Source: Anaerolineae bacterium
GTDB lineage: Bacteria > Chloroflexota > Anaerolineae > B4-G1 > SLSP01
Direction of reading: 5' to 3'
DNA: 64,000 nt
Assembly (NCBI GenBank): GCA_049974845.1
Contig: JBNGCP010000002.1
Coordinates: forward strand, 47,127-111,126
Part shown: positions 1 through 64,000 of the stretch, in pieces
Position numbering within the stretch: the stretch's first letter is position 1
Layout: each line of letters begins with the position of its first letter
Translations under genes and position numbers: made by a program
The notes under the pieces: generated by a model
Told to the model about the DNA's origin: nothing
The model's database searches: none
The model's input: the letters and a program-made list of their open reading frames with translations, nothing else

Positions 1-1296
1 GTCATCGACGAAGCCTTCGACTGCTGGCGCGAGGGCAAGACACCCTATGATTACCATGTGGCGTTTGCTGACTGGTGGCAGCGTGACCTCGACAGCATGC
101 TCTACCGCGACCGCAACCATCCCTCGATCATCATGTGGAGCATTGGCAATGAGGTTGGCGAACGAAACGGTCGCTCACGGGGCGCCGAGATCGCCCGTGC
201 ATTGGCTGACCGCATTCGAGAGATCGATCCTACTCGCGCCGTCACCGCCGCCATCAACGGCGGTCACGATCGATGGCCGTGGGAAGAGACCGACGTCGTC
301 TTCGAGGCTCTGGATGTCGGCGGCTATAACTATCAAGAGAGGCAGTATCGACCCGATCATGAGCGCCACCCGCAACGGATCATGTATGGCTCTGAATCCA
401 CCGCGGGCGAAGCCTTCGAGCATTGGACCGCCGTTGAGGAGCTCCCATACGTCATCGGTGACTTCGTCTGGACTTCGCTTGACTACCTCGGCGAGGCCGG
501 CATAGGGCGTGTCCACTTCGAGGGTGAGACCCGTCAGTTCCTCGGCGAATACCCCTGGCATCAGGCCAACTGCGGCGACCTCGACCTGTGTGGCTTCAAG
601 CGACCCCAGTCCTACTATCGGGACGTCCTCTGGAACAGAGGGAGCAGAGTATGGATCGCCGTCCACGCACCCCTTCCTGTGGACAAAGAGCCGACGACCA
701 CCTACTGGGGTTGGCCGTTGGTCAGCCCAAGCTGGACATGGCCGGGGCACGAGGGTGAGACGTTCAAGGTCGATGTCTACTCACAGTGTGAGCGTGTGGA
801 GCTCTTCGTCAACGGCACATCGCTAGGTGTCCAGCCAACGGGCCCTGCCGAGCGGCACATCGCTTCTTTCGAGGTGCCCTACGAGGCCGGCGTGCTCCAC
901 GCCGCCGGCTACGATGGGGGTGAGAAGGTCGCCGAGTGGGAGCTGCAGACCGTCGGCAGCCCTGCCGGGCTCAGGCTGATCCCTGATCGCGAGGAGCTCA
1001 AGGCGGAGCCCGGCGATCTGAGTTTCGTCACCGTCGAGGTTGTCGACAAGATGGGACACGTGCATCCGGGCGCGGATAACATGATCTACTTCACCATCTC
1101 CGGTCCCGGCGTCATCGCGGCGGTGGGCAATGGTAATCCCGAAAGCGAGGAGGGCTATCGGGGCAACAGCCGTACCGCCTTCCAAGGCCGCTGCCTGGTC
1201 GTGGTTAAGACAACGGGCGCTCCCGGCAAGATCCACTTACGCGCGCAAGCCGATGGGCTGGCGATCACCGAAACGACGTTGACTGCAAAGGCTTAG
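1..1296 (+). CDS. Glycoside hydrolase family 2 (beta-galactosidase/beta-glucuronidase-like), 5'-truncated at the window edge
   Basis: Open frame from nt 1. GH2 catalytic-region motifs: DYH..F..WW, RDRNHPSIIMWSIGNE (acid/base Glu), C-terminal Ig-like/DUF4982-like tail. Stop at 1294-1296. Confidence 0.8.
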   Translation, partial: VIDEAFDCWREGKTPYDYHVAFADWWQRDLDSMLYRDRNHPSIIMWSIGNEVGERNGRSRGAEIARALADRIREIDPTRAVTAAINGGHDRWPWEETDVVFEALDVGGYNYQERQYRPDHERHPQRIMYGSESTAGEAFEHWTAVEELPYVIGDFVWTSLDYLGEAGIGRVHFEGETRQFLGEYPWHQANCGDLDLCGFKRPQSYYRDVLWNRGSRVWIAVHAPLPVDKEPTTTYWGWPLVSPSWTWPGHEGETFKVDVYSQCERVELFVNGTSLGVQPTGPAERHIASFEVPYEAGVLHAAGYDGGEKVAEWELQTVGSPAGLRLIPDREELKAEPGDLSFVTVEVVDKMGHVHPGADNMIYFTISGPGVIAAVGNGNPESEEGYRGNSRTAFQGRCLVVVKTTGAPGKIHLRAQADGLAITETTLTAKA

Positions 1297-1471
1297 TCAC
1301 AGCAATCCCTCGATTCAGCCGGCCCGCCCTAAACCTGATAGCATCCGGGGAGTGATCAACTTCCCGGATGCTGGCAGTACAGACCTCGTAGGATATGCGG
1401 TATAATCACGGTTCGCCCGTGGTGGCAAGCATTCCGGCTGATGGCCAACCCGAACCGAGGAGAACACCAAC

Positions 1472-3052
1472 GTGCGGATTCTAAAGATTGTCGTGATCGG
1501 CCTGGCCGTCTTACTTGTGATAAGCGTCGTGGGCGGGGCACTGCTCGTCGGTGCGCACTATCGCGACCGGATCATGCCCGGCGTCACGGTCGCCGGAGTT
1601 GACCTGAGCGACCACACGCGCGAGTCCGCTCGCGTCCGTGTCGCAGCGACCCTCCCCCCATCCCAGGAGCAGTCCCTCACCCTCGTCGTCGCTGATCGAA
1701 CCTGGCAACTGCCTTGGACCGAGGTCGGCCAGCGCTATGACATTGAGAGCGCCATCGACGCAGCGATGCAGGCCAAGCGGGAACGTCCGTGGTGGCTTAG
1801 CATTCTGATGGCGCTGGATCCGTCTGAAGTCGCGATCACCGTTCCCTTTATCTCTGCCGACCCCGAAGCCGTCGAGGCCTTCGTGGCACGAGTTGCCGCG
1901 GAGGCAGCCATCCCACCACGGGACGCGTCGCTGACCATCAAAGACGGGCAGGCCATCGGAGCTCCGGGGGAGAACGGGCGCGAGCTGGAGATTACCGCGG
2001 CTACTTCGCAAGTGCTAGATGCGCTTTCCGCGGGGGAGGCGCGCGTCGAGCTGGAACCTGACCCCATCTCTCCCGACATCACCACGCCCGAGCCTGCGCT
2101 CAGCCATGCTGAGGCGCTGCTATCGAGACCCTTTGTGCTCGTCGTGGAGGATCCGCTGACACGCGGTCCCGAGGAGGATCCCTACCGCGCCGAGTTTAGC
2201 GCTGAGCCCAAGCGGGTCTCCTCTTGGCTACAGCCCGTGCGCAGCGGCGACCATTTTGAGCTCCGCTACAATGCCGAGGCTGTCCGCCAGTGGCTTCAGG
2301 AGATCGCCCCGCTCCTGGGCGAGGAGCGGAGCCTGAAGATTGATGCGACCGCAAACCACATGCTGTCGGTGGCATTACCTGAGGGGAAGCACCGAGCGAC
2401 GGCTCAGCTCGAGCACCCGCCACGCATGTACGTAGTGCAGCCCGGCGATACCTTTTACGACATCGCCTTCAACCACGGCTTCCCCCAATGGCACCTGGAG
2501 CGCGCCAACCCGGACGTGGATCCGAGCGTCATCGACGTGGGTCAGGTGATCACCATCCCCTCCATCGATGTCCTCTTCCCCCATCCGCTCGTCGACGGCA
2601 AGCGGATCGAGATTGATCTCCCCACGCAGACGCTGCGAGCCTATGAGGACGATACCCTGGTCTTCGAATTCCGCGTCTCCAGCGGGATCTCCTCTACACC
2701 GACCCTAGCAGGACAGTTTCAGATCCTCTTTAAGGAGGAAATGGCCTTTGCCCAACGCTGGAGCCTCGACATGCCGTTTTTCATGGCCTTCTACGAGGAG
2801 GGTGAGGACTTCTACAATGGCATCCACGAGCTCCCTATCACCTCTTACGGAACCCGCCTCTCACCAGGCGTCCTGGGTTATCCGGCCTCCTACGGATGCG
2901 TGATCGTGGATGAAGGCGACGCTGAGGCGCTCTTCCGCTGGGCCGAAATCGGCACGCTGGTCAAGGTGATTGGGGTCGCCCCCGGCACGCCCTTTGGTCG
3001 ACAGACGCTATCAGATATCGCGCCGCCGACCCCGCCGGAAACTGAACCCTAG
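1472..3052 (+). CDS. L,D-transpeptidase (YkuD catalytic domain) with LysM peptidoglycan-binding domain and N-terminal membrane anchor
   Basis: GTG start preceded by GAGGAG. N-terminal TM helix. LysM motif YVVQPGDTFYDIA...VGQVITIP. YkuD motif H...SYGCVIV near the C-terminus. Confidence 0.75.
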   Translation: MRILKIVVIGLAVLLVISVVGGALLVGAHYRDRIMPGVTVAGVDLSDHTRESARVRVAATLPPSQEQSLTLVVADRTWQLPWTEVGQRYDIESAIDAAMQAKRERPWWLSILMALDPSEVAITVPFISADPEAVEAFVARVAAEAAIPPRDASLTIKDGQAIGAPGENGRELEITAATSQVLDALSAGEARVELEPDPISPDITTPEPALSHAEALLSRPFVLVVEDPLTRGPEEDPYRAEFSAEPKRVSSWLQPVRSGDHFELRYNAEAVRQWLQEIAPLLGEERSLKIDATANHMLSVALPEGKHRATAQLEHPPRMYVVQPGDTFYDIAFNHGFPQWHLERANPDVDPSVIDVGQVITIPSIDVLFPHPLVDGKRIEIDLPTQTLRAYEDDTLVFEFRVSSGISSTPTLAGQFQILFKEEMAFAQRWSLDMPFFMAFYEEGEDFYNGIHELPITSYGTRLSPGVLGYPASYGCVIVDEGDAEALFRWAEIGTLVKVIGVAPGTPFGRQTLSDIAPPTPPETEP

Positions 3053-3061
3053 CCCCCCGCG

Positions 3062-3856
3062 CTAGGCTGGTGAGTAGACGATGGCCGTGTTATAGGGAAT
3101 GACCACCGGCTTCGGACCGTCCGGTGGAAGCATCACCGCCCATTGATGTGGGTCGTAGGTACGCTTTGTGAAGCATTCGTAGTGAGCGGGCACGACCGCC
3201 TTGAGATCTAGCTTCATTGCCAGCGACACCGCACCCTCAAAATACGGGAACTCCCCCTCCGTCGGATGCATCGTCAGCAGACCGATGTCGGGTTCGAGAG
3301 CCGCGACTGGCTCCACCAGTTCATCGTGCTCGGCAAAGGTGTTGATCAGGTCCCCAGTGACGTAGATGCTGACAGGGCCGGCATCAATCACGTAGCCCAG
3401 GTGATCGACATCAGGCGGTGCGATGCCATCCTCCGGCGCCCCTTGCGGGGGTTTCGACCAGAGCGCTGTCGCCCGCATCGTGCCCAGATCCAGGGCCTCC
3501 CCCGCGTGGACCGTCATCAGACTCTGCTCAGGTATCCCACTGTCCAACATGCGCCGCACGCTCTCCGGAGGCCCGATCAGTTTGGCATCGGGATGTGCCG
3601 CATGGATCCTCTGCAGCGACTCGATGCACGTATGGTCGCCGTGATCGTGCGTTAGGAGAACGTAGTCCGGTCGCAGGTCGGCCTCATCCAGAGGCGGCTC
3701 CGGATGGATGAAGCGCTCCGGCGGTCGTTCGTGTGGAAAATAAGGATCGACCAAAACGATCGTGCCCCCCGCGTCCTTCAAGGCAAAGGAGTTCTGCCCA
3801 AACCAGTGGATACCGACGGATCCCTCCGAAACGGAAAGTGACTCAAAGGCGTGCAT
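3062..3856 (-). CDS. MBL-fold metallo-hydrolase
   Basis: THDHGDHT metal-binding motif. About 260 aa, beta-lactamase-fold pattern. Confidence 0.7.
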   Translation of the reverse strand: MHAFESLSVSEGSVGIHWFGQNSFALKDAGGTIVLVDPYFPHERPPERFIHPEPPLDEADLRPDYVLLTHDHGDHTCIESLQRIHAAHPDAKLIGPPESVRRMLDSGIPEQSLMTVHAGEALDLGTMRATALWSKPPQGAPEDGIAPPDVDHLGYVIDAGPVSIYVTGDLINTFAEHDELVEPVAALEPDIGLLTMHPTEGEFPYFEGAVSLAMKLDLKAVVPAHYECFTKRTYDPHQWAVMLPPDGPKPVVIPYNTAIVYSPA

Positions 3857-3961
3857 GAACCCTCCTCATCTTGCATAGATATGAAGTGAAAAGCTGCGCG
3901 CGTCAACGCTACGGAACGCGCCTCAGCATACCATCCGGCGCGGTGAAGAACAGCCGATCTC

Positions 3962-5365
3962 TCACACTTCCTCGGCCTGCGTCCACGGCGTCCGAATGTG
4001 GCCCCACTCACACGTGACTTCCTCATAGTGTGCAAGACCGTCACGCTGCACATAGGCGTCACCAGGCAGGAACTCATCACCCAGACGCGCCAACCATCCC
4101 TGCAGCTCTTGCTCCAGCGCGTCTTGCAGCCCGGCGTGCTGAGGATCACCGCACAGATTCTTAAGCTGGTAGGGATCTGCCTCATTGTCATAGAGCAACC
4201 AGGGCCCGCGCGTGCTCCGGACATAGGTATGGCGACGGGTCCTGACACCCCGGTAGGGCGGCAGGCCCTGGCTTCGCAGCATCCCATAGCTCACCGGCAC
4301 CGATAGAAACGCTGAGGACTTCACGTCCGGCGCGATTTCACCTCGGATTGCCGGCGAGAGATCCTCACCCTGCACGCCATTGGGTGCCACCAGCCCACAC
4401 AGGCCCAGGAGTGTCGGCATGATGTCCGGGGCATCGATGAGAAGGTCCAGCTCCTGACCCTCCCATCCAAGTAGGGCCGGATAGCGCAACAGAAACGGGA
4501 CGCGGATCGACTCATCCCACGGGCAGTGCTTGGTGCGCAGCCCTTGACTGTAATGCATGTCGCCGTGATCGGATGTGAAAACGAAGAGGGTGTCCTCGGC
4601 AATCCCAACCTCGCCGAGGGTATCCAGAAGCGCTGCCACACAGTCATCGAGCGCCGCAATATGCGCATAGTAACCCCTGAGCGTCTTGGTCGCCGCGGCG
4701 TGCCGTTCCGCGGGCACATTGGGCCGCAGGACTACATCCTCGCCCTTGAACCGCGCTGCATACGAAGCAGGAACCTGATCGTAGGGGTCATGCGGTGGCC
4801 CCCACGAAAGCATCAGAAAGAAAGGTGCGCCCTCATCAGCATGGGCTCGGATATACTCGCAAGCGTCCTTCGTCTGCGCGATTGCATCGTAACCCTCCCA
4901 CAGGTGTGGCTCGGGATCGTCACCCGCGTAGTAGGGTGAGTGCATGTAGTTGTGGCTGCACTCAAAGGCCTTCCAGTACTCGAAACCCTGCCGGCTTTCG
5001 GGCGGGATGTAGGCACTACGCCGGCCGTATGCACCATCGGGGCTGCCGTAGAGGTGCCATTTGCCGACATAGGCCGTGCCATATCCTGCCTCGGCGTAAA
5101 CCTCAGCGATGGAGACAAAATCGTTGCTCAGCGGCACGTCGTTGACGTAGACACCGCTGCTCAGTGGATATCGTCCGGTGAGCAGGCTGGCCCTGTAGGG
5201 ACAACACACGGGATGGCCCGAGACGGCATGGGTGAGATTAACGCTTTCACAGGCCAGATGGTCTAGTGTCGGGGTCCGGGCATTCGGATCGCCGGCATAG
5301 CCCGTGGCCTGCGCCCGCATCTGATCGGCAAAGACAAAGATGACGTTAGGCTGTGCGACTGCCAT
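3962..5365 (-). CDS. Cys-type sulfatase (formylglycine-dependent arylsulfatase family)
   Basis: N-terminal VIFVFADQ, signature CCPYRASLLTGRYP (C-x-P-x-R), sulfatase fold motifs GKWH and SDHGD. Confidence 0.85.
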   Translation of the reverse strand: MAVAQPNVIFVFADQMRAQATGYAGDPNARTPTLDHLACESVNLTHAVSGHPVCCPYRASLLTGRYPLSSGVYVNDVPLSNDFVSIAEVYAEAGYGTAYVGKWHLYGSPDGAYGRRSAYIPPESRQGFEYWKAFECSHNYMHSPYYAGDDPEPHLWEGYDAIAQTKDACEYIRAHADEGAPFFLMLSWGPPHDPYDQVPASYAARFKGEDVVLRPNVPAERHAAATKTLRGYYAHIAALDDCVAALLDTLGEVGIAEDTLFVFTSDHGDMHYSQGLRTKHCPWDESIRVPFLLRYPALLGWEGQELDLLIDAPDIMPTLLGLCGLVAPNGVQGEDLSPAIRGEIAPDVKSSAFLSVPVSYGMLRSQGLPPYRGVRTRRHTYVRSTRGPWLLYDNEADPYQLKNLCGDPQHAGLQDALEQELQGWLARLGDEFLPGDAYVQRDGLAHYEEVTCEWGHIRTPWTQAEEV

Positions 5366-5433
5366 GGTGATCCACCTCCCTTTCTACCGCTAACGCGAAA
5401 TCCAGGCGGTCGGCGAGGCCTACGACACAGGCC

Positions 5434-6513
5434 TCAGCGAGTCATCGGGAGCGTGACCGGCATCGCCGTCCGGCCCGATTCATACGCCGCAACGAAGACC
5501 TCCAGATCCTTGCGTCCCTCCTCAGCCGGCACGTCGGGCTCACGTCCTTCAAGCACAGCCTCGGCAAAGCGGTCGAGATAGGTGGCGTAGGCCAGCTGGT
5601 TCGCCTCTTGCGGAAACTCAAGTTGCACCCACTCACCGGCATCAAGGCCATCCCCTCCGACCTCACTGTAGACGAGAAGATCGTTGTCTGCAAACACGAT
5701 CTGCCCCTGCGTGCCGAAGATCCGGTTCCCAGCGGCCCGCGTGCCGCGGATACCGCTCTTCGCAGCACCCGGCGCGCAGGAACCGGCCATAAAGGTCCCT
5801 AAGGCCCCGTTCTCGTAGCGAAGCGTCACCGCGATAAAGTCCTCGACCTCCACCGGCGTTCGATACGTATCGTACTCCGCAAAGACACGCGTGACCTCCA
5901 GGCCGGTAATGTGACGCAGCCGGTAGATATCATAGATGTAGTTCATGATGAGGATGCCACCGCCGGACTCGTCCTTCGACTTGCGCCACTCCGTCTTGAC
6001 GCGCCCCGTGTACCCGCCGCTCCAGTAGCTCTCTGGCTTATTAGCGGCGCCGAAGACCTGCGTTGCCATCACCTCGCCGATGACGCCCTGCTCCACCAGG
6101 GCCTTTGCCTTGGCGGTCGCTGGCTGATAGCGCACACTCCCCTCTTTTGAGGAGCAGAGTACGCCTGCGCGCTGACACGCCTCGATAAGTGCGTCGGCAT
6201 CCACCAGCGTCGTGGCCATCGGCTTCTCAACGATGACGTGCTTGCCGGCTTCCGCGGCACGAATGCCCAACGGGGCGTGGAGGTTGTGAGGGGTCGAGAT
6301 GATCACGGCATCCACCTCGGGATGTTCCAGCACATCCTCCAGCGAGGTCGAGCAGGGGATTCCAAAACGCGCCTCAAAAGTCGTCGCCATCTCGGTGACC
6401 GGGTCCATCCCTGCGACCATCGTCGCCTTCGACGTCCGTTGAAAGAGTTCACCGGTGGATGTGTACGCAATCTCTCCAAGACCAATCAGACCAAAACGAA
6501 GCTTACGAGTCAC
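5434..6513 (-). CDS. Gfo/Idh/MocA family NAD(P)-dependent oxidoreductase
   Basis: Rossmann motif FGLIGLGEIA, EKP catalytic-region motif AGKHVIVEKPMA. GTG start at 6513 with AAGGAG 7 nt upstream. The longer ORF-track start at 6555 has no RBS. Confidence 0.8.
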   Translation of the reverse strand: MTRKLRFGLIGLGEIAYTSTGELFQRTSKATMVAGMDPVTEMATTFEARFGIPCSTSLEDVLEHPEVDAVIISTPHNLHAPLGIRAAEAGKHVIVEKPMATTLVDADALIEACQRAGVLCSSKEGSVRYQPATAKAKALVEQGVIGEVMATQVFGAANKPESYWSGGYTGRVKTEWRKSKDESGGGILIMNYIYDIYRLRHITGLEVTRVFAEYDTYRTPVEVEDFIAVTLRYENGALGTFMAGSCAPGAAKSGIRGTRAAGNRIFGTQGQIVFADNDLLVYSEVGGDGLDAGEWVQLEFPQEANQLAYATYLDRFAEAVLEGREPDVPAEEGRKDLEVFVAAYESGRTAMPVTLPMTR

Positions 6514-6585
6514 GGATACGCTCCTTGACGGGAATAGTGATGAAATCGAACACACAGTTGGCGAGCACTGTCATAGCGCGCCACG

Positions 6586-6616
6586 CCAAATAGGGAGGCG
6601 CGCTGAGCACGCCTCC
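6586..6616 (-). terminator. Possible weak intrinsic terminator or stem-loop between the isomerase and oxidoreductase genes
   Basis: 7-bp GC stem GGAGGCG/CGCCTCC with a 9-nt loop. On the minus strand it is followed by CTATTTGG (weak U tract). Confidence 0.25.
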
Positions 6617-6672
6617 CCAGGCTACTTCCACCTAGATAGGAGTCAACCTACGGGCCGCGACGGTGTATCCGG

Positions 6673-7476
6673 CTACCTCGCGCCGCAGGCCTGCAGCGAC
6701 GCTTGCATATGCCCGCGAGACTCCGCCGCGATCACACAGCACTGCTCGAGCGTATAGCCCATGCGCTTGGTGCCGATGATCTCGAGGTTGAGCGGCCCTT
6801 CATAGCCATGCTCGTGGAGGACACGCACATAACCGACCAGATCGATGTCGCCCCGCCCATTGGCCTGCATCGCCGGCTCGCCGGGTCGGGGTCCGCGGCC
6901 CTTACAATCGCGAATATGCACGTGCTTGACCCGCGAGATCACAGCCTCGATGGCCTCGACGGGATTCTCTCCGGCACGATAGATGTGGGAGGGATCCATG
7001 TCAATGCCAAAGGCCGACGAGGTCACCGCCTCCATCATACGCAGCGTGCTCTGCGTATCGTGGATCGCAGCACCAACGTGAGCCTTCACGCAGAGCGTCA
7101 CACCATACGACTCGGCCATCTCCGCCAAGGCGGATAGCGAGTCCGCAGTCTGCTGGAAGCTCTCCTCATCGTCCGCTTTACCACCTGGCCCGCAGTTCAC
7201 GATGGGGATTCCGAGCTCCGCCGCGGCCCTAAACGCCATCTTCATACGCTCCGGATCCTGCGATGGCTGCTCCATCGCCAGGAGCTCCAGGCCGTAGGTC
7301 GCTGACAGCCCCTTGATCTCGGGCACCAGCTCCTCCCACCGCTCCAGGACCAGGTGCTCACTCATACCGGGAATCGCCGACAGCTCGATGCCGTCGTAGC
7401 CCGCCATCGCTGTGTACTTGAAGGCCGTTTCCATATCGAAGGCGCCAAAGAGCACCGAATTCGCGCCAAGTCTCAT
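6673..7476 (-). CDS. Sugar phosphate isomerase/epimerase (xylose isomerase-like TIM barrel)
   Basis: AP-endonuclease-2/xylose-isomerase-like pattern across about 267 aa (GYDGIEL, HVHIRD-type metal-site motifs). Confidence 0.7.
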   Translation of the reverse strand: MRLGANSVLFGAFDMETAFKYTAMAGYDGIELSAIPGMSEHLVLERWEELVPEIKGLSATYGLELLAMEQPSQDPERMKMAFRAAAELGIPIVNCGPGGKADDEESFQQTADSLSALAEMAESYGVTLCVKAHVGAAIHDTQSTLRMMEAVTSSAFGIDMDPSHIYRAGENPVEAIEAVISRVKHVHIRDCKGRGPRPGEPAMQANGRGDIDLVGYVRVLHEHGYEGPLNLEIIGTKRMGYTLEQCCVIAAESRGHMQASLQACGAR

Positions 7477-7509
7477 ATTCTCTCCTCTCTATTGCCCAAG
7501 AAGCTCAGT

Positions 7510-8559
7510 CTACAGTGGAAACGCGACCCGCCGGCCCTCACGAGCCGATTGGTATGCCCCCAACACCATCTCCACAGAGACGCGACCGTCCTCGGCCGTC
7601 ACCGGCGGAGGCGTATCATTCTTTATGCAGTCGACAAAAGACCGAGGCACCCCCGCGATGCGTTCTCCATGCCGAGCAGGGATGGGGATCCCAAGATCCT
7701 CCCAGCCTTCTCCTCCGCGCCGGAACAGCTTTAGCGCCGCAGCGTCCGGCGGCGCCAGATGTGTCGAGACAGCATCGTCGTAATTCTGAATCAACACGCC
7801 CTGATCGCCGTAGATCTCGGTGGTATTCTCACCGGCCAACGTGACCGAGGAGTTGACCAAGACGACCATCGCACCGCTGGCGTAGCGGTAGATAGCCACC
7901 CCGGTATCGTCTGGGGCGATATCGGTGATCGTGTTGTCAATCTCCGCCATCACACTGACCGGGCGCCCCATCACCCAATGGATGAAGTCTGTAGCGTGGG
8001 AGGCGTCGTCCATCCACATGCCCATGTTTTTCTCGGGATCAATATGCCAACTGGTAAGGCCGTTGACGAAGCTGTCGCTGAAGAGCACGGGGATGCAGTG
8101 GCGACGGCGCATCCAGGCGATGTTGCCGAGAACTCCTTCCTCGACCAGGGCCTTGATCTTCTGATTCGACGAATCGTGGCGCATCTGATAGGCCATCACG
8201 AACTTGACGCCAGCTTTGTCGGCGGCCTCCGCCATTCGATCGCAGTCCTCAAGCGTCAAGGCCATCGGCTTCTGACAGAGGATGTCCTTGCCTGCCTCCG
8301 CTGCAACAATCGCCATCTCCGGATGCCGATTCGTCTCGCACGTGACGATGACGCCCTGGATCTCAGGGTCATCGAGCACGTCCTCCAAATGCGGCGTGTA
8401 GCGCATCCCGTAGTTCTCAGCGGCTTCCTTGCCGCGCTCTTCGTTATCGTCCCAACAGGAGACCAGCTTCACGTCGTCATACGTGAGCATACGCTGGCAG
8501 TAGGCCTGGGAATGGCCGTGGGCAAAGCTGATCACACCAATACCGATAGGAACCGTCAT
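7510..8559 (-). CDS. Gfo/Idh/MocA family oxidoreductase
   Basis: N-terminal Rossmann IGIGVISFAHGH, AGKDILCQKPMA motif. Confidence 0.8.
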   Translation of the reverse strand: MTVPIGIGVISFAHGHSQAYCQRMLTYDDVKLVSCWDDNEERGKEAAENYGMRYTPHLEDVLDDPEIQGVIVTCETNRHPEMAIVAAEAGKDILCQKPMALTLEDCDRMAEAADKAGVKFVMAYQMRHDSSNQKIKALVEEGVLGNIAWMRRRHCIPVLFSDSFVNGLTSWHIDPEKNMGMWMDDASHATDFIHWVMGRPVSVMAEIDNTITDIAPDDTGVAIYRYASGAMVVLVNSSVTLAGENTTEIYGDQGVLIQNYDDAVSTHLAPPDAAALKLFRRGGEGWEDLGIPIPARHGERIAGVPRSFVDCIKNDTPPPVTAEDGRVSVEMVLGAYQSAREGRRVAFPL

Positions 8560-8563
8560 TATC

Positions 8564-9559
8564 TCACCTCACGTAGACGATAGAGTTAGTTTCGAGCGAT
8601 TCGATGGCCGCCTGTAGCACTTTCTGCGCAGCGAGGCCATCGGCCCCGGATGCGTCGATCTCCTCAGGGGCCACGCCGTCGCTCACCTGCTGCAGGAAGG
8701 TATGGATGCGGTTACGGAATGTATCTACGAAGTCACGGTGACCGCCGAAGACCGGATTCGTGTACTGGAGCTTCTCGAAGTCACCAGCCGGATAGAGCGT
8801 CACCTGTCGCCACATGTCCTCGAGGACGAAGCGGCCCTTGGTGCCCGCGACCTCACAGCGCTCCATAGGATGGCCACGCTCGATGTCGTAGGAGCCGCTG
8901 AGCGTGCCGACAGCGCCGTTCGCGAACTTCATGTTGAAGGAGGCCGTCGACCAGATCTGGCGCCCGGGCGCCTTCGTCGCAAAGCACTGCACCGCTTCGA
9001 CATCACCGCAGAAATGCCGCATCACGTCGACCGTATGCGGATGTAGCGACTTGATCATATAGTACGGCGAGCTCTCGTTCGGGTTCATGATCCACATCGC
9101 CATATTGACGAAGAGCAGATCGCCAAGGCGTCCCTCGCCCTGCCAGCGCTTGGCGATTTGTGCAGCCTCGGTGAAGCGGTGGTTCAGGTCAATACCGTAG
9201 CAGAGGCCCGTTTCTTTCGCCTTCGCGACCATTTCCTCGGCCTTCGGTATCTCATTGCAGATCGGCTTCTCGCCCAGAACGTGACAACCCGCTTCGAAGG
9301 CTTGCAGGGTCGGTTCGTAGTGATCACTACCATTCTCGAAACCCGCCGTTGCAATGCTGCAGACATCCGGCGAGAGAGCGTCGAGCATCTCCTGAGCATC
9401 GTAGAACGCCGGCACGCCGAACCGCGCGGCGGCGGCATCAGCCCGCTCTTTGATGATATCGCAAACCCCAACCAGATCCGCCAGCGGGTCCTCCTGATGA
9501 ATCATGGCATGGCGGTTCCCAATCGGTCCCATCCCAATCACAGCTACACGTAATGTCAT
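8564..9559 (-). CDS. Gfo/Idh/MocA family oxidoreductase
   Basis: VAVIGMGPIGNRHA Rossmann motif, GCHVLGEKPI motif. 4-nt gap from the upstream gene. Confidence 0.8.
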   Translation of the reverse strand: MTLRVAVIGMGPIGNRHAMIHQEDPLADLVGVCDIIKERADAAAARFGVPAFYDAQEMLDALSPDVCSIATAGFENGSDHYEPTLQAFEAGCHVLGEKPICNEIPKAEEMVAKAKETGLCYGIDLNHRFTEAAQIAKRWQGEGRLGDLLFVNMAMWIMNPNESSPYYMIKSLHPHTVDVMRHFCGDVEAVQCFATKAPGRQIWSTASFNMKFANGAVGTLSGSYDIERGHPMERCEVAGTKGRFVLEDMWRQVTLYPAGDFEKLQYTNPVFGGHRDFVDTFRNRIHTFLQQVSDGVAPEEIDASGADGLAAQKVLQAAIESLETNSIVYVR

Positions 9560-9645
9560 TGTGTCACTCCTTGTCTCGTGAGCGCGTTCCCGTCGAGACG
9601 TGTTGGAACATGCTCACGCTGGAACGTTCAAACGTCTTCACACGC

Positions 9646-10413
9646 CTATAACGACACAGCTTCGCACTGCTGACGTTTCGGCGCTTCCTCAGGGATCTCA
9701 TACCCATAGCGCGCCATCGCCGGTGCGAGAAAGTGGAAGTAGTTTGTGCCATCGTCCTGCTTCCAGCGGTCAACGGCCTCGGCGCGCACCGGTATCCGGG
9801 CCAACTCGATCCCGAGAAAGTCCTCAAGCTCGACCAGCGTCTCGTCCCGACGAAGGACGAAATCCTCGAAGCGTACCTCCAGGTAGTGCGCGGGCTTCGG
9901 CGTGGAGGCCACAAGGTCGTATTGGTACTTCCAGGAGATGGCACGGCGGCGGCGCTCATCGTCGGTCGGCGGATACTCCACGCCGAAGTCACGAAGGTCG
10001 TCGGTCAGATGACGCCCGAGGATGCAATCGCGGGGATTTCGGACCCAGTAGATGTATTTGGCCTCAGGAAAGAGCCGGATGATCCACGGCAGAACCAACG
10101 TGGTCTCCGGAAGCTTCCATCCTTTGTGCTCCGAAGAGCTTTTTAGAACGCTCCTGAGATAGCCATAGAGCAGGTCGGTGAACGCCTCGGGAATCTCCGC
10201 CTCTCGTGCCGCATCCCAGTTCCACTGTAGGTCACCTTCCCAGCTCACGTAGGAGCCGAAGACGCGACAGGCTTCATACATGTCGTGGGCCGGCACGAGA
10301 TCGCCGGACCGGTTGAGCAGCCCCCCCATATAGACGCCGCTGGCATAGAGAGTATGGGATATCGCGCGCGTCCCTGAATGCCCGCGACCGACAACGATAA
10401 TGATCGACGACAT
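9646..10413 (-). CDS. PAPS-dependent sulfotransferase family protein
   Basis: Start MSSIIIVVGRGHSGT (5'-phosphosulfate-binding loop, PKSGTT-like) preceded by AAGGAG. RNPRD 3'-phosphate-binding-like motif. The ORF-track N-terminal extension (Arg/Cys-rich) has no RBS and looks spurious. Confidence 0.7.
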   Translation of the reverse strand: MSSIIIVVGRGHSGTRAISHTLYASGVYMGGLLNRSGDLVPAHDMYEACRVFGSYVSWEGDLQWNWDAAREAEIPEAFTDLLYGYLRSVLKSSSEHKGWKLPETTLVLPWIIRLFPEAKYIYWVRNPRDCILGRHLTDDLRDFGVEYPPTDDERRRRAISWKYQYDLVASTPKPAHYLEVRFEDFVLRRDETLVELEDFLGIELARIPVRAEAVDRWKQDDGTNYFHFLAPAMARYGYEIPEEAPKRQQCEAVSL

Positions 10414-10501
10414 AAGGTAACTCCTTGCCCACAAAGTCCTTGGCCTGCAACGGGCTCTGATGCGGCGCCTTCGCTCTACTGAAGACGCCGCGCGCGCTCG
10501 T

Positions 10502-11626
10502 TCAGGCCAGCAGGACTGGATCCCCGTGCACCGTCGGCAGCGGATGCGGCTGCACCAACGCGCCACCGTTTTCGTAGGACTGCATCGCCGCCCACGTGTA
10601 TTCGAGGGTCGCTAACGCATCTCGCCCAGAGGCCCGCAGCTTGTCCTTGGCAACACCGTTGGTCACGTCCTCCAGGAACGCGTGAATCCGGCGCGGGAAC
10701 GTCTGGCTGAAGTCCGTGATGCCAGATTCGGTGACAACCGGCGTCGGCGAGGCGCCGAGCACCAGGTTCTCAGGCTGTGCCGCTCCCTCCGTCCCGGGGG
10801 TCGGGAAGAACGTCACCTTCTCGATACAGTTCTCAATGCAGAAGGTGCCGCGGGTACCGGCGACCTCGACGCTCCACCACCCACCCAGGCCAAACGTCGC
10901 ATCGCCCCGCTGGCTCAGTAGGTATCCCACCGCGCCGTTTTGGAACCGCATGTGGATGCTGTTGATCGACAACATCAGGTCGCCTGCCGCTTTCCGATAG
11001 CTCGGTCGGTCGAAGAAGGCCTGGATATGGGTCACATCGCCACAGAAATAGCGCATAATGCTGAAAGGGTGCGCGAGGAACGCCTTGACGTGGAAGTAGG
11101 GGAATCCCTTGGAGCGTGGCGCGCTGGAATAGCTATACGTCCGCTCGCCGCCGGGGAAACCCATCTTATGGAGACAGTAGACGAGCTCGCCGATCTGCCC
11201 GTTGTCCATATACTCGCGCGCCTTCTCCGCCGGGGGTGTGAAGTAGTGGTTGAGATTGCATCCCAGGTAGAGATCCTCCTCGAAGGCCTTGCGCACCATC
11301 TGGCGCGCCTCGCCGATGTCGTTGGAGATTGGCTTCTCTACCAAAACATGCTTTCCGGCCTCGAGCGCCTGCATCACCGGCTCAAAATGCCAGCTCCCAT
11401 TCTCGTAGCCGCCGGTCGTGACGTCGACCACGTCCAGCTCCTCATTCCGCAGCATATCCTCGAGGTCGTAGTAGGCCGGAACGCCGTACTTCTCGGCCGC
11501 GTCATCGGCGCGCTCCTTGACGACGTCACAGACCGCCACCAACTTCGACAAAGGATCCTGGATATGCGCCTGAGCATGCGTATTCCCGATGCCTCGCATG
11601 CCCACTAATCCAACTCTAAGAGCCAT
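10502..11626 (-). CDS. Gfo/Idh/MocA family oxidoreductase
   Basis: Real start MALRVGLVGMRGIGNTHA at 11626 with GGAGGA upstream. The 185-aa ORF-track N-terminal extension is Arg/Ser-rich low-complexity and spurious. GKHVLVEKPI motif. Confidence 0.8.
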   Translation of the reverse strand: MALRVGLVGMRGIGNTHAQAHIQDPLSKLVAVCDVVKERADDAAEKYGVPAYYDLEDMLRNEELDVVDVTTGGYENGSWHFEPVMQALEAGKHVLVEKPISNDIGEARQMVRKAFEEDLYLGCNLNHYFTPPAEKAREYMDNGQIGELVYCLHKMGFPGGERTYSYSSAPRSKGFPYFHVKAFLAHPFSIMRYFCGDVTHIQAFFDRPSYRKAAGDLMLSINSIHMRFQNGAVGYLLSQRGDATFGLGGWWSVEVAGTRGTFCIENCIEKVTFFPTPGTEGAAQPENLVLGASPTPVVTESGITDFSQTFPRRIHAFLEDVTNGVAKDKLRASGRDALATLEYTWAAMQSYENGGALVQPHPLPTVHGDPVLLA

Positions 11627-11702
11627 TTTGTCCTCCGTGTTTTCGCTTGATGAGCTTGCTGCCTCGCTACTGTGACCTGTCCCAACCTTCAATCGTCCGT
11701 CG

Positions 11703-13181
11703 TCAATCGTCCGATCTTGCCTCCGCCTCGGTCGGAGCGTCAGCATCCTCCACCGCCCCAGCCTCTTCCACTGACGCTTCTTCATCTTCGTCCCCGGCCT
11801 GAAGCTTGGCTGCCTGTCGCGCACTCCCAATATGCAGTGTGTCGTAGGCCTGCTGCGACGTCTTAAAGGCCCCAACGCCCTCGTGACCGTGCCAATCCCC
11901 TTGGTGGTAGATCGGGTTTGGAAGTCCCGTCTCCTCCTCGCGCTTGGCGATCCACCGCTCCATCCGGCCCCGCAGCAGATCGACGACACCGGGCTCGCTC
12001 TCGGCAAGATTGTGGTCCTCGTGGGGATCCGCGACGAGGTCGTAAAGCTCGATCGGAGGCTTGAAATGAAAATCAGGCTCCAGGGCCACGATGAGCTTCC
12101 ACTGCGGCGTCCGCCATCCGTGCTTGCGCATCCACGTGCACTCGGTGAGGTAGACCTCGCTCTTGTGCGAGACCACTTCACCGTTAGCCATCGGCATCAG
12201 GCTCTTGCCATCGAAATCGATGCCAGGGTCGAGATCTAGCAACTCCATAATCGTGGGCACGAGGTCGTATTGCTGCGCGTACCCCGTCACCCTCTTGCCC
12301 GCCGGTACCTTGCCGGGATAGCGGATGATCAGGGGCACGTGGAGGGTGACGTCATAGATCCCATGGTGGTCGAAGTAGCAGTCGTGATCATACAGGGTCT
12401 CACCGTGGTCCGACGTGACGATAACGAGGGTCTCGTCAAGGATGCCGTGGGCCTCCAACGCTGTGAAGATCGATTGTATTGCTGCATCCATGTAGGCGAC
12501 GGCCCCGTCATACTGGGCCACAACGTAATCCTTGTCCGTGATCCCCTCCGGCATCCACGAAGCGAAGTAGTCCCGGAATGGCTTGAACGCCATCACGGGC
12601 TCCATCGACGTGTTCTCGGGATCGCATTCGTTGCCGTGGTAGAAGATGCGTTCGTACGGCTCCGGTGGCAGGTAGGGCGAGTGCGGGTCCATATGACGCA
12701 GGAACAACAGGAACGGATCGCCCTCCGCCACCAAGCGGTCTAGCTCCGGAATGGCGACCTCATTGAGGTTCTGGGCCTTAGGGGCGCGACCACCTTCCTC
12801 CCCTCCCCATCCACTAAAATGAAGGTAGGTGTCAAAGCCCCGCGAGGCGGGATTTCCCTCGAACCCAACAGAGGTACTCGTGTACCCGAACTCCCTCAAG
12901 ATCTCCGCCAGCGTCTTGACCTCTGAGCGCATCGGACCCTGGTGGCGCAACGCCACGACCTGTGTGCTGAAGACGTCCATCCCGGTCAACATATTGGCGT
13001 AGCCACTGGTCGTCGGTATGTGCGGGCTGTAGTAGCGCTCGAAAAGCGTACCCTCCTGAGCAAAGCGATCGAGGTGCGGTGTCGTCAATCGGTCGTACCC
13101 ATAGCAGCTCATGTGGTCGGCAAGCAGTGAGTCAATGCCTACCAGCACGATGTTGGGAAGCTTCTCCTTATTCGTCGGCAT
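11703..13181 (-). CDS. Sulfatase-like hydrolase/transferase (alkaline-phosphatase superfamily) lacking the canonical formylglycine motif
   Basis: Sulfatase fold (NIVLVGIDSLLADHMSCYG, SDHGE). The C/S-x-P-x-R position reads IPTTSGYANMLTG, so Thr replaces Cys/Ser and Tyr replaces Arg. Acidic C-terminal tail. ATG at 13181 with GGAGGA upstream. Confidence 0.7.
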   Translation of the reverse strand: MPTNKEKLPNIVLVGIDSLLADHMSCYGYDRLTTPHLDRFAQEGTLFERYYSPHIPTTSGYANMLTGMDVFSTQVVALRHQGPMRSEVKTLAEILREFGYTSTSVGFEGNPASRGFDTYLHFSGWGGEEGGRAPKAQNLNEVAIPELDRLVAEGDPFLLFLRHMDPHSPYLPPEPYERIFYHGNECDPENTSMEPVMAFKPFRDYFASWMPEGITDKDYVVAQYDGAVAYMDAAIQSIFTALEAHGILDETLVIVTSDHGETLYDHDCYFDHHGIYDVTLHVPLIIRYPGKVPAGKRVTGYAQQYDLVPTIMELLDLDPGIDFDGKSLMPMANGEVVSHKSEVYLTECTWMRKHGWRTPQWKLIVALEPDFHFKPPIELYDLVADPHEDHNLAESEPGVVDLLRGRMERWIAKREEETGLPNPIYHQGDWHGHEGVGAFKTSQQAYDTLHIGSARQAAKLQAGDEDEEASVEEAGAVEDADAPTEAEARSDD

Positions 13182-13412
13182 CCTTGTCCTCCTAATTGTG
13201 TGAGCTATCCCGGCGAGCAAAAACGAAATCTGATGTAGCGAAATTCAAAGGAACGGGCCTGGACGGCCAGCATGTGGAGCAACACAGCGTTGGTCTTCGT
13301 GGTCATTCTGGTGTTGAGTCTATCATAAATTTAGGACAATCGCCTTAAGAAAAGTGACGAATACTATAACAGAATTGCCAACTCACCGTCTATGCGCTAT
13401 AGTGAATAGACG

Positions 13413-14309
13413 ATGACCGAACAACGCGTGCTCAACGACTCATATTTCTCGGAGCCAGATCTTCCCCTGGCGATGCAGCATACCCATCAGCCGGACCTCG
13501 TCCATCATATGCACACGTTCATCGAGCTCGTCATGGTGGTGGAAGGCAGTGGCACCCACGTCTTTGAGTCCGAGCGCTATCCTATCACGGTTGGTGACGT
13601 CTTCGTCATCCCACCCTATACGCCCCACGGCTATGAAAACACCAGGGATCTCGCCATCTACAACATCCTCTTCAAGGAGGAGATGCTCGCGAGGTACCAG
13701 AGCGAGTTGGAGCTGATCCCCAGCTTCCACGGGCTAATCTATCTGGAGCCCTACTACCGGTCGGTCCGCGACTTCGCCGGACGCCTGACCCTCACGCCGG
13801 AGCAGATCGTGCAGGCCACTTCGCTTATCACACGGCTCGAGCACGAGAGCAAGCATCGCCTCGAAGGCCGGAGGATCATGGTCGAGACCCTCTTTGTCGA
13901 GCTGCTCCTCTTCTACTGCCGCAGATTCTCGGAGAACACGGGATCCTCAACACGGGTCATGCCGGTGGCGCGAGCGATTGGGTACATGAACCAGCGCTTC
14001 GCCGAGCCCATCTGCCTCGACGACCTCGTCAAGGTCTCGGGGCTCTCCAAGCGCAGTCTGATCCGGCACTTCAAGAACACCACCGGCTTCACGCCGATCC
14101 ATTACCTGCAAAAGGTGAGGGTGGCCAAAGCGTGTGCGATGCTCGAGCAGGACGACCAGTCGGTCACCCGCACGGCCCTCGACGCCGGCTTCAACGATCC
14201 CTCCTACTTTTCCACGGTCTTCCGAAGGCATACAGGCGTCACGCCCAGCCAGTACGCGAGGACGCGCGGCACTGAAGGCTTCGATGGCTCAGCAGGCAGT
14301 AGGAAGTAG
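13413..14309 (+). CDS. AraC family transcriptional regulator (cupin sensor domain plus C-terminal HTH)
   Basis: C-terminal AraC HTH pattern (LSKRSLIRHFKNTTGFTPIHYLQKVRVAKA...DAGFNDPSYFSTVFRRHTGVTPSQY). Divergent from the sulfatase/oxidoreductase locus. Confidence 0.85.
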   Translation: MTEQRVLNDSYFSEPDLPLAMQHTHQPDLVHHMHTFIELVMVVEGSGTHVFESERYPITVGDVFVIPPYTPHGYENTRDLAIYNILFKEEMLARYQSELELIPSFHGLIYLEPYYRSVRDFAGRLTLTPEQIVQATSLITRLEHESKHRLEGRRIMVETLFVELLLFYCRRFSENTGSSTRVMPVARAIGYMNQRFAEPICLDDLVKVSGLSKRSLIRHFKNTTGFTPIHYLQKVRVAKACAMLEQDDQSVTRTALDAGFNDPSYFSTVFRRHTGVTPSQYARTRGTEGFDGSAGSRK

Positions 14310-14373
14310 GATAGGAGATGAGAAGAAGCGAGGCAACGCTGCGGCGCAACGCTACTCCTTACTACCCTACTCC

Positions 14374-14910
14374 CTACTCCTGCTGATGGCTGAAGGCCGT
14401 GAACCCCAACTCCTTGTACCAGTCGACGTCATTGCCGGTGGCGTAGCAATAGATGCGGTCCTTCTGGGGCCCGCCCAAGAGCCGGTAGACGGGCTGCTCC
14501 AGCAGCTTGCCCTTGAGGTCCCATAGCGCCAGATCGATGGCGCTGATCGCATAGGAGGCCAGACCTGTCGATCCGTAAGGCTTGGTCATCCGGAACATCA
14601 TATCGGCGAGCTTATCCGTCGCCAGGCAGTCCTCACCCACCAGCTGCGACGCCAGGTGCTCGACAACCGGCGTGACCACCTCGGCGGAGCTCAGCGTGCC
14701 CAGCCCCCACGTGCCGTCCTCAGCCACGACCTGAACCCAGGCACCTTCCCACCGCGGTAGCCACAGACTGCGGTGCCGCTTCACCTTGGCGTAGCGTGAC
14801 ATGGGGTTGGCGACCTCGGCCCCCGCCGCCCAGCGGGGCCGTCGAGGCATCGTGCGGCTCTCCTTTGACGGTAGGTCAACTCGAACCGTACGGATGTCCG
14901 TGATCTTCAT
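14374..14910 (-). pseudogene. Truncated enolase-superfamily (mandelate racemase/muconate lactonizing enzyme) gene: N-terminal capping domain only
   Basis: MKITDIRTVRV...AISAIDLALWDLKGKLLEQPVYRLLGG is homologous to the N-termini of the intact enolases at 25514 and 39813. It ends after about 179 aa, against about 380-410 aa for intact members. The 3' end abuts the araC stop across a short microrepeat. Confidence 0.55.
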
Positions 14911-14929
14911 AGATACCCTCCCCTCATCA

Positions 14930-15076
14930 CTATTCGGTTGAGCGCGCTTCTGCAATCATCGCCTGCCGCGCCCGCAGCTTGCGTTCGACCTGACGGCGAC
15001 GCCAGGCAATGGAAACCGCCAGGCCCAGCGGGACAGTACAGAAGATCGCGTAGGCCAGGCCAAGATGGATCAGCAT
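14930..15076 (-). CDS. ccmD: Haem exporter protein CcmD (small single-TM protein)
   Basis: Not in the ORF track. A 48-codon ORF, ATG 2 nt after the ccmC stop with GGAGGAGG upstream. MLIHLGLAYAIFCTVPLGLAVSIAWRRRQVERKLRARQ: one TM helix followed by a basic tail, typical of CcmD. Confidence 0.6.
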   Translation of the reverse strand: MLIHLGLAYAIFCTVPLGLAVSIAWRRRQVERKLRARQAMIAEARSTE

Positions 15077-15078
15077 CG

Positions 15079-15777
15079 CTACACCTCCTCCCGCGTTAAG
15101 ACGTCATCCAGTGCCGCCAGTCGATCCCGAGCACGCTCCAAGGCGATGCGTTGCCGGAGCAGGGCCCCGTAGACGAGGGTAAAGGCCGCGATTGCAGCCA
15201 GGAGTGTGTGGAGCATGCGGGGCGTCAAGGCCATCTCTCCGCCTGCCAGAATCTGCGGATGTATCGTGCGCCACCACCGGATCGCAAACCAAGAGAGCGG
15301 GACGGTGACGAAAGCGAGCACACCGTAGACGGCAGCAAAGCGCGCGACCCGTTCCCCGTGCACCGTCGACGCGCGAAGCATCACATAAGCCACGTAGAGC
15401 AACCACTGCACCGCGGAGATCGTCAATCGGGGCTCCCATGTCCAGTACGTGCCCCAGACAGGCTTGGCCCACAAAGAACCTGTGACAACGGCCATCGTGA
15501 TAAAGGCAAGCCCGATCTCTGCGGAGGAAAGACTGAGGATGTCCCACTGCCGGCGTCCCTGCACAAGGTAGAGCACGCCTGCGACGAAAGTCACGAAGAA
15601 CGCAAAGAAACCGATCCACGCGGAGGCGACGTGGAAGTAGAAGATCCGCTGTATCTCCCCCATCGTCGCCTCGCGCGGCGCATAGGCAAAGACCATCACC
15701 AGAGCCACAGCAAACGCAGCGACACTGACAATGCTCAATAACCGGCCTGCCAACTGCTCTGGTCGCCTGCTATCCAT
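15079..15777 (-). CDS. ccmC: Haem exporter protein CcmC
   Basis: WWD domain WGTYWTWEPRLT, conserved His-containing loops, about 6 TM helices. GGGAGG RBS. Confidence 0.9.
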   Translation of the reverse strand: MDSRRPEQLAGRLLSIVSVAAFAVALVMVFAYAPREATMGEIQRIFYFHVASAWIGFFAFFVTFVAGVLYLVQGRRQWDILSLSSAEIGLAFITMAVVTGSLWAKPVWGTYWTWEPRLTISAVQWLLYVAYVMLRASTVHGERVARFAAVYGVLAFVTVPLSWFAIRWWRTIHPQILAGGEMALTPRMLHTLLAAIAAFTLVYGALLRQRIALERARDRLAALDDVLTREEV

Positions 15778-15856
15778 AGAACCTCCCAGCGCTCACGCTG
15801 CTCACGCAACGCGCGCTCAACCACCGCTCCGGGAATCCGCATCGATCATGACTTCC

Positions 15857-16528
15857 CTAGACCTCCACGACATATTCGAAGGTGAGCACCGAGACAGCCG
15901 TCATGACCAAATCGTAGACCACCAGAATCCGTATCCAGGCGCCCATCTCCCCCAATGGCAGCCCCTCCAGCAGCCCCGCCGTGGCTCTGGCAGCCGCGAT
16001 CAGCAGGGGAACCACGAGCGGCAGCAGGAGAATCGGCAACATCACCTCTCTGGCCCGCGTGTTGACAGCGATCGCAGCGAGCAGTGTACCGACCACAGCA
16101 TAACCAATCGTCCCCAGGACCAGCACCCAGATAATTCCTGCCCTGATCAGGCTGATGTTGAAGAAAACCGTTCCCAGCGGCAGGAGGACGATTTCCACAA
16201 GGAACATCAGAACCAGGTTGCCCAGCGCTTTACCAAAGAAGATCACGATGCGATCCGCCGCCGCGAGCAACAACCCGGACATGCCTCCACTGTGGTGCTC
16301 TCGGGCCATCGACCGGCTGAGGCCAAGCGTCCCGGAGAAGGCAATCGTCGTCCAAAGAACGCCCGGTGCTGCAGCCTTTCCAGCGGCCCCACGAAGATCG
16401 AGCGCAAAACTGAAGCTGAGGATCGCGATGATCGCGAAGACGAACATAGCGCTCAGGATCTCCCGGGTGTGGAGTTCAGCAGCTAGGTCCTTGTGCACGA
16501 TCGCGCCGATCTGACGGAGGCTATCCAT
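15857..16528 (-). CDS. ccmB: Haem exporter permease CcmB
   Basis: CcmB-like 6-TM permease, 223 aa from the internal Met (MDSLRQIGAIVHKDL). The longer ORF-track start would overlap ccmA by about 90 nt. Confidence 0.8.
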   Translation of the reverse strand: MDSLRQIGAIVHKDLAAELHTREILSAMFVFAIIAILSFSFALDLRGAAGKAAAPGVLWTTIAFSGTLGLSRSMAREHHSGGMSGLLLAAADRIVIFFGKALGNLVLMFLVEIVLLPLGTVFFNISLIRAGIIWVLVLGTIGYAVVGTLLAAIAVNTRAREVMLPILLLPLVVPLLIAAARATAGLLEGLPLGEMGAWIRILVVYDLVMTAVSVLTFEYVVEV

Positions 16529-17285
16529 CGTGTCCCCGCTCAGCGAAGCCACGCGAGGAAAGGGGCTCGCGCAGCAGCTCCCGATACCGGGCAGGAAAGG
16601 CCGCGGCATCTCCCAGCGACTCGTCGGTGATGATCCGACCCCTGCGCAAAACGATCACCCGCTCGGCCAGTCGCCCCTCGGCAGCCGGTTGATGGGTGGT
16701 CAACAGCAGCGTGCAGCCTGCGTCCACCAGCTCTGCGAGCAACTCAGTAAGGGTATCGACCGCGAGCGGATCCAACCCTGTGTAAGGCTCGTCTAGAAGC
16801 AGCAGCCTCGGCTTATGGATCAGCGCCCGCACGACGGCGAGGCGCTGCTGCATCCCGCGCGAAAACGTCCGAACCAGATCGTGGCGACGTCCCTCCAGCC
16901 CGACGCGGGTCAACAGCCCATCAATCCCGGCATGTTCCGGCGCCAACCCATACATCGTGGCGTAGAACCGCAGATTCTGCCACGCGGTGAGATCGTCATA
17001 GAGGAGCGTCTCGTGCGAGACGAAGCCGATCAACGAACGCACCTGCCCTCCCGCCACCCCAGGGTCCAAGCCGGAGATCCGCACGGTCCCGGCAGTGGGG
17101 CGGCTCAGCGTCGCCAGAATGCGCAGCAGCGTAGTCTTACCGGCGCCATTGGGACCGACGAGCATCACGCGCTCGCCCTCCTCGATAGCGAGGTCGACCC
17201 CGGCAAGCGCGACGTGAGGGCCAAAACGCTTCTCCAGCCCGTGGACCCGGATCACACGTGGCGGCCCTCCGCCCGACCCATCCAC
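16521..17285 (-). CDS. ccmA: Haem exporter ATP-binding protein CcmA (ABC ATPase)
   Basis: Walker A GPNGAGKTT, ABC signature FSRGMQQRL, Walker B LLLLDEP. Confidence 0.9.
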   Translation of the reverse strand: MDGSGGGPPRVIRVHGLEKRFGPHVALAGVDLAIEEGERVMLVGPNGAGKTTLLRILATLSRPTAGTVRISGLDPGVAGGQVRSLIGFVSHETLLYDDLTAWQNLRFYATMYGLAPEHAGIDGLLTRVGLEGRRHDLVRTFSRGMQQRLAVVRALIHKPRLLLLDEPYTGLDPLAVDTLTELLAELVDAGCTLLLTTHQPAAEGRLAERVIVLRRGRIITDESLGDAAAFPARYRELLREPLSSRGFAERGHDG

Positions 17286-18248
17286 TTACTCGCGACCACA
17301 CGACACTCCGCACTCATCCCAGCCCCCGCCGCCAACGTAATCCTGCAGCCGAGCTTTGAGCGCCTGCCGCTCCTCCAGATACGCGGCCTCTGACACCTCA
17401 CCCGCAGCATACCGCACGTCCAATTCCGCCATCGCCGTCACCGCCCGTCTTGCGCCCTCCGGCACGCGAGGAAGCGGCGGCGACCGCCAGAGCATCGCCG
17501 CAAGCCCTGCCCCGGCCAACACGGCGCCGGTACCCACAGCGATCTCGATCCCCACGGGAGGGCCTGCCGATGCTGCCACGGGACGCGCCTCCATTCCCTC
17601 GGCAACGGCACCAGAAGCGGGCGATCCGGGCACGAGCTGAAAGGCGACCGCCTCGCCGGCGGCAAGCGGATCGCCCCTGTAGGCGACCGCCGTCTGCCCC
17701 CCTACCTCCATCGGACCCATCGACGTCAGCCCCGGCCCCTCAAGCTGCCAGGCCTCGCCGACCAACAGGATCACGATGGAATGCACCGCCAGCGGAACGG
17801 TGCGGGAGATGGTTTCACGCGGCACCAGAGGCAGATCGTAGAGGAACCGCGTCTCCACCGTCCCGACCCCAGGCGAGATCGGTCGCGTGTCCGCAATAGA
17901 GTTCGCGCCAAGCCGGTATCGGTCGGGGGCCTCCGCGCTCTCGTCGACCCTGACGTTGGTAGCCTCCCTAGGCAGCGAGAAGACGACGGTCACGCCCTCC
18001 CCCGGGCCCTCTGACAGGCCAGTGTAGACCGTATCCCCGGTGTTGCCCAAAAGATAGTACTCAGATATCGTCAGGGTTTCCTCAGCCGGAAAGAGAAAGA
18101 GGTGCAACTGATCGATCACCGGGCCGCCATCGGGTTGCGGCTGGGCGAGGGTCGGCTGTCCCGTGCGTGCGCCGAGAAACCCAACGATCAACAGCACCAG
18201 ACCGGCCCATCGCAGACGGTGGAGACGAGAGGACCTATCCCGCTGCAT
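17286..18248 (-). CDS. Hypothetical membrane-anchored protein (signal peptide/anchor, extracytoplasmic domain, C-terminal TM and SHOCT-like tail) embedded in the ccm operon
   Basis: Hydrophobic N-terminus, Gly/Ala-rich TM near the C-terminus, then ELDVRYAAGEVSEAAYLEERQALKARL (SHOCT-like). Its stop abuts the ccmA start. Confidence 0.5.
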   Translation of the reverse strand: MQRDRSSRLHRLRWAGLVLLIVGFLGARTGQPTLAQPQPDGGPVIDQLHLFLFPAEETLTISEYYLLGNTGDTVYTGLSEGPGEGVTVVFSLPREATNVRVDESAEAPDRYRLGANSIADTRPISPGVGTVETRFLYDLPLVPRETISRTVPLAVHSIVILLVGEAWQLEGPGLTSMGPMEVGGQTAVAYRGDPLAAGEAVAFQLVPGSPASGAVAEGMEARPVAASAGPPVGIEIAVGTGAVLAGAGLAAMLWRSPPLPRVPEGARRAVTAMAELDVRYAAGEVSEAAYLEERQALKARLQDYVGGGGWDECGVSCGRE

Positions 18249-18254
18249 CCCGAC

Positions 18255-18515
18255 CTAGTCCTCCACCAGCCGAGCCCCGCAGTGGGGACAGTATCGGTGC
18301 TCGGGTTTGACCGGCTGGCCACATTGGTGGCAGAAGCCAGCCGAATCGACAGCGGCCGCGCGTCCTTCGCCCTGCTGCAGCGCACGTCGCTCGCGCGCGA
18401 CCCACGCCTCGATCAGAGCGTCGGCGTCCGTCGTTCCGCGACGAAAGGGCAACGCTACGTAGGCCGTCAGCACGATCAGCGTCCCCACCCCAATCAGCAG
18501 CGCCCCAATAGTCAT
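18255..18515 (-). CDS. Small membrane protein with C-terminal zinc-ribbon (CxxC...CPHC), embedded in the ccm operon
   Basis: N-terminal TM helix. FCHQCGQ...YCPHCGARL four-Cys ribbon. Confidence 0.5.
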   Translation of the reverse strand: MTIGALLIGVGTLIVLTAYVALPFRRGTTDADALIEAWVARERRALQQGEGRAAAVDSAGFCHQCGQPVKPEHRYCPHCGARLVED

Positions 18516-18520
18516 CGTCT

Positions 18521-20989
18521 TCAGTCTCCCAGGAGTGAGTCCAACTGCGCTGTCAGCTCCACCTGTGACACCGCGCCCACGTACACTGCCGCCACCTGTC
18601 CCTGAGCATCGATCACGAAGGTCTCCGGAACCTTGGTGACGCCATAGGCCTGGGCCGCAAGGTCGGAGGCATCAAGTCCGATGGGATAGCTCAATCCATA
18701 GGCCGACGCGATCTCCTCGACCGCCGCCCTGTCCGAATCGTAGGCAACACCCACGAACACGACACCCGCGCCCTGGTACGCTTCCCAGGATGCCTGCAGA
18801 TCAGGTAGCTCGTCCTTGCAGGTGGGGCACCAGGGAGCCCAGAAGTTGAGCACGACGACTTGTCCTCGCAAGTCGCTCAGCGCCAGCGCGTCCCCGCTCA
18901 GCGAAGAGAGCCGAAACTCGGGCGCCGCGTGACCGACGTGAGGGCGACCCAACGCCTTCACAGCCGTCCCGTGCCGCGCGCCCCACATCGCCCAGGCGCC
19001 CCCCGCCAGCAAGCCCACGATGACCATCGCAGCCACCGCGTTCCACGCGCCGGCAAGCCCCCTGGGCCAGAGCGCCAGCGCGCCGCCTGCCAGGAACACG
19101 AGCCCGCCCAGCCAGAGGAAATTCGCGAGGGCGTTGATCAGGATCCTGACGGTGATCGTCGTGCCGTCGCCACTCCAACCAGCCAGGATCACATAAAGAT
19201 CCTCACGCAGGGCAGGGCGCAGCGCCGGCACCGAGAACGTCTGCTCGTAGTTCTGATAGCGGTTGACCCGTGGCTCCAGCGTGACCAGATACTCATCCTC
19301 ACCATAGACACTGAGGCTGGCCCACGTGCTGAGATGGTCGCCGACCATCTCTTGCGAAAGCAGATCGAACACGAGCGTGTACTCTCCGATCTCGATCGGC
19401 TCGCCGGACGCCATCACCATCTCCTGTTCAAAGGGATAGAGGCGTGTCCCAATGACACCCACGGCCATGAATATCACGCCGAGATGGACGAGATATCCAC
19501 CATACTTGCGCCGCTGCGTCCGCAGCAGGTCCCAGAGCGCGTTCAGAGGCGCGAGATCGGTGCGTCGGCTTCGTTGTGCGACGCCCTCTCCGTACTCAAT
19601 CAGGACGGTCGTCGCGGATAGACCCACCAGCCCAAAGGCGATTAGCGACACCGGTTTGTCAAATCCAGCCACGAGCGCCGCCCCGACCGCCACGAGCGCA
19701 CCGAGGGCAATCAGCCACGCCCGGCGCTTCAGGCGACGCACCGTTGCAGCTGCACGACCCAGGAGCGGGCACACGCCAATGAGCAGGATCAGAAGGGCAA
19801 ACTGCGGCCCGGTGACGCGGTCAAACCACGCCGGACCAGCCTCAAACTGCTGCCCCAACGCCAGATCTGTGATCGTCGGGAGCACGCTGCCCACAAAGAC
19901 GGACAGCGTCAACGTCATAAATACGAGCAACGTGAGGAAGAAGGCGCCATCGCGGGACAGGAGCGGCGGCTCTGAAGATGCAGAGCTGAGGTCAGCGCTC
20001 CGCCACAGGATCAGACCCACGCTGACACCGAGGGATGCCAGAATACCGGCGAGATAATAGCCGCCAAGGTTTGACACCGCGTAAGCGTGGACCGACTGAA
20101 TGGCGCCGCTGCGGGTGGCGAAGGTGCCAAAGAGCACCAGCACGAAGGAGAGAGTCACGAGGACGTAGTTCCAAACCCGGAAGCCGCGTCGTTCCTCCTG
20201 CATGACGGCGCCGTGCAGCAACGCCGTCGTCGTAAGCCAGGGCATCAACCCAGCGTTCTCCACCGGATCCCATCCCCAGTAGCCTCCCCATCCCAGGACG
20301 TCATAGGCCCACCGCATGCCCAGCAACAACCCGAGGCTAAGACCGATCCACGCGACCAAGGTCCAGGGATGGACCACACGGGTCCAGAAGCGATCATTCT
20401 TGGTGATCAGCGCAGCGAGCGCAAAGGCGAACGGCACCGACAGGCCGACATACCCGACGTACATCGCCGGCGGATGGAAGATCATGCCCGGGTGACGCAG
20501 CAGCGGATTGAGGCCCTGACCGTCGGTGAGGGGCCGCGGAAGCTGGGTAAAGGGGTTGGAAAGCCACAGCATCGCCCCGACAAAAAGGGCCCCGATCAGC
20601 CCCAAGACGACCGTCGCCCACGGGATTAGAGGGGCGGCGCGCTCATCACGGATGCGGATGGCGAGCGCCGTGAAGACCGCCTGGAAGAAGCACCATAGCA
20701 ACAGAGAGCCCTCTTGACCGGCCCAGATCGCCGACAGCTTCAAGTAGATTGGCAGGGCTTGCGAGGAATGCTGGGCAACGTAGCGAATGCCGTAGTCTCC
20801 GCTGAGGAAGGCCTCTGTCAAAGCAATAAGGGCCAACCCCAGCAGCGCCGCTGCGCCGTACAGAGCGTTACGGGCGCTCTGCCACCACCTAACGTCTCGC
20901 CGGTAGATGCTGATGGCGCTCGCCAGAGCGCCATAGAGGGTCGCGGCCCACGCCAGGCCACTGAAGACCGTCCCGAGGTCCGCTAACAC
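18521..20989 (-). CDS. ccmF: Cytochrome c-type biogenesis protein CcmF fused to a C-terminal TlpA/CcmG(DsbE)-like thioredoxin domain
   Basis: CcmF WWD motif WGGYWGWDPVENAGLMPW over a multi-TM body of about 650 aa. C-terminal roughly 170 aa carry VVLNFWAPWCPTCKDELP (thioredoxin CxxC). The chosen GTG start at 20989 sits 1 nt after the ccmE stop with GAGGA upstream. The alternative ATG at 21055 overlaps ccmE by 64 nt. Confidence 0.85.
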   Translation of the reverse strand: MLADLGTVFSGLAWAATLYGALASAISIYRRDVRWWQSARNALYGAAALLGLALIALTEAFLSGDYGIRYVAQHSSQALPIYLKLSAIWAGQEGSLLLWCFFQAVFTALAIRIRDERAAPLIPWATVVLGLIGALFVGAMLWLSNPFTQLPRPLTDGQGLNPLLRHPGMIFHPPAMYVGYVGLSVPFAFALAALITKNDRFWTRVVHPWTLVAWIGLSLGLLLGMRWAYDVLGWGGYWGWDPVENAGLMPWLTTTALLHGAVMQEERRGFRVWNYVLVTLSFVLVLFGTFATRSGAIQSVHAYAVSNLGGYYLAGILASLGVSVGLILWRSADLSSASSEPPLLSRDGAFFLTLLVFMTLTLSVFVGSVLPTITDLALGQQFEAGPAWFDRVTGPQFALLILLIGVCPLLGRAAATVRRLKRRAWLIALGALVAVGAALVAGFDKPVSLIAFGLVGLSATTVLIEYGEGVAQRSRRTDLAPLNALWDLLRTQRRKYGGYLVHLGVIFMAVGVIGTRLYPFEQEMVMASGEPIEIGEYTLVFDLLSQEMVGDHLSTWASLSVYGEDEYLVTLEPRVNRYQNYEQTFSVPALRPALREDLYVILAGWSGDGTTITVRILINALANFLWLGGLVFLAGGALALWPRGLAGAWNAVAAMVIVGLLAGGAWAMWGARHGTAVKALGRPHVGHAAPEFRLSSLSGDALALSDLRGQVVVLNFWAPWCPTCKDELPDLQASWEAYQGAGVVFVGVAYDSDRAAVEEIASAYGLSYPIGLDASDLAAQAYGVTKVPETFVIDAQGQVAAVYVGAVSQVELTAQLDSLLGD

Positions 20990-20990
20990 G

Positions 20991-21470
20991 TCAGTCCTCG
21001 ACCTGCTCGGGAAGATCCTCAGCGTACTTGGAGGGACACTTAAGAAGGAGATCATCCGCGTAGAAGATGCCGTCCGCCCTCAACTGACCGCGGACAATCG
21101 CTTGCGCCTCGCTCTTGAGGAGATCAGGCTTTACCCCATCATAGGTGACCTGCAGTCGCGATCTGGATGGATCCTGAACCGCAGTACGTAGAACGCCGGC
21201 AAGCCCATCCGCCGCCTCGATCGCCTCAAGATCCCCCGGTATCTGTACCATCGTGAAGGTGACCCGGGGCGCGCTCTGATCATACTCAATGGTCTCGCCG
21301 ATGACAGCACCGGAGACGGTGAGCCTGCGCCCTTGCGCATCGGCACCTAACGCCTCAAGCTCCTCAATCGTCATGAAGAAGCTCGCGGTGCTTCCCGTGT
21401 TGCTGGCTATCAGGTAGATCACCGCAGTAATGATGAGAACACCTGCGATGAGGAAACTGCGTTTCTGCAT
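20991..21470 (-). CDS. ccmE: Haem chaperone CcmE, archaeal-type variant with CPSKY (Cys) haem-binding motif
   Basis: N-terminal TM anchor, OB-fold region (RLTVSGAVIGETIEYD...RVTFTM), and C-terminal KCPSKYAE in place of the canonical HxxxY. Confidence 0.8.
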   Translation of the reverse strand: MQKRSFLIAGVLIITAVIYLIASNTGSTASFFMTIEELEALGADAQGRRLTVSGAVIGETIEYDQSAPRVTFTMVQIPGDLEAIEAADGLAGVLRTAVQDPSRSRLQVTYDGVKPDLLKSEAQAIVRGQLRADGIFYADDLLLKCPSKYAEDLPEQVED

Positions 21471-21742
21471 CAAACACACTCCATCACCACGATATCAGTC
21501 GAATCAGGAAAAGCCCTGCTCGATCGCAGCCTGTATCAGGATACACGAGTAGTATACGAGTGTCACCCGGTGAGGCAACCTGCTGTTCGGGCTAGGGCAG
21601 TCGCAGTTGGCACCAAAGCGCCATCGGCATGACGAAGGCAAAGGTGCTGAACCTAGCTGCGATGATCCTCCCCTCAGCCTGGAACGCTAGTCTGGCACAC
21701 AGTACGCATGCAGAATAGCGTAGATAAGTGTATACTTAATAG

Positions 21743-21988
21743 GAGAAACATGAGCACGTCACCATCTCCGTGGAATACGACAATCAAGGTGTGCATCTAC
21801 GGATCGCGGATGACGGTGTCGGGTTCGTCCCGGCTTCGCACGGGGACGCCTACACACGCCAGGGACACTTCGGCCTTGTCGGTCTTCAGGAGCGGGTGCG
21901 TCAACTCGATGGCACCTTTGATTTCAGCACCGAGCCTGGCGAGGGAACCGTCCTCGACGTCTGGCTGCCCGATCATTCGTCATCGTGA
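21743..21988 (+). pseudogene. Remnant of a NarL/HisKA_3-type sensor histidine kinase (HATPase_c C-terminal domain only)
   Basis: In-frame ...VTISVEYDNQGVHLRIADDGVGF...GHFGLVGLQERVRQLDGTFDFSTEPGEGTVLDVWLP (G1/G2 boxes). It begins right after an in-frame stop. There is no dimerisation/His domain upstream and no response-regulator gene nearby. Confidence 0.55.
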
Positions 21989-22180
21989 CACCCCGGGAGG
22001 CTGACCGCCTCTCCCAGCAAGTGACGGAGCCTATAGCGCGGATGTGGTACAAGCACACAGCACACGACCCCACACCGACCTGCCATCTCGTGCGATTAGC
22101 CTGGGCCATCCCCGCCAAATAGCGGTGCCCGCCTCAGACCGTATAGCTCTCCACATCAGCCCACCCCTCGGGTACAGTGG

Positions 22181-22696
22181 ATGGCGATAACCTCGTGGAA
22201 GAGAGAAAGGGGTCCAGCGACGAAGGTCGGACTATGGTTTGCTGTGGGCGTCGGGGTGACGCTCGCCGTCGCCGCAGCCGTGCTGATGGGAGGGTGGTTG
22301 CTCTGGGTAGGTCGCGCATGGGAGATGCCCATGCTCCAGGGCACGGAATTGGGCGGGGCTCTGCGCGGCGGAGCTCCCTGCGAGGATCCCGCGGTCGGCT
22401 GGGGACCAAGCAGGATGATGGGAGGCTGGTCAAGCGCATCCGAACCGGCACTCTGTCCCCTCGGCGATAGCGATGAGGCCGAGACGCCATCGGACATCGA
22501 CGAAGCGCAGCGCGCATTTGAGCGTTACGTGGCGACGCTTGGCTACGAGGATCTCCTGATCGTCGAGGTGATGGAGTTCGAACACAACTACTACGCTATC
22601 GTAGAGGAGTCTGAGAGTGGTGTCGGTGCGATGGAGTTGCTTCTGGACAAGACCACGGGCGCCGTTGGCCCGGAGATGGGGCCCAACACGATGTAG
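22181..22696 (+). CDS. Hypothetical membrane-anchored protein with C-terminal PepSY-like domain
   Basis: One TM helix (GLWFAVGVGVTLAVAAAVLMGGWLLWV). C-terminal YEDLLIVEVMEFEHNYYAIVEES...AMELLLDKTTGAV fits the PepSY pattern. No clear SD. Confidence 0.45.
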   Translation: MAITSWKRERGPATKVGLWFAVGVGVTLAVAAAVLMGGWLLWVGRAWEMPMLQGTELGGALRGGAPCEDPAVGWGPSRMMGGWSSASEPALCPLGDSDEAETPSDIDEAQRAFERYVATLGYEDLLIVEVMEFEHNYYAIVEESESGVGAMELLLDKTTGAVGPEMGPNTM

Positions 22697-22711
22697 AACA
22701 CGAAATACGGC

Positions 22712-23002
22712 ATGCACCGACGCGGCATGATGGGCCGCTGGCAGGGCGAAGCCAACGCCCTATCCGAGGCAGAGGCCCTGGAGATTGCCCAAGCGTGGCT
22801 CGACGTTCGCGATGATGGCATCACCGTGGAGCAACACGCCGATCCCTTCTACCGGTACTACACGATCCACACCGAACGTGATGGAGAGATCGAAGGCATG
22901 CTCAGCATCCACGCCGCGACCGGTCAGGTCTGGTACCACACGTGGCATGGTGACTTCGTGCAGATGGTCGAGCACCAGGAGGAGGGTGCCACCGACCACT
23001 GA
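22712..23002 (+). CDS. Hypothetical PepSY-like domain protein
   Basis: LSEAEALEIAQAWL...YYTIHTERDGEIEGMLSIHAATGQVWY fits the PepSY pattern. Confidence 0.45.
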   Translation: MHRRGMMGRWQGEANALSEAEALEIAQAWLDVRDDGITVEQHADPFYRYYTIHTERDGEIEGMLSIHAATGQVWYHTWHGDFVQMVEHQEEGATDH

Positions 23003-23146
23003 CGACCTCACCCCAGGCAGCGCCCCGCGTCAGCGGCAGCGTCCAGGCCGTTAACTCACCGGGGCGCACGGCCCCGCCAAGATAGCACTGGATCCAGAGA
23101 TCTGCTATCATGGTTGCAGGACTGGACACAGCCGCGGGGGTGACCG

Positions 23147-24328
23147 TTGCTCTTCAACTTTCGGGAGTTTCTATCGTTTTCCCGGCGGGCGTTCCTGCCG
23201 GGGCGACAGACGCCGTGCCGGATGACGCCAAAACGCCTGGCGATTCTGACGGGGTTCTACCTCCTCTTCTTCGCCACAGAGGCGGCGACACGAGTAGCCT
23301 GTCACCTGGACGATCTCCTTTGCGGTGACTACCAGCAACAGCCTGTGAAGGAACCAGTCTTCATCGTCGGTAACCCTCGAAGCGGCACGACGTTTCTGCA
23401 GCATGTGCTCGCCAGGGACCGGCGCAACTTCAGCAGTATGAAACTATGGGAGATTCTCTTCGCACCTTCGGTCCTTCAGCGTCGCCTGGTGGCTCTGCTG
23501 GACGGCCTGGATCGGAGACTAGGGTCGCCCATCCAACACCTGGCACAGAAGCTGGATGCGACCCTGGACGAGGAAAACGAGCTGCACACGACCGGGCTTC
23601 TCAAACCCGAAGAGGACCAATATCTCCTAGTGCATGCCTGGTCGACGCTGGCGGTGTGGCAGTTCGCGGCAATCCTTGGAGAGGAGGCCATAAACTACAC
23701 CCATTTCGATAGAGCCATACCGCAACCAGAGAAGGAACGCATTCTGGCGTTCTATCGACAGATGATTCAGCGGCATCTCTACGCGCACCAAGACGACGCA
23801 GGGAGCGCACCCCACTACCTCAGCAAGAATCCATCCGCGACGCCCAAGATCGACAGCCTTCTATCCTGCTTCCCCGACGCTCACATCGTCTATCTGGTGC
23901 GCAATCCGCTGGATATGGTGCCCTCAATGATCAGCATACTCGACTTCACCTGGAGCCTGCTTGGGGACCCGCCGGAGCCCTACGCATGCCGTGAGTACGT
24001 CCTTGAGATGTCGAAGCACTGGTATCGATATCCGCTGGAACGCCTCGCACGCGAGCCGGAAGCTCGCTACGCCATCGTTCGCTTCGACGACATGGTTTGG
24101 GATCCAAACGAGACCGTTCGTAGGCTATACAACCGCTTTGGATTCACCGTGGATCCCACTTACGCACAGATTCTCGAGGAGGAGACCAGACGATCACGGA
24201 ACCACGTCAGCCACCATACCTACAGCCTCGCGGAGATGGGCCTAACCCGCCAGCGCATCGTGACCGAGTATCGCGACATCTTCGATCGCTTCGATTTCGA
24301 TACACGAGAACAGGTCGGCCCATCTTAG
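23147..24328 (+). CDS. Sulfotransferase family protein (PAPS-dependent type)
   Basis: 5'-PSB loop FIVGNPRSGTTFLQHV and 3'-PB region YLVRNPLDMVPS. TTG start at 23147 is uncertain; alternative ATG at 23222. Confidence 0.7.
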   Translation: MLFNFREFLSFSRRAFLPGRQTPCRMTPKRLAILTGFYLLFFATEAATRVACHLDDLLCGDYQQQPVKEPVFIVGNPRSGTTFLQHVLARDRRNFSSMKLWEILFAPSVLQRRLVALLDGLDRRLGSPIQHLAQKLDATLDEENELHTTGLLKPEEDQYLLVHAWSTLAVWQFAAILGEEAINYTHFDRAIPQPEKERILAFYRQMIQRHLYAHQDDAGSAPHYLSKNPSATPKIDSLLSCFPDAHIVYLVRNPLDMVPSMISILDFTWSLLGDPPEPYACREYVLEMSKHWYRYPLERLAREPEARYAIVRFDDMVWDPNETVRRLYNRFGFTVDPTYAQILEEETRRSRNHVSHHTYSLAEMGLTRQRIVTEYRDIFDRFDFDTREQVGPS

Positions 24329-24410
24329 CTTGACGCGCGATCCTCCCTCGCGCGGGCACCATAACTGCCGCCGTCAGCGGTTCCTGAGCTCGCGCTGTGC
24401 CGGGCCCGTC

Positions 24411-25301
24411 TCAGTCAGAGCTACAGAGTGGGCCCAGCGTGCGAATATGGTTCCGCAGTTCTTCCTCTGTGGCTTGCGTGCAAGGAACCCACCGGGTGAG
24501 CAGAATGCCGGTCCCGCCCACCTCTAGCAACGCATCCCGCATGTCGGTCACCAGATGGGGCTCGCGACCGGGCGCTCCCCAGACCTCAAGACCGGCATCG
24601 GCCACGCGTTTCAGCGCATCGAGGTCGGCCCCGCTGTAGTCCCAGACGATGTGAATGACATCCCGAGGGCCACGCTTCTCCGCCTCGAGGGACTTGTCGC
24701 GATGGATGGCAGCCTGAGGCCACAGGCACGCCGAGTCATTCCAGATCAGCGTACGGAGCCCCCGCGCCTTCACGCCTGCGCGCAGCCTGCGGATCGCTGC
24801 CACGTACTGGTCGTAGCTACGCCAGTGATCCTCATCCATTCCGACGTGGAAGAAACGTGCAGGCTGCACGATCTCGATCACCTCATCGATGATCTCGAAG
24901 GCCAACTCCCAGTAGCGGTCACTGTCAAACAGGTTGTGATGGGGACGGAACCAATGATTGTGGCGATGCAAGCCGCTCTGGGCGAAGTTGAGCTTGGGCA
25001 CAATCTCGATCTCATTCGCACGGGCACGCTCGGCGAGCGCCACCAGCACCTCTTTTGGAACGGTGTAGTGACGCGCCAGCTCGGGATGGGTCGCGTACTC
25101 GATCCCATCGGCGCAGTCCACGACCAACAAATTGAGGCCCGCCTTCGCCATCTCATCGACAAGGGCCAACCCGACCTCCAGATCAAACGGGCTCTCATCA
25201 GGCTTGGCCTCCCACCACCGCGGATCGTAATGCGTGATGTGCAGCAGAAATCCACGGATTGGTAGAATGTTTCGACGCCCAATCTCTAGCTTGTCAGACA
25301 C
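24411..25301 (-). CDS. Hypothetical protein, possibly a GH20-like (beta-N-acetylhexosaminidase catalytic-core-like) TIM barrel
   Basis: IEIVPKLNF...GLHRH and FHVGMDEDHW resemble the GH20 V(I)PEID..GH and H-G-G-D-E motifs. Only 296 aa, so function is speculative. Confidence 0.4.
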   Translation of the reverse strand: MSDKLEIGRRNILPIRGFLLHITHYDPRWWEAKPDESPFDLEVGLALVDEMAKAGLNLLVVDCADGIEYATHPELARHYTVPKEVLVALAERARANEIEIVPKLNFAQSGLHRHNHWFRPHHNLFDSDRYWELAFEIIDEVIEIVQPARFFHVGMDEDHWRSYDQYVAAIRRLRAGVKARGLRTLIWNDSACLWPQAAIHRDKSLEAEKRGPRDVIHIVWDYSGADLDALKRVADAGLEVWGAPGREPHLVTDMRDALLEVGGTGILLTRWVPCTQATEEELRNHIRTLGPLCSSD

Positions 25302-25513
25302 GGTGTCTCTCCTTTTCGACTCAGTCTGCCTAAAGCGCGGTCTGCGCCCCCCTCTATGCTGCTTGCGTCAGACCTTAACCAACGATAGTTATAGGCCAAT
25401 CTCGGCTGCCTGGGAAGTGCGCGGTACCATCCGTGGCTTGACGACTGCAGCAAACCGGCCTATAGTGCTCCATGAACCAACTGACTGCCAAATTAGCCGG
25501 GAGGACACCCCCA

Positions 25514-26710
25514 ATGAAGATAACCGATCTCAAATGCACCGTCCTTGGCCACAATCCCGTCGTCCGCATCACCACCGACGCCGGCATCAGCGGGCTTGGT
25601 GAGGTGGAGGCCTCGAAAGCCTATCTCAAGCCTCACATCATGTTCTACAAGCCGTATATCCTCGGCGAGGATCCCACCGATGTCGAACGCGTGATGCTTA
25701 GGATCCGGCGGCTGGGGGGCTTCAAGCCGTGGGGCAGCGCCGTCAGCGCCATTGAGATGGCGCTATGGGACATCGCAGGCAAGGCAGCCGGGGTGCCGGT
25801 GTACAAGCTCCTCGGTGGCAAGGTCCGTGATCAGGTCCGGGTCTACAATGGCGCCGTGCGGTTCTCGATGGAGGGACGACGCAGCCCGGAGGCCTATGCC
25901 GAGACCGTGGCCAAAATGAAGGCCTCACCGGAAAACTTCTCGATCATCAAGCAGGGAATCTCGTTCCATGGCGGCATCTCGGAGGAGAGCCCTGATTTCT
26001 TCTACGGCACGCTGCAGCCCGGCGGCTTCCATCCCGACCGCGGCCTCCTGACCGAGCGCGGGCTGAAGCACGTGATCGCCTGCGTCGAAGCAATGAAGGA
26101 CGTGCTCGGGGACGAGGTTGGGCTGGCGCTCGATTGCGGACCGGGTTGGACGGTGCCCGACGCGATCCGGCTGGCGAAGGCCTTGGAGCCGCTCAACATC
26201 ATGTGGCTCGAGGATCTGATCACCGGCGATTACACCCCCTACGTGCTCGCCGACCTCTACCGTGAGGTCACGACCAGCACCTCGACCCCCATCCACACCG
26301 GCGAGCAGATCTATCTACGCCAGAACTTCAAGGCCCTCATCGAGAGCCACGCCGTCAACGTGATCGGCCCGGACCCCTGCGACATCGGCGGCATCGCCGA
26401 GCTGAAATGGGTGGCCGAGTACGCGGACCTGCACGGCATTCTGATGGCGCCCCACGGCACCGGCGACGGCCTCATCGGCCTGGCAGCGCTCGTCCAGGTC
26501 GCCGCCACCCTTCCGGCGAACTACATCGCCTTCGAGTACCCCGTCGGCAAGCCCGATTGGTGGTATGACATTGTCGAGGGACTGCCTGATCCGATCGTCA
26601 AGGATAGCATGATCGACGTATGGGATCGCCCCGGCCTGGGCATCGAGTTCGATATCGACGCCGCCAGTGCCTATCTGCCCGAAGGCGACAAGGATTTCTT
26701 CGACGATTAG
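25514..26710 (+). CDS. Enolase superfamily protein (mandelate racemase/muconate lactonizing enzyme family; acid-sugar dehydratase-like)
   Basis: MKITDLKCTVL... capping domain with AIEMALWDIAGK. Barrel domain with LALDCG...LEDL...HTGEQ metal-ligand pattern. GGGAGGA RBS 9 nt upstream of ATG 25514. Confidence 0.8.
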   Translation: MKITDLKCTVLGHNPVVRITTDAGISGLGEVEASKAYLKPHIMFYKPYILGEDPTDVERVMLRIRRLGGFKPWGSAVSAIEMALWDIAGKAAGVPVYKLLGGKVRDQVRVYNGAVRFSMEGRRSPEAYAETVAKMKASPENFSIIKQGISFHGGISEESPDFFYGTLQPGGFHPDRGLLTERGLKHVIACVEAMKDVLGDEVGLALDCGPGWTVPDAIRLAKALEPLNIMWLEDLITGDYTPYVLADLYREVTTSTSTPIHTGEQIYLRQNFKALIESHAVNVIGPDPCDIGGIAELKWVAEYADLHGILMAPHGTGDGLIGLAALVQVAATLPANYIAFEYPVGKPDWWYDIVEGLPDPIVKDSMIDVWDRPGLGIEFDIDAASAYLPEGDKDFFDD

Positions 26711-26733
26711 CCTCTCGCTACTAGAGCAAGGGC

Positions 26734-27552
26734 TCAAAGCGGTTTATGTGCCACGACCAATAGATGGTTGGAGATCCCGACAATCGAGGGCTCGCTGCAG
26801 GACTCCAGGATGATGTCGCGCCAGACCGGCCAACGTCTGGGGTCCTGCTCCAGGGCTTCGAGGTGCGCCATCGGCAGATGGGTAGCCAGGCTCTCGCAAC
26901 CCACGACTTCGATGACGTCGAGTGCAGCCTCGCGAACCAACCCCTCGAGCTCACCCGGCGCAAACAAATACCAGAGCTGCGAGCCGTCGAGGAGCCCGCG
27001 GGCGCGGTCTCCGGCGACCAGTTGCCCGTCGAAGGTCTCCCAGTCTCCCCAATAGACGACACCGCGGTAGGCAGCGATGCGTCCCAACCCGGTCACCAGA
27101 GCCTTGCCTCCGGGCCTTAGGACCCGAGCCGCCTCCGAAATCGCACGGTGACGGAGTTGAGGATCCGTGATGTGTGAGAGCGGCGCCCCCAGGCTGACGA
27201 CCGCGTCGAACGACCCATCGCCGTAGGGCAACGCCGCCAGGTCCCCCTCAATCGGCGCCGCCACCCGGGCCTCGACGCCCGACTCGATCACCTTCTCCCG
27301 ACCGAAGCGCAGCATCTCGCGCACCAGGTCCAGCATCACGAGGCGATACCCACGCCGTGCCAGGTCAATTGCGTACCGGCCAGGGCCGCACCCCGCATCT
27401 AGGATCAGGCCGGTCGGTGGCAAGTGACGTGCTAGGCAGTGCGACGTCACGAGATACTCAATCCGCGTGATCGGGGTTGCCTGTAGGCGGTCCCACTCCT
27501 CTCCCGCCTTCCCGGCGTATCGTCCCCGAACGTTCTCATCATCGCGCATCAC
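26734..27552 (-). CDS. Class I SAM-dependent methyltransferase
   Basis: SAM motif I ILDAGCGPGRYAIDLARRG, post-I LVMLDL, motif II region. Confidence 0.75.
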   Translation of the reverse strand: MMRDDENVRGRYAGKAGEEWDRLQATPITRIEYLVTSHCLARHLPPTGLILDAGCGPGRYAIDLARRGYRLVMLDLVREMLRFGREKVIESGVEARVAAPIEGDLAALPYGDGSFDAVVSLGAPLSHITDPQLRHRAISEAARVLRPGGKALVTGLGRIAAYRGVVYWGDWETFDGQLVAGDRARGLLDGSQLWYLFAPGELEGLVREAALDVIEVVGCESLATHLPMAHLEALEQDPRRWPVWRDIILESCSEPSIVGISNHLLVVAHKPL

Positions 27553-27657
27553 GGCTCCCCCTTTTGCTCAACAGGGTAGATAGGGCGCGCAGCTTGGCAG
27601 CCGTCTGCTTTGGCCTACAATGCACACTGTGCTCTAGGACGGCACAAGGAGGGAAGG

Positions 27658-28197
27658 ATGGCAAATCTCTGGCACGACTTACCACCGGGCACCAACGCTC
27701 CAGACATTATCTATGTGATCGTGGAGATTCCTAAGCGGTCCCGGAACAAATACGAATATGATAAACAGGGCGGGTTCGTGAAGCTGGACCGGGTCCTTTA
27801 CTCCTCGCTCCACTACCCGGGTGATTACGGCTTCATCCCACGAACGCACTATGATGATGGTGATCCGATGGACGTCCTCGTGATGGTCAACGAACCGTCC
27901 TTTCCGGGATGTGTGATTGAGGCTCGACCGATCGGGATCTTCCGAATGCGCGATCGCGACGTGCCCGACGACAAGATCCTGGCCGTGCCGGCCACCGATC
28001 CGATGTACGATGGTTACGAGAGCCTCGACGACGTTGCCCCGCACTTCCTCGACGAGGTCACCCACTTCTTCTCAGTCTACAAGGACCTCCAACACGTCCG
28101 CGTCGAGACGCTGGGATGGGAGGGCCGCGAAGCAGCCCTCGCTGAGATCGACCGGTCCATCGCGCTCTATGCACAGTACCCCCGCACGGGGGCCTAG
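27658..28197 (+). CDS. ppa: Inorganic pyrophosphatase
   Basis: Family I PPase signature (EIPKRSRNKYEYD, DGDPMDVLV). AGGAGGGAAGG RBS before ATG 27658. Confidence 0.9.
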   Translation: MANLWHDLPPGTNAPDIIYVIVEIPKRSRNKYEYDKQGGFVKLDRVLYSSLHYPGDYGFIPRTHYDDGDPMDVLVMVNEPSFPGCVIEARPIGIFRMRDRDVPDDKILAVPATDPMYDGYESLDDVAPHFLDEVTHFFSVYKDLQHVRVETLGWEGREAALAEIDRSIALYAQYPRTGA

Positions 28198-28259
28198 CAC
28201 GGACGCCCTACCCAGGCGTCTCGGCGCCGACGCACCGGGTCACCCGCACACCTCACGGG

Positions 28260-30002
28260 CTACGGCAGACGCTCGACGTACACGTAGTAGGCGCCCACCT
28301 CGGTGCCGTCCTCGAGCGCCAGGGTTGTCGCCAGCTGCACCTCGCCTGCGTTTAGGTCGACGACAAACGTCACCGCCTGATCGTCGCGCCCAATCGGCTT
28401 TCGCGCCTCGTAAGCGCCGATGCGTAGGCTGGCACTCTGAAGGGCCAGGGCCCGCCCGCCGCCCCATCCCTCTTTGATCTCGGTTCGAAACGGCTTGAGC
28501 GGCCCCGGGATCCCTTCCACCAGCGCCCGCGCCTCCTCGCAGGGCCACCGGCGGAGTTCAAACCGGTAGCGACCGGCCTCCGCCACTTCGATCTCCCAGG
28601 ACCCGTTGCAGAGGTGCCCGGCCCGGATCATCGCCTGGTTCCAGGCGCAGTCCACGGGATCGTTCCGCCAGTCATGGGTGGTCAGACGGACCGCCTCGCC
28701 CACCTCAACGCCAATTGGTATGGGAATCGTCTCATCGAACTGCCGCGAGACCTTTTCCCACCACGCTTCATAGCCCTCTCGAAGGCGCGCGACCACATCG
28801 GGATGGGCATCGGCCACGTCAAACTGCTGCGCAGGGCTCTGCTGGATATCGTAGAGCTCCTTCCCATTGATCAGGCGCCAGCGCTGCGTCATCGTCGCGC
28901 TCTTTCGCCACTTGATCGGATAGGCGACGCGCTGAGAGTCAGTGACGAGGATGCGATCGGGCCACTCGGCGGCCTCTCCCCGAAGCAGCGGCGCGAGGCT
29001 CATGCCGTCGAAGGTATGACCACCGGGATCGATACCACAGAGATCCAGGAGCGTAGGCATAATGTCGACGTTGGCCGTCAGCTGGCTCACGTCCCTTCCT
29101 CCGACTACGCCGCCCGCCGGCCAGCGGATGAAGAAGGGCACACGATGCCCGCCTTCGTACTCCGATCCCTTGATGCCACGCATGCCGGCGTTATACCCGG
29201 CAACCACGAACTGATCCTCGTCCAGCGTCGCACCGCCGGACGTGCCGTTGTCCGTCATGAAGATCATAATCGTGTTCTCGGTCAGCCCCCAGCCTTCCAG
29301 CCTCTCGAGCAACACACCCAGGTTCTCATCGATGGCCGTGATCATGCCGTAGAAGTTGGCCCGGTCCTGATGCTCGACGGCGTCGACGTAGGGCGCGCTG
29401 TACCCATCGTCGACGATGTAGGGGGAATGGGGTGCATTGGTGCTGAGATAGCAGAAGAACGGATGCTCGCGATGACGCTCGATGAACGCCAGCGCCTCGT
29501 CGAACCAGATGTCGGTGCAGTACCCCTCGAAGGGCGTCCACCTGCCGTTCACGGCATAGACGTCGTCGTTGTAGTTGTTCCCCCAATAGTCCGGTGTCTG
29601 CCCCACCCCGCCGCCGCCGTGAGCGACCACGTGCTGAAATCCTCGATCCTGTGGACGATAGGGCGCGTTGTCGCCCAGGTGCCACTTCCCGAACAGGCCC
29701 GTCACGTAACCCGACTCTGAGAGTGCGGTCGCCAGGCTCCATTCGTCCCGGCGCAGCAGTGACCGCCCCCCGATCGTGTGCCAGACGCCCGTGCTATTGT
29801 GATAGTGTCCGGTCAGCAGGCCTGCCCGCGTGGGAGCACACGTGGGCCCCACGTGATAATCCGTCAGGCGGACGCTCTCCTCATAGAGTGCGTCCATATG
29901 CGGCGTCTTGATCACGGGGTTGCCGTGGCAGCCCAGATCACCATATCCTTGATCGTCAGTCAGCACGAAGACGATGTTGGGTCGACGTTGCCGGTCGGGC
30001 AT
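28260..30002 (-). CDS. Cys-type sulfatase (arylsulfatase family) with C-terminal extension domain
   Basis: NIVFVLTDDQGYGDLGCHG, signature CAPTRAGLLTGHY, GKWH and TDNG motifs. 580 aa. Confidence 0.85.
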   Translation of the reverse strand: MPDRQRRPNIVFVLTDDQGYGDLGCHGNPVIKTPHMDALYEESVRLTDYHVGPTCAPTRAGLLTGHYHNSTGVWHTIGGRSLLRRDEWSLATALSESGYVTGLFGKWHLGDNAPYRPQDRGFQHVVAHGGGGVGQTPDYWGNNYNDDVYAVNGRWTPFEGYCTDIWFDEALAFIERHREHPFFCYLSTNAPHSPYIVDDGYSAPYVDAVEHQDRANFYGMITAIDENLGVLLERLEGWGLTENTIMIFMTDNGTSGGATLDEDQFVVAGYNAGMRGIKGSEYEGGHRVPFFIRWPAGGVVGGRDVSQLTANVDIMPTLLDLCGIDPGGHTFDGMSLAPLLRGEAAEWPDRILVTDSQRVAYPIKWRKSATMTQRWRLINGKELYDIQQSPAQQFDVADAHPDVVARLREGYEAWWEKVSRQFDETIPIPIGVEVGEAVRLTTHDWRNDPVDCAWNQAMIRAGHLCNGSWEIEVAEAGRYRFELRRWPCEEARALVEGIPGPLKPFRTEIKEGWGGGRALALQSASLRIGAYEARKPIGRDDQAVTFVVDLNAGEVQLATTLALEDGTEVGAYYVYVERLP

Positions 30003-30030
30003 CGGTCACCGCCTGTGAGCTACAGAAGGC

Positions 30031-31299
30031 TTACGCATTCTTGATCCGATCGAGATCCCCATCCCGAGCCGCATAGAGGACGGAGCCCATATATTCGTCG
30101 ACCATCTCCGGCATCAGCGGCACCGGCATGTTCTCCAGCTTCATCTTGAGCTGGGGGTTCTTCGCAGCGGTCAAAGCGCGCTCAATGTGCGCGTCGCTGA
30201 AGCCTTCCACCTCGCGCAAGGTCGTCGGCAGCCCAATCGCATCCTCAAAGGCGATCATCGCCTCGGCCACGGCCTCCCCCAGCGCGCGACCGCTGAGTCG
30301 CTCCAAATCCGCATCGGTATAGCCGGCCTCCTTGAAGAGCCTGCCCACGACCTTGAGCGGGCGCTCGATAGCCGGCGCAAAGAAGACCGTGTAGTAGGGA
30401 TTCATCAGCGCGCAGGCGCGCCCGTGGGGCAGCACGTCGACGAGAGAAAAGCTCGTCAGGTGCCCACCATTGGTGCCGCCCAGCATAATCGCGTAGCCGC
30501 CCAGATCGGTCGCCAGTCCCAACGCCTCTCTACCCGGCGCGTCCGCAAGGTTGTCCAGGACCGACGGCAGGTACTCAACGACGAGCCGGATGCTCTCTGT
30601 CGCGACCCCCTCGATCCTGCCGTAGTCGGGACGGTCCACTGCCCCATAGAGCACCTCCAGCGAATGGGACACGCCATCCATTGCGCCATCAGCCGTCAGC
30701 GACGCTGGCGCCGTGAACGTCACAGCGTAATCGAAGATCGGCTGCTGGGGCACGATGGCGTCATCGACGATAAGCTTCTTCTGACCCGTCTCAAGATTCG
30801 TGATGTTCGAGTACTTGGTCAGGTGCGCGGCAGAGCTGGCAGCGGTCTGAACCGCCACGTGGGGCGTGAGCGCGCGCCCTTGGCGCTTCATCGTCTCGGT
30901 GACCAGCCCCGTGCCAAAGTAATCCTCGATATCGCCCCCGAGGTCGTGAAGCACGATCGCAGCTTTAGCGGCGTCGATGTTGCTCCCCCCGCCGAAGCTG
31001 ACCACCACGTCAGGCGCCAGCTCACCTAGCTGCTCGGTGATGCGCACCAGGTCCTCCACCGGCGCGTTGGGCGCCGGGCTGTCGATCTCATCCACGACCT
31101 CGACCCCGGCCCGATCGAGTGAGTGTCGAATCGTCCAGACGAAGCCATCCGAACCACGGAAGCCGCTCCGGATCAGGGCAGCCCGCGTGCCTTGCGGGGC
31201 CGTCACCTCCCCCACGCCGGACAGCACGCCCAAGCCGTAGCGATAGCTTCCCTGCTTGAACTCGTCGAGCAAACGCCTTGCCTTCTCAAAACCTACCAC
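30031..31299 (-). CDS. Iron-containing (group III) alcohol dehydrogenase family protein
   Basis: Fe-ADH GGGS motif VVVSFGGGSNIDAAKA. Metal-binding His region DGVSHSLEVLYG. It sits 28 nt upstream of the sulfatase gene on the same strand. Confidence 0.8.
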   Translation of the reverse strand: MVGFEKARRLLDEFKQGSYRYGLGVLSGVGEVTAPQGTRAALIRSGFRGSDGFVWTIRHSLDRAGVEVVDEIDSPAPNAPVEDLVRITEQLGELAPDVVVSFGGGSNIDAAKAAIVLHDLGGDIEDYFGTGLVTETMKRQGRALTPHVAVQTAASSAAHLTKYSNITNLETGQKKLIVDDAIVPQQPIFDYAVTFTAPASLTADGAMDGVSHSLEVLYGAVDRPDYGRIEGVATESIRLVVEYLPSVLDNLADAPGREALGLATDLGGYAIMLGGTNGGHLTSFSLVDVLPHGRACALMNPYYTVFFAPAIERPLKVVGRLFKEAGYTDADLERLSGRALGEAVAEAMIAFEDAIGLPTTLREVEGFSDAHIERALTAAKNPQLKMKLENMPVPLMPEMVDEYMGSVLYAARDGDLDRIKNA

Positions 31300-31455
31300 G
31301 GTGACCTCCCATCGATGGCTACGGTAAGATCAGAGACAGCCCACATCGCCGCGTTCACGAGCGGCGCTCCACAGCGAATTGACACGTCGCGCTGGCCTCA
31401 GTATAGTGGGCGTGCATCACGTTTCAAGTTTAGGTGTGCGGGAGGACAAACATCG

Positions 31456-32784
31456 ATGAAGCAGCTCAAGGTATCCGAGAACCACTACTATCTGACCTAC
31501 GCCGATGGCACACCCTTCTTCTACCTGGGCGACACGGCGTGGGAGCTCTTCCACCGTCTCGATCACGAGGAGGCCCGGCACTATCTTGAGAACCGCGCAG
31601 CCAAGGGATTCACCGTCATCCAGGCGGTCGTCCTCTCGGAGCTGAACGGGCTCACGGAGCCCAATCCCTACGGCGAGCTTCCATTGGTCGATGAAGACCC
31701 GACGCGGCCCAACGAGGCCTACTTTGGGCACGTCGACGCCATCGTCGAGCAGGCGGAGGAGCTTGGACTCTTCATTGGGATGCTGCCGACCTGGGGGAGC
31801 AAGTGGAAGCAGGTCGACGCCCGCTCGCGTCCGATCTTCGACGTCGATAACGCCTTCACCTACGGGAGGTTCGTCGGCGGCAGATACCGGGACGCAGACA
31901 TCATCTGGATTCTCGGCGGAGATCAGAACATCGAAAGCCCGGGCGAGGCTGCTGTCATCGAAGCGATGGCGCGCGGCCTACGGGAAGGTGACAGCGGCGC
32001 TCACCTGATCACCTACCATCCGCGCGGCCCCGGCCTCTCATCCGATTTCCTCCACGACGCCTCATGGCTGGACTTCAATATGATCCAGTCCTCCCACGGC
32101 GCTCGGGACCACGACAACGGTGTCTTTGTCGAGCGCGACCGCCAGCGGTTACCGCCCAAGCCGACGATCGACGGGGAGCCCCGTTACGAGACGATCCCGG
32201 CGGGCTTTTACAACGCCGGGGTTGCCCATAACATCCGCTTCGACGCCTACGATGTGCGGCAAGCCGCGTATTGGGCGCTCCTGGCCGGTGCCTGCGGTCA
32301 CACCTACGGAAACAATAACATCTGGCAGATGTGGCAACCGGGCCGGGAGCCCGTCATTCACGCGGCGATTCCCTGGTATGAGGCTTTGGATCATCCCGGC
32401 GCCTTCCAAATGGGGTTGGCGCGCCGGCTCTTCGAATCCCGACCCTATCAGCGGCTCGTTCCCGATCCCTCCATCATCGTCAACGGACCCCGGGACGGGG
32501 GCGCCAAAATCCGAGCTGCCCTGGCGGACGATGGCTCATTTGCCTTCGTCTATAGCCCGCGCGGCGAACGCTTCACCATCAGAACCGATGTGATCGGCAA
32601 ACGGAAGGTCCAAGCCACGTGGTTCGATCCCCGCTACGGAATCACCACGCCTATCCACATCGGCGGCAACCAGGGTTTCCAGACCTTCGTGCCGCCCACG
32701 AGCGGACGGGGATATGACTGGGTCCTCGTGCTTGACGATCCTGAGCGCGGCTTTCCGCCTCCCGGTTCGCAGCCGTTCAGCTAG
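31456..32784 (+). CDS. DUF4038/GH140-like putative glycoside hydrolase
   Basis: N-terminal YLTYADGTPFFYLGDTAWELFHRL...GFTVIQAVVL matches the DUF4038 (GH140 apiosidase-type) pattern. GGAGGA RBS before ATG 31456. The ORF-track upstream extension is spurious. Confidence 0.6.
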   Translation: MKQLKVSENHYYLTYADGTPFFYLGDTAWELFHRLDHEEARHYLENRAAKGFTVIQAVVLSELNGLTEPNPYGELPLVDEDPTRPNEAYFGHVDAIVEQAEELGLFIGMLPTWGSKWKQVDARSRPIFDVDNAFTYGRFVGGRYRDADIIWILGGDQNIESPGEAAVIEAMARGLREGDSGAHLITYHPRGPGLSSDFLHDASWLDFNMIQSSHGARDHDNGVFVERDRQRLPPKPTIDGEPRYETIPAGFYNAGVAHNIRFDAYDVRQAAYWALLAGACGHTYGNNNIWQMWQPGREPVIHAAIPWYEALDHPGAFQMGLARRLFESRPYQRLVPDPSIIVNGPRDGGAKIRAALADDGSFAFVYSPRGERFTIRTDVIGKRKVQATWFDPRYGITTPIHIGGNQGFQTFVPPTSGRGYDWVLVLDDPERGFPPPGSQPFS

Positions 32785-35033
32785 TACGCCAGAGGAAGCA
32801 CGATGGCGTCATCCTGAAGCCGCTCGCCGTTGGCGTTATAGGCCGGCAGACGCTCTCCGGAGTCGAGTACGTAGGTACCCACGAGGAGCTTCATCCCGCT
32901 GTCGGACGCAGGCGCGGACGGAATCTCATGGGTGTCCGGCACGATCTCCCCTGGTCTCCACCATGAGGTGGGATAAGCGCCGCCGCGTGGCGGGCCGTCC
33001 CCCTGAGCGATCAACGTATCCGTCCCGTCCAGGAGATGGACGAAGACGGTGTAGTCGGCCGATGGGCCTTCGGTGGCATGCCAATAGAGCGTCACCAGGA
33101 GCGCATTGTCATCCCGCCTGATTTCATACGCCGACAGCTCGATGGCCGGACCAAGGCGATACTCTAGGGGAACAGCGGAGGCGGGAATGTCCTGTTCCTC
33201 TCGGATGGCCCACGGGCCGATGGTCGCGTGATCATCGCCGTCCGTCGTCATCGCCAGCCGATCCCTTTCCTCGTCCAGCAACCCCACTCTCAGCCAGTAG
33301 AGCGCGGGGGCGGGCGTCCACGCTGGCACCTCCAGGGTCACGGAATGGGCCACGACATCGCCCGGCTGCCACAACTGACATGGATAGAGCGTACCTCCAA
33401 GCCAGCGACTGTCGCCGGCAACGCGCGCGGTGGGGTCGAGGCCGCTCAACTGGACCCACGCGGCAAGCAGTGTCAAGGGACTCTCGTCCGCCTGCCAATA
33501 GAGCGTCACCGGCAGTTGTGCTCCCGGCTCTAGATCCTGTTCACCGAGCTCATATCCCACCAAGCGCACCGCGCCAAAGTCCGTCTCCACGACCGTCGTC
33601 GCGGAGGACGGCACGCCCTTTTGTAGATACGGGGTCGCGAAGGCCGGGCGGATGAGCAGCCAAGGCGCCAACGCGGCAAAGGTAAGACCGAGACCGCATG
33701 CCACGCAGACCAGCACACGCCGTCTGGGCAGCGGCAACTGAGATACGCCCCAGGCACCCCACACACCGATCGCAGCGAGTGTAGGGAAGAGCAGACGCCC
33801 GTAGGGGGCGCCGGTGGCGCTAGCCCACCGGGTCAGGGCTAAGAAGTTCATCACGAAGGCCAGTCCGAGGAAGAGCATGCCGAACCGGCTGTTTCGAGTC
33901 TGCTGCCAGAAGGCACCGCCCGGCAGCAGCGACCTCACGATCCCGACCAGCGCCAGAGCTCCAAAGCTCCCCACAACCCCGTAGACCCATTTCGGCGCGG
34001 TGATGAGCGTCCAGCCGAAGGCCGCCCAGAACGACTGAAACGTAGCCCCCAGCGCCTTCCAGTCATATCGTGTCAGCGGCACCTGAATCTGATAGTGCGG
34101 GACCGTTCCAAGCGGATCTTGGTGACGCAGAAGGTTCACCCAATACCAGCTCCCGCCCACAACGAGGGCGGCCAGTCCGAAGGCCGCCGCGCGCCTGAAA
34201 AGACACCAAAAACCACGAGAGCCACGGGGCCTCTGGGTGTGGTTCGTACAGCCATGCAGAGCCGCCAATCCGCCCAGCGGGAGCAGCATCAGGCCGCTCT
34301 GCTTGGTCAAGAGACCTAAGCCCACCAACGCACCCACCAACGCCCACCGTTGCCACGAGGCGTCATCGTACGCCAGCCGCAGCATAGCGTAGAGTGATAG
34401 GGTAGAGAGAGCGATGATCAAGGGGTCGTTGCTCACCGCGGCACTCCCGGCGAGAAACTGCGGCGTCAACATCACAACCGCTACTGCGCCCAGGCGAAGC
34501 AGCGGGCGTCCGGGCCAGAGAAGGTCGGCGATCAAATAGATGCCGACTAAGGCCGCAGCCCCGAGAAGCATGGAGACCACCCGCAGCAACGCCGTCGCGC
34601 GCACCATAGCGCTTTCCGTCAGGCTCTCGCCCGGCAGGTGGACAAAGACATTCTTGTTCCACGCCTCGGAGCCCCGCTGCGGCGCAAAACCAACCTCCCA
34701 GCTCGGGCTCGGCACAAGCCGGCCCGGAAGATCCTCCATCGTCGTCCAGCACGTCAGCAAGGCGCCGAGCGCGTGATAGAGCGGCGGTGCGTAGTAGAGC
34801 GGTGGGTCGTGATAGCTAACCAGCCACGCCATATTCGGCCCGGTATCGGCGCGCCGTGGGGGGATCTGGTAAGGGACAAGCCTGCCCGTGCGCCGGATGT
34901 AGCGAATGACCTGCAGATGCGACGACTCATCCGGCGCCTCGAACACAGGCGTCACAACCGCGTAGGTCACGCTCAACGCCACGTAGACCGCCAGCATCAG
35001 GCCCAGCGCGACCCGGTGGGCTCGATCGATCAT
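32781..35033 (-). CDS. ArnT/PMT-family membrane glycosyltransferase (GT39/GT83-like) with large C-terminal extracytoplasmic domain
   Basis: More than 10 TM helices. N-terminal loop motif EAPDESSH (D-E-x-x-H type). 750 aa. Confidence 0.6.
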   Translation of the reverse strand: MIDRAHRVALGLMLAVYVALSVTYAVVTPVFEAPDESSHLQVIRYIRRTGRLVPYQIPPRRADTGPNMAWLVSYHDPPLYYAPPLYHALGALLTCWTTMEDLPGRLVPSPSWEVGFAPQRGSEAWNKNVFVHLPGESLTESAMVRATALLRVVSMLLGAAALVGIYLIADLLWPGRPLLRLGAVAVVMLTPQFLAGSAAVSNDPLIIALSTLSLYAMLRLAYDDASWQRWALVGALVGLGLLTKQSGLMLLPLGGLAALHGCTNHTQRPRGSRGFWCLFRRAAAFGLAALVVGGSWYWVNLLRHQDPLGTVPHYQIQVPLTRYDWKALGATFQSFWAAFGWTLITAPKWVYGVVGSFGALALVGIVRSLLPGGAFWQQTRNSRFGMLFLGLAFVMNFLALTRWASATGAPYGRLLFPTLAAIGVWGAWGVSQLPLPRRRVLVCVACGLGLTFAALAPWLLIRPAFATPYLQKGVPSSATTVVETDFGAVRLVGYELGEQDLEPGAQLPVTLYWQADESPLTLLAAWVQLSGLDPTARVAGDSRWLGGTLYPCQLWQPGDVVAHSVTLEVPAWTPAPALYWLRVGLLDEERDRLAMTTDGDDHATIGPWAIREEQDIPASAVPLEYRLGPAIELSAYEIRRDDNALLVTLYWHATEGPSADYTVFVHLLDGTDTLIAQGDGPPRGGAYPTSWWRPGEIVPDTHEIPSAPASDSGMKLLVGTYVLDSGERLPAYNANGERLQDDAIVLPLAY

Positions 35034-35057
35034 ATCCCTAAAGAACGTGCCTGGGAC

Positions 35058-35750
35058 TCAAGCGCGGTACGACACCTCTGCCACGCTCGCGCGCAGCGCG
35101 GCGACGTTCTCTGCCACGGATCTCGGGCCACCGTAGATGCTGGAACCGGAGATCAAGACCGTCGCCCCGGCCTCGACAAGGCGGGGCGCTGTCTCGGCAT
35201 CGACGCCGCCGTCTACCGCGATGGGCACCCAGCGCTCACCCTGATCAAGCCACTCACGAAGACGGTGGATCTTGTCAAGCTGCGTCTCGATCAGCGCTTG
35301 ACCGCCCCATCCAGGACTGACCGTCATGATCTGGATGAGATCCACCATATACAGGACCTCCTCCAGCGTCACCAGCGGCGTCCCCGGATTGAGCGTCACG
35401 CCGGCCTCGATCCCCAGCTGACGGATTTGCGTCAGGACGAGATGAAGGTCGCGGCAGGCCTCCTGATGCACGATCAGGCGATCGGCGCCCGCCTTGGCGA
35501 AAGCCTCAAGATGGCGCTCCGGTTCGACAATCATCAGATGCACATCCAGCGGCAGACTTACGCGGGAGCGAAGCGCCTTCACCACACCAGGGCCAAAGGT
35601 GATGTTCGGCACAAAGACACCATCCATCACGTCGATCTGAATGACGTCGACGCCTGCCGCCTCGGCCTCCTGCGCGTCCTCGCCCAGACGCGCAAAGTCT
35701 GCCGAAAGGATCGAAGCCTCCAGGATAACCGACCGTCGCGCTTCCGTCAT
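35058..35750 (-). CDS. rpe: Ribulose-phosphate 3-epimerase
   Basis: ILSADFARLGED, HLMIVEP, DGGV motifs of Rpe. Confidence 0.9.
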   Translation of the reverse strand: MTEARRSVILEASILSADFARLGEDAQEAEAAGVDVIQIDVMDGVFVPNITFGPGVVKALRSRVSLPLDVHLMIVEPERHLEAFAKAGADRLIVHQEACRDLHLVLTQIRQLGIEAGVTLNPGTPLVTLEEVLYMVDLIQIMTVSPGWGGQALIETQLDKIHRLREWLDQGERWVPIAVDGGVDAETAPRLVEAGATVLISGSSIYGGPRSVAENVAALRASVAEVSYRA

Positions 35751-35753
35751 CGT

Positions 35754-38519
35754 CTAGTCTCTCCTTTCGCTTTCCATCAGCCGGTTCAGGTCCCCAAGCA
35801 CATCTCGGAGATGGAAATGGAGCACCCGACGCCCCGCATCACGCAGGGCCTGGCGATCACCCAGCGCTTGGGCGCGCTCCAGCACGCCGAAGCTCACCGA
35901 GGACCCCGCCTTGCCAGCCTCATCCGGAATGGGAGCATCCTCCGCGGCCTCGGCGGTGAACTGCACGAACAGCCCGTTCCCGGCATCGCCCTTGTGCAGT
36001 TGGCCGGTGGAGTGCAGGTAGCGAGGGCCATAGCCCATGGTAGTCGCCACCTTGTAGCGATCCCGAACGCGCGTTCGCAACGCCTGCAATGCCGCTGTGG
36101 TCGCCTCGTTCGGCTTGACGTAGGCCTGCAAGGCCACGTAGTCACCGGGCCGTGCCTGAGAAAGGAAGTGATGAAGTGTGGCCGCGTCCACCGCAGCGGC
36201 CTCGCCTTCGGGCAACGCGCCCGTCTCTTTGTAGGTGGAGATCATCTTACGCGCCTGGGCTTTTGCTGCCTCCACATTGGGCTGATTGAAGGGATGGATT
36301 CCCAGCCGATGCCCGGCGACGGAGACTGCAAGGCACCAAATCAGCATCTGCTCACCCAGGTCGTAGCGATCGCGGAGCGCCAGCCGAGCCAGCGGATACC
36401 CCGCTTCGCGGAGCACGTCGAGCGACCCCAGGTCGCTCTCGTCGCCGTTGAGGCGCAGGTCGACGAAGAAGCGGTCATTGCCGTAGACCTCTGGCTCGCC
36501 GAGGGGCTCGCCGACAACAGGGAGCACACCGGTACCGGACTTGCCTGTGCTCTCGGCGACAAGCTGCTCAATCCAGTCGCCCAGCTTTGCGATCTTGGGC
36601 GAGGCGATGAGCGTCAGTTTGTCGCGACCTGCTTTGGCCAACTCCCCCATCGCCGCCCCGAGCTCGGCGCTCAACACGTTGCCGACCCCGGTGCAGCCCG
36701 GACAAGTATAGGTGAGTCCCAGTGCCCCATCCAGCAACCTCGCCAGATCCACGCCCATCAACGCGGCGGGAACGAGCCCGAAGTAGGAAAGCGCGGAGTA
36801 GCGTCCCCCGATCGTCGGGTTGTTCTGAAAGATGGCCCGGAAATCAAGACGCCGACCCATCGCCGCCAACGGAGTGTCGGGATCCGTGATCGCCACAAAG
36901 TGCTCGCCGGTAGCCGCTTCGCCCAGCTCCTCGCGCACACGATTGTAGAAGTATCGGAAGAAGGACAAGGTCTCGGTCGTCGTCCCGGACTTGCTGGCAA
37001 CGATGAAAAGCGTTTTGGCGAGGTCCAGACTACGATCGTAGGCCAGAACAGCACCGGGATCGGTGCTGTCCAGCACCTCCAGCCGCAGGTATCCCTTCCG
37101 CGTCCCGAAGACGTGGCTAAAAACCTCAGGCGCGAGGCTGGAGCCGCCCATCCCAAGCAGTAGCGCATGCGTATATCCTGCGCCCCGAACCTCTTCGGTG
37201 AAGGGCTTGATTGTACTCAGGTGCCGCCGCATCACGGCGGGCTCCTCCAGCCATCCGAGGCGATCGGCAATGCCCGTGGGGTCCGGGCGCCATACGAAGT
37301 AGTCATGGCCCCAGATGCGCGTCAACACCTCATCTCGGCGCATCTCCTCCAGCGCCGCTTCAATGCGCCCCTCAGTGTCTCCGAAATCTGCCTGCCACGT
37401 CTTCGCGACCATGCGCTGACACTTGTCGCGGATGCTTTCCATAAGGGACGCAAAGGGCTGGGCAAACTTCTCAACCCCTTCGGCGAGCAATTCGTCGGTC
37501 ACCATGTCGAGGTCGATCCCCAGCTCGTCCAACTTCGCCAGCTGCGAACGCGCCCGGTCCAGGTCCGCCGTGACCGTCGGAGCGACGGTGCCGTGGTCGA
37601 GAAAGGCCTCCAGCGTCTCCGGCGGGAGCGTGTTGACCGTATGGGGCCCGATCAGAGCGTCAGGATAGAGCGTGTCCGGATAGTCTGGATCCTTCGTGCT
37701 GGTGCTGGCCCAGAGCGGTCGCTGGAACCGCGCGCCTTTATCCGCCAGCTTCTGCCATCGTGGGCCCATGAAGGTGTCCTTGAAGCGCTGATAGGCCAGC
37801 TTGGCGCTGGCAATGCCGATCGTTCCCCTCAGCGCCCGTGCCTCGGATGTCCCCAGCCCGTCGAGCATCGCGTCGACCTTGACGTCGATGCGGCTGACAA
37901 AGAACGACGCGACTGAGGCAACGGACGCAAGATCGCCCCCCGCCGCGTCCAACGCCTCGAGGCCTGCGATGTACGCCTCCGCCACAGCATCGTACTGGTC
38001 GAGCGAGAACATCAAGGTGACGTTGACGTTGATGCCCTCACCAATCAACGTGCGAATCGCAGGCATCCCTGCGGGCGTCGCCGGTACCTTGATAAAGACG
38101 TTAGGCCGACCCACGGCCACGAAAAGGCGCCGGGCCTCCGCGATCGTGCCCTCGGCGTCGTGGGCCAACTCCGGGTTCACCTCCAAGCTGACGTATCCAT
38201 CGCGCCCCCCGGTCGCCTCGTACACTGCCCGCATCATATCCGCTGCCATCTGAATGTCGCGCACGGCAAGCGCCTCGTACATCTCCAGGGGCGTTCGACC
38301 TGATGAGCAGAGATCCTGCAGTTGCTCGTCGTAATCGTCACTCCCGGCGATGGCCTTCTCGAAGATCGAGGGGTTCGATGTGACGCCTCGGACACCGGCG
38401 TTCACAAGCCTCGCCAACTCGCCATCTACAATGAGGGAGCGCCGTATGTAGTCCAACCACACGGACTGCCCAACCTCAGCCAACTCCGAAAGCTTCTTGT
38501 GCACGCTCTCCCTCCTCAT
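35754..38519 (-). CDS. Bifunctional transaldolase / glucose-6-phosphate isomerase (Tal-Pgi fusion)
   Basis: N-terminal transaldolase (VWLDYIRR...GVTSNPSIFEKAI...FIKVPAT). C-terminal PGI (SKSGTTTETL, LGGRYS). ATG at 38519 with GGGGAAAG upstream is preferred over TTG at 38531. Confidence 0.85.
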   Translation of the reverse strand: MRRESVHKKLSELAEVGQSVWLDYIRRSLIVDGELARLVNAGVRGVTSNPSIFEKAIAGSDDYDEQLQDLCSSGRTPLEMYEALAVRDIQMAADMMRAVYEATGGRDGYVSLEVNPELAHDAEGTIAEARRLFVAVGRPNVFIKVPATPAGMPAIRTLIGEGINVNVTLMFSLDQYDAVAEAYIAGLEALDAAGGDLASVASVASFFVSRIDVKVDAMLDGLGTSEARALRGTIGIASAKLAYQRFKDTFMGPRWQKLADKGARFQRPLWASTSTKDPDYPDTLYPDALIGPHTVNTLPPETLEAFLDHGTVAPTVTADLDRARSQLAKLDELGIDLDMVTDELLAEGVEKFAQPFASLMESIRDKCQRMVAKTWQADFGDTEGRIEAALEEMRRDEVLTRIWGHDYFVWRPDPTGIADRLGWLEEPAVMRRHLSTIKPFTEEVRGAGYTHALLLGMGGSSLAPEVFSHVFGTRKGYLRLEVLDSTDPGAVLAYDRSLDLAKTLFIVASKSGTTTETLSFFRYFYNRVREELGEAATGEHFVAITDPDTPLAAMGRRLDFRAIFQNNPTIGGRYSALSYFGLVPAALMGVDLARLLDGALGLTYTCPGCTGVGNVLSAELGAAMGELAKAGRDKLTLIASPKIAKLGDWIEQLVAESTGKSGTGVLPVVGEPLGEPEVYGNDRFFVDLRLNGDESDLGSLDVLREAGYPLARLALRDRYDLGEQMLIWCLAVSVAGHRLGIHPFNQPNVEAAKAQARKMISTYKETGALPEGEAAAVDAATLHHFLSQARPGDYVALQAYVKPNEATTAALQALRTRVRDRYKVATTMGYGPRYLHSTGQLHKGDAGNGLFVQFTAEAAEDAPIPDEAGKAGSSVSFGVLERAQALGDRQALRDAGRRVLHFHLRDVLGDLNRLMESERRD

Positions 38520-38664
38520 CTTTCCCCACAACTAGACATGTCGGCGGTATCTTCGCTTCGGAATAACCCGCGCTCCTCCCATTATAGCACGACGCACCGT
38601 GGCACGCCATGGCACGAGAAACACCGCACCGACGTGAGCGCGAGGGCGCCTCAGAAGCCCTAAC

Positions 38665-39813
38665 TCAGTACGAAGTCACGAGATGCTCGCGAACGTACTC
38701 GAAGTCGATGTCCCAGCCGAGCCCCGGCTCGGGAGAGACGTGGACGTGTCCTTCCTCATCCATCGGGTCCTCAAGCTGGCGTAGCCAGGGTCGTGGCGCT
38801 TCGTAATCGATGAAGGGATGAAGCAGGCCCCGCTCGTAATACTGACCTGGGATACCCATGGCGCAGAGCACGTGGAGGTTCGCCGCACCCCCACCGTGAA
38901 CTTCCATGCGCATGCCGAATGCCTCGGCCAGATGCGCGATCTTGATCAACGGTGTGATGCCGCCCACATCGGCCACCCCACCGCGGACGATGTCCGCGGC
39001 GCCCTGCTTGATCCACTCAGCGCGGGTGAACATCTTCCCCTCGGCCGTCTCCGGTCCGCAGATCGGCAGATCGAGCTGCTGGGCCAGCCAAACATACGAC
39101 GAGAGGCTGTGTTCGTCCATCGGCTCCTCCATCCACAGGAAGTCTAGCTTCTCCAACTCACGCCCGAGGTAGAGGGATTCCTCACGCCCGTAGTAGTGGT
39201 AGGGATCCAGTATCAGCGGCACGTCCGGCCCTACCGCCTCACGGACGGCGGTGCAGGCGGCGATATCCCGCTTGGGATCGGGCGCTCCAGGCATCGGGGG
39301 CTGCCACGTGTGGAGCTTGAACGCCGGGTAGCCCCGTGCGAGGCACGCAAGCGCAAACTCGGCGTAGGCCTCCGGCGAGTCCAGACCTCCCTCGAGATCG
39401 TCGCCACACATGGTGCTGGCGTAGGCCGGTACTTTGTCGCGATAGGCACCCAGCAGCCGGTAGACAGGCTGGCCCAGCGCACGCCCGGCCAGGTCCCAGA
39501 GCGCGATGTCGACGAGGGCCAGTATCCGATCGCCCAGAGATCCCAGATTGAGACGTTGGCGTTCCTTGAGGGCCTGCCAAATACGCTCCCGGTAGAACGG
39601 ATTCTCTCCCACCAATATCGGCTTGACCAAGCGCTCAAGCGTAGGCTGTGGGATCGAGCCAAAAGCATAACCCTCGCAATCCTCGTCGGTCTGGATCGTC
39701 AGGATCCCCTGCTGTGATGCGTGGGATGGGCCCGGATGGGAATGGCCCTCCGAATCCCGGATGATCTGCGAGGTCGTTCGGAACAGCCGCATGGTGATAT
39801 CGGTGATCTGCAT
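38665..39813 (-). CDS. Enolase superfamily protein (MR/MLE family)
   Basis: Capping domain LVDIALWDLAGRALGQPVYRLLG. Barrel metal ligands (ILDPYH, LWMEEP, ICGPETA). GGAGGA RBS. Confidence 0.8.
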   Translation of the reverse strand: MQITDITMRLFRTTSQIIRDSEGHSHPGPSHASQQGILTIQTDEDCEGYAFGSIPQPTLERLVKPILVGENPFYRERIWQALKERQRLNLGSLGDRILALVDIALWDLAGRALGQPVYRLLGAYRDKVPAYASTMCGDDLEGGLDSPEAYAEFALACLARGYPAFKLHTWQPPMPGAPDPKRDIAACTAVREAVGPDVPLILDPYHYYGREESLYLGRELEKLDFLWMEEPMDEHSLSSYVWLAQQLDLPICGPETAEGKMFTRAEWIKQGAADIVRGGVADVGGITPLIKIAHLAEAFGMRMEVHGGGAANLHVLCAMGIPGQYYERGLLHPFIDYEAPRPWLRQLEDPMDEEGHVHVSPEPGLGWDIDFEYVREHLVTSY

Positions 39814-40081
39814 AGAACGCGTCCTCCATGTTGCAGTGGGTTAACTAAAGAATCGGCCATCAACGTCATGGCGTCGACCAGCGACGCAGATTCTCCTTCA
39901 CAAGAGCACCATCGTTCAGCACCCAGGAAGCTCCACCCAGCATACACCGAAGCAATGAGGTCACAAGATACACAAGGAGCCGGCGCTTGATGTCCTGGAC
40001 ATACGACGTATACTAGGAGATTGAGCGATGCGTGCGCGGCCTATGGCCTGCGCCCTTACAAGAGGAGCGACAGAGAAGGAT

Positions 40082-40882
40082 ATGAGCGAACCGTTGAATC
40101 CAGCGCCATCCAGCGAGGAACGCCAGGTGAAGTCGATGAGCGTCGCCGCTATCGACGGCACGCCTGTCGCATACATCGTGAGTCTTGCCGCAGTGGTAGC
40201 CGTCCTCGCGATGATCCCCATCCCCATCTCCGTGGTCCTGGGATCGGGCAGGAACTTTCCGATGAGCCAGAGCATCTATCCGCTGGTGGGTTGGCTGCTC
40301 GGACCGATCGCCGGTGCGCTTGCCGATGGAATCGGAGCTCTGATCGGCGTCATCATCGCCCCACATACCACAAGCTCTGCACCGGCCACGATCTTCGGTG
40401 CAGCGATGGGTGGACTTGCCGCCGGCGCGATGGTAAACTCCGGCGCTCGTCGCTATTGGTGGATTCCGCTTTCGCTCCTTTTCGCAGGGTTGTACGTTCT
40501 GTATGCAGGCCGCGCCGTCTGGGTGAACCAGGTCAGTTGGACCAGCGTCTTGCTGGGTTCTTTCATCAACTGGTCCGCCCTGTTGCTGTTCGTCTTGCCC
40601 ACCCGAACCGTTCTGGCCGGATTCCTTCAGGCCTCAGAGATGAAAAGAGTTGGCGCAGGTCTCTTTGTCGGTACCTGGATGATCGCGGGGCTCGTTCATC
40701 TGAGCACCGGGGCGATTGTCTACACGATCATCAACTGGCCAAATGAGCTCTGGTTGGCCATAGCACCTCTGGCACCCATCGAGCACCTGATCCGCTGCAT
40801 CGCCGGCACGGGGATCGGCCTCGGGGTGATCGGCGGTCTGCGAGCCACGGGGCTGGTGAAACCCCTTCACGCGCGCTATTAG
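40082..40882 (+). CDS. Multi-TM membrane protein, possibly a transporter substrate-binding component (ECF S-component-like); function uncertain
   Basis: Six to seven predicted TM helices rich in Gly/Ala. ATG 40082 preceded by GAGAAGGA. Confidence 0.45.
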   Translation: MSEPLNPAPSSEERQVKSMSVAAIDGTPVAYIVSLAAVVAVLAMIPIPISVVLGSGRNFPMSQSIYPLVGWLLGPIAGALADGIGALIGVIIAPHTTSSAPATIFGAAMGGLAAGAMVNSGARRYWWIPLSLLFAGLYVLYAGRAVWVNQVSWTSVLLGSFINWSALLLFVLPTRTVLAGFLQASEMKRVGAGLFVGTWMIAGLVHLSTGAIVYTIINWPNELWLAIAPLAPIEHLIRCIAGTGIGLGVIGGLRATGLVKPLHARY

Positions 40883-41442
40883 CGTCCGATCCGCGCACGC
40901 GCTATCCTTGCCCAAGCCCAAACCCAACGTGTCAAACGAAGGCCACCGCCAAACCCAACGAGGGCCAGTGGCGCATTGATGGAACTTGTGCTAATATAGT
41001 AGACGAAAACACTATGATATCAGTGCAAGCACAGTGGACTCGAACGCCTCGGAAGCCCATATGCGATGTCGTGGGTGAGCACTCGTGGGTTTCAGTGCGC
41101 TGGTTCGGTCGCTTACACGTTATCAACTCATCGATCCCGTCGGAGGATCGATTGTTGCGCAATGCTCGAGTAGACCATTGACTATACAGCATATCAGACA
41201 AGCAGCGTTGGACGCCTACCGTGACGGAGGCCCCAAGTATAATGATTACATGCGCTGAAACACGCGTGACCGGTTTCGGCGGTCTCCAGGCCTGTGAGTG
41301 GATCAACCACAGGACAGAGTGCAGGTAAGGGGCACAGCCATATGTAGACGGATGAGCAAACCGTTTTGGGCCTGATACGGCCCCCCGTAAGCCAACAACT
41401 TCGGGGATGAGGCGGTTTCCTCATCCCCGAAATGCTGTCTTT

Positions 41443-42291
41443 ATGAATAGGAGGGAGACTTTGCCTGAGGTGAGCGAATCTCTGCAGGATCTACTGGCTG
41501 AGCTAATCGATTTCATCCCAGAATTGATTGTGGCGCTTATCACGTTCGGCGCCACGCTGCTGGCAGCCAAGCCCATAGCCAAAGCCGTCGAGCGGGCGGC
41601 CAGGCGCCGGATTGGGAAGGAAGAGACGGTGCATATCCTTTCCAGGATCGTCCGGTGGACCGTGCTGGTCATCGGCACCATTATCGCTTTGGACCAGGTG
41701 AACTTTGACGTCACCGGATTCCTTGCCGGTCTAGGCGTCGCTGGGATCACGATTGGGTTTGCGCTTCAGGATATCGCCCGCAACTTCGTCGCTGGCATCC
41801 TGTTGCTCGCCCGTCGGCCGTTTGAGATCGGTGATACTGTAGAAACGGTGGGATATACCGGAGAGATCGAGGATATCACAACTCGGGACACTGTGGTGAG
41901 AACGCTGGACGGTGAGAGGGTCATACTGGCGAATATCGATATACTCAGCAACCCCATTACGAACTACACCGCCTCGCCTCAGCGTCGTCGCACCATTTAC
42001 ATCGGTCTGGGCTATGGCCAAGACGTGCCGCAGGCGCTTCAGGTTTTTCAGGACACAATTGCAGGCGTGCCCGGTGTGCTTGAGGAGCCTGCGCCCAGCC
42101 TGCTCGCAGAGGAGTTGGGCGATTCAGCCATCACCCTGGCGGCGCGCTTCTGGGTCGATCCAGAGACCCATAGCCTGTTGGATGTGCACTCAAACGTCGT
42201 ACTGGCAGTGAATGCAGCCGCGGAACGGGAAGGCATCGACCTTCCGTACCCGATCCAGACGGTTCGTCTCGTGGAGAGAGTCCAAGCTTGA
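41443..42291 (+). CDS. Mechanosensitive ion channel MscS family protein
   Basis: MscS pore/beta-domain motifs (GVAGITIGFALQDIARNFVAGILLLARRPFEIGDTVE...GEIEDITTRDTVVRT...ILANIDILSNPITNY). Start ambiguous: ATG 41407 lies inside the upstream hairpin, ATG 41443 lacks an SD, TTG 41461 follows AGGAGGG. Confidence 0.75.
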   Translation: MNRRETLPEVSESLQDLLAELIDFIPELIVALITFGATLLAAKPIAKAVERAARRRIGKEETVHILSRIVRWTVLVIGTIIALDQVNFDVTGFLAGLGVAGITIGFALQDIARNFVAGILLLARRPFEIGDTVETVGYTGEIEDITTRDTVVRTLDGERVILANIDILSNPITNYTASPQRRRTIYIGLGYGQDVPQALQVFQDTIAGVPGVLEEPAPSLLAEELGDSAITLAARFWVDPETHSLLDVHSNVVLAVNAAAEREGIDLPYPIQTVRLVERVQA

Positions 42292-42366
42292 GCTTGTGCG
42301 CCCAGCCTGGCTCTGTTCGGCGCTTAGGGGCGGCAAATCCGCCAACTGGGCGCGGAGGAAGGATCA

Positions 42367-42681
42367 ATGGAGCGTCAGAAGGAAGTGCTGCAGAGGGAAC
42401 TTGACGAGCTCGAAGAGCAGATTACAGGTCTCGAGGAAGCTCTGCAGGTGAAGCCGGACTATGGTATGGGCAAGGGCGACCCCGCCGTCACGCAGTGGGA
42501 GCTGGATCAAGCGATGTTGGAGCGGCTCCGGGGACACGCCGATAAGTTACGCCAGGCCCTGGCTCGCCTGGACGAGGGCACCTACGGGATCTGTGAGCGT
42601 TGCGGCAAGCGTATTGATCCCAATAGGCTCGCCGTTCTGCCGGACACGACGCTGTGTGTGGAGTGCGCGCGAAAGGGATGA
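42367..42681 (+). CDS. DksA/TraR family C4-type zinc-finger protein
   Basis: Coiled-coil N-terminus then CERCGKRI...CVECA four-Cys finger. GGAGGAAGGA RBS. Confidence 0.75.
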   Translation: MERQKEVLQRELDELEEQITGLEEALQVKPDYGMGKGDPAVTQWELDQAMLERLRGHADKLRQALARLDEGTYGICERCGKRIDPNRLAVLPDTTLCVECARKG

Positions 42682-42844
42682 GGTCACCTTGGTATTCGAA
42701 GCAGTCACTCGTTCAGGCGCTCGAAACGCTCCATCAAGAGAGACCGGATCCGACCGAGAGCATCTGGCGATGGCTGGGACGCGGTGGACGGCCCGCGAGA
42801 GGTAAGAATCGGACGTAGAACCCCATCTATAACATGGGGATATC

Positions 42845-42873
42845 TTGGCTAACTATTGAGCGCGGCGTAGAAT
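42845..42873 (+). promoter_or_regulatory. Putative sigma70-type promoter for rpoD (-35 TTGGCT, 17-nt spacer, -10 TAGAAT)
   Basis: TTGGCT-N17-TAGAAT in an AT-rich stretch about 50 nt upstream of the preferred rpoD start. Confidence 0.4.
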
Positions 42874-42923
42874 ATCATGCTGCAGTGGATAATGGAAAAA
42901 AGGAGAAATTGATAGGAAAAACT

Positions 42924-44060
42924 ATGGAAGCTCTACGATTTCGCGAAGACCTTGAGAAATTCGACAACATCAAAGAGGAAAATGAGGACTACGAGGAGGA
43001 GCTTCTCTCCCTCGACGAAATCTTTGGCACTGACGTCGAGGAGGAAGACCTTGAGGGAGATCCTCTTGATGACTTTCACGCGTTCTTCGAAGAGGGCGAA
43101 GACGAGGATGAGTACGCAGACGAGGAGGAAGAGGAGCTCGTAGATATTGACAGCATCTCCTCAAGCGACTCGTTGAGCCTCTACCTTCAAGCAATGGGAC
43201 AGGTCCCACTCCTCTCACGTGAGGAAGAGATCGACCTGGCAAAGACGATGGAACGCGGGCGCGAGGCACAGCGCAAGCTCACCACCGGTGACTATGAGCC
43301 AGACGAGATCGACGCATTGGAGGAACGCATCCGGGAGGGTGAGGAGGCACGCAGTCACCTGACCGAAGCGAATACGCGTCTTGTCGTCAGCGTTGCTAAG
43401 AAATACCGTGGGTACGGCCTGCCGTTCCTCGATCTGATTCAGGCGGGTAATGTGGGATTGATCAAGGCCGTCGATAAGTTCGATTACCGCCGGGGTAACC
43501 GATTCAGCACCTACGCGACCTGGTGGATCCGCCAGGCTGTGACCCGGTCACTGACACAGCACGGACGGGGTATTCGCATCCCCATTCATATGAGCGATTA
43601 CCTTCGGAAGCTGGACAAAGTGTCACAGAATATGGAGCAGAAGCTCGGTCGCCGTCCGACCTATGAGGAGCTTGCCGAGGAGGTCAACGAGGACCCGCAT
43701 AAGCTTCGCCGGATGCTCCGACAGTCCCAGAGACCGGTCTCGCTTAACAAGGAGGTCGGTGATGAGGATACGTCAGAGCTCGAGCAGTTCATCGAGGACG
43801 AAAACGTCCCGGCGCCGGATGAGACTGCCGAACAGCGCATGATGCGGGATCAGCTGGAGCAGCTCCTGACCACGCTCGAACCGCGGGAAGCCTGGATTCT
43901 CAAGATGCGGTTTGGCCTGCACGGAAGCCGCACGCACACACTCAAGGAGCTAGGACAGAAGCTCGGCATCTCGAAGGAGCGCGTGCGTCAGATTCAGGGA
44001 CAGGCGCTGCGCAAGCTACGCCACCCCTACCACCGACGGCAGCTTCAGGACTTCCGGTAA
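42924..44060 (+). CDS. rpoD: RNA polymerase primary sigma factor (sigma-70, RpoD/SigA)
   Basis: Acidic region 1.1. Region 2 (FLDLIQAGNVGLIKAVDKFDYRRGNRFSTYATWWIRQAVTR), region 3, region 4 (LKELGQKLGISKERVRQIQGQALRKLRH). The start at 42924 is chosen because the promoter lies inside the longer ORF-track frame. Confidence 0.9.
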   Translation: MEALRFREDLEKFDNIKEENEDYEEELLSLDEIFGTDVEEEDLEGDPLDDFHAFFEEGEDEDEYADEEEEELVDIDSISSSDSLSLYLQAMGQVPLLSREEEIDLAKTMERGREAQRKLTTGDYEPDEIDALEERIREGEEARSHLTEANTRLVVSVAKKYRGYGLPFLDLIQAGNVGLIKAVDKFDYRRGNRFSTYATWWIRQAVTRSLTQHGRGIRIPIHMSDYLRKLDKVSQNMEQKLGRRPTYEELAEEVNEDPHKLRRMLRQSQRPVSLNKEVGDEDTSELEQFIEDENVPAPDETAEQRMMRDQLEQLLTTLEPREAWILKMRFGLHGSRTHTLKELGQKLGISKERVRQIQGQALRKLRHPYHRRQLQDFR

Positions 44061-44136
44061 TCGCACGGCCAGGGCGGAGCAGCCCTCCGCACCTGGACAC
44101 GGTAGGTCGGATCTTGCCGCACCCTTGACGTAGATC

Positions 44137-44172
44137 AAGAAAAGCCAGGCGCCGCACGGCGCCTGGCTTTTG
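44137..44172. terminator. Bidirectional rho-independent terminator between rpoD (+) and the S8 peptidase gene (-)
   Basis: AAGAAAA-GCCAGGCGCC-gcac-GGCGCCTGGC-TTTTGC: a perfect 10-bp GC stem flanked by an A run and a T run. Confidence 0.75.
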
Positions 44173-44205
44173 CATTGGAAGTTGCCAAGGGAAGTTGCCA
44201 AGCTG

Positions 44206-47200
44206 TCAGGGAGCAGGTGTTACTCCGTCCACGACAACCGGCAGATAGATCAGCCGTTGTAGGCAGAGATCCACGTCAACGTCGGCGCTGCCCACCACTC
44301 GGTTGCCCCAGCTATCCACCGCTTCCACCCTCACCGTGTACGTCCCGCACGTGGCATACGTGTGGCTGGCGTCCGCTGTCGCGTAGGCTGGCGTGTAGGA
44401 GCTGCCGTCACCGAAGTCCCACCTGAAGCTGACGCCGTGGGTGTCGGTGATATTCGAGGTAAGCTCCGCTTCAAAGACCGTAAGGCTGCTGGCATTATCC
44501 GGCGTGACGTTGTTGATTGTCACCATCGGCTCGTCAGCGGCCCAGGCAAGGAAGCCGGAGAGCAGCTCCGAGCGGCTCGTGCCGCCGTGGACATCATTTA
44601 CCCCCTCCAGCCCAAAGGTCGTGTAGACCGACCGGCCCAGGTAAGTGATACCGGGGCGCTCCAGGGTGGGCTGATCACGATGCGCCATTGCCACCACACC
44701 TTCGTCGATGTTGTTGGCGCCGGGATACATAAGAAGCGGCGTGTAGGCCAGCGGACCCTCCGTATCACCCGGCGAGGCCCAAGGTTGGGGAGCGATCTCG
44801 TCAACGTACCATTGGTTGCCCGCACCATCCTTGATGACGTGGGGCACAAGCTGCGCCCTCACTTCGCCGGCGGGGTTGTCGGTCGAGTGCACGTTGACGT
44901 ACAGATTGCCGGCCAGGTAGAGATTCAACAGCTGTTGTGTGAAGGTCAGATCCCCGCTCCAGCTCAACGTCTCCGTCACTACCTGGGTCTGGGTGAAGGG
45001 GAAGATCGGAACGAGCGCAGGCCCGTTCACGTCCACCGTGCCACTGTGAATGTGAGCGGCGGTGATGGACACCGTATCGCTGACGGCGAGCATCACCTGG
45101 TAATCAAAGGTGTTGGTATTCTGCTCGTAGCCGTAGACGATCTCACCTGAGGTGGTGGTCGCTACCGGCGGCACTTCGTTGTAGCCCGCCAGCACCGACC
45201 TGGTGAACATCGGGACGCCGATGTCCACGTCGAGGTCGGCCAGCGCCGCCGGGGCAGCGTCGTGCGGCACGATGCGCCGGCCCGGAGCGCCGAATGCCGT
45301 CACGCTGTCCTGCAGCCAGTTTCCGCCCAGCACAGCGCTGTAGAAGAACTCACCGCTGTCGGGAGCAGCGGAGCCGAGAACACTGGACAGATCCTGGCCC
45401 ATCGCGATGATGGTGCCGCCGGCATTCGCATACTCGGTCAGGATATTCATATCCAGCGAGGTGAGCGGTGTCGACACGGTGAAAGTCCCATCAGGGTAGA
45501 AGTTGTCGCCGGTGAAGATGAGGATCGTGTCGTAGGCCATCAGCGTTGCGGCGTCGGGGATCGTGGTAGCACGCCCGTAGTAAAGCCCGGCGTCCCACAC
45601 GTCGTACGTCAGGCCAATGTCATCCAGCGCATTGGTGTAGTAGGCGAGATAGTCAGGGAAGCCGAGCAACGAGTTGGCGCCGACATCGATGATCAACACA
45701 TCAGCTTCAGCGGGCATCGCCGTTGTGCGTGCCCACGCCGGTGCGTGCGCCTCATGCTGCTGATCGCCGGCGAGGATGATGAAGCCCTGATTGTCGCCGA
45801 TACCTGCGCTCGTCGTGCTGTCGAAGGTCACCGAGATTGTCGTCGACGCTCCCGGCGCCAGCGTGACCGAGCTCGGCGCCACAGAGAAGCCGGGCAGCGT
45901 CGTGGTCACATTCTCAAAACCGTCCCCGGTGTAGAGCGTGCTCAGCTCGTAGGTCTCCGTCGCATCGGTGATGTTCCTGACCGCGACGGTGAGCGTTTTG
46001 CTCGTCCCCGTCATCACAAGGCCGAAGCTCAGGCTTGGTGGGTCGAGGATGACGCCCGGGTCTGCGGCCTTCCCTACATCGATCCGCCCGGCGCCCATAT
46101 CCAGCGGCTGGGCGGGCGAGCCATCGGCGTTGTAGACCTCCAGATACTTGGACGTGGACATCAACGCCGACTTGATGTCGGCATTGGACCAGTCAGGATG
46201 GAGCGCCCGCAGCAGGGCCGCCGCGCCCGCAACGTGCGGCGCGGCCATCGAGGTACCGGAGGCCTGGCCATAGCCCAGGTGCCGATCCTCGCCGACGGCG
46301 CCGGGCGTAAAGCCTTGCGCTATGATGTTGACGCCAGGCGCAGCGACGTCGGGCTTGAGCACGTTGCCGACGCCAGGCCCGCGACTGCTGAAGTTGGCGA
46401 TGACGTCCGGAACGTTGCCAGCCTGGAAGGCGATGGTGTTGAGCTCGAGCACCGCATCGACGCCAGCCGTCTCGGCTTCGGCCTGCTTGTCGACCATCGC
46501 CTCGCCGGCCGTCTGGCCAATGAAGACCGAGGAGATAGTCACCTGGTCGGCGAAGTCGGCTCCAGCCATATTGATCAACTCATCGCCGTCATTATTATAG
46601 ATGACCGCGAATTCGGCACCGGCCTCTTGAGCGTAGTAGACCTTCGTACTGAAGGTGCAGCCACCCCGGCTGATGACGGCCGCGTGGCCTGTGAAGGCGT
46701 CAGCCGGGAACGGATCACACCCCGTAGTGTTTGCGGGGGTCACATTGGCAGCCGACAGGTACGTGTGCGTGATGACCGTGGCCTGCGGCAGCGGCGCGCC
46801 GAAATCAGCCGTTCCATAGGCGACGTTCTGTAACGTCGGTGAGATGGGTTCCGGCGCGATCACGCTCAACCGCCCGGCTCTATAGGTGCCGCCGGTCGAG
46901 CTCGCCGCCACATTGATGTAATCCGGGGAGGGATGGTCACCCGTCCCCAATCCGGGTCCGGCGTTGCCGTTGGACATTGAGACAAAGATCCCGGCCTCCG
47001 CGGCGTTGATCAGCGCCGCGTCCAGTGCGTCGAACTCACCTCCCAGGCTTCCCGGACCGCCACCCCAGGAGTTGTTGAGGACATCAGCGCCGTCGGCGAC
47101 GATATCCTCAAGGGCAGCGAGACCCTCTGCCGTGTAGAAGGAGCCGTCATTCGTCACGCTATTGTAGAAGACGCGATAGCTCATCAGCCACGCGCCCGGC

Positions 47201-48114
47201 GCAACGCCGCTCAGCGGCGGCACGTCAGCCCCCAGATATGTGACGTCCGTCATCACGTTGCCCGCGGCTATCGAGCCGGTGTGGTTACCGTGCGGCGTAC
47301 CTCTGGTGCCCGGCCAGGGATTCTCATCGCCAGCCGACGGGGGATCCCACTCACGGAAGTAGACGCGCGAGGCGATGATCTTGCCGTTGTTGTTCTCGGT
47401 AAAGCCCAGGCCGTTGGGTGGAAAATCGGCCGGATAGTCGAAACCCGTGCCGTCGAACATCGGGGCGGCGTGATGCAGCCCGCCATCCATGGAGGCGACT
47501 TTCACTCCGGCCCCGGCATCCGCCTGTCCGCCCAGCTCGCTCCACAGCACCGGAGCGTTGATCAGGTGTGTGCTGGTATACACTTGGGGCGTATAGGCAT
47601 AGTCCAGATAGACGCGCTTGACGCCGGGAAGGCCTGCCAAGGCGCGCCGGGCAGCTTCGGGACCCACCTCACCGGGATCGACCGCCAGGCCGTTGAAAAG
47701 GATCTGATAGGTGGCGGTTTCTCGGGCGCCAAACTCGTTAATGTAGCCACTGACAGACGCTTGCGGGAGGACCGATTGCATCGCGGTGCGGAACGCGGCT
47801 TGCTCGGTCTCCAGCCGCGATACGTAGGCCTGCGCAGCGGGAGCATCGACGTTCAGACGCCCGCCGACCGACTGTAAGGAGGGAACACTCTGAGACCATA
47901 CGGACAACGGAGGCGACTCCAACTCGACAATCAGCCGGTGCGATGTCCGAGGTGTCGAGGGCTCAAGCTCAGCGGGAGAGTCGGCAGCTTGTCTGATCGG
48001 AGCTGCCAGCTCAACCGTCTCCGATCCGTCCGGTGCCTGAGCGGCAACGGGCGTGATCGCCAGCAACATCGCAAACAGAAGCAGAATATTCAGCCAACGT
48101 AGCTTTGTCATCAT
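44206..48114 (-). CDS. Secreted S8 family subtilisin-like serine peptidase with PA, CHRD and PKD domains
   Basis: Signal peptide MMTKLRWLNILLLFAMLLAITPVAAQA. Catalytic triad motifs: Asp (VASMDGG), His (HGNHTGSIAAGN), Ser (GTSMAAPHVAGAAALL). CHRD (AAHIHSGTVDVNGPALV...NLYVNVHST). C-terminal PKD (FRWDFGDGS). AAAGGA RBS. Confidence 0.85.
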   Translation of the reverse strand: MMTKLRWLNILLLFAMLLAITPVAAQAPDGSETVELAAPIRQAADSPAELEPSTPRTSHRLIVELESPPLSVWSQSVPSLQSVGGRLNVDAPAAQAYVSRLETEQAAFRTAMQSVLPQASVSGYINEFGARETATYQILFNGLAVDPGEVGPEAARRALAGLPGVKRVYLDYAYTPQVYTSTHLINAPVLWSELGGQADAGAGVKVASMDGGLHHAAPMFDGTGFDYPADFPPNGLGFTENNNGKIIASRVYFREWDPPSAGDENPWPGTRGTPHGNHTGSIAAGNVMTDVTYLGADVPPLSGVAPGAWLMSYRVFYNSVTNDGSFYTAEGLAALEDIVADGADVLNNSWGGGPGSLGGEFDALDAALINAAEAGIFVSMSNGNAGPGLGTGDHPSPDYINVAASSTGGTYRAGRLSVIAPEPISPTLQNVAYGTADFGAPLPQATVITHTYLSAANVTPANTTGCDPFPADAFTGHAAVISRGGCTFSTKVYYAQEAGAEFAVIYNNDGDELINMAGADFADQVTISSVFIGQTAGEAMVDKQAEAETAGVDAVLELNTIAFQAGNVPDVIANFSSRGPGVGNVLKPDVAAPGVNIIAQGFTPGAVGEDRHLGYGQASGTSMAAPHVAGAAALLRALHPDWSNADIKSALMSTSKYLEVYNADGSPAQPLDMGAGRIDVGKAADPGVILDPPSLSFGLVMTGTSKTLTVAVRNITDATETYELSTLYTGDGFENVTTTLPGFSVAPSSVTLAPGASTTISVTFDSTTSAGIGDNQGFIILAGDQQHEAHAPAWARTTAMPAEADVLIIDVGANSLLGFPDYLAYYTNALDDIGLTYDVWDAGLYYGRATTIPDAATLMAYDTILIFTGDNFYPDGTFTVSTPLTSLDMNILTEYANAGGTIIAMGQDLSSVLGSAAPDSGEFFYSAVLGGNWLQDSVTAFGAPGRRIVPHDAAPAALADLDVDIGVPMFTRSVLAGYNEVPPVATTTSGEIVYGYEQNTNTFDYQVMLAVSDTVSITAAHIHSGTVDVNGPALVPIFPFTQTQVVTETLSWSGDLTFTQQLLNLYLAGNLYVNVHSTDNPAGEVRAQLVPHVIKDGAGNQWYVDEIAPQPWASPGDTEGPLAYTPLLMYPGANNIDEGVVAMAHRDQPTLERPGITYLGRSVYTTFGLEGVNDVHGGTSRSELLSGFLAWAADEPMVTINNVTPDNASSLTVFEAELTSNITDTHGVSFRWDFGDGSSYTPAYATADASHTYATCGTYTVRVEAVDSWGNRVVGSADVDVDLCLQRLIYLPVVVDGVTPAP

Positions 48115-48301
48115 GACTGTCCTTTCGGGAACCTGGAATCGGGTACTCTGAAGCACCTCAGACTCAAGCCTTCTGAAGCTTCCGCGACTTCGCTGACACC
48201 TCCTTCTAGACTCAAGACACACCCCGTACCCCCAAAGGGCAGGAACACCGGATCATAGATGTTCCCGCCCTTTGACATCCCTCACGATCCACTCCACTGC
48301 G

Positions 48302-48655
48302 TCAGTCGCTGCCCTGATAGATGCGGTCGGTCTTGGCTGCAGCGATGAAGTCGTTGCGATGCAGCCCGCCTATCTTGTGAGTCCACCAGGTAACGGTCAC
48401 GCGTCCCCACTCCAAGACAATCTTGGGATGATGGTCCTGTTCCTCCGCCATCTCCCCCACGGCGTTCGTGAACGCGAGAGCCTGCACAAAGTCGGGAAAC
48501 GAGAGATCGCGTTCCAGCCGCTTGATCCCTTCTCGCTCCACCACCTCCCACTCCGGCACCTGCGAGTGCAGTTCGGAGATCGCGTCCTCCCCTAGCGGCG
48601 TGCCACCCTCCTTACAGGGCGTGCACGTCTCCACGGCAAGGTCCAGATCGGTCAT
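48302..48655 (-). CDS. Pterin-4a-carbinolamine dehydratase (PCD/DCoH) family protein
   Basis: EEQDHHPKIVLEWGRVTVTWWTHKIGGLHRNDFIAAAKTD is the classic PCD motif. ATG at 48655 with GGAAGGAGGG 5 nt upstream; the ORF-track start is a GTG with no SD. Confidence 0.8.
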   Translation of the reverse strand: MTDLDLAVETCTPCKEGGTPLGEDAISELHSQVPEWEVVEREGIKRLERDLSFPDFVQALAFTNAVGEMAEEQDHHPKIVLEWGRVTVTWWTHKIGGLHRNDFIAAAKTDRIYQGSD

Positions 48656-48692
48656 AGGCACCCTCCTTCCAGATGTCACCGTGTGGTGACGA

Positions 48693-49442
48693 TCACGCCA
48701 GCTTGCAGATCGCGCCCGCCTGCTTGATCCGCAAGGCTATCGTCTCCAACACCCTGAAGCTGTGATCCAACCCTTCGTTTCCTTGGTACGCCGCGATGAG
48801 ATCTTGACCGACGACCAGATCGAAGTTATAGGCGCCTAGCGATAGGACCAGTCCCTGCTGACCCTCCAACAATGGCGAGCGGAAGAGCCCACCCTCAGCA
48901 ACATCCTGAACGAGGTGACGGACCAGTCGCCCCATGCCCTGCATCATCTGTTGCGTCTTGGTATAGAGCGCCGGGCTTAGCACCACAGCATAGGGGCCGA
49001 AGAAACCATCGGCAAAGAGCTGTTCGGTCGCCGATACGATGTCCGTCAACGCCCCGCCCCGCTCATCCCAGTCGCCCAACTCGACGCTCTTATCGGCGGC
49101 GTCCAGGAGCTCATTGAGGATCATCCGATCCTCAGCCTGCGCACAGGCCATCGCGGCATGCGCTGCTGCCCCTGTCTCCAGGGGAAGACCGGTCTTGCGG
49201 CTGGCTTCGATGGCTTGCCAGTACAGCATAAAAGACTCTTCGATGACTTCCAGCCGGACAAACTCACGATCCGCGCCCGTCCCAACAGGTACGAGCTCAA
49301 CCCCTGGGCCCATAGGCCCCTTCAAATCGAGGAAGCGCCGCCCCACCAGGAACTGACGGGCTGTCGCGACCACGGTCTCATCAACCCGCTCCCACTCCGA
49401 ATCCGTCAAAGGTGCATCACCCCGCATCAAATACTCACTCAT
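48693..49442 (-). CDS. Family 1 encapsulin nanocompartment shell protein (Linocin M18-like, HK97 fold)
   Basis: 249 aa. N-terminal APLTDSEWERVDE...LVGRRFLDLKGPMG and C-terminal LVVGQDLIAAYQGNEG...FRVLETIALRIK are collinear with characterised encapsulins such as the T. maritima shell protein. Confidence 0.8.
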   Translation of the reverse strand: MSEYLMRGDAPLTDSEWERVDETVVATARQFLVGRRFLDLKGPMGPGVELVPVGTGADREFVRLEVIEESFMLYWQAIEASRKTGLPLETGAAAHAAMACAQAEDRMILNELLDAADKSVELGDWDERGGALTDIVSATEQLFADGFFGPYAVVLSPALYTKTQQMMQGMGRLVRHLVQDVAEGGLFRSPLLEGQQGLVLSLGAYNFDLVVGQDLIAAYQGNEGLDHSFRVLETIALRIKQAGAICKLA

Positions 49443-49451
49443 GGTTTCCTC

Positions 49452-50441
49452 CTATTCTTCTCTTAACCTTAGGCTACCTACTGTGAATTGGCCTGCTGAC
49501 GGCTTCGGCTCCTTGTCTGGTTTCGATTCCACCGGCTGCGGTGGCGTGGGAGCCGGCGCCTTCTTTGCTGCGGCTTCCTCGGCCTCCTCCATCAACTCTC
49601 TCGTCACCGTGGCCAGGAGCCCATTGCGAGTCACCATGTTATCGATCTCGATGACCAGATCAGGGTGATCCTCGAGCTCAGGATCCTGGGCCAGCACGGT
49701 GAAGCGCTCGCGGGCTTCCTCGGTGAGCTCCAAGTCGGACGCCAGCGCGGGCAGAACTGCACGACTCATATCCACACCAGGATAGTCGAAGGGCAGCTCC
49801 TCCCCCATCTCGCTCAACTCCTCGGCAAAGTGAGACATATGCTTCATATGGCGCATCGCCGAGAGCTCCACCTCACTTCCCACCGGGCAGATGAAGTCCT
49901 CAAAAACGAAGGCGTGACGAAGCTGCTGGAGCACCAGTTTGTACTGCTCGTCAACCTCTTTGTGGAAGCGCTGCATCATATCGGGCGAAAACGCAGCCTC
50001 TTCGAACTCCAGCGGCTCCTCACCCTCAGGTCCGAGCTTCTCCAGCCAGCTCTGGAAGCGACGACGGTGTGTCAAAGACTCCCATCCAAGCTGCAGCAGA
50101 ATGCGCTTCAGCTCTCGGTCCTCCACCCCCGCCGCTTGCTCCTCGTACATCTTGATGAGATCCTCCTCAAACTCGATGTAGGAGCGCAGCAACGCGGCGT
50201 TGGACGTGCCCTCGTACGGATAGTCCGCCTTCCGCATGTCGGGCTCCGCACCCATCTCCCCGATCTCATCCCCAAGCCAGTTCATATGCCACATCTCCTC
50301 CCGCGCAGTGGAGAGCAGCATTTGACCCAGAGGCGTGTCTTCGCCAACCTGGTAGGCGTGAATGAGGTAGCGGAGAATGGATGCATGTTCGTCGGCAAGA
50401 TCCTTGTTGAGCATCTCTATGAGCCCTTCTCGATCCATCAA
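49452..50441 (-). CDS. Encapsulin cargo protein: tandem bacterioferritin/ferritin-like four-helix-bundle domains with C-terminal encapsulin targeting peptide
   Basis: Domain 1 carries the Bfr-like di-iron ligand pattern (LNKDLADEHASILRYL, REEMWHMNWLGDEIGEMG, EEDLIKMYEEQ, ESLTHRRRFQSWLEKLG). Domain 2 is the same fold with the ligands largely lost. A Pro/Lys/Ala-rich linker is followed by ...GQFTVGSLRLREE (GSL-type targeting peptide). It lies 9 nt upstream of the shell gene. Confidence 0.7.
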   Translation of the reverse strand: MMDREGLIEMLNKDLADEHASILRYLIHAYQVGEDTPLGQMLLSTAREEMWHMNWLGDEIGEMGAEPDMRKADYPYEGTSNAALLRSYIEFEEDLIKMYEEQAAGVEDRELKRILLQLGWESLTHRRRFQSWLEKLGPEGEEPLEFEEAAFSPDMMQRFHKEVDEQYKLVLQQLRHAFVFEDFICPVGSEVELSAMRHMKHMSHFAEELSEMGEELPFDYPGVDMSRAVLPALASDLELTEEARERFTVLAQDPELEDHPDLVIEIDNMVTRNGLLATVTRELMEEAEEAAAKKAPAPTPPQPVESKPDKEPKPSAGQFTVGSLRLREE

Positions 50442-50544
50442 TGACCCTCCTTGTCACGTCTCGAGATACCGAAGCCGGTGCACATAGATTAACACCAGAC
50501 GGCCAGCTCTGCAAGCTTAGTCTATGTCGCTTCTCTGCCGGCGC

Positions 50545-51792
50545 TCAGTGCTTGAAGCTCCGCTGGCCCGTGAATACCATCGTCGCGCCGGCCTCGTTCA
50601 CCGCTTCAATGACCTCGTAGTCGCGAATCGAACCACCTGGTTGGATGACAGCGGTGACGCCTTCCCTGAGGCCCACGTCAACCCCATCGCGGAAAGGGAA
50701 GAAACCGTCAGAGACCATAGCGGCGCCCTTGAGACCGCCATGTGCTTCCGCGACCTCGCGATCGATCTCCTCGGCATACTCGGGCTCCAGAAAGCGATAG
50801 GGCGTCTGATAACGCATGTAGGCAAGACGCTCGCCCATGTTGCGGTAAGCCTTGTCCCGCGCGATCACCGCCACGCCCACGCGATCCTGCTCGCCGCCCC
50901 CGATCCCCACCGTGACCCCATTCTTCACGTACAGAACCGAATTCGAGGTCACGCCGGCCTCAACCATCCAGCCGAAGAGCATGTCGTCGATTTCGCTCTC
51001 CGTTGGCGCTCGCGCGACCCTGTAAGTCTCACCCTTCCGTGTGGTCTCCGCCGGTATCAGGTCCTCCGCCGTGCGAACGGAGGGCACGAACGACAGCTGC
51101 GCGATCACGGCGCCGTCAATCAACGACTTGAAGTCAATATACTGCTCCGTCGCGAAGCTCCTGAGCCGCTCGAGCGCCCGGATCCGCATAATCCGCAGGT
51201 TCTTGCGCCCAGCCAGAATCTCGATAGTCCCCTCCTCGTACTCAGGCGCGACGACCACCTCCGCATACCGGCACGCGATAGCCTCTGCCGTCCCCTTGTC
51301 CACGGCACGGTTGAGCCCGATGCATCCACCGAAGGCCGCGATATGGTCTGCCAGGTCCGCCTTAATGTAAGCATCCTCCAAGCTATCCCCGATCGCCACC
51401 CCAGCCGGGTTGTTGTGCTTCATCACCGCCGCCGCCGGTCGATCGGGCAGATAGCGCAGGATGTTCAGGGCGTTGTCCGCATCGGTCAGATTGATCTTCC
51501 CCGGATGTTTGCCGAACTGCAGCAGCTCGGCATCGGAGACCAGATAGCGACCGGGCGCGATCGTCGTCACGTCACCCAGCGTCAGGTTGCCGTTGATCAG
51601 CCTATAGAGCGCGGCCTCCTGACCGGGATTCTCCCCATAGCGAAGGCCTTTGCGCTCACCCTCGATCTCCCACGTCACCTTCTCGTAGATCAGCGTCGAT
51701 CGACGCTCATCAAAGACGAAACTGATCTCCATCCGTGGTGGGAAGTTGTCCTCTAGGATCGTCCGGTAAGCCTTCTTGAGGTCGGTTGTCAT
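50545..51792 (-). CDS. purH: AICAR transformylase domain protein (PurH C-terminal half as a separate gene)
   Basis: AICARFT motifs [38 protein letters not shown]. Own start MTTDL at 51792 with GGGGGAGAGAG SD directly upstream. The N-terminal extension in the ORF track is out-of-frame read-through. Confidence 0.75.
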
Positions 51793-51844
51793 CTCTCTCC
51801 CCCTCTGTTCTCCCGTGTCTGCATCGTTGCTGGTCCAAGCGTTG

Positions 51845-52525
51845 CTACAAAAGCGTATAGAGCTGCGGCACCTGGGTGTGCTCCTGCTTGCCAAGGTAGT
51901 CGGCGATAGCGGCGTCGTACGCCGCCGTATGGCGAAACGCCTTGCGCGCGTAGACGAACCGGGTCTCGAGGTTCAGCGCCCCATCTCCCAGCCGAAGTGC
52001 GCCCAGCAAAGCCACGTAGTCCGCCGGATCCACCACCGGTGTGACCCGAAGGTAGTTCTTGGCCGCTGCACGCAGCATGCAAGGCCCCCCTATGTCGATG
52101 TTGGCCCGAGCCTGCTCGACCGTCACACCCGCACTAGCCACCGTCGCCTCGAACGGATAGAGGTTCACCACCACCATGTCGATCGGGATGGCGCCAGTCC
52201 GCGCCAAATCGGCCTGATGCGCATCGTTGTAGGTCTCGGTGAGCAACCCCAGGTAGACGCGAAAGTCCAGTGTCTTCACCAGCCCTCCCTGTGTCTCCGG
52301 TTGCCCCGTGTACTCGGCAACGGCCGTGAGCGTCCCCTCCGCGACCTCAGGGCCCAGAATCTCCGTAATCGCACGATAAGTCCCTCCGGTCGAATAGATG
52401 CGGACATCGGGATTGATCTCCAGTAGGCCGGGAATCAGGGCCTCAAGCCCGGACTTATCCGACACGCTGACCAGCACCCGTCGGATCTGCACCCAATCAT
52501 CGACCCTGTCTACGAAGTTCACCAT
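51845..52525 (-). CDS. purH: IMP cyclohydrolase (MGS-like) domain protein (PurH N-terminal half as a separate gene)
   Basis: RVLVSVSDKSGL, GGTYRAI, VVVNLYPF, IDIGGPCMLRAAAKN. Ends with its own stop. Start at M19 (52525) has AAGGAG 9 nt upstream. Confidence 0.75.
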   Translation of the reverse strand: MVNFVDRVDDWVQIRRVLVSVSDKSGLEALIPGLLEINPDVRIYSTGGTYRAITEILGPEVAEGTLTAVAEYTGQPETQGGLVKTLDFRVYLGLLTETYNDAHQADLARTGAIPIDMVVVNLYPFEATVASAGVTVEQARANIDIGGPCMLRAAAKNYLRVTPVVDPADYVALLGALRLGDGALNLETRFVYARKAFRHTAAYDAAIADYLGKQEHTQVPQLYTLL

Positions 52526-52658
52526 AGAGTACATCTCCTTCGCCTTGATATCTCTTGCTTCAATGACAGTGAGAAGCACAACCCAACATCATCTGGTGAG
52601 CACTGGGCAAGCGGCTGGCAGCAAGCACTGCGAGGCGGACGTCAAGCGGCACAACTGC

Positions 52659-53147
52659 CTACTCTACCTTCACAGCAAGCACGGAACAATGTGCATACTG
52701 AATAACCCGTGCTGTCAGGGTCCCACTCAACCCCCGTCGTGCGCTTTCAAGTTGAGCCTCGCCGATCACGATGAGATCTGCACCCAACTCACGGGCTACA
52801 TCCGCGATCTGGGCGTGCGGTATTCCGCGTCGCACAACCCGACTGCAGCTCACGCCCTGCGCTTTGGCGATTCCAGCTACGTGCGCGAGATAGTACCAGC
52901 CCTTTTGCTCCAGGCTTCGACGCACGGCTTCCTCAGTCTCGTCGGATGTTGCCACGACCTCATCCACAGCTCGATTGTCCACGATGTAGATAGCGGTCAG
53001 CGGCAGCCTATGAATCGCCGCCATATGGATGGCTATCCGACCGGCCCGAATCGAGGCGTCCGACCCGTCAATCGGCACCAAGATACGTGTGAATGGGCTG
53101 TCCGGCGCCTGTCTGTCGTGCTTCGCAACCTCTGAGTTATCCTGCAC
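52659..53147 (-). CDS. Universal stress protein (UspA family)
   Basis: ILVPIDGSDAS...GADLIVIG...GS...HCSVLAV Usp pattern. Confidence 0.75.
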   Translation of the reverse strand: MQDNSEVAKHDRQAPDSPFTRILVPIDGSDASIRAGRIAIHMAAIHRLPLTAIYIVDNRAVDEVVATSDETEEAVRRSLEQKGWYYLAHVAGIAKAQGVSCSRVVRRGIPHAQIADVARELGADLIVIGEAQLESARRGLSGTLTARVIQYAHCSVLAVKVE

Positions 53148-53183
53148 CGTTCACCTCCGGGCTTGTCCCCGTGCAACAACGAG

Positions 53184-53828
53184 TCACCGGTTACCCTCGC
53201 CCTGACGATTGATGCCGTGCTCGGCTTTGATGCGCTTGAGCCGAAAGAGCTCTTCGCGCTCTCTCTCCTCTAGGACGCTCTCGATATAGTCGACCCGCTC
53301 TTCATATTCCAGTATGAAGACATGCTCCAACGCGTTGACCCTGCGTTGTGTTTTCTGTAGCTCCCTTGCCAGGCGCCACACCGTCGTGATCAGCTCCGCC
53401 AGCTCCGGTATCTCATCAAGCACATTACGAAAGCGAGTGGCTGCTTCATCAAGGGAGACCGTCGTGTTCCCCATTCCGTACGGGATTTCGGGAGGGGCGC
53501 CCTTTGCTGATACCTGTGGCACCGGAACGCCCATTATGCTACTGAGTCTGACCTCGACCTCGGTAGTCTTGTTCACAGAGAGAGCAGCCCATACCAGGTG
53601 CTCGCGACCCATGACGAGCCGCGCCAGCTGCAACGCGTCATATGCATCTGCCAGCAACTTCTCAACCCTAGAGCGCATCCTCCGCGCATCATCAGCAACC
53701 CGCAGAAGCTCACTGGTCAAGACTTCGCGCTTTCGGTCGAGGATGTCGTGCCCCTCCCTGGCCAGCTCCAAGGTCTCACGGGCACGGATCAGGTTGCTCT
53801 TTGTCGGCGCGACTGACCACTGACTCAT
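53184..53828 (-). CDS. atpD: V/A-type ATP synthase subunit D
   Basis: Coiled-coil [37 protein letters not shown] and later conserved D-subunit pattern. Overlaps atpB by 4 nt. Confidence 0.8.
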
Positions 53829-55273
53829 GACTCCTCCTCGTGCTGACTGCTCTCCCTAGGAGCGCTCGCCTGCGTACGTTTTCGATAGTGTTCGTCGATC
53901 TCCTCCTCCCGCAACCGCGTGAGCTCGGATCGTGGCAGAACTGACAAGACCCGCCAGCCAGTGTCGAGCGTCTCTTCAATGGATCGCTTCTCCCGCTCTC
54001 CCTGCCCCAAGAACTGCTTCTCGAAATCCTCACCGAACTTCAAATAGGCCTGGTCGACGGGGCTCAGCTCTTCCTCACCGATCACCGAAGCTAGCGACCG
54101 CGCATCCTGGGCCTCGCCATAGGCGGCATACAGCTGCGAGGCCAGATGAGGATGATCCGCTCGCGTGTATCCCGGCCCAATGCTGTCCTTCATCAGACGG
54201 GAGAGCGAAGGCAAGATATCGACCGGAGGATAGATCCCCTGCTGAAACAGCTCGCGGCTCAGGACAATCTGTCCCTCGGTAATATACCCCGTTAGATCCG
54301 GAACCGGATGTGTGATGTCATCGTTAGGCATCGTCAGGATTGGTATCTGGGTGATGCTGCCCTCGGACTCCTTGATCTTACCTGTTCGCTCATACATAGA
54401 GGCCAGATCGCTATAGAGGTAGCCAGGGTATCCTTTACGGCTGGGTATCTCACCGCGCGCGCTGGAGACCTCGCGTACGGCCTCGCAGTAGTTGGTCATA
54501 TCAGTCAAAATGACCAGAACATGCATCCCCTCCTCGAAGGCCAGAAACTCAGCCAAGGTCAGGGCGGCCCGCGGTGTGATGATTCGCTCGACGGCAGGAT
54601 CATCCGCCAGATTCAGGAACATGGCAACTCTGCTAAGCGCACCCTCGCTCCTGAGGGCGTCCTGGAAAAACGCTGCCACATCATGCTTCACACCCAGCGC
54701 CGCAAAGACAATCGCGAACTGATCCTGACCACCATCGGCGAGCAGGCCGGCCTGGCGCGCGATCTGCGCCGCAATCTGATCATGAGGCAGCCCACTCCCG
54801 GAGAAGATGGGGAGCTTTTGTCCCAGCACGAGCGTGTTCATTCCATCTATCGCGGAGATGCCGGTGTAGATGGGGTCGTGAGGATAGCGTCGCGCCGTCG
54901 GGTTGATGGGTTGACCGTTGACGTTAGCCCACGTTTGAGCGATAGGATCAGGCAGCCCATCGATTGGGTTGCCTAAGCCGTCGAAAACCCGACCAAGCAT
55001 CTCCGCAGCTACAGGGATATGCATCGGACTACCGGTTAGCCGGACCCGCGTTTCGTCGATCGACAGGCTTGTCGTGCCGGCAAACACCTGCACAACCGCT
55101 GTCTGCTGTCCAACCTCAAGAACGCGACCTGGCCGCACCTGGCCGCTGGCATCGATGACTTCTACCACCTCATCATAGCTGACATCGGAGATCCCCTCAA
55201 TCACCACAATAGGGCCCTCAATGCCCGCAATCCCCTTGATCTCTCGACCCGCAGACATACCCAACTCGGTCAT
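53825..55273 (-). CDS. atpB: V/A-type ATP synthase subunit B
   Basis: Non-catalytic B-subunit pattern ([29 protein letters not shown]). 482 aa. Confidence 0.9.
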
Positions 55274-57054
55274 GCGTACTCCTGGGCCAGATCATCCATC
55301 TGCTGATGGAGAACCTCTTCGATCTCATCAAGCTGTTCAAGCTCATCATTGGCAACCGTAGCCTTCATCCTGACAAGCAGATCCACAATGGACTGTTCCC
55401 GCAGGACGACAATCGGGCATCCCTGCTCTATCAGGTCGGCGGCCCGGTCATGAAACGCCAGGATAAGTTGCAGCAACCGGATCTGCTTCTCAGCGGTCGT
55501 GAACGTATCGATATCGTCCATTGCGTCTTGCTGTAGAAAGCCTTCGCGCAGCAGACGTGCCACTTCGAGGACAAGCCGTTGGTCGTCCGGCAACGCATCT
55601 GCACCAATAAGCTGCACGATTTGCTGGAGCCGACTCTCTCTCTGAAGGATACTCAGGGCACGACTGCGAACCTTCTCCCAGTCGCCGTAACCCTGTTCCG
55701 TCCACCAGGCGCTCATCTCATCGACGTATTGGCTATAACTACCAAGCCAATCGACCGCAGGAAAGTGTCGCTCCGACGCCAACTCCTTGTCCAGCGCCCA
55801 AAAGCAGCGCACAAAACGACGTGTATGCTGGGTGACCGGCTCCGAGAAATCCCCCGCGGGTGGGCTGACAGCGCCGATCAGGCTGACAGAACCCAGACTC
55901 CCGCTCAACGTCGTGACCCGGCCCGCACGCTCATAGAACTCCGCGAGGCGCGTCGGCAGATAGGCGGGGAAGCCCTCCTCAGCCGGGAGTTCCTCCAGGC
56001 GGCCAGAGATCTCCCGCAGTGCCTCAGCCCACCTCGACGTTGAGTCCCCCATCAAGGCAACATCGTATCCCATATCTCGATAGTACTCCGCCAAGGTCAC
56101 GCCGGTGTAGATGCTGGCCTCACGTGCCGCCACAGGCATATTGGACGTGTTGGCGATGAGAATTGTGCGCTCCATCAAGGAGTGATCTGACCATGGATCG
56201 CGCAACTCCGGGAACTGACGCAGCACATCCGCCATCTCATTGCCACGCTCCCCGCAGCCTACGTAGATAATGACATCAGCGTCGCTCCACTTGGCAATCT
56301 GATGCTGGAGCACCGTCTTTCCCGCGCCAAAACCGCCGGGAATCGCCGCCGCCCCGCCCTTTGCCAAGGGAAAGAATGTGTCGAGAACGCGCTGTCCCGT
56401 CACAAGCAGATCGTTTGGAGGCTGTCGCTCGGCATAGGGCCGAGGTTTTCGCACCGGCCACTGCTGCAACATCGTGACGCCCTGCTCGCCCCGATCACAA
56501 GCGATCTTCGCGATCTCGTCCTCGAGCGTGTAGATGCCTTCTGGCGCAAGCCACGTGAGTTCGCCAGCAAGCCCAAGAGGAACCATCACGCGGTGCTGAA
56601 CCAAGGGTGTCTCCGGCACCTCACCCACGATCGCACCACCCGAGACCTGCTGGCCCACCTCGACGCTCGGATGAAACTCCCATTCCTTTTTGCGATAGAG
56701 GGGTGTGAGCCGCACACCACGTCCGATGAAGGTCCCGGAGCGCATCTCCATTACGGGCAACGGACGCTGAATGCCGTCGAAGATGCTTGACATCAACCCG
56801 GGCCCAAGCTCGACCGAGAGAGGCGCACCGGTGCGGTAGATCGCCGCCCCGGGCTTGAGACCCGATGTCTCCTCATAGACCTGGATGGTTAGCTCATCGC
56901 CATTAAGCTCGATCACCTCGCCGACGAGATGGTCAGCGCCGACCTCCACCACCTCCTGCATACCAATCTGCCGCGACCCACGAGCGCGCACGACTGGCCC
57001 ATTGATCCAGGTAATCGACCCGGCGCGCTCACGCGTGATCTCGGTCCCGATCAT
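55270..57054 (-). CDS. atpA: V/A-type ATP synthase catalytic subunit A
   Basis: Walker [10 protein letters not shown]. 594 aa with the A-subunit non-homologous insert region. Confidence 0.9.
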
Positions 57055-57671
57055 GCATCCCTCTCCTCAGTCAATATGTCATAGATGCGCGACCGCAGCG
57101 TGAGCCGTCGGCGGTCCAACCGTGTCTGTAGCGTATTGTCGTATCGGAAACGCCCATCAGAGCTCTCGACCACAACGCCGATTCTTTCCGAAAGATCGTC
57201 ACCAAAGGCTATCTCCACCTCGGTTGCCTCTGCCAGCCGAGTCAAAGCATCTTCATCGAACATTCCGCGGGTTTGCGGATCAGCTCGCACCAGAACACTT
57301 GCGACGCCGGGCAGATGCTCGACGGCGTCCTTCACGAGCGCCTCGGTGATTTCTGTCCAGCCTTCGAGCTTGGCAGCATCTTGTAGTCGTTCCTCCGCTA
57401 AGCCGAACACTTCGCTCAGAAGCTCCTCGCGTTTTTGCAGCCGGTGCGCGGTCGCCTCGGATTGCCCCTCCGCGATTGCGCTTCGATGAATCTGGTCCAC
57501 TTCTTTGCTAGCATCGCTGATGATTCGCGCCCGGAGAGCCTCAGCTTCGACCTTCGCCCGCTCCCGAATAGTACGAGCCGTTTTCTGTGCGTCGCTAAGA
57601 ATCCGCCATCGGTCACCTTCGGCTTCGGCCTTGGCCGCTGCCCTCAGTGCGCCAACACCACTCTCGTTCAC
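57051..57671 (-). CDS. atpE: V/A-type ATP synthase subunit E
   Basis: Long coiled-coil N-terminus and globular C-terminus typical of subunit E. 206 aa. 4-nt overlaps with both neighbours. Confidence 0.7.
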   Translation of the reverse strand: MNESGVGALRAAAKAEAEGDRWRILSDAQKTARTIRERAKVEAEALRARIISDASKEVDQIHRSAIAEGQSEATAHRLQKREELLSEVFGLAEERLQDAAKLEGWTEITEALVKDAVEHLPGVASVLVRADPQTRGMFDEDALTRLAEATEVEIAFGDDLSERIGVVVESSDGRFRYDNTLQTRLDRRRLTLRSRIYDILTEERDA

Positions 57672-57973
57672 AGTCTCACTCCCAATGTGCGTCGCAGAAT
57701 CTCTCCGATGGACGGCCGATCAGGGTCAGGCCCCTCTGGCCCCGGTATCTGGACAAAGAGCGGTAGCTCGCTTCGCGCCATCAGATCGGCAATGCGATCT
57801 TGAGCCAGCTTCGCTACATCCTCGGTGATCAGAACAACCCCCACGTCACGCTGCTCCAGCACGTCATCCAAGGCAGCTCGTAGCTCAGACGCTGTCTCAG
57901 CTACCTGGCCATGGACACCCGTGAGCGCAAAACCCCAGACGGCCGGCCGCGAGCCAATCACGACAACCTTCAT
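57668..57973 (-). CDS. atpF: V/A-type ATP synthase subunit F
   Basis: MKVVVIGSRPAVWGFALTGV...VGVVLITEDVAKL pattern. 101 aa. Confidence 0.75.
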   Translation of the reverse strand: MKVVVIGSRPAVWGFALTGVHGQVAETASELRAALDDVLEQRDVGVVLITEDVAKLAQDRIADLMARSELPLFVQIPGPEGPDPDRPSIGEILRRTLGVRL

Positions 57974-57981
57974 AAGGAGAC

Positions 57982-58416
57982 TCAGCCAAGGATAATGAAA
58001 GCGATAATCAAACCGTAGATGGCCACACCCTCGGCCAGTCCCACGAAAATCAGCGCGCGGCCAAAGATCTCGGGTCTCTCAGCGATTGCTCCCACCGCGG
58101 CCGACCCTACCGTGCTAACCGCATACGCTGCTCCTAACGATCCCGCGCCCACCGCGATGGCTGCCGCTATGTAGGCCATGGAATCAGTCCCCGTCCCTTG
58201 CTGTCGCAGCCCCATAGCATAGACGACATCAGGGGCCAGGAGCCATACCAGCCCGAGCCCCGCTACGCACAGGGCGATCACTAGATGCGCCAGGCTTATG
58301 CCAAGAACCATCGGGCGCGCAGAGCTGCTATGCCCACGCCAGCGTCTGATAGCCCACAGAAGCGCCGGCAAGAAGGGAAACAATCCTGGTATCACAACCA
58401 TCAATCCTCTTAACAT
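57982..58416 (-). CDS. atpK: V/A-type ATP synthase proteolipid subunit K (c-ring)
   Basis: Gly/Ala-rich helices AVGAGSLGAAYAV and GLAEGVAIYGLIIAFI with conserved Glu. The true start may be the internal Met (MVLGISL). Confidence 0.75.
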   Translation of the reverse strand: MLRGLMVVIPGLFPFLPALLWAIRRWRGHSSSARPMVLGISLAHLVIALCVAGLGLVWLLAPDVVYAMGLRQQGTGTDSMAYIAAAIAVGAGSLGAAYAVSTVGSAAVGAIAERPEIFGRALIFVGLAEGVAIYGLIIAFIILG

Positions 58417-58462
58417 ATCGAAACCTCCTCATTGAGGACTAGCTATGCGGAATCGACGTGCA

Positions 58463-60415
58463 CTAAGGCCGCTGCTCCGCTCCCAGCAGCGTCAACGGCT
58501 GGTACTGCTCTCCACCGCCTGAGAAGAACTTATCGAAAAGCTCATAGTATTCCAACCTTAGTGTCTGGATGACCACAATAAGTCCCTCAAAGCCGATCAC
58601 AAGTACATTACCCAACACCACGGTTGCCCAGTAAGCAGGGCTTCCACTGGAGCCCACCCTGCGAGCCAAAATAAACACCACAAGGCTGAGAGCTCCATGC
58701 GCAACGGCGAAGGCCCCCATCCGCACGTAGGATAGCGTGTTGCTTAAGAGACCGATGACGGCCTCAAACAGCTCGAAGAATCCCTCAAGGAGCGCCAGGC
58801 CCACATCGACATCTTCCTCCCCGCCAGAGTAGACTACGCGCGCCAAGGGCTCGTGGACCACCACGGCCAGAGCGGACACCACCGCGACCGGGACAAGCAA
58901 CCCCATGCTGACCGGCACCTTCGAGGTGAGCAGGCCGGCCCCTAACCCGATCAGCGACCAGTAGAAGGCCAGCCCTGCAAGACCCTTTCGGTCCAGTGCG
59001 AGATCCACCCACTGACCTCGAATTCCCGCTCCAACTACATTGTAGATCATCCCTAGCGTCAGCACCGCGATACCAAACCCCACTGTCGCCAGCAGCACGT
59101 CCATCGTCCGTTCAATCGGGTTGAGCCAAAGAGCCGGAATGACATCCTCAAAACCAAAGAGACTGCCGTAAAGAAACCCAAAGGCTGCGGATACGACCCC
59201 GCACGCCACCGCGATACCACCAAGTCCTGAGAAGCTCTTGAGAGCGCGGATCCTTCCGCTTAGCAGTAACGCGCCAAGGACAACCAACACAAACCCGTGG
59301 CCAACATCACCAAACATCACCCCGAAAATCAAGGGAAAAGTCAACGCCAGCAATGGCGTCGGGTCGAGCTCCTCGTACCGAGGGAGAGCATAGTTGGAGA
59401 CCAATTGCTGGAAAGCCCTGAGCGCTGGAGGATTGTTGTACTCAAACGGCGCCCGAGAGCGCTCCTCAGGTGTAGGTTCGGTGATATCGATCGTCAAGCC
59501 CGAGGAAGCCTCCGCGATAAGGCGGCGAAACTCCTCGGCTTTGGACGCCGGCACCCATCCCGTGACCACGTAGCTGTAGCGAAGCCGCTCATATTGGGCG
59601 ATCGTCTCTGCCACTCTGCGGCTCGCCCGCACCTGCCACAACAACTGACGAAGCTTGCGGATGCGCGTCTCATGAAAGTGATGAATCGCCGCCTGGCCCT
59701 GCGCGATCCCCTCCCGGGTTTCATTTAGCTCTCTATCAAGCCTATCGAGTATCTCGTCCGGCGTCCCTTGGTATTCGTCAGGCAATTCGAGGCTGTTCAG
59801 GTAAGCGCTCCGGGCCGCTCGACGAAGGATATCGCTGTCGCGCCGAAGTCCGAAAAGACCCACGGTGGCCAGGCGGTCACGCTCGTCAAGGGTGACCAGG
59901 ACTGACGGCACATGTTCCAGACTGGTCCTGAGCCGCTCAACATTGCTGAGCGGCATAGAACCGAACATCGAGAAGATATACGTAGAACTGCGAAACGTCT
60001 CAAGCTCAATGCCTAGATCAGTGAGAGGCTCGATCTGGCTTCGCAGTCGCTGAAGCTGCGCCATCCGCTCTCGTGCTTGCTCGAGCTCTCCAACGGGTCC
60101 CCGAGCCTCTTCTTCAAGGGTCTCAATCTCGCGCGCCGCCTGATCCTCCGAGATCAGATGCGGCGTACCCCCGGGCGGTTCGCCTTCCTCTACCCCCAGC
60201 AAGTCCCTGACATCCGCGATTCGCTGGATCAAACGCGCATAAGTGTTGGCTCGCTCGCGCCAGCTGCCGGGGCCCAGGTCTGCAGCCTCTTGCTCTGCTT
60301 GAGGCGGTCTCGCCAGATGGAAGACGCCAGAAGCAGCCAACGCTTCGGTCACAGCGACAATATCATGTTCAGGTACAACAAGCTCAACCTTATACATTGG
60401 CTGAGATCGGAACAT
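58463..60415 (-). CDS. atpI: V/A-type ATP synthase subunit I (a-subunit)
   Basis: 650 aa. Hydrophilic coiled-coil N-terminal half and multi-TM C-terminal half with the conserved Arg-containing helix. Confidence 0.8.
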   Translation of the reverse strand: MFRSQPMYKVELVVPEHDIVAVTEALAASGVFHLARPPQAEQEAADLGPGSWRERANTYARLIQRIADVRDLLGVEEGEPPGGTPHLISEDQAAREIETLEEEARGPVGELEQARERMAQLQRLRSQIEPLTDLGIELETFRSSTYIFSMFGSMPLSNVERLRTSLEHVPSVLVTLDERDRLATVGLFGLRRDSDILRRAARSAYLNSLELPDEYQGTPDEILDRLDRELNETREGIAQGQAAIHHFHETRIRKLRQLLWQVRASRRVAETIAQYERLRYSYVVTGWVPASKAEEFRRLIAEASSGLTIDITEPTPEERSRAPFEYNNPPALRAFQQLVSNYALPRYEELDPTPLLALTFPLIFGVMFGDVGHGFVLVVLGALLLSGRIRALKSFSGLGGIAVACGVVSAAFGFLYGSLFGFEDVIPALWLNPIERTMDVLLATVGFGIAVLTLGMIYNVVGAGIRGQWVDLALDRKGLAGLAFYWSLIGLGAGLLTSKVPVSMGLLVPVAVVSALAVVVHEPLARVVYSGGEEDVDVGLALLEGFFELFEAVIGLLSNTLSYVRMGAFAVAHGALSLVVFILARRVGSSGSPAYWATVVLGNVLVIGFEGLIVVIQTLRLEYYELFDKFFSGGGEQYQPLTLLGAEQRP

Positions 60416-60464
60416 CCAGCCCTCCTCACCTCAACAGACCAGCGTTCGCTAGGGCTCCAGGCCC

Positions 60465-61538
60465 CTACAGGGCGGGCATCAGTAACCGCGACGTGAACAC
60501 TTGCGCGGGTACGCCTGATGCCTTGGCCTCAACCACTACCGTCAGGTCGCGGATCTCATACTCGTTGAGCCACACATACGCCAGCGGGAGACCAATATGA
60601 AAGGGTGAGCCGCGGAACATGTGTCGGCATCGCGTGACAAGGATCTTTAGGAATGCCTCCTCAAGCTTCTCCAACTCCTTACCTGAGACAATCTCATCTG
60701 CGGGAAGCACCTCATCAAGCTCTGGATATACGCGGACGACAACCTCTCGAATCGCATCACCCCGCGCGATGGCGCGAATATCCGCATCTTCAACCTCATA
60801 CCCCAGAGGAAGCGTGTAGTTGATGATCTCCTCCTCTGACAGATGGTGATAGATCCGATAGCGGATCGCCCAAAGCAGATTATCGGTGTCCAACGCGGTC
60901 CCCACGGTCTTCATCGCCATTTCGCGATCCGGCTGGTGAAGCCCCTCGATACAGGCCCAGAGCTCTCGACGATAGCCCAGATCAAGCGCCATCTCCAGGG
61001 GAAAAAGGCTCTGCTCTTCCTCGTAGCGAGTGACGGCATGCCGCAGTAACTCGTAGTACGGTGTTCCTTCTAGTATCTCTACGGCCTCAGGGACGGTATC
61101 TGCACCAACCACGCGCTCAAGTCGGTCTGTCCCGACGCTGATGAAGCGCTCCATTGGATAGAGAAGATGGAGAACGTAGTCCCAGGACGCAGCCGTCTCT
61201 ACTCCCCTGAGGGCTGCCTTCACGTTGTCCACCTCATAGTGATGCCATAGCTGGCGTAAGAGCTCACGCCCTGCCCCGCGCAACACCTGAATAAGCCCCT
61301 CGTACACGTCGGCGAGATGCCAACGGACCTGGTAGACGCTCCGGCGAGGAGTCAGCAAGCTTCGGTCGATCTCCAGATAGGGCCCGTAGATCGTGTCGGA
61401 AAGCAACGCCAGAACCGCGTCCAGATCCGCCGCGTGGATCAGCGACTCCCAGATTTCGTGTGAGAGCAGATCCGCATAGAGCGCACGCACCTTGGCCTGA
61501 ACCAACGCGTATTTGCTTACCGCCGCGAGGCCAAGCAT
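60465..61538 (-). CDS. atpC: V/A-type ATP synthase subunit C (d-subunit)
   Basis: 357 aa all-alpha protein with subunit C/d pattern. Confidence 0.7.
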   Translation of the reverse strand: MLGLAAVSKYALVQAKVRALYADLLSHEIWESLIHAADLDAVLALLSDTIYGPYLEIDRSLLTPRRSVYQVRWHLADVYEGLIQVLRGAGRELLRQLWHHYEVDNVKAALRGVETAASWDYVLHLLYPMERFISVGTDRLERVVGADTVPEAVEILEGTPYYELLRHAVTRYEEEQSLFPLEMALDLGYRRELWACIEGLHQPDREMAMKTVGTALDTDNLLWAIRYRIYHHLSEEEIINYTLPLGYEVEDADIRAIARGDAIREVVVRVYPELDEVLPADEIVSGKELEKLEEAFLKILVTRCRHMFRGSPFHIGLPLAYVWLNEYEIRDLTVVVEAKASGVPAQVFTSRLLMPAL

Positions 61539-61540
61539 CC

Positions 61541-61858
61541 CTAGAGGACCCTTAAGACCTCGTCGACAACGGCGTCGACGGCTTCTGCTATGCGTGCACG
61601 TGCTTCTTCGCCAAACAGCTCCGCTTCCTCGTCAGCCTCGGCCACGATGCGAGCACGCTCGGAAGCCGCGGACGCCTCCCCCGCCCGGATGATACGTGCA
61701 GCTTGCTCCTGCGCCTGCTTTCTCACCTCCTCACGCGTGGCGGCTGCATCCGCCCTAGCCTCTTCAAGGATTTTGTCCGCCTCCGCCTGCGCTTCAGAGC
61801 GGATCCTGTCCGCTTCCTGCTCGATCGTCAGGATCGCCCTCACGGTCTCCTCGTTCAT
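61541..61858 (-). CDS. V/A-type ATP synthase peripheral-stalk subunit (G/H-like)
   Basis: About 105 aa coiled-coil rich in A/E/R (ILTIEQEADRIRSEAQAEADKILEEAR...), first gene of the operon. Start chosen at the internal Met at 61858. Confidence 0.55.
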   Translation of the reverse strand: MNEETVRAILTIEQEADRIRSEAQAEADKILEEARADAAATREEVRKQAQEQAARIIRAGEASAASERARIVAEADEEAELFGEEARARIAEAVDAVVDEVLRVL

Positions 61859-62084
61859 CGTTGAACCCGCTCTCCAAGCTGTATGGCTGACATCGCAGCC
61901 GTTGAGGTACCAGCACACCATTGATCCAAGCACATTATAGACCTCGACCAAGACAATGCGAGCTTCGGCTCCAGTCTGTCGGTTGACCGGGGAGAAGCGG
62001 ATCCCCGGCCTCGAGATTTGTGATGCCTCTGTGAGGGACTATACTGACAATGCTCAAGGATGAAGGAGGAGAGAGGGGACCATA

Positions 62085-62360
62085 ATGACCAGAAAAGTAT
62101 CCGCATTGCTGGACGCCACCGACAGCGTAGCCACAGCGCTGCAGAACATGAAGGCTGGTGACACAATCACTGTACAGCGAGATGACGTGATATACCCCGT
62201 TATCCTGCGCGAAAACATCCCACTCGGGCGCAAATTCGCCGTGCGGGATATCGTGAAGGGGACGGAGATTCGCGAATATGGCTTGCCCATCGGCAGAGCG
62301 CTCAGAGACATCCGAGCTGGTGAGTTGGTGGATGCTCACAACTGCAGTATCTATTCATGA
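62085..62360 (+). CDS. Stand-alone SAF domain protein homologous to the N-terminal domain of altronate dehydratase UxaA
   Basis: LLDATDSVATALQNMKAGDTITV...PLGRKFAVRDIVKGTEIREYGLPIGRALRDIRAGELVDAHN aligns with the UxaA N-terminus (HALDNVAVAL...GHKFALTDIAKG...KYGLPIG..A..I..GE.VH.HN). It ends after 91 aa, and its stop overlaps the next ATG (ATGA). Confidence 0.65.
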   Translation: MTRKVSALLDATDSVATALQNMKAGDTITVQRDDVIYPVILRENIPLGRKFAVRDIVKGTEIREYGLPIGRALRDIRAGELVDAHNCSIYS

Positions 62361-64000
62361 ACGAGCAAGCCGCCCACCCTTCGGTCGAGATCCGCGTCGA
62401 TGTCGCGTCACAGGCCCCCCTGCGTCGCATATGGCGCTACGTCGGCTACGACGAGCCGAACTACACCTATACCGAGAACGGTCGCGAGTTGCTCGCAAAG
62501 CTGGGGCGCATGCAGGACGGACCCTATTACATCCGCTGCCACTTCCTCCTCTGCTCCGGCAACGGATCGGGCGAGCCGAAATGGGGCTCGACGAACGTCT
62601 ACACCGAGGACGAAGCCGGACGTCCGGCCTTCGATTGGCACATCATCGATCGCATCTTCGACACCATCATCGAATGCGGGTGCACCCCCTTTGTCGAGCT
62701 GGGCTTCGTGCCTGAGGCCCTCACGTCCGCGCCACCCGGTACGCCGTACATGGGCGCCACGGCCGAGGGATGGCGATACCCTCCCCGGGATTACGGCCGG
62801 TGGATGGAGTTAATCCGCGCTTTGGCAGCGCACTGCCTGGCCCGTTACGGCCTGCGCGAGGTGAGCTGCTGGTACTGGGAGCTCTGGAACGAGCCCGATA
62901 TCTTCTATTGGCGCGGTACCGTCGAGGCATACTGCCGTCTCTACGACTATACCGTCGCCGCGTTGGTCTCGGTGCTCCCCCAGGCCAAAGTCGGTGGGCC
63001 GGGCACGACCAGCCCGGGCAACGAGAACGCCGGTGCCTTCTTGCGCGATTTCCTGGCGCATTGCACCGGCGAGGAGAACGCGGTCACGGGCGAGATGGGA
63101 ACCCGCCTCGACTTCATCAGCTTCCATACAAAGGGGGGCGGATACGGGCGCGAGCCGGGCGCGCCCAAGAAAACCCCCACCCTTCACACGCTGATGCGCC
63201 ACGTCGCCGCCGGTCTGGAGATCGTCGCCGGCTTCCCGGCTCTCCGCCAGCACGAAGTCATCCTGTCGGAGTGCGATCCCGACGGCTGGGCTGCTGGCAG
63301 CATCCGCGAGAACCCCAACCTCTTCTATCGCAACACCGAGTACTACGCCAGCTACGTCGCCAGCGCTGCCTGCCAGCTTCTCGCAGCCGGCCATCCGCAA
63401 GGGCCGCGCGTCGATGGCATGCTGACGTGGGCCTTCCAGTTCGAGGACAGGGAGGCCTTCGCAGGGCTGCGCACGCTCAGCACCCAAGGCGTCGACAAGC
63501 CCATCCTCAGCGTCTTCAGGCTACTGGCTACGATGGGGGGCGCCATGGTGGACCTGACCAGCAATGGTGCCCGTGATCCCGTAGCGCAGGGCCGTGGGGA
63601 CCTCCCGGGAGATCCACCGAACGTCTCGGGCATCGCGTCGGTCGACGCTCTAGGCATCCTTCGTCTTTTCCTGGTCAGTCACCACGATGACTGGGACGTC
63701 GAGGGACTCACAGAGCTGCGCGTTCGAATAGCCGGCCTCGACAAGGACACGCGTTATGAGGCGAAGCAGATCCGCATCGATGGCGATCACGCCAACGCGC
63801 ACACAACCTGGACTCATCTGGGGAAGCCAGCCTGGCCATCCGAGGCGCAGCTTGTCCGTCTCCGTGAGGCCTCGCGGCTGAGATCGACGCCGCTGGATCA
63901 GATCGAGACCGAGGATGGCCTCCTCTCGCTATCGTTGACCCTGCCGACGCACGGCATCTGCCTTGTAGAGCTGCAACCGGTTTGGCAGCCCTCCGAGATA
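62357..64000 (+). CDS. GH39-like glycoside hydrolase (beta-xylosidase/alpha-L-iduronidase family), 3'-truncated at the window edge
   Basis: Not in the ORF track because there is no stop within the window. My translation from ATG 62357 is open to nt 64000. Motif WYWELWNEPDIFYWRGTVEAYCRLYDYTVAALVSVLPQAKVGGPG matches the GH39 acid/base region. Confidence 0.6.
   Translation, partial: MNEQAAHPSVEIRVDVASQAPLRRIWRYVGYDEPNYTYTENGRELLAKLGRMQDGPYYIRCHFLLCSGNGSGEPKWGSTNVYTEDEAGRPAFDWHIIDRIFDTIIECGCTPFVELGFVPEALTSAPPGTPYMGATAEGWRYPPRDYGRWMELIRALAAHCLARYGLREVSCWYWELWNEPDIFYWRGTVEAYCRLYDYTVAALVSVLPQAKVGGPGTTSPGNENAGAFLRDFLAHCTGEENAVTGEMGTRLDFISFHTKGGGYGREPGAPKKTPTLHTLMRHVAAGLEIVAGFPALRQHEVILSECDPDGWAAGSIRENPNLFYRNTEYYASYVASAACQLLAAGHPQGPRVDGMLTWAFQFEDREAFAGLRTLSTQGVDKPILSVFRLLATMGGAMVDLTSNGARDPVAQGRGDLPGDPPNVSGIASVDALGILRLFLVSHHDDWDVEGLTELRVRIAGLDKDTRYEAKQIRIDGDHANAHTTWTHLGKPAWPSEAQLVRLREASRLRSTPLDQIETEDGLLSLSLTLPTHGICLVELQPVWQPSEI

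Follow-up and report, generated by a model that had tools for sequence, protein, structure and literature searches.

The region at 40883–41442 of the window (the whole 64-kb stretch of Anaerolineae DNA that was analysed) is located between a membrane-protein gene and an MscS gene, and the latter is followed on the same strand by genes for a DksA/TraR zinc-finger protein and an RpoD-like sigma-70 factor (Table 1). The GC content of the region is 0.548 vs. 0.613 for the 64-kb window, placing it among the lowest 2% of 560-nt segments, in agreement with the low GC reported in the initial annotation. The region had also been described as non-coding, and as the longest stretch of this kind in the window. 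The first description is incorrect, as 41121–41258 is the 3' remnant of a response-regulator (RR) gene, and the second is doubtful: two other large gaps (using ORFs of at least 150 aa as bounds) contain small genes, and a third large inter-ORF gap (21480–22180, ~700 nt) has only a 72-aa histidine-kinase fragment inside. No tRNA or tmRNA was identified, and Pfam gave only sub-threshold noise for the four ORFs of the region. A repeat or MITE was ruled out, as no second copy of the region is present within the 64-kb window.

Table 1. Features of the RR–MscS locus and its surroundings, in positions of the window.
Feature	Position	Strand	Basis or remark
Membrane-protein gene, 284 aa, multi-pass	40028–40882	+	Weakly resembles ECF S-component; weak Pfam match (PF07155)
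A/C-rich tract 5' of putative RR promoter	40905–40988	+	Invariant AAC triplets at 40926, 40935, and 40957
Candidate extended -10 element TGCTAATAT (TGnTAnnAT)	40989–40997	+	Alignment of 10 loci
Deletion scar: residual 5' UTR and unrecognizable first ~90 RR codons	41003–41120	+	Alignment, profile
RR 3' remnant, pseudogene	41121–41258	+	Last 45 codons, same TGA stop, in frame
TATAAT	41238–41243	+	Tyr-Asn codon pair of RR remnant; not conserved
First half of RR–MscS spacer	41259–41343	+	81.6% identical to closest relative only; small hairpins
Conserved element, ~95 nt, ending in hairpin	41344–41440	+	Alignment
Box 1 GGAUGAGCAAACCG, core GAG[G/C]AAACC[U/G]	41350–41363	+	Candidate competitor (antiterminator) strand
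P2 hairpin, GGGCC-ugauac-GGCCC	41368–41383	+	RNAalifold, predicted independently
Single-stranded CCCGUAAG box	41384–41391	+	Conserved columns
GC-rich stem-loop, 13 bp, 6-nt loop	41400–41431	+	Conserved 3' of RR gene
U/G-rich tail AAUGCUGUCUUUAU, interrupted U-tract	41432–41445	+	Read from aligned sequences
SD AGGAGGGAG (41449–41457) and MscS gene	41449–42291	+	Pfam MS_channel domains; stop 42291
DksA/TraR zinc-finger gene	42367–42681	+	Pfam
RpoD-like sigma-70 gene	42834–44060	+	Pfam
Second perfect hairpin, canonical bidirectional terminator (AAAA–14-bp stem–TTTT)	44140–44171		Closes the cluster

The closest relative of the locus (L026), identified from ~5.8 billion proteins, is syntenic and encodes an MscS protein that is 82% identical. 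In L026, a 134-aa PF00072 gene lies between the same membrane gene and MscS. A gene for a CheY-like RR of 130–145 aa with a single receiver domain is present just 5' of the hairpin in ten related Anaerolineae loci, and the position of the RR gene is the same in all of the fetched loci. The gene order conserved in this Anaerolineae lineage is (membrane protein)–promoter–RR–hairpin–(MscS)–(DksA/TraR)–sigma-70. A syntenic membrane gene of 266–273 aa was identified in L026, L107, L109, L112, and L120, and adjoins the RR gene in most relatives; the order MscS–DksA/TraR–sigma-70 (the last two genes at 42367–44060 in the window) is the same in L116, L117/118, and L130. The intact RR relatives are 129–148 aa in length and comprise only the receiver domain (PF00072); they share a DKP motif and end in a short variable tail. 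The family is common in Anaerolineae, with 216 homologs at E ≤ 1e-5, the closest of which are 66–82% identical.

Only the 3' end of this gene is recognizable in the window. A tblastn search with the L026 RR gave a significant match to residues 90–134 only (56% identity, E = 1e-12), and a profile built from 22 family members detects positions 100–127 only; the remnant aligns to the last strand, last helix, and tail of the RR. Further upstream, ~150 nt of the window (41003–41153) replaces 429 nt of L026 (4693–5121), corresponding to a loss of ~280 nt that comprises the end of the 5' UTR and roughly the first 90 codons. Residual homology to L026 was not detected within 41003–41153, where local alignment did not score above shuffles and the RR profile found nothing, and neither the 57-aa ORF that holds the remnant nor the neighboring 55-aa ORF has a Pfam receiver-domain match. 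Between the remnant and L026, identity at the three codon positions is 0.72/0.72/0.63, with 20 non-synonymous vs. 10 synonymous codon changes, whereas the four intact neighboring genes show 0.84–0.94/0.92–0.96/0.54–0.63. Because codon-position identity is flat, unlike that of the intact neighbors, and because most of the gene is unmatched, the RR gene of the window is, on the pattern of substitution, a pseudogene, and its 45 remaining codons drift without coding constraint. In the remnant, S and R replace L105 and K107 (the receiver Lys), two residues that none of the 22 intact family members has changed, and the phospho-acceptor half is wholly missing, so that this copy can no longer work as a receiver. 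An assembly error in the MAG might in principle account for the deletion; the relaxed substitution pattern of the remnant speaks against this.

Sequences 5' of the RR gene are conserved across the ten loci. The T, G, TA, and AT columns of the TGnTAnnAT motif are invariant in 10/10 loci, and the aligned A/C-rich tract likewise contains invariant columns. The block that includes this tract is 77.6% identical to L026, vs. 54–63% at third codon positions. The direct repeats that had been noted just after the upstream gene are present, as the 12-mer CCAAACCCAACG at 40918–40929 and 40949–40960, and both lie inside the A/C-rich tract. We infer that 40905–40997 represents an extended -10 promoter together with an upstream control region of the RR gene. 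This putative promoter block is still intact in the window, where TGCTAATAT would also be the promoter of whatever lies downstream. A sigma-54 reading of a TGGC near -35 was rejected, the GC/TTGC being missing at the right spacing. As for the TATAAT that had been put forward as a -10 element, the hexamer itself was confirmed on the forward strand at 41238–41243, but the promoter role was not: L026 carries GATAACAAT at this position. The motif has no -35 partner, and no promoter-like pair was found in 40500–41800; a sigma-70 promoter at 41238–41243 was therefore rejected.

The hairpin described in the initial annotation as an 11-bp structure is real and is longer than stated, with 13 perfect pairs (TTCGGGGATGAGG-cggttt-CCTCATCCCCGAA, 41400–41431), of which eight are G-C, and a stability of −23.7 kcal/mol. 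Perfect hairpins of at least 11 bp number two in the 64 kb, vs. an average of 0.23 in dinucleotide shuffles, and the local fold at the hairpin has a z of −3.4. Over 10 distinct loci, 99.2% of cells are paired, and four pairs are changed on both sides. These compensatory changes are A-U to G-C in L117, L119, and L130, U-A to C-G in L130, and changes in the two basal pairs; the covariation score of the hairpin was reached by 0 of 500 shuffles. The initial annotation had staked its proposal on covariation-supported structure in homologous regions; the hairpin does covary, and its stem is recovered independently by RNAalifold. Seven of the 13 stem pairs never vary, even though the RR proteins of these loci have diverged to the extent given above, and the stem sequence is conserved beyond the presumable need of a plain terminator.

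The hairpin starts 37–260 nt past the RR stop in 10/10 loci, and 141 nt past the stop of the remnant in the window. The gene that follows it is MscS in the window, L026, L116, L117/118, and L130, DksA in L112, an HPP-family gene in L119, and, 350–400 nt further on, sigma-70 in L107, L109–111, and L120–129. A covariance model (R1) was built from the conserved element and run on RR loci, MscS loci, and the window. Matches to R1 are confined to RR loci, with a single copy in the window; the element was not found at 16 other Anaerolineae MscS loci or at 80 unrelated RR loci, and a scan by RR alignment found it absent among the metagenome RR relatives listed, all of which have ≤43% identity. Comparison of the region by blastn and nhmmer with 25 MscS loci from GTDB species representatives gave no similarity, and the MscS upstream regions of GTDB-representative loci are short and unrelated to that of the window. 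Because the hairpin follows the RR gene whatever gene comes next, and is absent at the 16 other MscS loci, it belongs to the RR gene and not to MscS. Thus, the earlier view of the hairpin as an MscS-linked element is not supported: it tracks the RR gene, and is also found before sigma-70, DksA, and HPP-family genes.

The hairpin resembles a terminator in being a GC-rich stem-loop and in its location 3' of a stop codon on the coding strand. L120 shows the classic placement of a terminator, with a hairpin that begins 37 nt past the RR stop and has GUUUUGUGUU behind it; this tract and GCUGUUUUCU of L112 are the best U tracts. The 10 nt past the stem contain ~5–7 U in 7/10 loci, and are G-rich in L107, L109, and L119. 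In the window, the tail after the hairpin (AAUGCUGUCUUU) is U/G-rich but not a canonical U-tract, and a terminator scan made no call. The hairpin is most likely a leaky intrinsic terminator of the RR gene. Termination at the hairpin could alternatively be near zero, with a role instead in stability, processing, or protein binding; the non-canonical tail and the G-rich tails in the three loci named would fit such a role.

In the window, the hairpin ends 17 nt before the MscS SD, and this distance is ~15–25 nt in the five loci in which MscS comes next. The MscS start codon had been placed right after the hairpin; it is probably TTG at 41461 or GTG at 41470, and probably not ATG at 41443. The NCBI MscS protein (P0001, 273 aa) is 100% identical from GTG 41470. 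The interval from the hairpin to the SD is too short for a promoter, and therefore the MscS mRNA must carry the hairpin or arise by read-through. We propose a single transcription unit that would extend from the RR promoter through the hairpin into MscS. The interrupted U-tract would make the RR terminator leaky, and transcripts begun at the RR promoter would read through to express MscS, and probably also DksA and sigma-70. As an attenuator, the hairpin would set the flow of transcription into the stress genes MscS, DksA, and sigma-70, and box 1 may raise read-through by taking the 3' arm away from the 5' arm. It is from sequence that we infer promoter activity, termination, read-through, and any switching at this locus.

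Taken as a whole, the explanation that we regard as probable is that 40883–41442 is a composite that arose by gene decay, and that it comprises the RR promoter region, the RR pseudogene, the RR–MscS spacer, and the RR-downstream hairpin. Synteny, the pseudogene, and the conservation and covariation of the hairpin are its solid parts. The proposal of a 560-nt structured leader does not survive, as most of the 560 nt consists of promoter and dead gene. A long leader is retained in a limited sense only, in that the dead RR gene would now form a 5' UTR of ~460 nt; a single structured leader is not. The fold of the whole region is unremarkable relative to shuffles on the forward strand (z = −1.4) and has z = −2.8 on the reverse strand, a value that may reflect the palindromic hairpin together with G-U asymmetry; the G-U pairs in the relatives speak for the forward strand.

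Conservation extends 5' of the hairpin into the RR–MscS spacer, which is 80.6% identical to L026, vs. 54–63% at third codon positions. A CAGGTAAG box at 41322–41329 is also present in the RR-to-sigma-70 spacers of L107, L109, and L120. Box 1, P2, and CCCGUAAG are common to six loci, namely the five with MscS next and L112 (DksA next), and their conservation exceeds what a simple terminator would seem to need. Box 1 has the shared form GAGGAAACCU, which in the window reads GAGCAAACCG (41354–41363), and is the reverse complement of the hairpin loop plus the top of the 3' arm. The 6-bp core of this helix pairs in five of the six sequences, the helix as a whole is 87–94% paired, and a 14-bp version is 86.7% paired. 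In the window, both partners of box 1 are altered, from U...A to G...C, which constitutes one compensatory change. Once the 5' arm is blocked, the box 1 helix is the best fold in 6/6 sequences; the resulting fold is 16–31 kcal/mol weaker than the unconstrained one. The 3-bp core of P2 either does not vary or covaries (L116 has U-A in place of C-G), and the outer pairs of P2 are weak. The CCCG of CCCGUAAG could pair with the basal CGGG of the hairpin's 5' arm, a pairing behind which no covariation was found. No sensor for an attenuator is evident: the element contains no known aptamer, no conserved leader peptide, and no multi-helix core beyond P2, and reading of the six leaders found no conserved small ORF across them. 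Of the terminator or expression-platform geometry claimed for the region, a conserved, covarying stem-loop and a complementary upstream box are present; an aptamer-like multi-helix core was not found.

These features raise an alternative that we consider unlikely, in which the ~95-nt element is an undescribed, Anaerolineae-specific attenuator or riboswitch that responds to a ligand or protein and gates RR transcription into MscS/DksA/sigma-70. In its sensor fold, box 1 would be base-paired to the loop and 3' arm, and CCCG to the lowest part of the 5' arm; this fold would exclude the terminator and turn the stress genes on, and would be the sole control left after the death of the RR gene. The presence of box 1 in six loci with complementarity kept, including the compensatory change in the window, is consistent with this alternative, as are the preference of each of the six sequences for the alternative helix upon blocking of the 5' arm, the covariation in P2, and the lack of space for a promoter past the hairpin and ahead of the SD; as Rfam does not contain the element, it would be new. 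Against this, the comparison involves six sequences and a single compensatory event, and loop and box 1 do not vary in concert: the loop of L112 is changed and its box 1 is unchanged, L120 retains the AGGUUU loop without any box 1, and in L119 the next gene begins 25 nt past the hairpin, with no box 1 and a spacer too short for one. Furthermore, the energy deficit of the alternative fold is large (see above), the competitor mimics the 5' arm instead of pairing with it, which is kinetically awkward, a multi-helix aptamer core with conserved junction nucleotides is absent, and the hairpin predates the link with MscS. The riboswitch reading is at most conceivable for a new element of small size.

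It is rather improbable that the element is a small RNA of ~90 nt, whether it stands alone or comes from the RR mRNA 3' UTR, with CCCGUAAG or box 1 as its seed. A conserved block of ~90 nt closed by a strong stem-loop and a U/G-rich tail has the appearance of such an RNA, its location 140–260 nt past the RR stop in the box-1 loci would imply a long 3' UTR, and the fold z-score at the hairpin points in the same direction. An independent transcript would call for a promoter 5' of box 1, where no conserved -10 or -35 is present. In the interval from the RR stop to box 1, a conserved promoter was rejected, as the CATATG-like stretch found there yields no consistent -10 hexamer. The element is also co-oriented with the SD of the next gene and ends 15–30 nt from it, as is typical of a leader.

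It is very improbable that the inverted repeat acts as DNA, whether as an operator palindrome bound by a dimeric regulator or as a hairpin involved in recombination or belonging to a mobile element. The half-site is unusually conserved (7/13 positions invariant), and symmetric changes would also be expected of a co-evolving dimer site. However, the loop has 5–18 nt depending on the locus, and in L107 and L109 it carries a 12-nt insertion that lengthens the stem. Such variation would break a fixed half-site spacing, and the insertion speaks for a strand that folds, not for an operator with set spacing. Both single-sided changes in the hairpin (L112, L107) give G-U on the forward strand, and the repeat is present in one copy per locus, with no repeats elsewhere in the window. 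We give almost no credence to a 560-nt structured leader or known riboswitch (e.g., ydaO/kimA) at a site that never held a gene: low GC, a strong terminal hairpin, and a whole-region fold slightly below shuffles on both strands (as given above) would agree with it, but more than half of the region is taken up by the RR remnant and the conserved RR promoter, even the closest relative shows no conservation of the middle 150 nt, and no Rfam family was matched. At gathering score, Rfam 15 gave zero matches in the whole window and the 10 related loci, and the cmscan proposed in the initial annotation, run on 40000–42500 at E ≤ 10, yielded nothing beyond four chance matches (two miRNA precursors and two snoRNAs; 11–18 bits). 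The c-di-AMP riboswitch ydaO/kimA (RF00379), which had been suggested by name, had no match at any threshold tried. On these sequence comparisons, the readings as a known riboswitch family and as a region without a gene are already refuted.

The low-GC "leader" is thus better described as a dead two-component gene with a still-conserved promoter, which calls for caution in searches for riboswitches in MAGs. The analysis defines a lineage-wide conserved cluster in Anaerolineae (RR, hairpin, MscS/DksA, and sigma-70) and, within it, an RNA element of ~95 nt that has a covariation-supported stem and is covered by no Rfam model. This conserved element is a putative terminator/attenuator hairpin specific to one Anaerolineae gene cluster. 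If a regulated attenuator does precede a sigma-factor operon here, it would open a new way into the control of stress responses in a phylum that has received little study.

Relative to CheY-like regulators of PF00072, the remnant in the window is without the phospho-acceptor half, and its conserved Lys is changed. The element shares with the ydaO/kimA riboswitch (RF00379) only the presence of an osmotic/ion-homeostasis gene downstream. The ydaO fold is large, pseudo-symmetric, and multi-helix, whereas the element described here is ~95 nt with two hairpins. Leaders that switch between terminator and antiterminator (trp-type, RAT/ANTAR/T-box, and riboswitch platforms) are more similar, in that they too have a complementary segment upstream, such that two mutually exclusive folds are possible, and are located immediately 5' of the SD. 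In the element, however, the candidate competitor is complementary to the loop and 3' arm instead of the 5' arm. The Rfam scan of the region gave no match to a T-box or riboswitch model, and the AGGUUU loop is, we presume, unlike the dual-hexaloop pattern of ANTAR targets.

As it stands, the element is most simply a conserved leaky terminator. In the class of intrinsic terminators, a hairpin is followed immediately by a U-tract of 7–9 nt, and suboptimal tracts give weak, factor-aided termination (PMC3993855). The element differs from this class in that its U-tract is interrupted, and is missing in three relatives, and in that its stem is over-conserved; within the window, the terminator at 44140–44171 is flanked by A4/T4 runs, and the hairpin at 41400–41431 is without them. 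With intrinsic terminators that act as attenuators inside operons, the element shares a GC-rich stem (13 bp here) and a short loop, situated directly behind a gene in the relatives and followed by a U-rich stretch, and a place between a regulator gene and downstream genes that leave no space for a promoter of their own.

The response regulator region belongs to a gene cluster that is conserved in Anaerolineae, being present at 40028-44060 in the window and in the related loci L026, L107, L109, L112, L113, L116, L117, L119, L120, and L130. The order is an epimerase gene (on the minus strand), a membrane protein gene, the CheY-like response regulator (RR) gene, the conserved hairpin, a variable part, and a gene for an RpoD-like sigma-70 factor. 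The variable part between the hairpin and the sigma-70 gene can hold MscS, HPP, DksA/TraR, or a 129-aa ORF. In several relatives, genes for pterin-4a-carbinolamine dehydratase and encapsulin (Linocin_M18) come next, and in L107 and L109 a ferritin-like gene comes after these two. In the window, the hairpin contains an ATG in frame with MscS (41407-42291). In L026 (5399-6271) and L130 (3133-4029), gene callers place the MscS start within the hairpin. Such extended versions of MscS probably reflect wrongly called start codons.

In the alignment of ten loci, the conserved -10 element is preceded by a tract (40905-40988 in the window, with a counterpart in the nine other loci) that has strong strand asymmetry (A/C-rich) over about 60 nt and bears invariant AAC triplets. 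Promoter regions bound by proteins do not usually look like this. Alternatively, the tract could be a CA-rich RNA feature, given a transcription start further upstream.

Features of the window and of related loci (L-numbers), with coordinates
Feature	Position	Strand	Description
Promoter-like match	within 13363-13403	+	TTGCCA-17-TATAGT
Promoter-like match	within 13363-13403	-	TAGACG-18-TATAGT, TG extension
Gene-poor gap	21480-22180		~700 nt; sole content the 72-aa ORF
72-aa ORF	21770-21985	+	PF02518 match
Hairpin	44140-44171		perfect, 14 bp, AAAA/TTTT flanks; between sigma-70 gene and convergent 1338-aa gene
V/A-type ATPase small subunit gene	57668-57973		101 aa
V/A-type ATPase small subunit gene	57982-58416		144 aa
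V/A-type ATPase small subunit gene	61541-61951		136 aa
RR-to-sigma-70 spacers	L107 3365-3851; L109 3448-3883; L120 2939-3373		435-490 nt

The gene-poor gap, whether non-coding or pseudogene sequence, is no shorter than the region upstream of MscS, which the initial annotation had described as the longest non-coding stretch. Its ORF matches only the C-terminal part of the histidine-kinase ATPase domain (E = 1.9e-7) and may represent a second decayed two-component gene in this genome. Two other apparent large ORF-free gaps are explained by the small subunit genes of a V/A-type ATPase operon (57051-62000). Elsewhere, the two promoter-like matches overlap on opposite strands, just 5' of a plus-strand ORF (start 13413) and within the lowest-GC part of the window (from ~13121).

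The RR-to-sigma-70 spacers of L107, L109, and L120 contain two additional features, neither of which matches Rfam: a strong hairpin (e.g., GCGCCGGT...ACCGGCGC in L107 and L109) and a CAGGTAAG box that also occurs at 41322-41329 in the window. Downstream of the sigma-70 gene in the window, the perfect hairpin is a canonical bidirectional terminator, showing that full terminators are in use in this genome.

Follow-up and report, generated by a model that had tools for sequence, protein, structure and literature searches.

A Family 1 encapsulin operon from an Anaerolineae bacterium with a two-domain bacterioferritin-like cargo and a co-located pterin-4a-carbinolamine dehydratase

What kind of compartment, if any, is encoded by three close-packed minus-strand genes of an uncultured Anaerolineae (Chloroflexota) bacterium, and do all three genes belong to it? 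An earlier note on this DNA had described an encapsulin operon made of a tandem bacterioferritin-like (Bfr-like) cargo, a shell and a pterin-4a-carbinolamine dehydratase (PCD), and the three open reading frames are indeed present where it had placed them. Our analysis of the window, that is, the whole stretch of 64,000 nucleotides, shows that the locus is indeed an operon for a protein nanocompartment that handles iron. Its features are the following.

48302..48655, minus strand: PCD/DCoH (COG2154, EC 4.2.1.96), 117 aa, with its own AGGAGG (Pfam, NCBIfam, catalytic signature)
48693..49442, minus strand: Family 1 encapsulin shell, 249 aa, with a shortened E-loop (Pfam, NCBIfam, PDB sequence matches, AF2/Foldseek)
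49452..50438, minus strand: cargo gene, 328 aa, for a double ferritin-like protein (DFLP), also called 'Bfr-type' encapsulin cargo (Pfam, match to 9viw, AF2, homologues)
49470..49487, minus strand: targeting peptide FTVGSL, followed by 5 residues and the stop (family conservation)
49488..49562, minus strand: disordered Ala/Pro/Lys/Glu-rich linker, residues 293-317 (AF2)
49563..49985, minus strand: C-terminal degenerate ferritin domain, residues 152-292 (hhalign against the N-terminal domain, column mapping)
50019..50438, minus strand: N-terminal ferritin domain, residues 1-140 (AF2 helices, ligand columns, Foldseek)
50442..50544, minus strand: intergenic region, likely operon promoter and 5' UTR (located 5' of the cargo gene, after purH-C)
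50446..50450, minus strand: GGAGG, Shine-Dalgarno element of the cargo gene, spaced 7 nt from ATG 50438 (read from the sequence)

A TTG start of the cargo gene (49452-50441, 329 aa) was discarded in favour of the ATG at 50438, because of its spacing of 7 nt from GGAGG and because the family N-terminus, MDR..LI, matches there. The cargo stop overlaps the AGGAGG of the shell gene, whose ATG lies 9 nt past that stop, and the spacer from shell to PCD measures 37 nt. For PCD we moved the start from a GTG at 48679, which is too far upstream, to the ATG at 48655, 6 nt downstream of AGGAGG; the protein read from it is identical, end to end, to NCBI P0121 and to the Logan gene call in locus L037. The Shine-Dalgarno element of the cargo gene, AAGGAGGG, is also present in relatives. 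In these, a TATAAT box stands out 70-95 nt before the ATG of the cargo gene, of which the window has a weak counterpart only (GGTGTTAATCT); a consensus scan found no promoter site in 50442..50544, and a promoter and terminator scan gave nothing exceeding shuffled expectation. No terminator-like site was found by scanning the minus strand between shell and PCD, and TATAAT is absent from this spacer in every locus compared. By analogy with characterised relatives, PCD is probably co-transcribed with shell and cargo. A GTCACC-ACAC-GGTGAC hairpin directly after the shell stop was considered as a processing or attenuation element and dropped (z = 0.46 against shuffles; also not present at the other loci with PCD). 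In 48000-50800, Rfam recognised no real RNA family, and what had looked like a frameshift in purH proved to be a natural split into two genes. The window also contains a universal stress protein gene near the operon.

The Linocin-like Family 1 shell announced by the earlier note was borne out by all searches. The 249-aa protein matches PF04454 Linocin_M18 in Pfam (1.3e-50, 172 bits; cutoff 24.3 bits) and the NCBIfam encap_f1 equivalog NF041155 (198.5 bits, 1.2e-58; cutoff 100 bits), and is 100% identical to NCBI P0241, annotated as 'family 1 encapsulin nanocompartment shell protein'. EncA was matched at 9e-56 in a PDB sequence search. The AF2 model (pLDDT 83) has an HK97 fold, with A-domain, P-domain, E-loop and N-terminal helix, and its best Foldseek match is Myxococcus xanthus EncA (TM 0.85-0.91, about 0.9, at 40-41% identity), T=4 iron-storage shells being the next best; the TM to T. 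maritima 3dkt is 0.84. This shell is 30-40 residues shorter than those of M. xanthus and Quasibacillus thermotolerans. Its E-loop, 9-30 residues shorter than in relatives, is so unusually short that it gives no guide to the assembly state (T number). The locus is a Family 1 (classical) encapsulin system, whose shell, by analogy with characterised relatives, would self-assemble and package the cargo.

The cargo is composed of two ferritin-like domains. Pfam Ferritin matches residues 8-135 (1.2e-7), and the AF2 model (pLDDT 90.1, pTM 0.84) consists of two four-helix bundles (4+4 helices), the N-terminal one with helices 3-31, 36-61, 80-103 and 108-140. In Foldseek, the N-terminal domain matched single-domain Bfr, and each of the two domains superposes on Bfr subunits (target TM 0.75-0.85), so that the pair mimics a Bfr subunit dimer. 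Alignment of the N-terminal with the C-terminal domain by hhalign gave a probability of 89.6% (E 1.9e-6) and, as judged by sequence, both halves are homologous. The protein shares with Bfr the E-M-x-H motif and its heme-ligating Met. It is not a bacterioferritin proper, since it fuses two subunits, one of them degenerate, and adds a targeting peptide, whereas Bfr builds its 24-mer cage from single ~160-aa four-helix subunits with heme bound between subunits. It is not an EncFtn/Flp either: NF058679 (EncB_fam) scored 27.2 bits against a 90-bit cutoff and TIGR04535 (ferrit_encaps) 22.9 bits against 125, and the 328 aa form eight long helices instead of a two-helix ~100-aa unit. Homologues of ~320 aa fall into 339 clusters at 90% identity, and the named ones all come from Anaerolineae.

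A candidate di-iron ferroxidase site is found in the N-terminal domain (E17, E48, H51, E91, E120/S121, H124), with columns that are invariant or nearly so in the cargo family. The equivalent columns of the C-terminal domain are Q165, H197, H200, T239, N272 and L275 (QHHTNL); in the family, H197 never varies and H200 hardly does, and C184 is also present. Candidate heme ligands are M49 in the N-terminal and M198 in the C-terminal domain. Both are invariant in 86 family sequences, and the Met-Met pair is kept in 82 of the 84 sequences of a wider DFLP set. The tandem of a ligand-bearing and a degenerate domain, as first described for this DNA, is thus supported by the AF2 model, hhalign and the ligand columns, and the motifs quoted then (LADEHA, REEMWH, EEDL, ESLTH, the Pro/Lys-rich linker and FTVGSLRLREE) are all found in the cargo.

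The same note had considered such a fused pair a distinct cargo architecture; here we disagree, as the class is already known. Andreas & Giessen 2021 (PMC8346489) described 'Bfr' cargos of two four-helix bundles, Chloroflexi included, and Anuchina et al. (bioRxiv 10.1101/2025.09.13.676036) named the class DFLP and solved a crystal structure (PDB 9VIW). In that preprint the DFLP of Thermocrinis minervae (TmDFLP) is a dimer that binds heme at M48 and M198, with ferroxidase activity and no cage, SAXS and MALS data showing that DFLPs form no cages, and the DFLP of Caldanaerovirga acetigignens (CaDFLP) is encoded in a Family 1 operon and carries FTVGSL. Such biochemical properties are known for TmDFLP and CaDFLP only. 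The top PDB sequence match of our cargo is 9viw, that is, TmDFLP (E 2.6e-24 with the single sequence, 7.2e-28 with the profile); Foldseek against the PDB with the cargo model returned single-domain bacterioferritins only, from a library in which 9viw did not appear. The cargo shares with CaDFLP and TmDFLP a single chain with two Bfr-like four-helix bundles, two Met residues for a heme between the domains, Cys184, an N-terminal domain with di-iron ligands, which are candidates in our cargo, and a C-terminal domain that is more variable or degenerate; with CaDFLP it also shares a flexible tail ending in FTVGSL and a gene position directly upstream of a Family 1 shell. It differs from them in the spacing of the fifth ligand (E-S-x-x-H instead of E-x-x-H), in the Anaerolineae host, in the shortened E-loop of the partner shell and in the co-located PCD, while its identity to TmDFLP is ~35% and confined to the N-terminal domain. 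The window protein has the hallmarks of a DFLP and an architecture already described.

In the C-terminal tail, the linker has a pLDDT of 54-57 and no secondary structure in the AF2 model, and its length and sequence vary across the family. The GSL-type targeting peptide recognised in the earlier note is confirmed by conservation: the pattern [LF]x[VI]Gx[LI] is kept in 110 of 115 cargo family members, and in at least 57 of the 84 wider DFLP sequences. FTVGSL is moreover identical to the targeting peptides of Q. thermotolerans and CaDFLP quoted in 10.1101/2025.09.13.676036. Family cargos with the peptide always have a shell gene 9-120 nt downstream. Shell-less sister proteins lack both linker and targeting peptide and carry the 'KKQVEQ' C-terminal variant. 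A six-frame motif scan of the window for secondary cargos found the targeting-peptide motif inside a real ORF only in the cargo.

We propose the following mechanism, in which encapsulation, ferroxidase activity, heme binding and dimer formation are taken over from characterised relatives. The HK97-fold shell protein of 249 aa would self-assemble into an icosahedral compartment. The cargo, a single chain whose two Bfr-like bundles would be packed like a Bfr dimer, would be tethered inside by FTVGSL on its flexible ~25-residue linker. Fe2+ would enter through the shell pores to be oxidised at the N-terminal di-iron centre, and the ferric product would be laid down in the shell lumen; as DFLPs form no cages of their own, their mineral storage must rely on the encapsulin. 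The C-terminal domain, having lost its metal ligands, would mainly supply M198, which together with M49 should hold an inter-domain heme as in bacterioferritin; this heme could plausibly conduct electrons when iron is later released. The system would thereby serve iron sequestration and O2/H2O2 tolerance. We consider it likely that the locus as a whole is a Family 1 encapsulin with a DFLP cargo for iron oxidation and storage, with PCD as a bystander.

The proposed system resembles EncA/B/C/D of M. xanthus and the IMEF systems of Q. thermotolerans, which use the same type of targeting peptide, [L/F]TVGSL, and in which a ferritin-like cargo acts as ferroxidase and the iron is kept inside the shell, as presumed here. 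However, EncB and EncC are two-helix decamers and IMEF is a four-helix dimer, whereas the cargo described here has two fused four-helix bundles plus heme ligands. Unlike in M. xanthus, no EncD-like reductase or ferredoxin is encoded at this locus.

It is possible, if doubtful, that the main role is not bulk iron storage, but O2/H2O2 detoxification in an oxygen-sensitive organism, with a cargo that, in the manner of Bfr or rubrerythrin, would consume oxidants above all, as a ferroxidase or peroxidase. Neighbours in sister clades are oxidative-stress genes of anaerobes (rubrerythrin, flavodiiron protein, desulfoferrodoxin-type superoxide reductase, glutaredoxins), the universal stress protein gene is at hand in the window, and a dual role has been proposed for Flp encapsulins (PMC8346489). 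However, this role does not exclude iron storage, because ferroxidase chemistry does both, and the nearest matches of the shell are large shells that store iron, namely EncA and the encapsulin of Q. thermotolerans.

The third gene encodes, as anticipated, a PCD/DCoH homolog. It matches PF01329 Pterin_4a in Pfam (6e-30, 103.6 bits) and NCBIfam NF002016 (152.6 bits; cutoff 133 bits). For all three genes, the HMM scores lie far outside what chance would give. The PCD signature, [EDKH]x3H[HN][PCS]x5-6[YWF]x9[HW]x8-15D, reportedly from Naponelli et al. in 2008, is present as EEQDHHPKIVLEWGRVTVTWWTHKIGGLHRND (residues 71-102), and also in 120 of the 120 top homologues. The match to PCDs of the PhhB/DCoH type (COG2154, NF002016) is therefore full-length, with a complete catalytic signature; the difference lies in the context, downstream of an encapsulin shell and with no aromatic amino-acid hydroxylase nearby. 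No pterin-dependent enzyme was found in the 64-kb window, nor were pterin-synthesis or pterin-reductase genes found near PCD, and the targeting-peptide motif [LF]x[VI]Gx[LI] was not found in the PCD itself. A PCD-fold gene within the operon of a protein-shelled compartment recalls acRAF, the PCD-like protein of alpha-carboxysome operons, which has lost the PCD active site and is a Rubisco assembly factor. The window PCD, in contrast, has all its catalytic residues intact and shows no sign of being a chaperone.

Does PCD belong to the compartment? The check suggested for relatives, whether PCD neighbours encapsulins there, gave the following: of 21 distinct related loci, only 7 have PCD next after the shell, and these seven form one clade in the shell tree and have a common syntenic frame, sulfatase...cargo-shell-[PCD]-<sigma70-<DksA-<MscS. 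Seven close relatives have nothing in the PCD slot. In sister clades the slot holds Grx plus an FTR-like/rubredoxin fusion, or rubrerythrin plus a flavodiiron protein, with superoxide reductase nearby, or else it is empty. Linked PCDs are 66-78% identical to the window PCD, and unlinked Anaerolineae PCDs, in three unrelated contexts, 63-68%. The contiguity of shell and PCD is kept at gaps of ~28-75 nt with no visible promoter while flanking genes rearrange, which is compatible with selection for co-expression: an S8 peptidase gene is inserted after PCD in the window and lies upstream in locus L005, and the distance to purH is variable. The literature searched contained no paper linking PCD to encapsulins. 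Among the rows listed of the neighbourhood table of Andreas & Giessen (PMC8346489), 'pterin' occurs for one gene, at position -4 of an unrelated entry, which neither supports nor excludes earlier sightings of a PCD-encapsulin pair. The earlier remark that the combination is not known thus stands for the literature searched; the comparison of loci indicates a gene order restricted to one lineage rather than PCD as a dedicated component.

With these data, PCD would most likely be a catalytically canonical housekeeping enzyme, co-located in one sub-lineage, and neither a structural nor an obligatory component. We regard as unlikely that it is a genuine accessory, with a reduced pterin that would give electrons to the encapsulated di-iron/heme protein or protect it as an antioxidant. 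The pterin would then, for instance, reduce stored Fe3+ for release or re-reduce the site, and PCD would dehydrate the 4a-hydroxy-pterin for recycling. Such a role would fit the cargo-shell-PCD order in seven distinct loci, with short spacers, a Shine-Dalgarno sequence and no separate promoter, which persists while the S8 peptidase position and the distance to purH change. It would also fit the redox partners in the sister-clade slot, by which a third-gene redox helper becomes a recurring theme. FolB, a pterin enzyme proposed as an encapsulin cargo in M. tuberculosis, offers a precedent. Another precedent is EncD, a ferric reductase cargo (PMC12746231). However, one clade in one syntenic frame amounts to roughly one evolutionary event, and the slot is empty in close relatives. 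PCD has no targeting peptide, no pterin genes accompany it, and the idea finds no support in the searched literature. Moreover, the linked PCDs form no specialised subfamily, as equally similar ones stand alone elsewhere. A further reading is that one Anaerolineae clade recruited a catalytically competent PCD into a DFLP-encapsulin operon as a soluble helper, tetrahydropterin acting as reductant or antioxidant and PCD recycling the carbinolamine, which would be functionally analogous to the Grx/FTR-like, rubrerythrin/flavodiiron and EncD-type helpers; we find this recruitment quite unlikely.

In the cargo as a proposed ferroxidase, the N-terminal site deserves attention. The ESLTH motif is present, but its pattern is E-x3-H and not the ExxH first assigned to it. 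In the EEHEEH register, E17, E48, H51, E91 and H124 match; the canonical fifth-ligand position, which aligns with TmDFLP E122 and Bfr E127, is the invariant Ser121, and E120 stands one residue earlier (E-S-x-x-H). Could the cargo then have no ferroxidase activity at all, and serve inside the shell as a heme protein or as a mere nucleation scaffold? This is improbable, in our opinion. The invariant S121 and the QHHTNL columns would favour it, as would P0361 and P0366, two members of the same sub-lineage that retain the full EEHEEH in their C-terminal domain, which may be the active one there. On the other hand, E120 is at least 90% conserved, is only one residue off (about a quarter of a helical turn) and lies at i-4 from H124, on the same side of the helix. 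No variation is seen in the remaining five ligands, and such strictness of all six in a family whose members share 55-73% identity in pairs speaks for a functional metal site. Still, the activity of this non-canonical E-S-x-x-H site could differ from that of TmDFLP.

The E-S-x-x-H sub-lineage accounts for 7 of the 84 wider DFLP sequences. In this set EEHEEH occurs in 79% of N-terminal domains and ESHEEH in 13% of C-terminal domains, in agreement with the 79.6% and 13.3% of the preprint (10.1101/2025.09.13.676036). The C-terminal variants named there are EEHEEH, ESHEEH and KKQVEQ; QHHTNL is not among them. Whether it starts from one sequence or from the profile of the family, HMMER aligns only the N-terminal part of the cargo, to both 9viw domains, and gave no alignment of this clade's C-terminal domain to that of TmDFLP. 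Against reconstructed 9viw segments, hhalign with the cargo C-terminal domain was similarly weak for the N-terminal (72%) and the C-terminal one (E 0.03). As these programs do not settle the C-terminal domain, orthology of the duplication rests on landmark residues and on the sisters with KKQVEQ. An independent duplication, merely convergent with DFLPs, would agree with these two alignment results and is nevertheless very improbable, because C184, M198 and H200 have the same residue numbers in cargo and TmDFLP, a continuous series of full-length two-domain relatives connects the cargo to canonical EEHEEH/EEHEEH DFLPs, and the KKQVEQ variant of the preprint is found in the sister group. On its sequence features, the cargo is a member of a minor DFLP sub-lineage with an E-S-x-x-H fifth ligand and a degenerate C-terminal site, QHHTNL.

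In summary, if an iron-storing Family 1 encapsulin with a DFLP cargo is the correct reading, this locus adds to the DFLP-encapsulin class a well-resolved example and a sizeable Anaerolineae clade, of about 340 cargo clusters (90% identity) together with some 100 short-E-loop shells. It would offer natural variants for mechanism studies, namely the shifted-Glu N-terminal site (E-S-x-x-H), the fully degenerate C-terminal domain that keeps the heme Met and the shell with a truncated E-loop. Since the shell-less sisters end exactly where linker and targeting peptide start, the conversion of a cytosolic protein into a cargo is cleanly visible. The variable third gene (PCD, Grx/FTR-like, rubrerythrin/flavodiiron protein or none) provides a modest lead on the electron path to and from such compartments, and only if PCD were functional in it would pterins be newly linked to the storage of iron.

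The three minus-strand ORFs that the earlier note had described at 48302-50441 are all present, and they encode a cargo protein, an encapsulin shell and a pterin-4a-carbinolamine dehydratase (PCD). That note identified the genes correctly, but the cargo architecture that it presented as distinct was already known. The genes are arranged as follows:

49452-50438, minus strand: cargo, 328 aa; ATG at 50438, 7 nt after GGAGG
48693-49442, minus strand: shell, 249 aa; ATG 9 nt past the cargo stop
48302-48655, minus strand: PCD, 117 aa; ATG at 48655, 6 nt after AGGAGG

The ATG at 50438 is most likely the cargo start, in line with the family consensus, which likewise opens MDR..LI. The AGGAGG of the shell gene is overlapped by the cargo stop. 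An upstream GTG was rejected as the PCD start: the ATG at 48655 follows AGGAGG and agrees both with the NCBI protein P0121, encoded on a 131-kb MAG contig and equal to the 117-aa PCD end to end, and with a gene predicted independently on a Logan contig. Shell and PCD are separated by the 37 nt at 48656-48692, and a scan of the coding strand found no terminator-like site between the genes. Since relatives carry a TATAAT box 70-95 nt 5' of the cargo but lack one between shell and PCD, PCD is likely co-transcribed with cargo and shell.

The assignment of the shell to the Linocin-like Family 1 holds. It matches Pfam Linocin_M18 with 172 bits and the NCBIfam encap_f1 equivalog with 198.5 bits (cutoff 100), and the top structural match of its AF2 model (pLDDT 83) is M. 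xanthus EncA (TM 0.85-0.91, 40-41% identity), followed by the T=4 iron-storage shells of B. methanolicus and Q. thermotolerans and then by T. maritima (23% identity). An identical protein in NCBI is already annotated as a family 1 encapsulin shell.

In our alignment of shell proteins (A2), the E-loop is 9-30 residues shorter in the window's shell and in ~100 clade relatives (248-250 aa) than in 260-285-aa relatives. The missing stretch lies at window positions 49245-49313 (shell residues ~44-66), and the AF2 model is of low confidence exactly at the shortened loop. The 280-285-aa shells P0347, P0354, P0356 and P0359, from JGI metagenome contigs outside the window, have an E-loop enlarged by a Cys/Glu-rich, metallothionein-like insertion, for example GVCAGDDCACEGEECDCGCAEGECTCES. 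We know of no such insertion among described encapsulins.

With standard models, only residues 8-135 of the cargo are matched, and only by generic ferritin-like families; its scores against the EncFtn and EncB models are far under their cutoffs. The AF2 model, built with an 86-sequence alignment, is confident (pLDDT 90.1, pTM 0.84) and contains the two ferritin-like four-helix bundles that had been read from the sequence:

Bundle 1 (N-terminal): helices 3-31, 36-61, 80-103 and 108-140
Bundle 2 (C-terminal): helices 152-178, 186-210, 228-250 and 259-292
Disordered stretch: residues 293-319
FTVGSL peptide: spanned by a short terminal helix

Bacterioferritin (Bfr) subunits superpose on each bundle (target TM 0.75-0.85), and the homology of the two halves is detectable by hhalign (probability 89.6%, E 1.9e-6). 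E17, E48, H51, E91 and H124 of bundle 1 are invariant and align to the di-iron ligands of Bfr and of TmDFLP, the double ferritin-like protein (DFLP) of Thermocrinis minervae. The E/ExxH ligands claimed for this bundle are thus in register at five positions, but ESLTH is E-x3-H and not ExxH, because the sixth canonical position is occupied by the invariant Ser121, with a near-invariant Glu120 one residue before it. The six equivalent columns of bundle 2 read Q165, H197, H200, T239, N272 and L275; its ligands are replaced, as had been noted, and the di-iron site is therefore gone. The Met of the Bfr E-M-x-H motif is retained in both halves as M49 and M198, each invariant. In bacterioferritin, this Met pair provides the heme ligands.

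A cargo of this kind had been proposed as a distinct architecture, yet the two-bundle class has already been described. Andreas & Giessen (Nat Commun 2021, PMC8346489) included a 'bacterioferritin (Bfr)' class among Family 1 cargos, ranging over Firmicutes, Aquificae, Chloroflexi and Cyanobacteria, and the family was named DFLP by Anuchina et al. (bioRxiv 10.1101/2025.09.13.676036, September 2025). Both names refer to the same class, since Caldanaerovirga acetigignens, the host of CaDFLP, stands under 'Bacterioferritin' in the 2021 supplementary table (PMC8346489). The 2025 preprint presents a crystal structure of TmDFLP (PDB 9VIW) and reports that the protein forms homodimers but not cages, binds heme sub-stoichiometrically and acts as a ferroxidase. 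M48 and M198 are conserved to 100%, the EEHEEH site of the N-terminal domain is partly occupied by iron, and the C-terminal domain varies more (EEHEEH 57%, ESHEEH 13%, KKQVEQ 9%). It also describes FTVGSL-type targeting peptides and places CaDFLP directly upstream of a Family 1 shell.

Among solved structures, 9viw is the best match to the window's cargo (E 2.6e-24 in a single-sequence search, 7.2e-28 when searched with the family profile). When 1.84 billion representatives were searched exhaustively by profile, 312 matched, and the 82 full-length matches were aligned with the window's cargo and the partial 9viw sequence (n=84). The Met-Met pair is found in 82/84 aligned sequences; 79% carry EEHEEH in the N-terminal domain and 13% carry ESHEEH in the C-terminal domain. 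As these percentages agree with those of the preprint, the aligned set is the same family. The window's cargo belongs to a minor sub-lineage (7/84) that combines EEHE-S-H with E120, and its C-terminal QHHTNL pattern is unique among the representatives, the clade representative P0070 reading EHHTEL. HMMER finds the C-terminal domain of the clade too diverged to align to that of TmDFLP, as would be expected if an independent duplication lay behind the clade's two-domain cargo, and hhalign scores the clade's C-terminal domain as weakly against the N-terminal domain of TmDFLP (72%) as against the C-terminal one (E 0.03). However, C184, M198 and H200 bear the same residue numbers in TmDFLP, where the counterpart of C184 is the inter-protomer disulfide Cys (bioRxiv 10.1101/2025.09.13.676036). 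Moreover, distant full-length homologues (40-45% identity), which come from Desulfobacterales, Aminicenantes, Nitrospiraceae and Syntrophus, show the published minor variant K-K-Q-V-E-Q in the C-terminal columns and have the N-terminal WES..H motif in common with the window's cargo. These observations make an independent duplication very unlikely. Within the DFLP family, the window's system has variant features of its own: a shifted N-terminal Glu, a QHHTNL C-terminal domain, a short E-loop shell and a clade-specific PCD neighbour.

The proposed GSL-type cargo-loading peptide is enriched beside encapsulins. The C-terminal [F/L]TVGSL motif is present in 110/115 full-length family members, after a linker unconstrained in sequence and length, and a six-frame search of the 64-kb window turned up no second motif of this type within a genuine ORF. 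Among the Chloroflexota members, linker and targeting peptide never occur without a shell gene, which lies 9-120 nt downstream. The KKQVEQ homologues (loci L011-L017 and L031-L033) stop within a few residues of the last bundle 2 helix, with neither linker nor targeting peptide, and have no encapsulin gene within 6 kb. The contrast shows how a DFLP of the cytosol can be turned into a cargo. Judged from sequence, this joint occurrence of linker, peptide and shell gene is the signature expected of a functional targeting peptide.

The third gene is indeed a PCD/DCoH homologue, matching the NF002016 equivalog with 152.6 bits (cutoff 133) and having a complete catalytic signature. Its combination with an encapsulin had been presented as unfamiliar, and no paper naming both together was found in the literature searched, but the comparative data point to a bystander in one clade.

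Genes after the shell in 21 distinct cargo-shell loci with readable downstream sequence (L, related locus or contig)
PCD, spacers ~28-75 nt: 7/21 (window, L001, L002, L003 (=L020), L005, L045, L048)
Nothing before a convergent RpoD-like sigma gene: 7/21 (L004 (=L024), L006, L008, L023, L028, L046, L047)
Glutaredoxin (Grx), then ferredoxin-thioredoxin-reductase (FTR)-like/rubredoxin fusion, then Grx-PDZ: 4/21 (L007 (=L027, L036), L025, L026, L035)
Rubrerythrin-like protein and flavodiiron protein: 2/21 (L010, L029)
Unknown ORF, with desulfoferrodoxin-type superoxide reductase (SOR) and rubrerythrin nearby: 1/21 (L009)

In the shell NJ tree, which covers the PCD-positive loci other than the later additions L045 and L048, these loci form a single clade; in the cargo tree they nearly do. 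PCD-positive loci have the frame sulfatase ... cargo-shell-[PCD]-<sigma70-<DksA-<MscS in common with their PCD-negative neighbours; in the window, too, MscS, DksA and sigma genes are present, at 41.4-44.1 kb, and an S8 peptidase is inserted between them and PCD. One clade and one syntenic frame indicate that the shell-PCD adjacency arose by approximately one evolutionary event. Linked PCDs are 66-78% identical to the window's PCD, and those of other Anaerolineae, which stand alone in three unrelated neighbourhoods, are 63-68% identical; we see no specialised 'encapsulin PCD' subfamily in these sequences. The catalytic motif is retained in all PCD copies, a targeting peptide is found in none of them, and the 64-kb window contains no hydroxylase, pterin-synthesis or Moco gene. 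Two points speak for a link: co-transcription is likely, and in sister clades the slot after the shell is occupied by redox helpers. On balance, we regard PCD as a probable bystander that is co-expressed, and a real functional link with the compartment seems unlikely. A C-x-[PAR]-C motif opens most PCDs of the group; the linked PCD in L045 (4779-5129), the most divergent linked copy, does not have it.

Other genes of the window are:

18521-21055, minus strand: 844-aa fusion of a CcmF-type cytochrome c maturation protein with a C-terminal AhpC/TSA-thioredoxin-like domain, adjoining CcmC-like and ABC genes
35754-38531, minus strand: transaldolase-phosphoglucose isomerase domain fusion, 925 aa, adjoining ribulose-phosphate 3-epimerase
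44206-48222, minus strand: secreted S8 subtilase, ~1,300 aa, with PA, Ig-like, CHRD and PKD domains
50545-51792, minus strand: purH, AICAR formyltransferase part, separate gene
51845-52579, minus strand: purH, IMP cyclohydrolase/MGS part, separate gene
52659-53147: universal stress protein gene, after the V/A-type ATPase operon
53184-62339, minus strand: complete V/A-type ATPase operon, subunits I, K/c, E, C, F, A, B and D

Compared with the syntenic loci, the window has the subtilase as an inserted gene that separates PCD from the convergent sigma gene; a homologue in L005 (56% identity) lies upstream of the cargo instead. A purH frameshift was rejected: a real stop and a 50-90 nt spacer separate the two parts, and the same split in L002 and L003 makes it a lineage feature.

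In the sister locus L007 (4265-5662; also L025, L026, L027, L035 and L036), glutaredoxin starts ~25 nt past the shell gene. The second gene of this sister clade encodes an FTR catalytic domain fused to a rubredoxin-like domain, and a Grx-PDZ protein follows; together these genes may provide the compartment with a thiol or iron-sulfur redox module. Rubrerythrin-like, flavodiiron (ODP and flavodoxin) and desulfoferrodoxin-type SOR genes come directly after the shell in L010 (7821-9505), L029 (7253-8012) and L009 (8168-10033), and these surroundings are an oxidative-stress neighbourhood.

This analysis establishes the gene identities, the folds, the conservation of motifs and targeting peptide, and the co-occurrence with the shell. 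We propose a DFLP-loaded Family 1 encapsulin, in which a cargo dimer would be held inside through FTVGSL. The N-terminal di-iron site would oxidise Fe2+ and the mineral would be kept in the lumen of the shell, since DFLPs do not build cages themselves, with an inter-domain heme (M49/M198) as a plausible electron conduit. Encapsulation, oligomeric state, heme binding and catalysis would be as in TmDFLP, CaDFLP and EncA. The physiological role would be iron sequestration coupled to O2/H2O2 tolerance; the sister-clade neighbourhoods point more to oxidative-stress defence.

Follow-up and report, generated by a model that had tools for sequence, protein, structure and literature searches.

The 64,000-nucleotide stretch of Anaerolineae DNA analysed here (the window) contains two adjacent open reading frames that very probably form a purJ–purV pair, i.e., one functional gene for each of the two enzymes that in most bacteria are united in the bifunctional protein PurH. 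We base this reading on the two-ORF anatomy of the locus, the domain content of its products, their catalytic residues and motifs, purifying selection on both genes, and the recurrence of the arrangement in many genomes.

Anatomy of the purJ–purV locus

The locus lies on the minus strand (52525..50545). ORF A (52525..51845) starts with ATG and encodes 226 aa up to the TAG stop at 51847-51845, and ORF B (51792..50545) starts with ATG and encodes 415 aa up to the TGA stop at 50547-50545. Since the starts of the two ORFs are 733 nt apart (733 mod 3 = 1), they are located in different frames. The gene order purJ → purV is the same as the domain order of fused PurH, and proteins identical to the two products are called at NCBI with equal lengths (P0001, 226 aa; P0121, 415 aa). 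The features of the locus, in the direction of transcription, are as follows:

52535..52540, minus strand: purJ Shine-Dalgarno sequence AAGGAG, 9 nt 5' of the ATG at 52525 (read from the sequence)
51845..52525, minus strand: purJ (PurH2-type), putative standalone IMP cyclohydrolase of 226 aa with an MGS-like fold (profile and PDB matches, catalytic residues, dN/dS)
51793..51844, minus strand: intergenic spacer of 52 nt (read from the sequence)
51793..51803, minus strand: purV Shine-Dalgarno sequence GGGGGAGAGAG, inside the 52-nt spacer (read from the sequence)
50545..51792, minus strand: purV (PurH1-type), putative standalone 10-formyl-THF-dependent AICAR formyltransferase of 415 aa (profile and PDB matches, motifs, dN/dS)
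51646..51792, minus strand: N-terminal module of PurV, residues 1-49, ahead of LRYGENP (conserved across the family)
50737..50847, minus strand: insertion in PurV, about residues 316-352 (canonical fused PurH is without this segment)

The coordinates, the stop of the first ORF, the 52-nt gap, the ATG at 51792 and the Shine-Dalgarno sequence described in the sequence-only reading of this DNA were all found to be correct when the sequence was read again. The two genes would each be translated from their own Shine-Dalgarno sequence and ATG. No promoter-like or terminator-like site was found on the coding strand in the spacer or the surroundings of purJ/purV, and the comparison of the region with Rfam gave no match, for example to a ZTP riboswitch. 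A ZTP or other riboswitch, a promoter and a terminator were therefore rejected as candidate elements around the two genes. As the 52-nt spacer is free of terminator or promoter, purJ and purV are probably co-transcribed. No paralog of PurJ or PurV was found elsewhere in the 64-kb window.

The region 52659-60415, which precedes purJ on its strand, holds a V/A-type ATPase operon with genes for subunits I, E, A, B and D and, after these, a universal stress protein gene. Directly downstream of purV, also on the minus strand, there is a gene for a ferritin-like/rubrerythrin-like protein of 329 aa (49452-50441), and then a Linocin_M18 encapsulin shell gene (48693-49442). The 329-aa protein ends in ...GQFTVGSLRLREE, a tail resembling an encapsulin cargo-loading peptide, and the segment 48693-50441 looks like an encapsulin operon with a ferritin-like cargo. 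Further along the minus strand, a gene at 44206-48222 encodes an S8 subtilase of 1,338 aa with PA, Ig-like, CHRD and PKD domains.

Identity of the two proteins

The profile matches of both ORFs are far beyond chance. In Pfam, ORF A matched MGS (4e-10) and positions 1-67 of the 311 positions of AICARFT_IMPCHas (5e-16), and against the NCBIfam model of bifunctional PurH, NF002049, it covered positions 4-205 of 510 (2e-60). The phmmer search of PurJ against the PDB gave the N-terminal domains of fused PurH/ATIC (9ou7, 2e-40; human 1p4r, 3e-36). The residues K84, Y123, D144 and K156 of PurJ correspond to human Lys66, Tyr104, Asp125 and Lys137, which are the catalytic residues of IMP cyclohydrolase (Brown 2011, PMC3261824), and all four were kept in 28/28 members of the split family. 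Judging by domain homology together with these catalytic residues, ORF A is the IMP cyclohydrolase domain of PurH (PurH2/PurJ). The protein also has signatures of its own family. Its N-terminal extension, MVNFV..VDDWV, begins with the MVN(F/I)V start common to most relatives, and the sequence KTLDF(K/R)IYLGLL stands in place of the KTLHP...H.G(I/L)L of the human, Staphylococcus and two other fused PurH proteins. In the KTLDF motif, D was present in 28/28 family members and F in 27/28.

ORF B matched the remaining part of the same Pfam family (AICARFT_IMPCHas positions 68-311, 1e-56). Its best stretch against NF002049 covered positions 203-447 (2e-78), and against TIGR00355 it covered positions 205-511 of 511. 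The PDB matches of PurV were the C-terminal domains of fused PurH (4ehi, 2.5e-41; 3zzm, 4e-40). The motifs RYGENP (residue 51), KHNNP (125), SDGFFPF (361) and QPGGSIRD (384), as well as the C-terminal FKH, are all present and were kept in 55-64 of 64 family members; the KHNNP motif contains the catalytic Lys-His. By homology and motifs, ORF B is the AICAR formyltransferase domain of PurH (PurH1/PurV).

Comparison of the window with ten relatives gave dN/dS values of 0.07-0.16 for PurJ and 0.06-0.11 for PurV, the synonymous sites being near saturation except against the relative L001, for which the values were 0.10 and 0.07, respectively. The earlier statement that both halves look intact is thus borne out by the conserved catalytic residues and motifs and by the dN/dS range of 0.06-0.16. 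From these assignments, PurV would formylate AICAR to FAICAR with 10-formyl-tetrahydrofolate as the donor, and PurJ would close the ring of FAICAR to yield IMP. With fused PurH as the guide, PurV probably acts as a homodimer. It has been reported that fused human ATIC shows no substrate channelling and that the PurH domains of human and Staphylococcus lugdunensis are active when produced separately, and that a naturally unfused PurH1/PurV was still uncharacterised in 2019 (Hunter 2019, PMC6797443).

The PurV protein differs from canonical fused PurH in two segments. The first is the N-terminal module of 49 residues, in which ...TL.YEKVTWE..G precedes LRYGENP. It is conserved across the family and appears as a gap in the fused PurH of Staphylococcus, whose linker is short, with a few residues only where the PurJ tail and PurV residues 1-49 lie. 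By our reading of the alignment and of the Arg208/Tyr209 numbering of Brown 2011, human ATIC would likewise have a few residues there. The tail of PurJ and the first 49 residues of PurV together make about 50 conserved residues at the junction that short-linker fused PurH is without. Because the Staphylococcus protein has so few residues in this place, the purJ/purV junction is not a broken short canonical linker. The second segment is an insertion of about 37 residues (316-352), which the matching fused PDB entries and fused representatives skip by aligning in two stretches. AlphaFold2 predicted this insertion to be helical with moderate confidence, in a model of PurV that was poor overall (mean pLDDT of 59.6, below 50 for residues 1-100; alignment of 27 sequences with 72-91% identity).

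We consider it improbable that purJ and purV are a paralogous pair with another use, e.g., for a nucleoside natural product, while a normal purH or purO is located elsewhere in the genome. A standalone homolog of PurJ of this kind exists: ForH (PDB 6nko), a 216-aa MGS-like IMPCH homolog, which we take to serve formycin biosynthesis and not primary metabolism, was matched by PurJ at 3e-26. This match is weaker than those to true PurH domains (96 vs 142 bits). Cruz et al. 2019 (PMC6486802) list 17 bacterial genomes with both purH and purV and four with purH and purJ; according to the same survey, purV/purJ generally anticorrelate with purH. No other pur genes were found near purJ/purV in the 64-kb window through which the genome is seen, and this absence, like KTLDF in place of KTLHP, was counted against the purJ–purV reading. 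Meanwhile, no biosynthetic cluster surrounds the two genes, their catalytic residues are intact, and the locus is core-like in its conservation across many Anaerolineae and other phyla. These observations favour two genes of purine biosynthesis that would replace purH in this organism.

Recurrence of the two-gene layout among relatives

The 120 best listed homologs of PurJ were all 223-254 aa long and those of PurV were all 395-431 aa; no fused protein was present among the 120 listed for either half. Apart from identical entries, the listed homologs of both halves had 68-91% identity and came mostly from Anaerolineae/Chloroflexota/Thermoflexales metagenome-assembled genomes (MAGs).

In a survey of related genomes, one genome per species was scanned with PurV, and the 74 loci obtained were examined by tblastn and ORF tracing. 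Split-type loci accounted for 67 of them, and the other seven carried fused purH in one ORF (six Staphylococcus and one unclassified MAG). The fused PurH of Staphylococcus had 32-35% identity to PurV and 40-43% to PurJ. In 28 of the 67 split-type loci, purJ was directly upstream of purV. These adjacent loci belong to Anaerolineae/Anaerolineales/"Chloroflexia" MAGs, Myxococcota/Deltaproteobacteria MAGs, one unclassified bacterial MAG and two Spirochaetes MAGs. Their spacers ranged from a 16-nt overlap (-16) to 167 nt, and all three frame relations were seen, including in-frame pairs parted by stop codons. The purV gene started with ATG in nearly every case, and a Shine-Dalgarno sequence was usually visible. 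In two further loci, purJ was 0.8-1.0 kb upstream of purV (spacer up to 968 nt), and in 30 no purJ was found within 2.2-4 kb upstream or in the available downstream sequence; for the remaining seven, the upstream sequence was too short to judge the position of purJ. Cultured Desulfovibrionaceae are among the genomes with purV but no nearby purJ, which include Halodesulfovibrio aestuarii DSM 17919, H. spirochaetisodalis and Desulfovibrio cuneatus DSM 11391. The Desulfovibrionaceae relatives had 48-53% identity to the PurV of the window, and their purV loci agree with the survey of Cruz et al. 2019 (PMC6486802).

In a Lentisphaerales MAG (L031, 1160-5251), purV comes after fhs (formate-THF ligase) and folD, all three being consecutive and equally oriented, and purJ is absent within 4 kb. 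As fhs and folD supply 10-formyl-THF, a purV placed right after them fits a folate-dependent formyltransferase. In a Thermoflexales MAG (L020, 1291-2316), a divergent Fmt-like formyltransferase gene is located upstream of purV, and no purJ was found within 2.5 kb.

The same locus was also present in a second assembly, the Logan assembly of run SRR24635347 (L075), which was 99.14% identical to the window over 4,516 nt without indels. It gave the same gene calls of 226 and 415 aa, and its junction and spacer were identical to those of the window. Of the 39 SNPs that separate the two assemblies over positions 50277-54792 of the window, 19 (8 amino-acid changes) are crowded into the initial 340 nt of purJ, beyond which neither purJ nor the spacer nor purV has any. 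Mosaicism between strains, a breakpoint of recombination or a chimeric assembly could account for this cluster. In an exact look-up in the contig index, PurV gave a match and PurJ (P0001) did not.

The sequence-only reading had left a choice between genuine separate genes and a frameshift in the linker, and had proposed a comparison with relatives. This comparison showed the same split in the 28 adjacent loci with their varied spacers and frames, and it decides for two separate genes. There is next to no chance that the linker of a normal fused purH was disrupted here, either by a frameshift error of sequencing or assembly or by a recent mutation that turned the gene into a pseudogene, in spite of the different frames of the two ORFs and of the fact that ORF B is open upstream to 51894 and so overlaps the end of ORF A. 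Artefacts of this type do occur in the family: in the long-read 'Chloroflexia' MAG L019 (3260-5249), purJ is matched in pieces that lie in two frames, and the match to purV ends at residue 388. True indel errors are the probable reason, and L019 illustrates how a frameshift artefact in these genes looks. At the locus of the window, a frameshift is refuted because the two-gene layout recurs with varied spacers and in all frame relations, among them in-frame pairs with stop codons, because the second assembly has the identical junction without indels, and because both halves are under purifying selection with dN/dS of about 0.1. The lack of fused proteins among the best listed homologs and the conserved junction residues, missing from short-linker fused PurH, also argue against it.

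Programmed frameshifting or stop read-through that would join the two ORFs into one bifunctional protein can be dismissed with similar certainty: purJ and purV do lie side by side, in the order of the fused domains and in different frames, but neither spacer length nor frame relation is conserved (-16 to 968 nt), the purV genes all have an ATG and a Shine-Dalgarno sequence of their own, purV is unlinked from purJ in 30 genomes, and no Rfam RNA family was detected. On this comparative evidence, frameshift, pseudogene and programmed recoding can for practical purposes be set aside.

Origin, known counterparts and annotation

The sequence-only reading had also spoken of gene fission, and this word goes beyond the data, as the standalone formyltransferases grouped apart from canonical fused PurH. 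PurV was searched exhaustively with HMMER against 1.84 billion cluster representatives. Full-length standalone proteins (~360-470 aa, matching in one stretch) scored from 518 down to roughly 175 bits, and the canonical fused proteins (~500-540 aa, two stretches) all scored ≤197 bits. Two longer fused proteins, P0258 (600 aa) and P0374 (574 aa), matched PurV in a single stretch. The formyltransferase domains of the top 150 representatives were placed in a crude neighbour-joining tree with BLOSUM distances, a midpoint root and no support values. One standalone group in this tree comprised the PurV of the window and its Myxococcota, PVC, Brocadiia, Spirochaetes and Desulfovibrionaceae relatives, with the fused P0258 nested among them. 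A second standalone group had the fused P0291 (550 aa) nested inside, and canonical fused PurH made up a third, separate group. Crude as it is, the tree shows the split as old and phylogenetically coherent; the ancestral state is not told by it. Because the standalone forms stand apart in the tree and about 50 junction residues are conserved, we regard PurJ/PurV as an old multi-phylum family and not as an event in this genome. The rare fused proteins P0258 and P0291 may be secondary fusions, and their nesting among standalone forms fits repeated fusion without proving it. P0258 has Arg at the equivalent of the catalytic Lys66 and a divergent IMPCH domain.

We also considered the idea, which we rate as rather unlikely, that the PurJ/PurV family is a surviving pre-fusion state and not a product of fission, with specific elements that dock the two proteins or permit their separate regulation. 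The elements specific to the family are the short C-terminal tail of PurJ, the 49-aa module of PurV and its helical insertion 316-352. If so, the docking would be non-covalent, and the two steps could be regulated separately, e.g., to control ZMP/AICAR levels. A similar YRT...FP motif, however, was also seen in further standalone formyltransferases, where it is again N-terminal, and in the long linker of the fused P0291, and for this reason the PurV module seems intrinsic to this type of formyltransferase domain. The presence of a similar YRT...FP N-terminus in the second standalone group and in PurV proteins without a nearby purJ weakened the module as a candidate for docking PurJ.

Two separate genes for the PurH domains have already been described. 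In the survey of Cruz et al. 2019 (PMC6486802), which covers 1,403 complete genomes, the separate genes are named purV (AICARFT) and purJ (IMPCH), and the two stand in for purH in 44 of the 1,266 bacterial genomes, from 10 phyla. The occurrence is given there as lineage-wide in Prevotellaceae, Fervidobacteriaceae, Thermodesulfobacteria, Desulfovibrionales (all studied) and Desulfobacterales. As in the window, each gene of these pairs encodes one PurH domain and both genes are separate. The main text of that survey does not name Chloroflexi/Anaerolineae, nor does it report the N-terminal module and the 316-352 insertion of PurV or the KTLDF motif of PurJ, all of which were seen here. Our literature searches linking purH with Anaerolineae, and on gene fission of the two enzymes, found nothing. 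The separate purJ/purV arrangement is conserved in many bacteria and is ordinary. The two-gene PurH of the window is real and conserved but of an already published kind, i.e., an addition at the level of the lineage with low surprise, and the subfamily signatures of PurJ and PurV are previously undescribed.

Canonical PurH/ATIC (TIGR00355, NF002049; 1p4r, 1g8m, 3zzm, 4ehi) has the same domains, order, catalytic residues and motifs as the pair of the window, which in contrast consists of two polypeptides with ~50 extra junction residues and the ~37-aa formyltransferase insertion. Naturally unfused domains are likewise known from archaea, namely PurH1 and PurH2 (PMC3261824, PMC6797443). An example of PurH2 is AF1811 of Archaeoglobus fulgidus, for which both IMP cyclohydrolase activity and complementation of E. 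coli have been shown (PMC6797443). [quoted passage not shown] The family NF005492/PRK07106 (390 aa) also comprises standalone bacterial AICARFT-only proteins. The PurV of the window reached 135.7 bits against this model in three partial stretches, below its cut-off of 415, and it therefore belongs to a different standalone subfamily.

The relevance of the locus lies mainly in annotation and metabolic reconstruction. The family is also natural material for the question of why PurH is usually fused despite the lack of channelling. Neither half reaches the full-length cut-offs of TIGR00355 and NF002049 (402 and 528 bits): PurJ scored 205 and 201 bits, and PurV scored 264 and 231 bits, respectively. 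Pipelines that need a full-length PurH score would call purine steps 9 and 10 missing or broken in Anaerolineae and other lineages. At NCBI, PurV (P0121) and its relatives are named "IMP cyclohydrolase" and PurJ (P0001) is named "hypothetical protein", and at JGI both halves are given the full bifunctional name. The Pfam family AICARFT_IMPCHas straddles the split (positions 1-67 in PurJ and 68-311 in PurV), which may be a cause of this misnaming.
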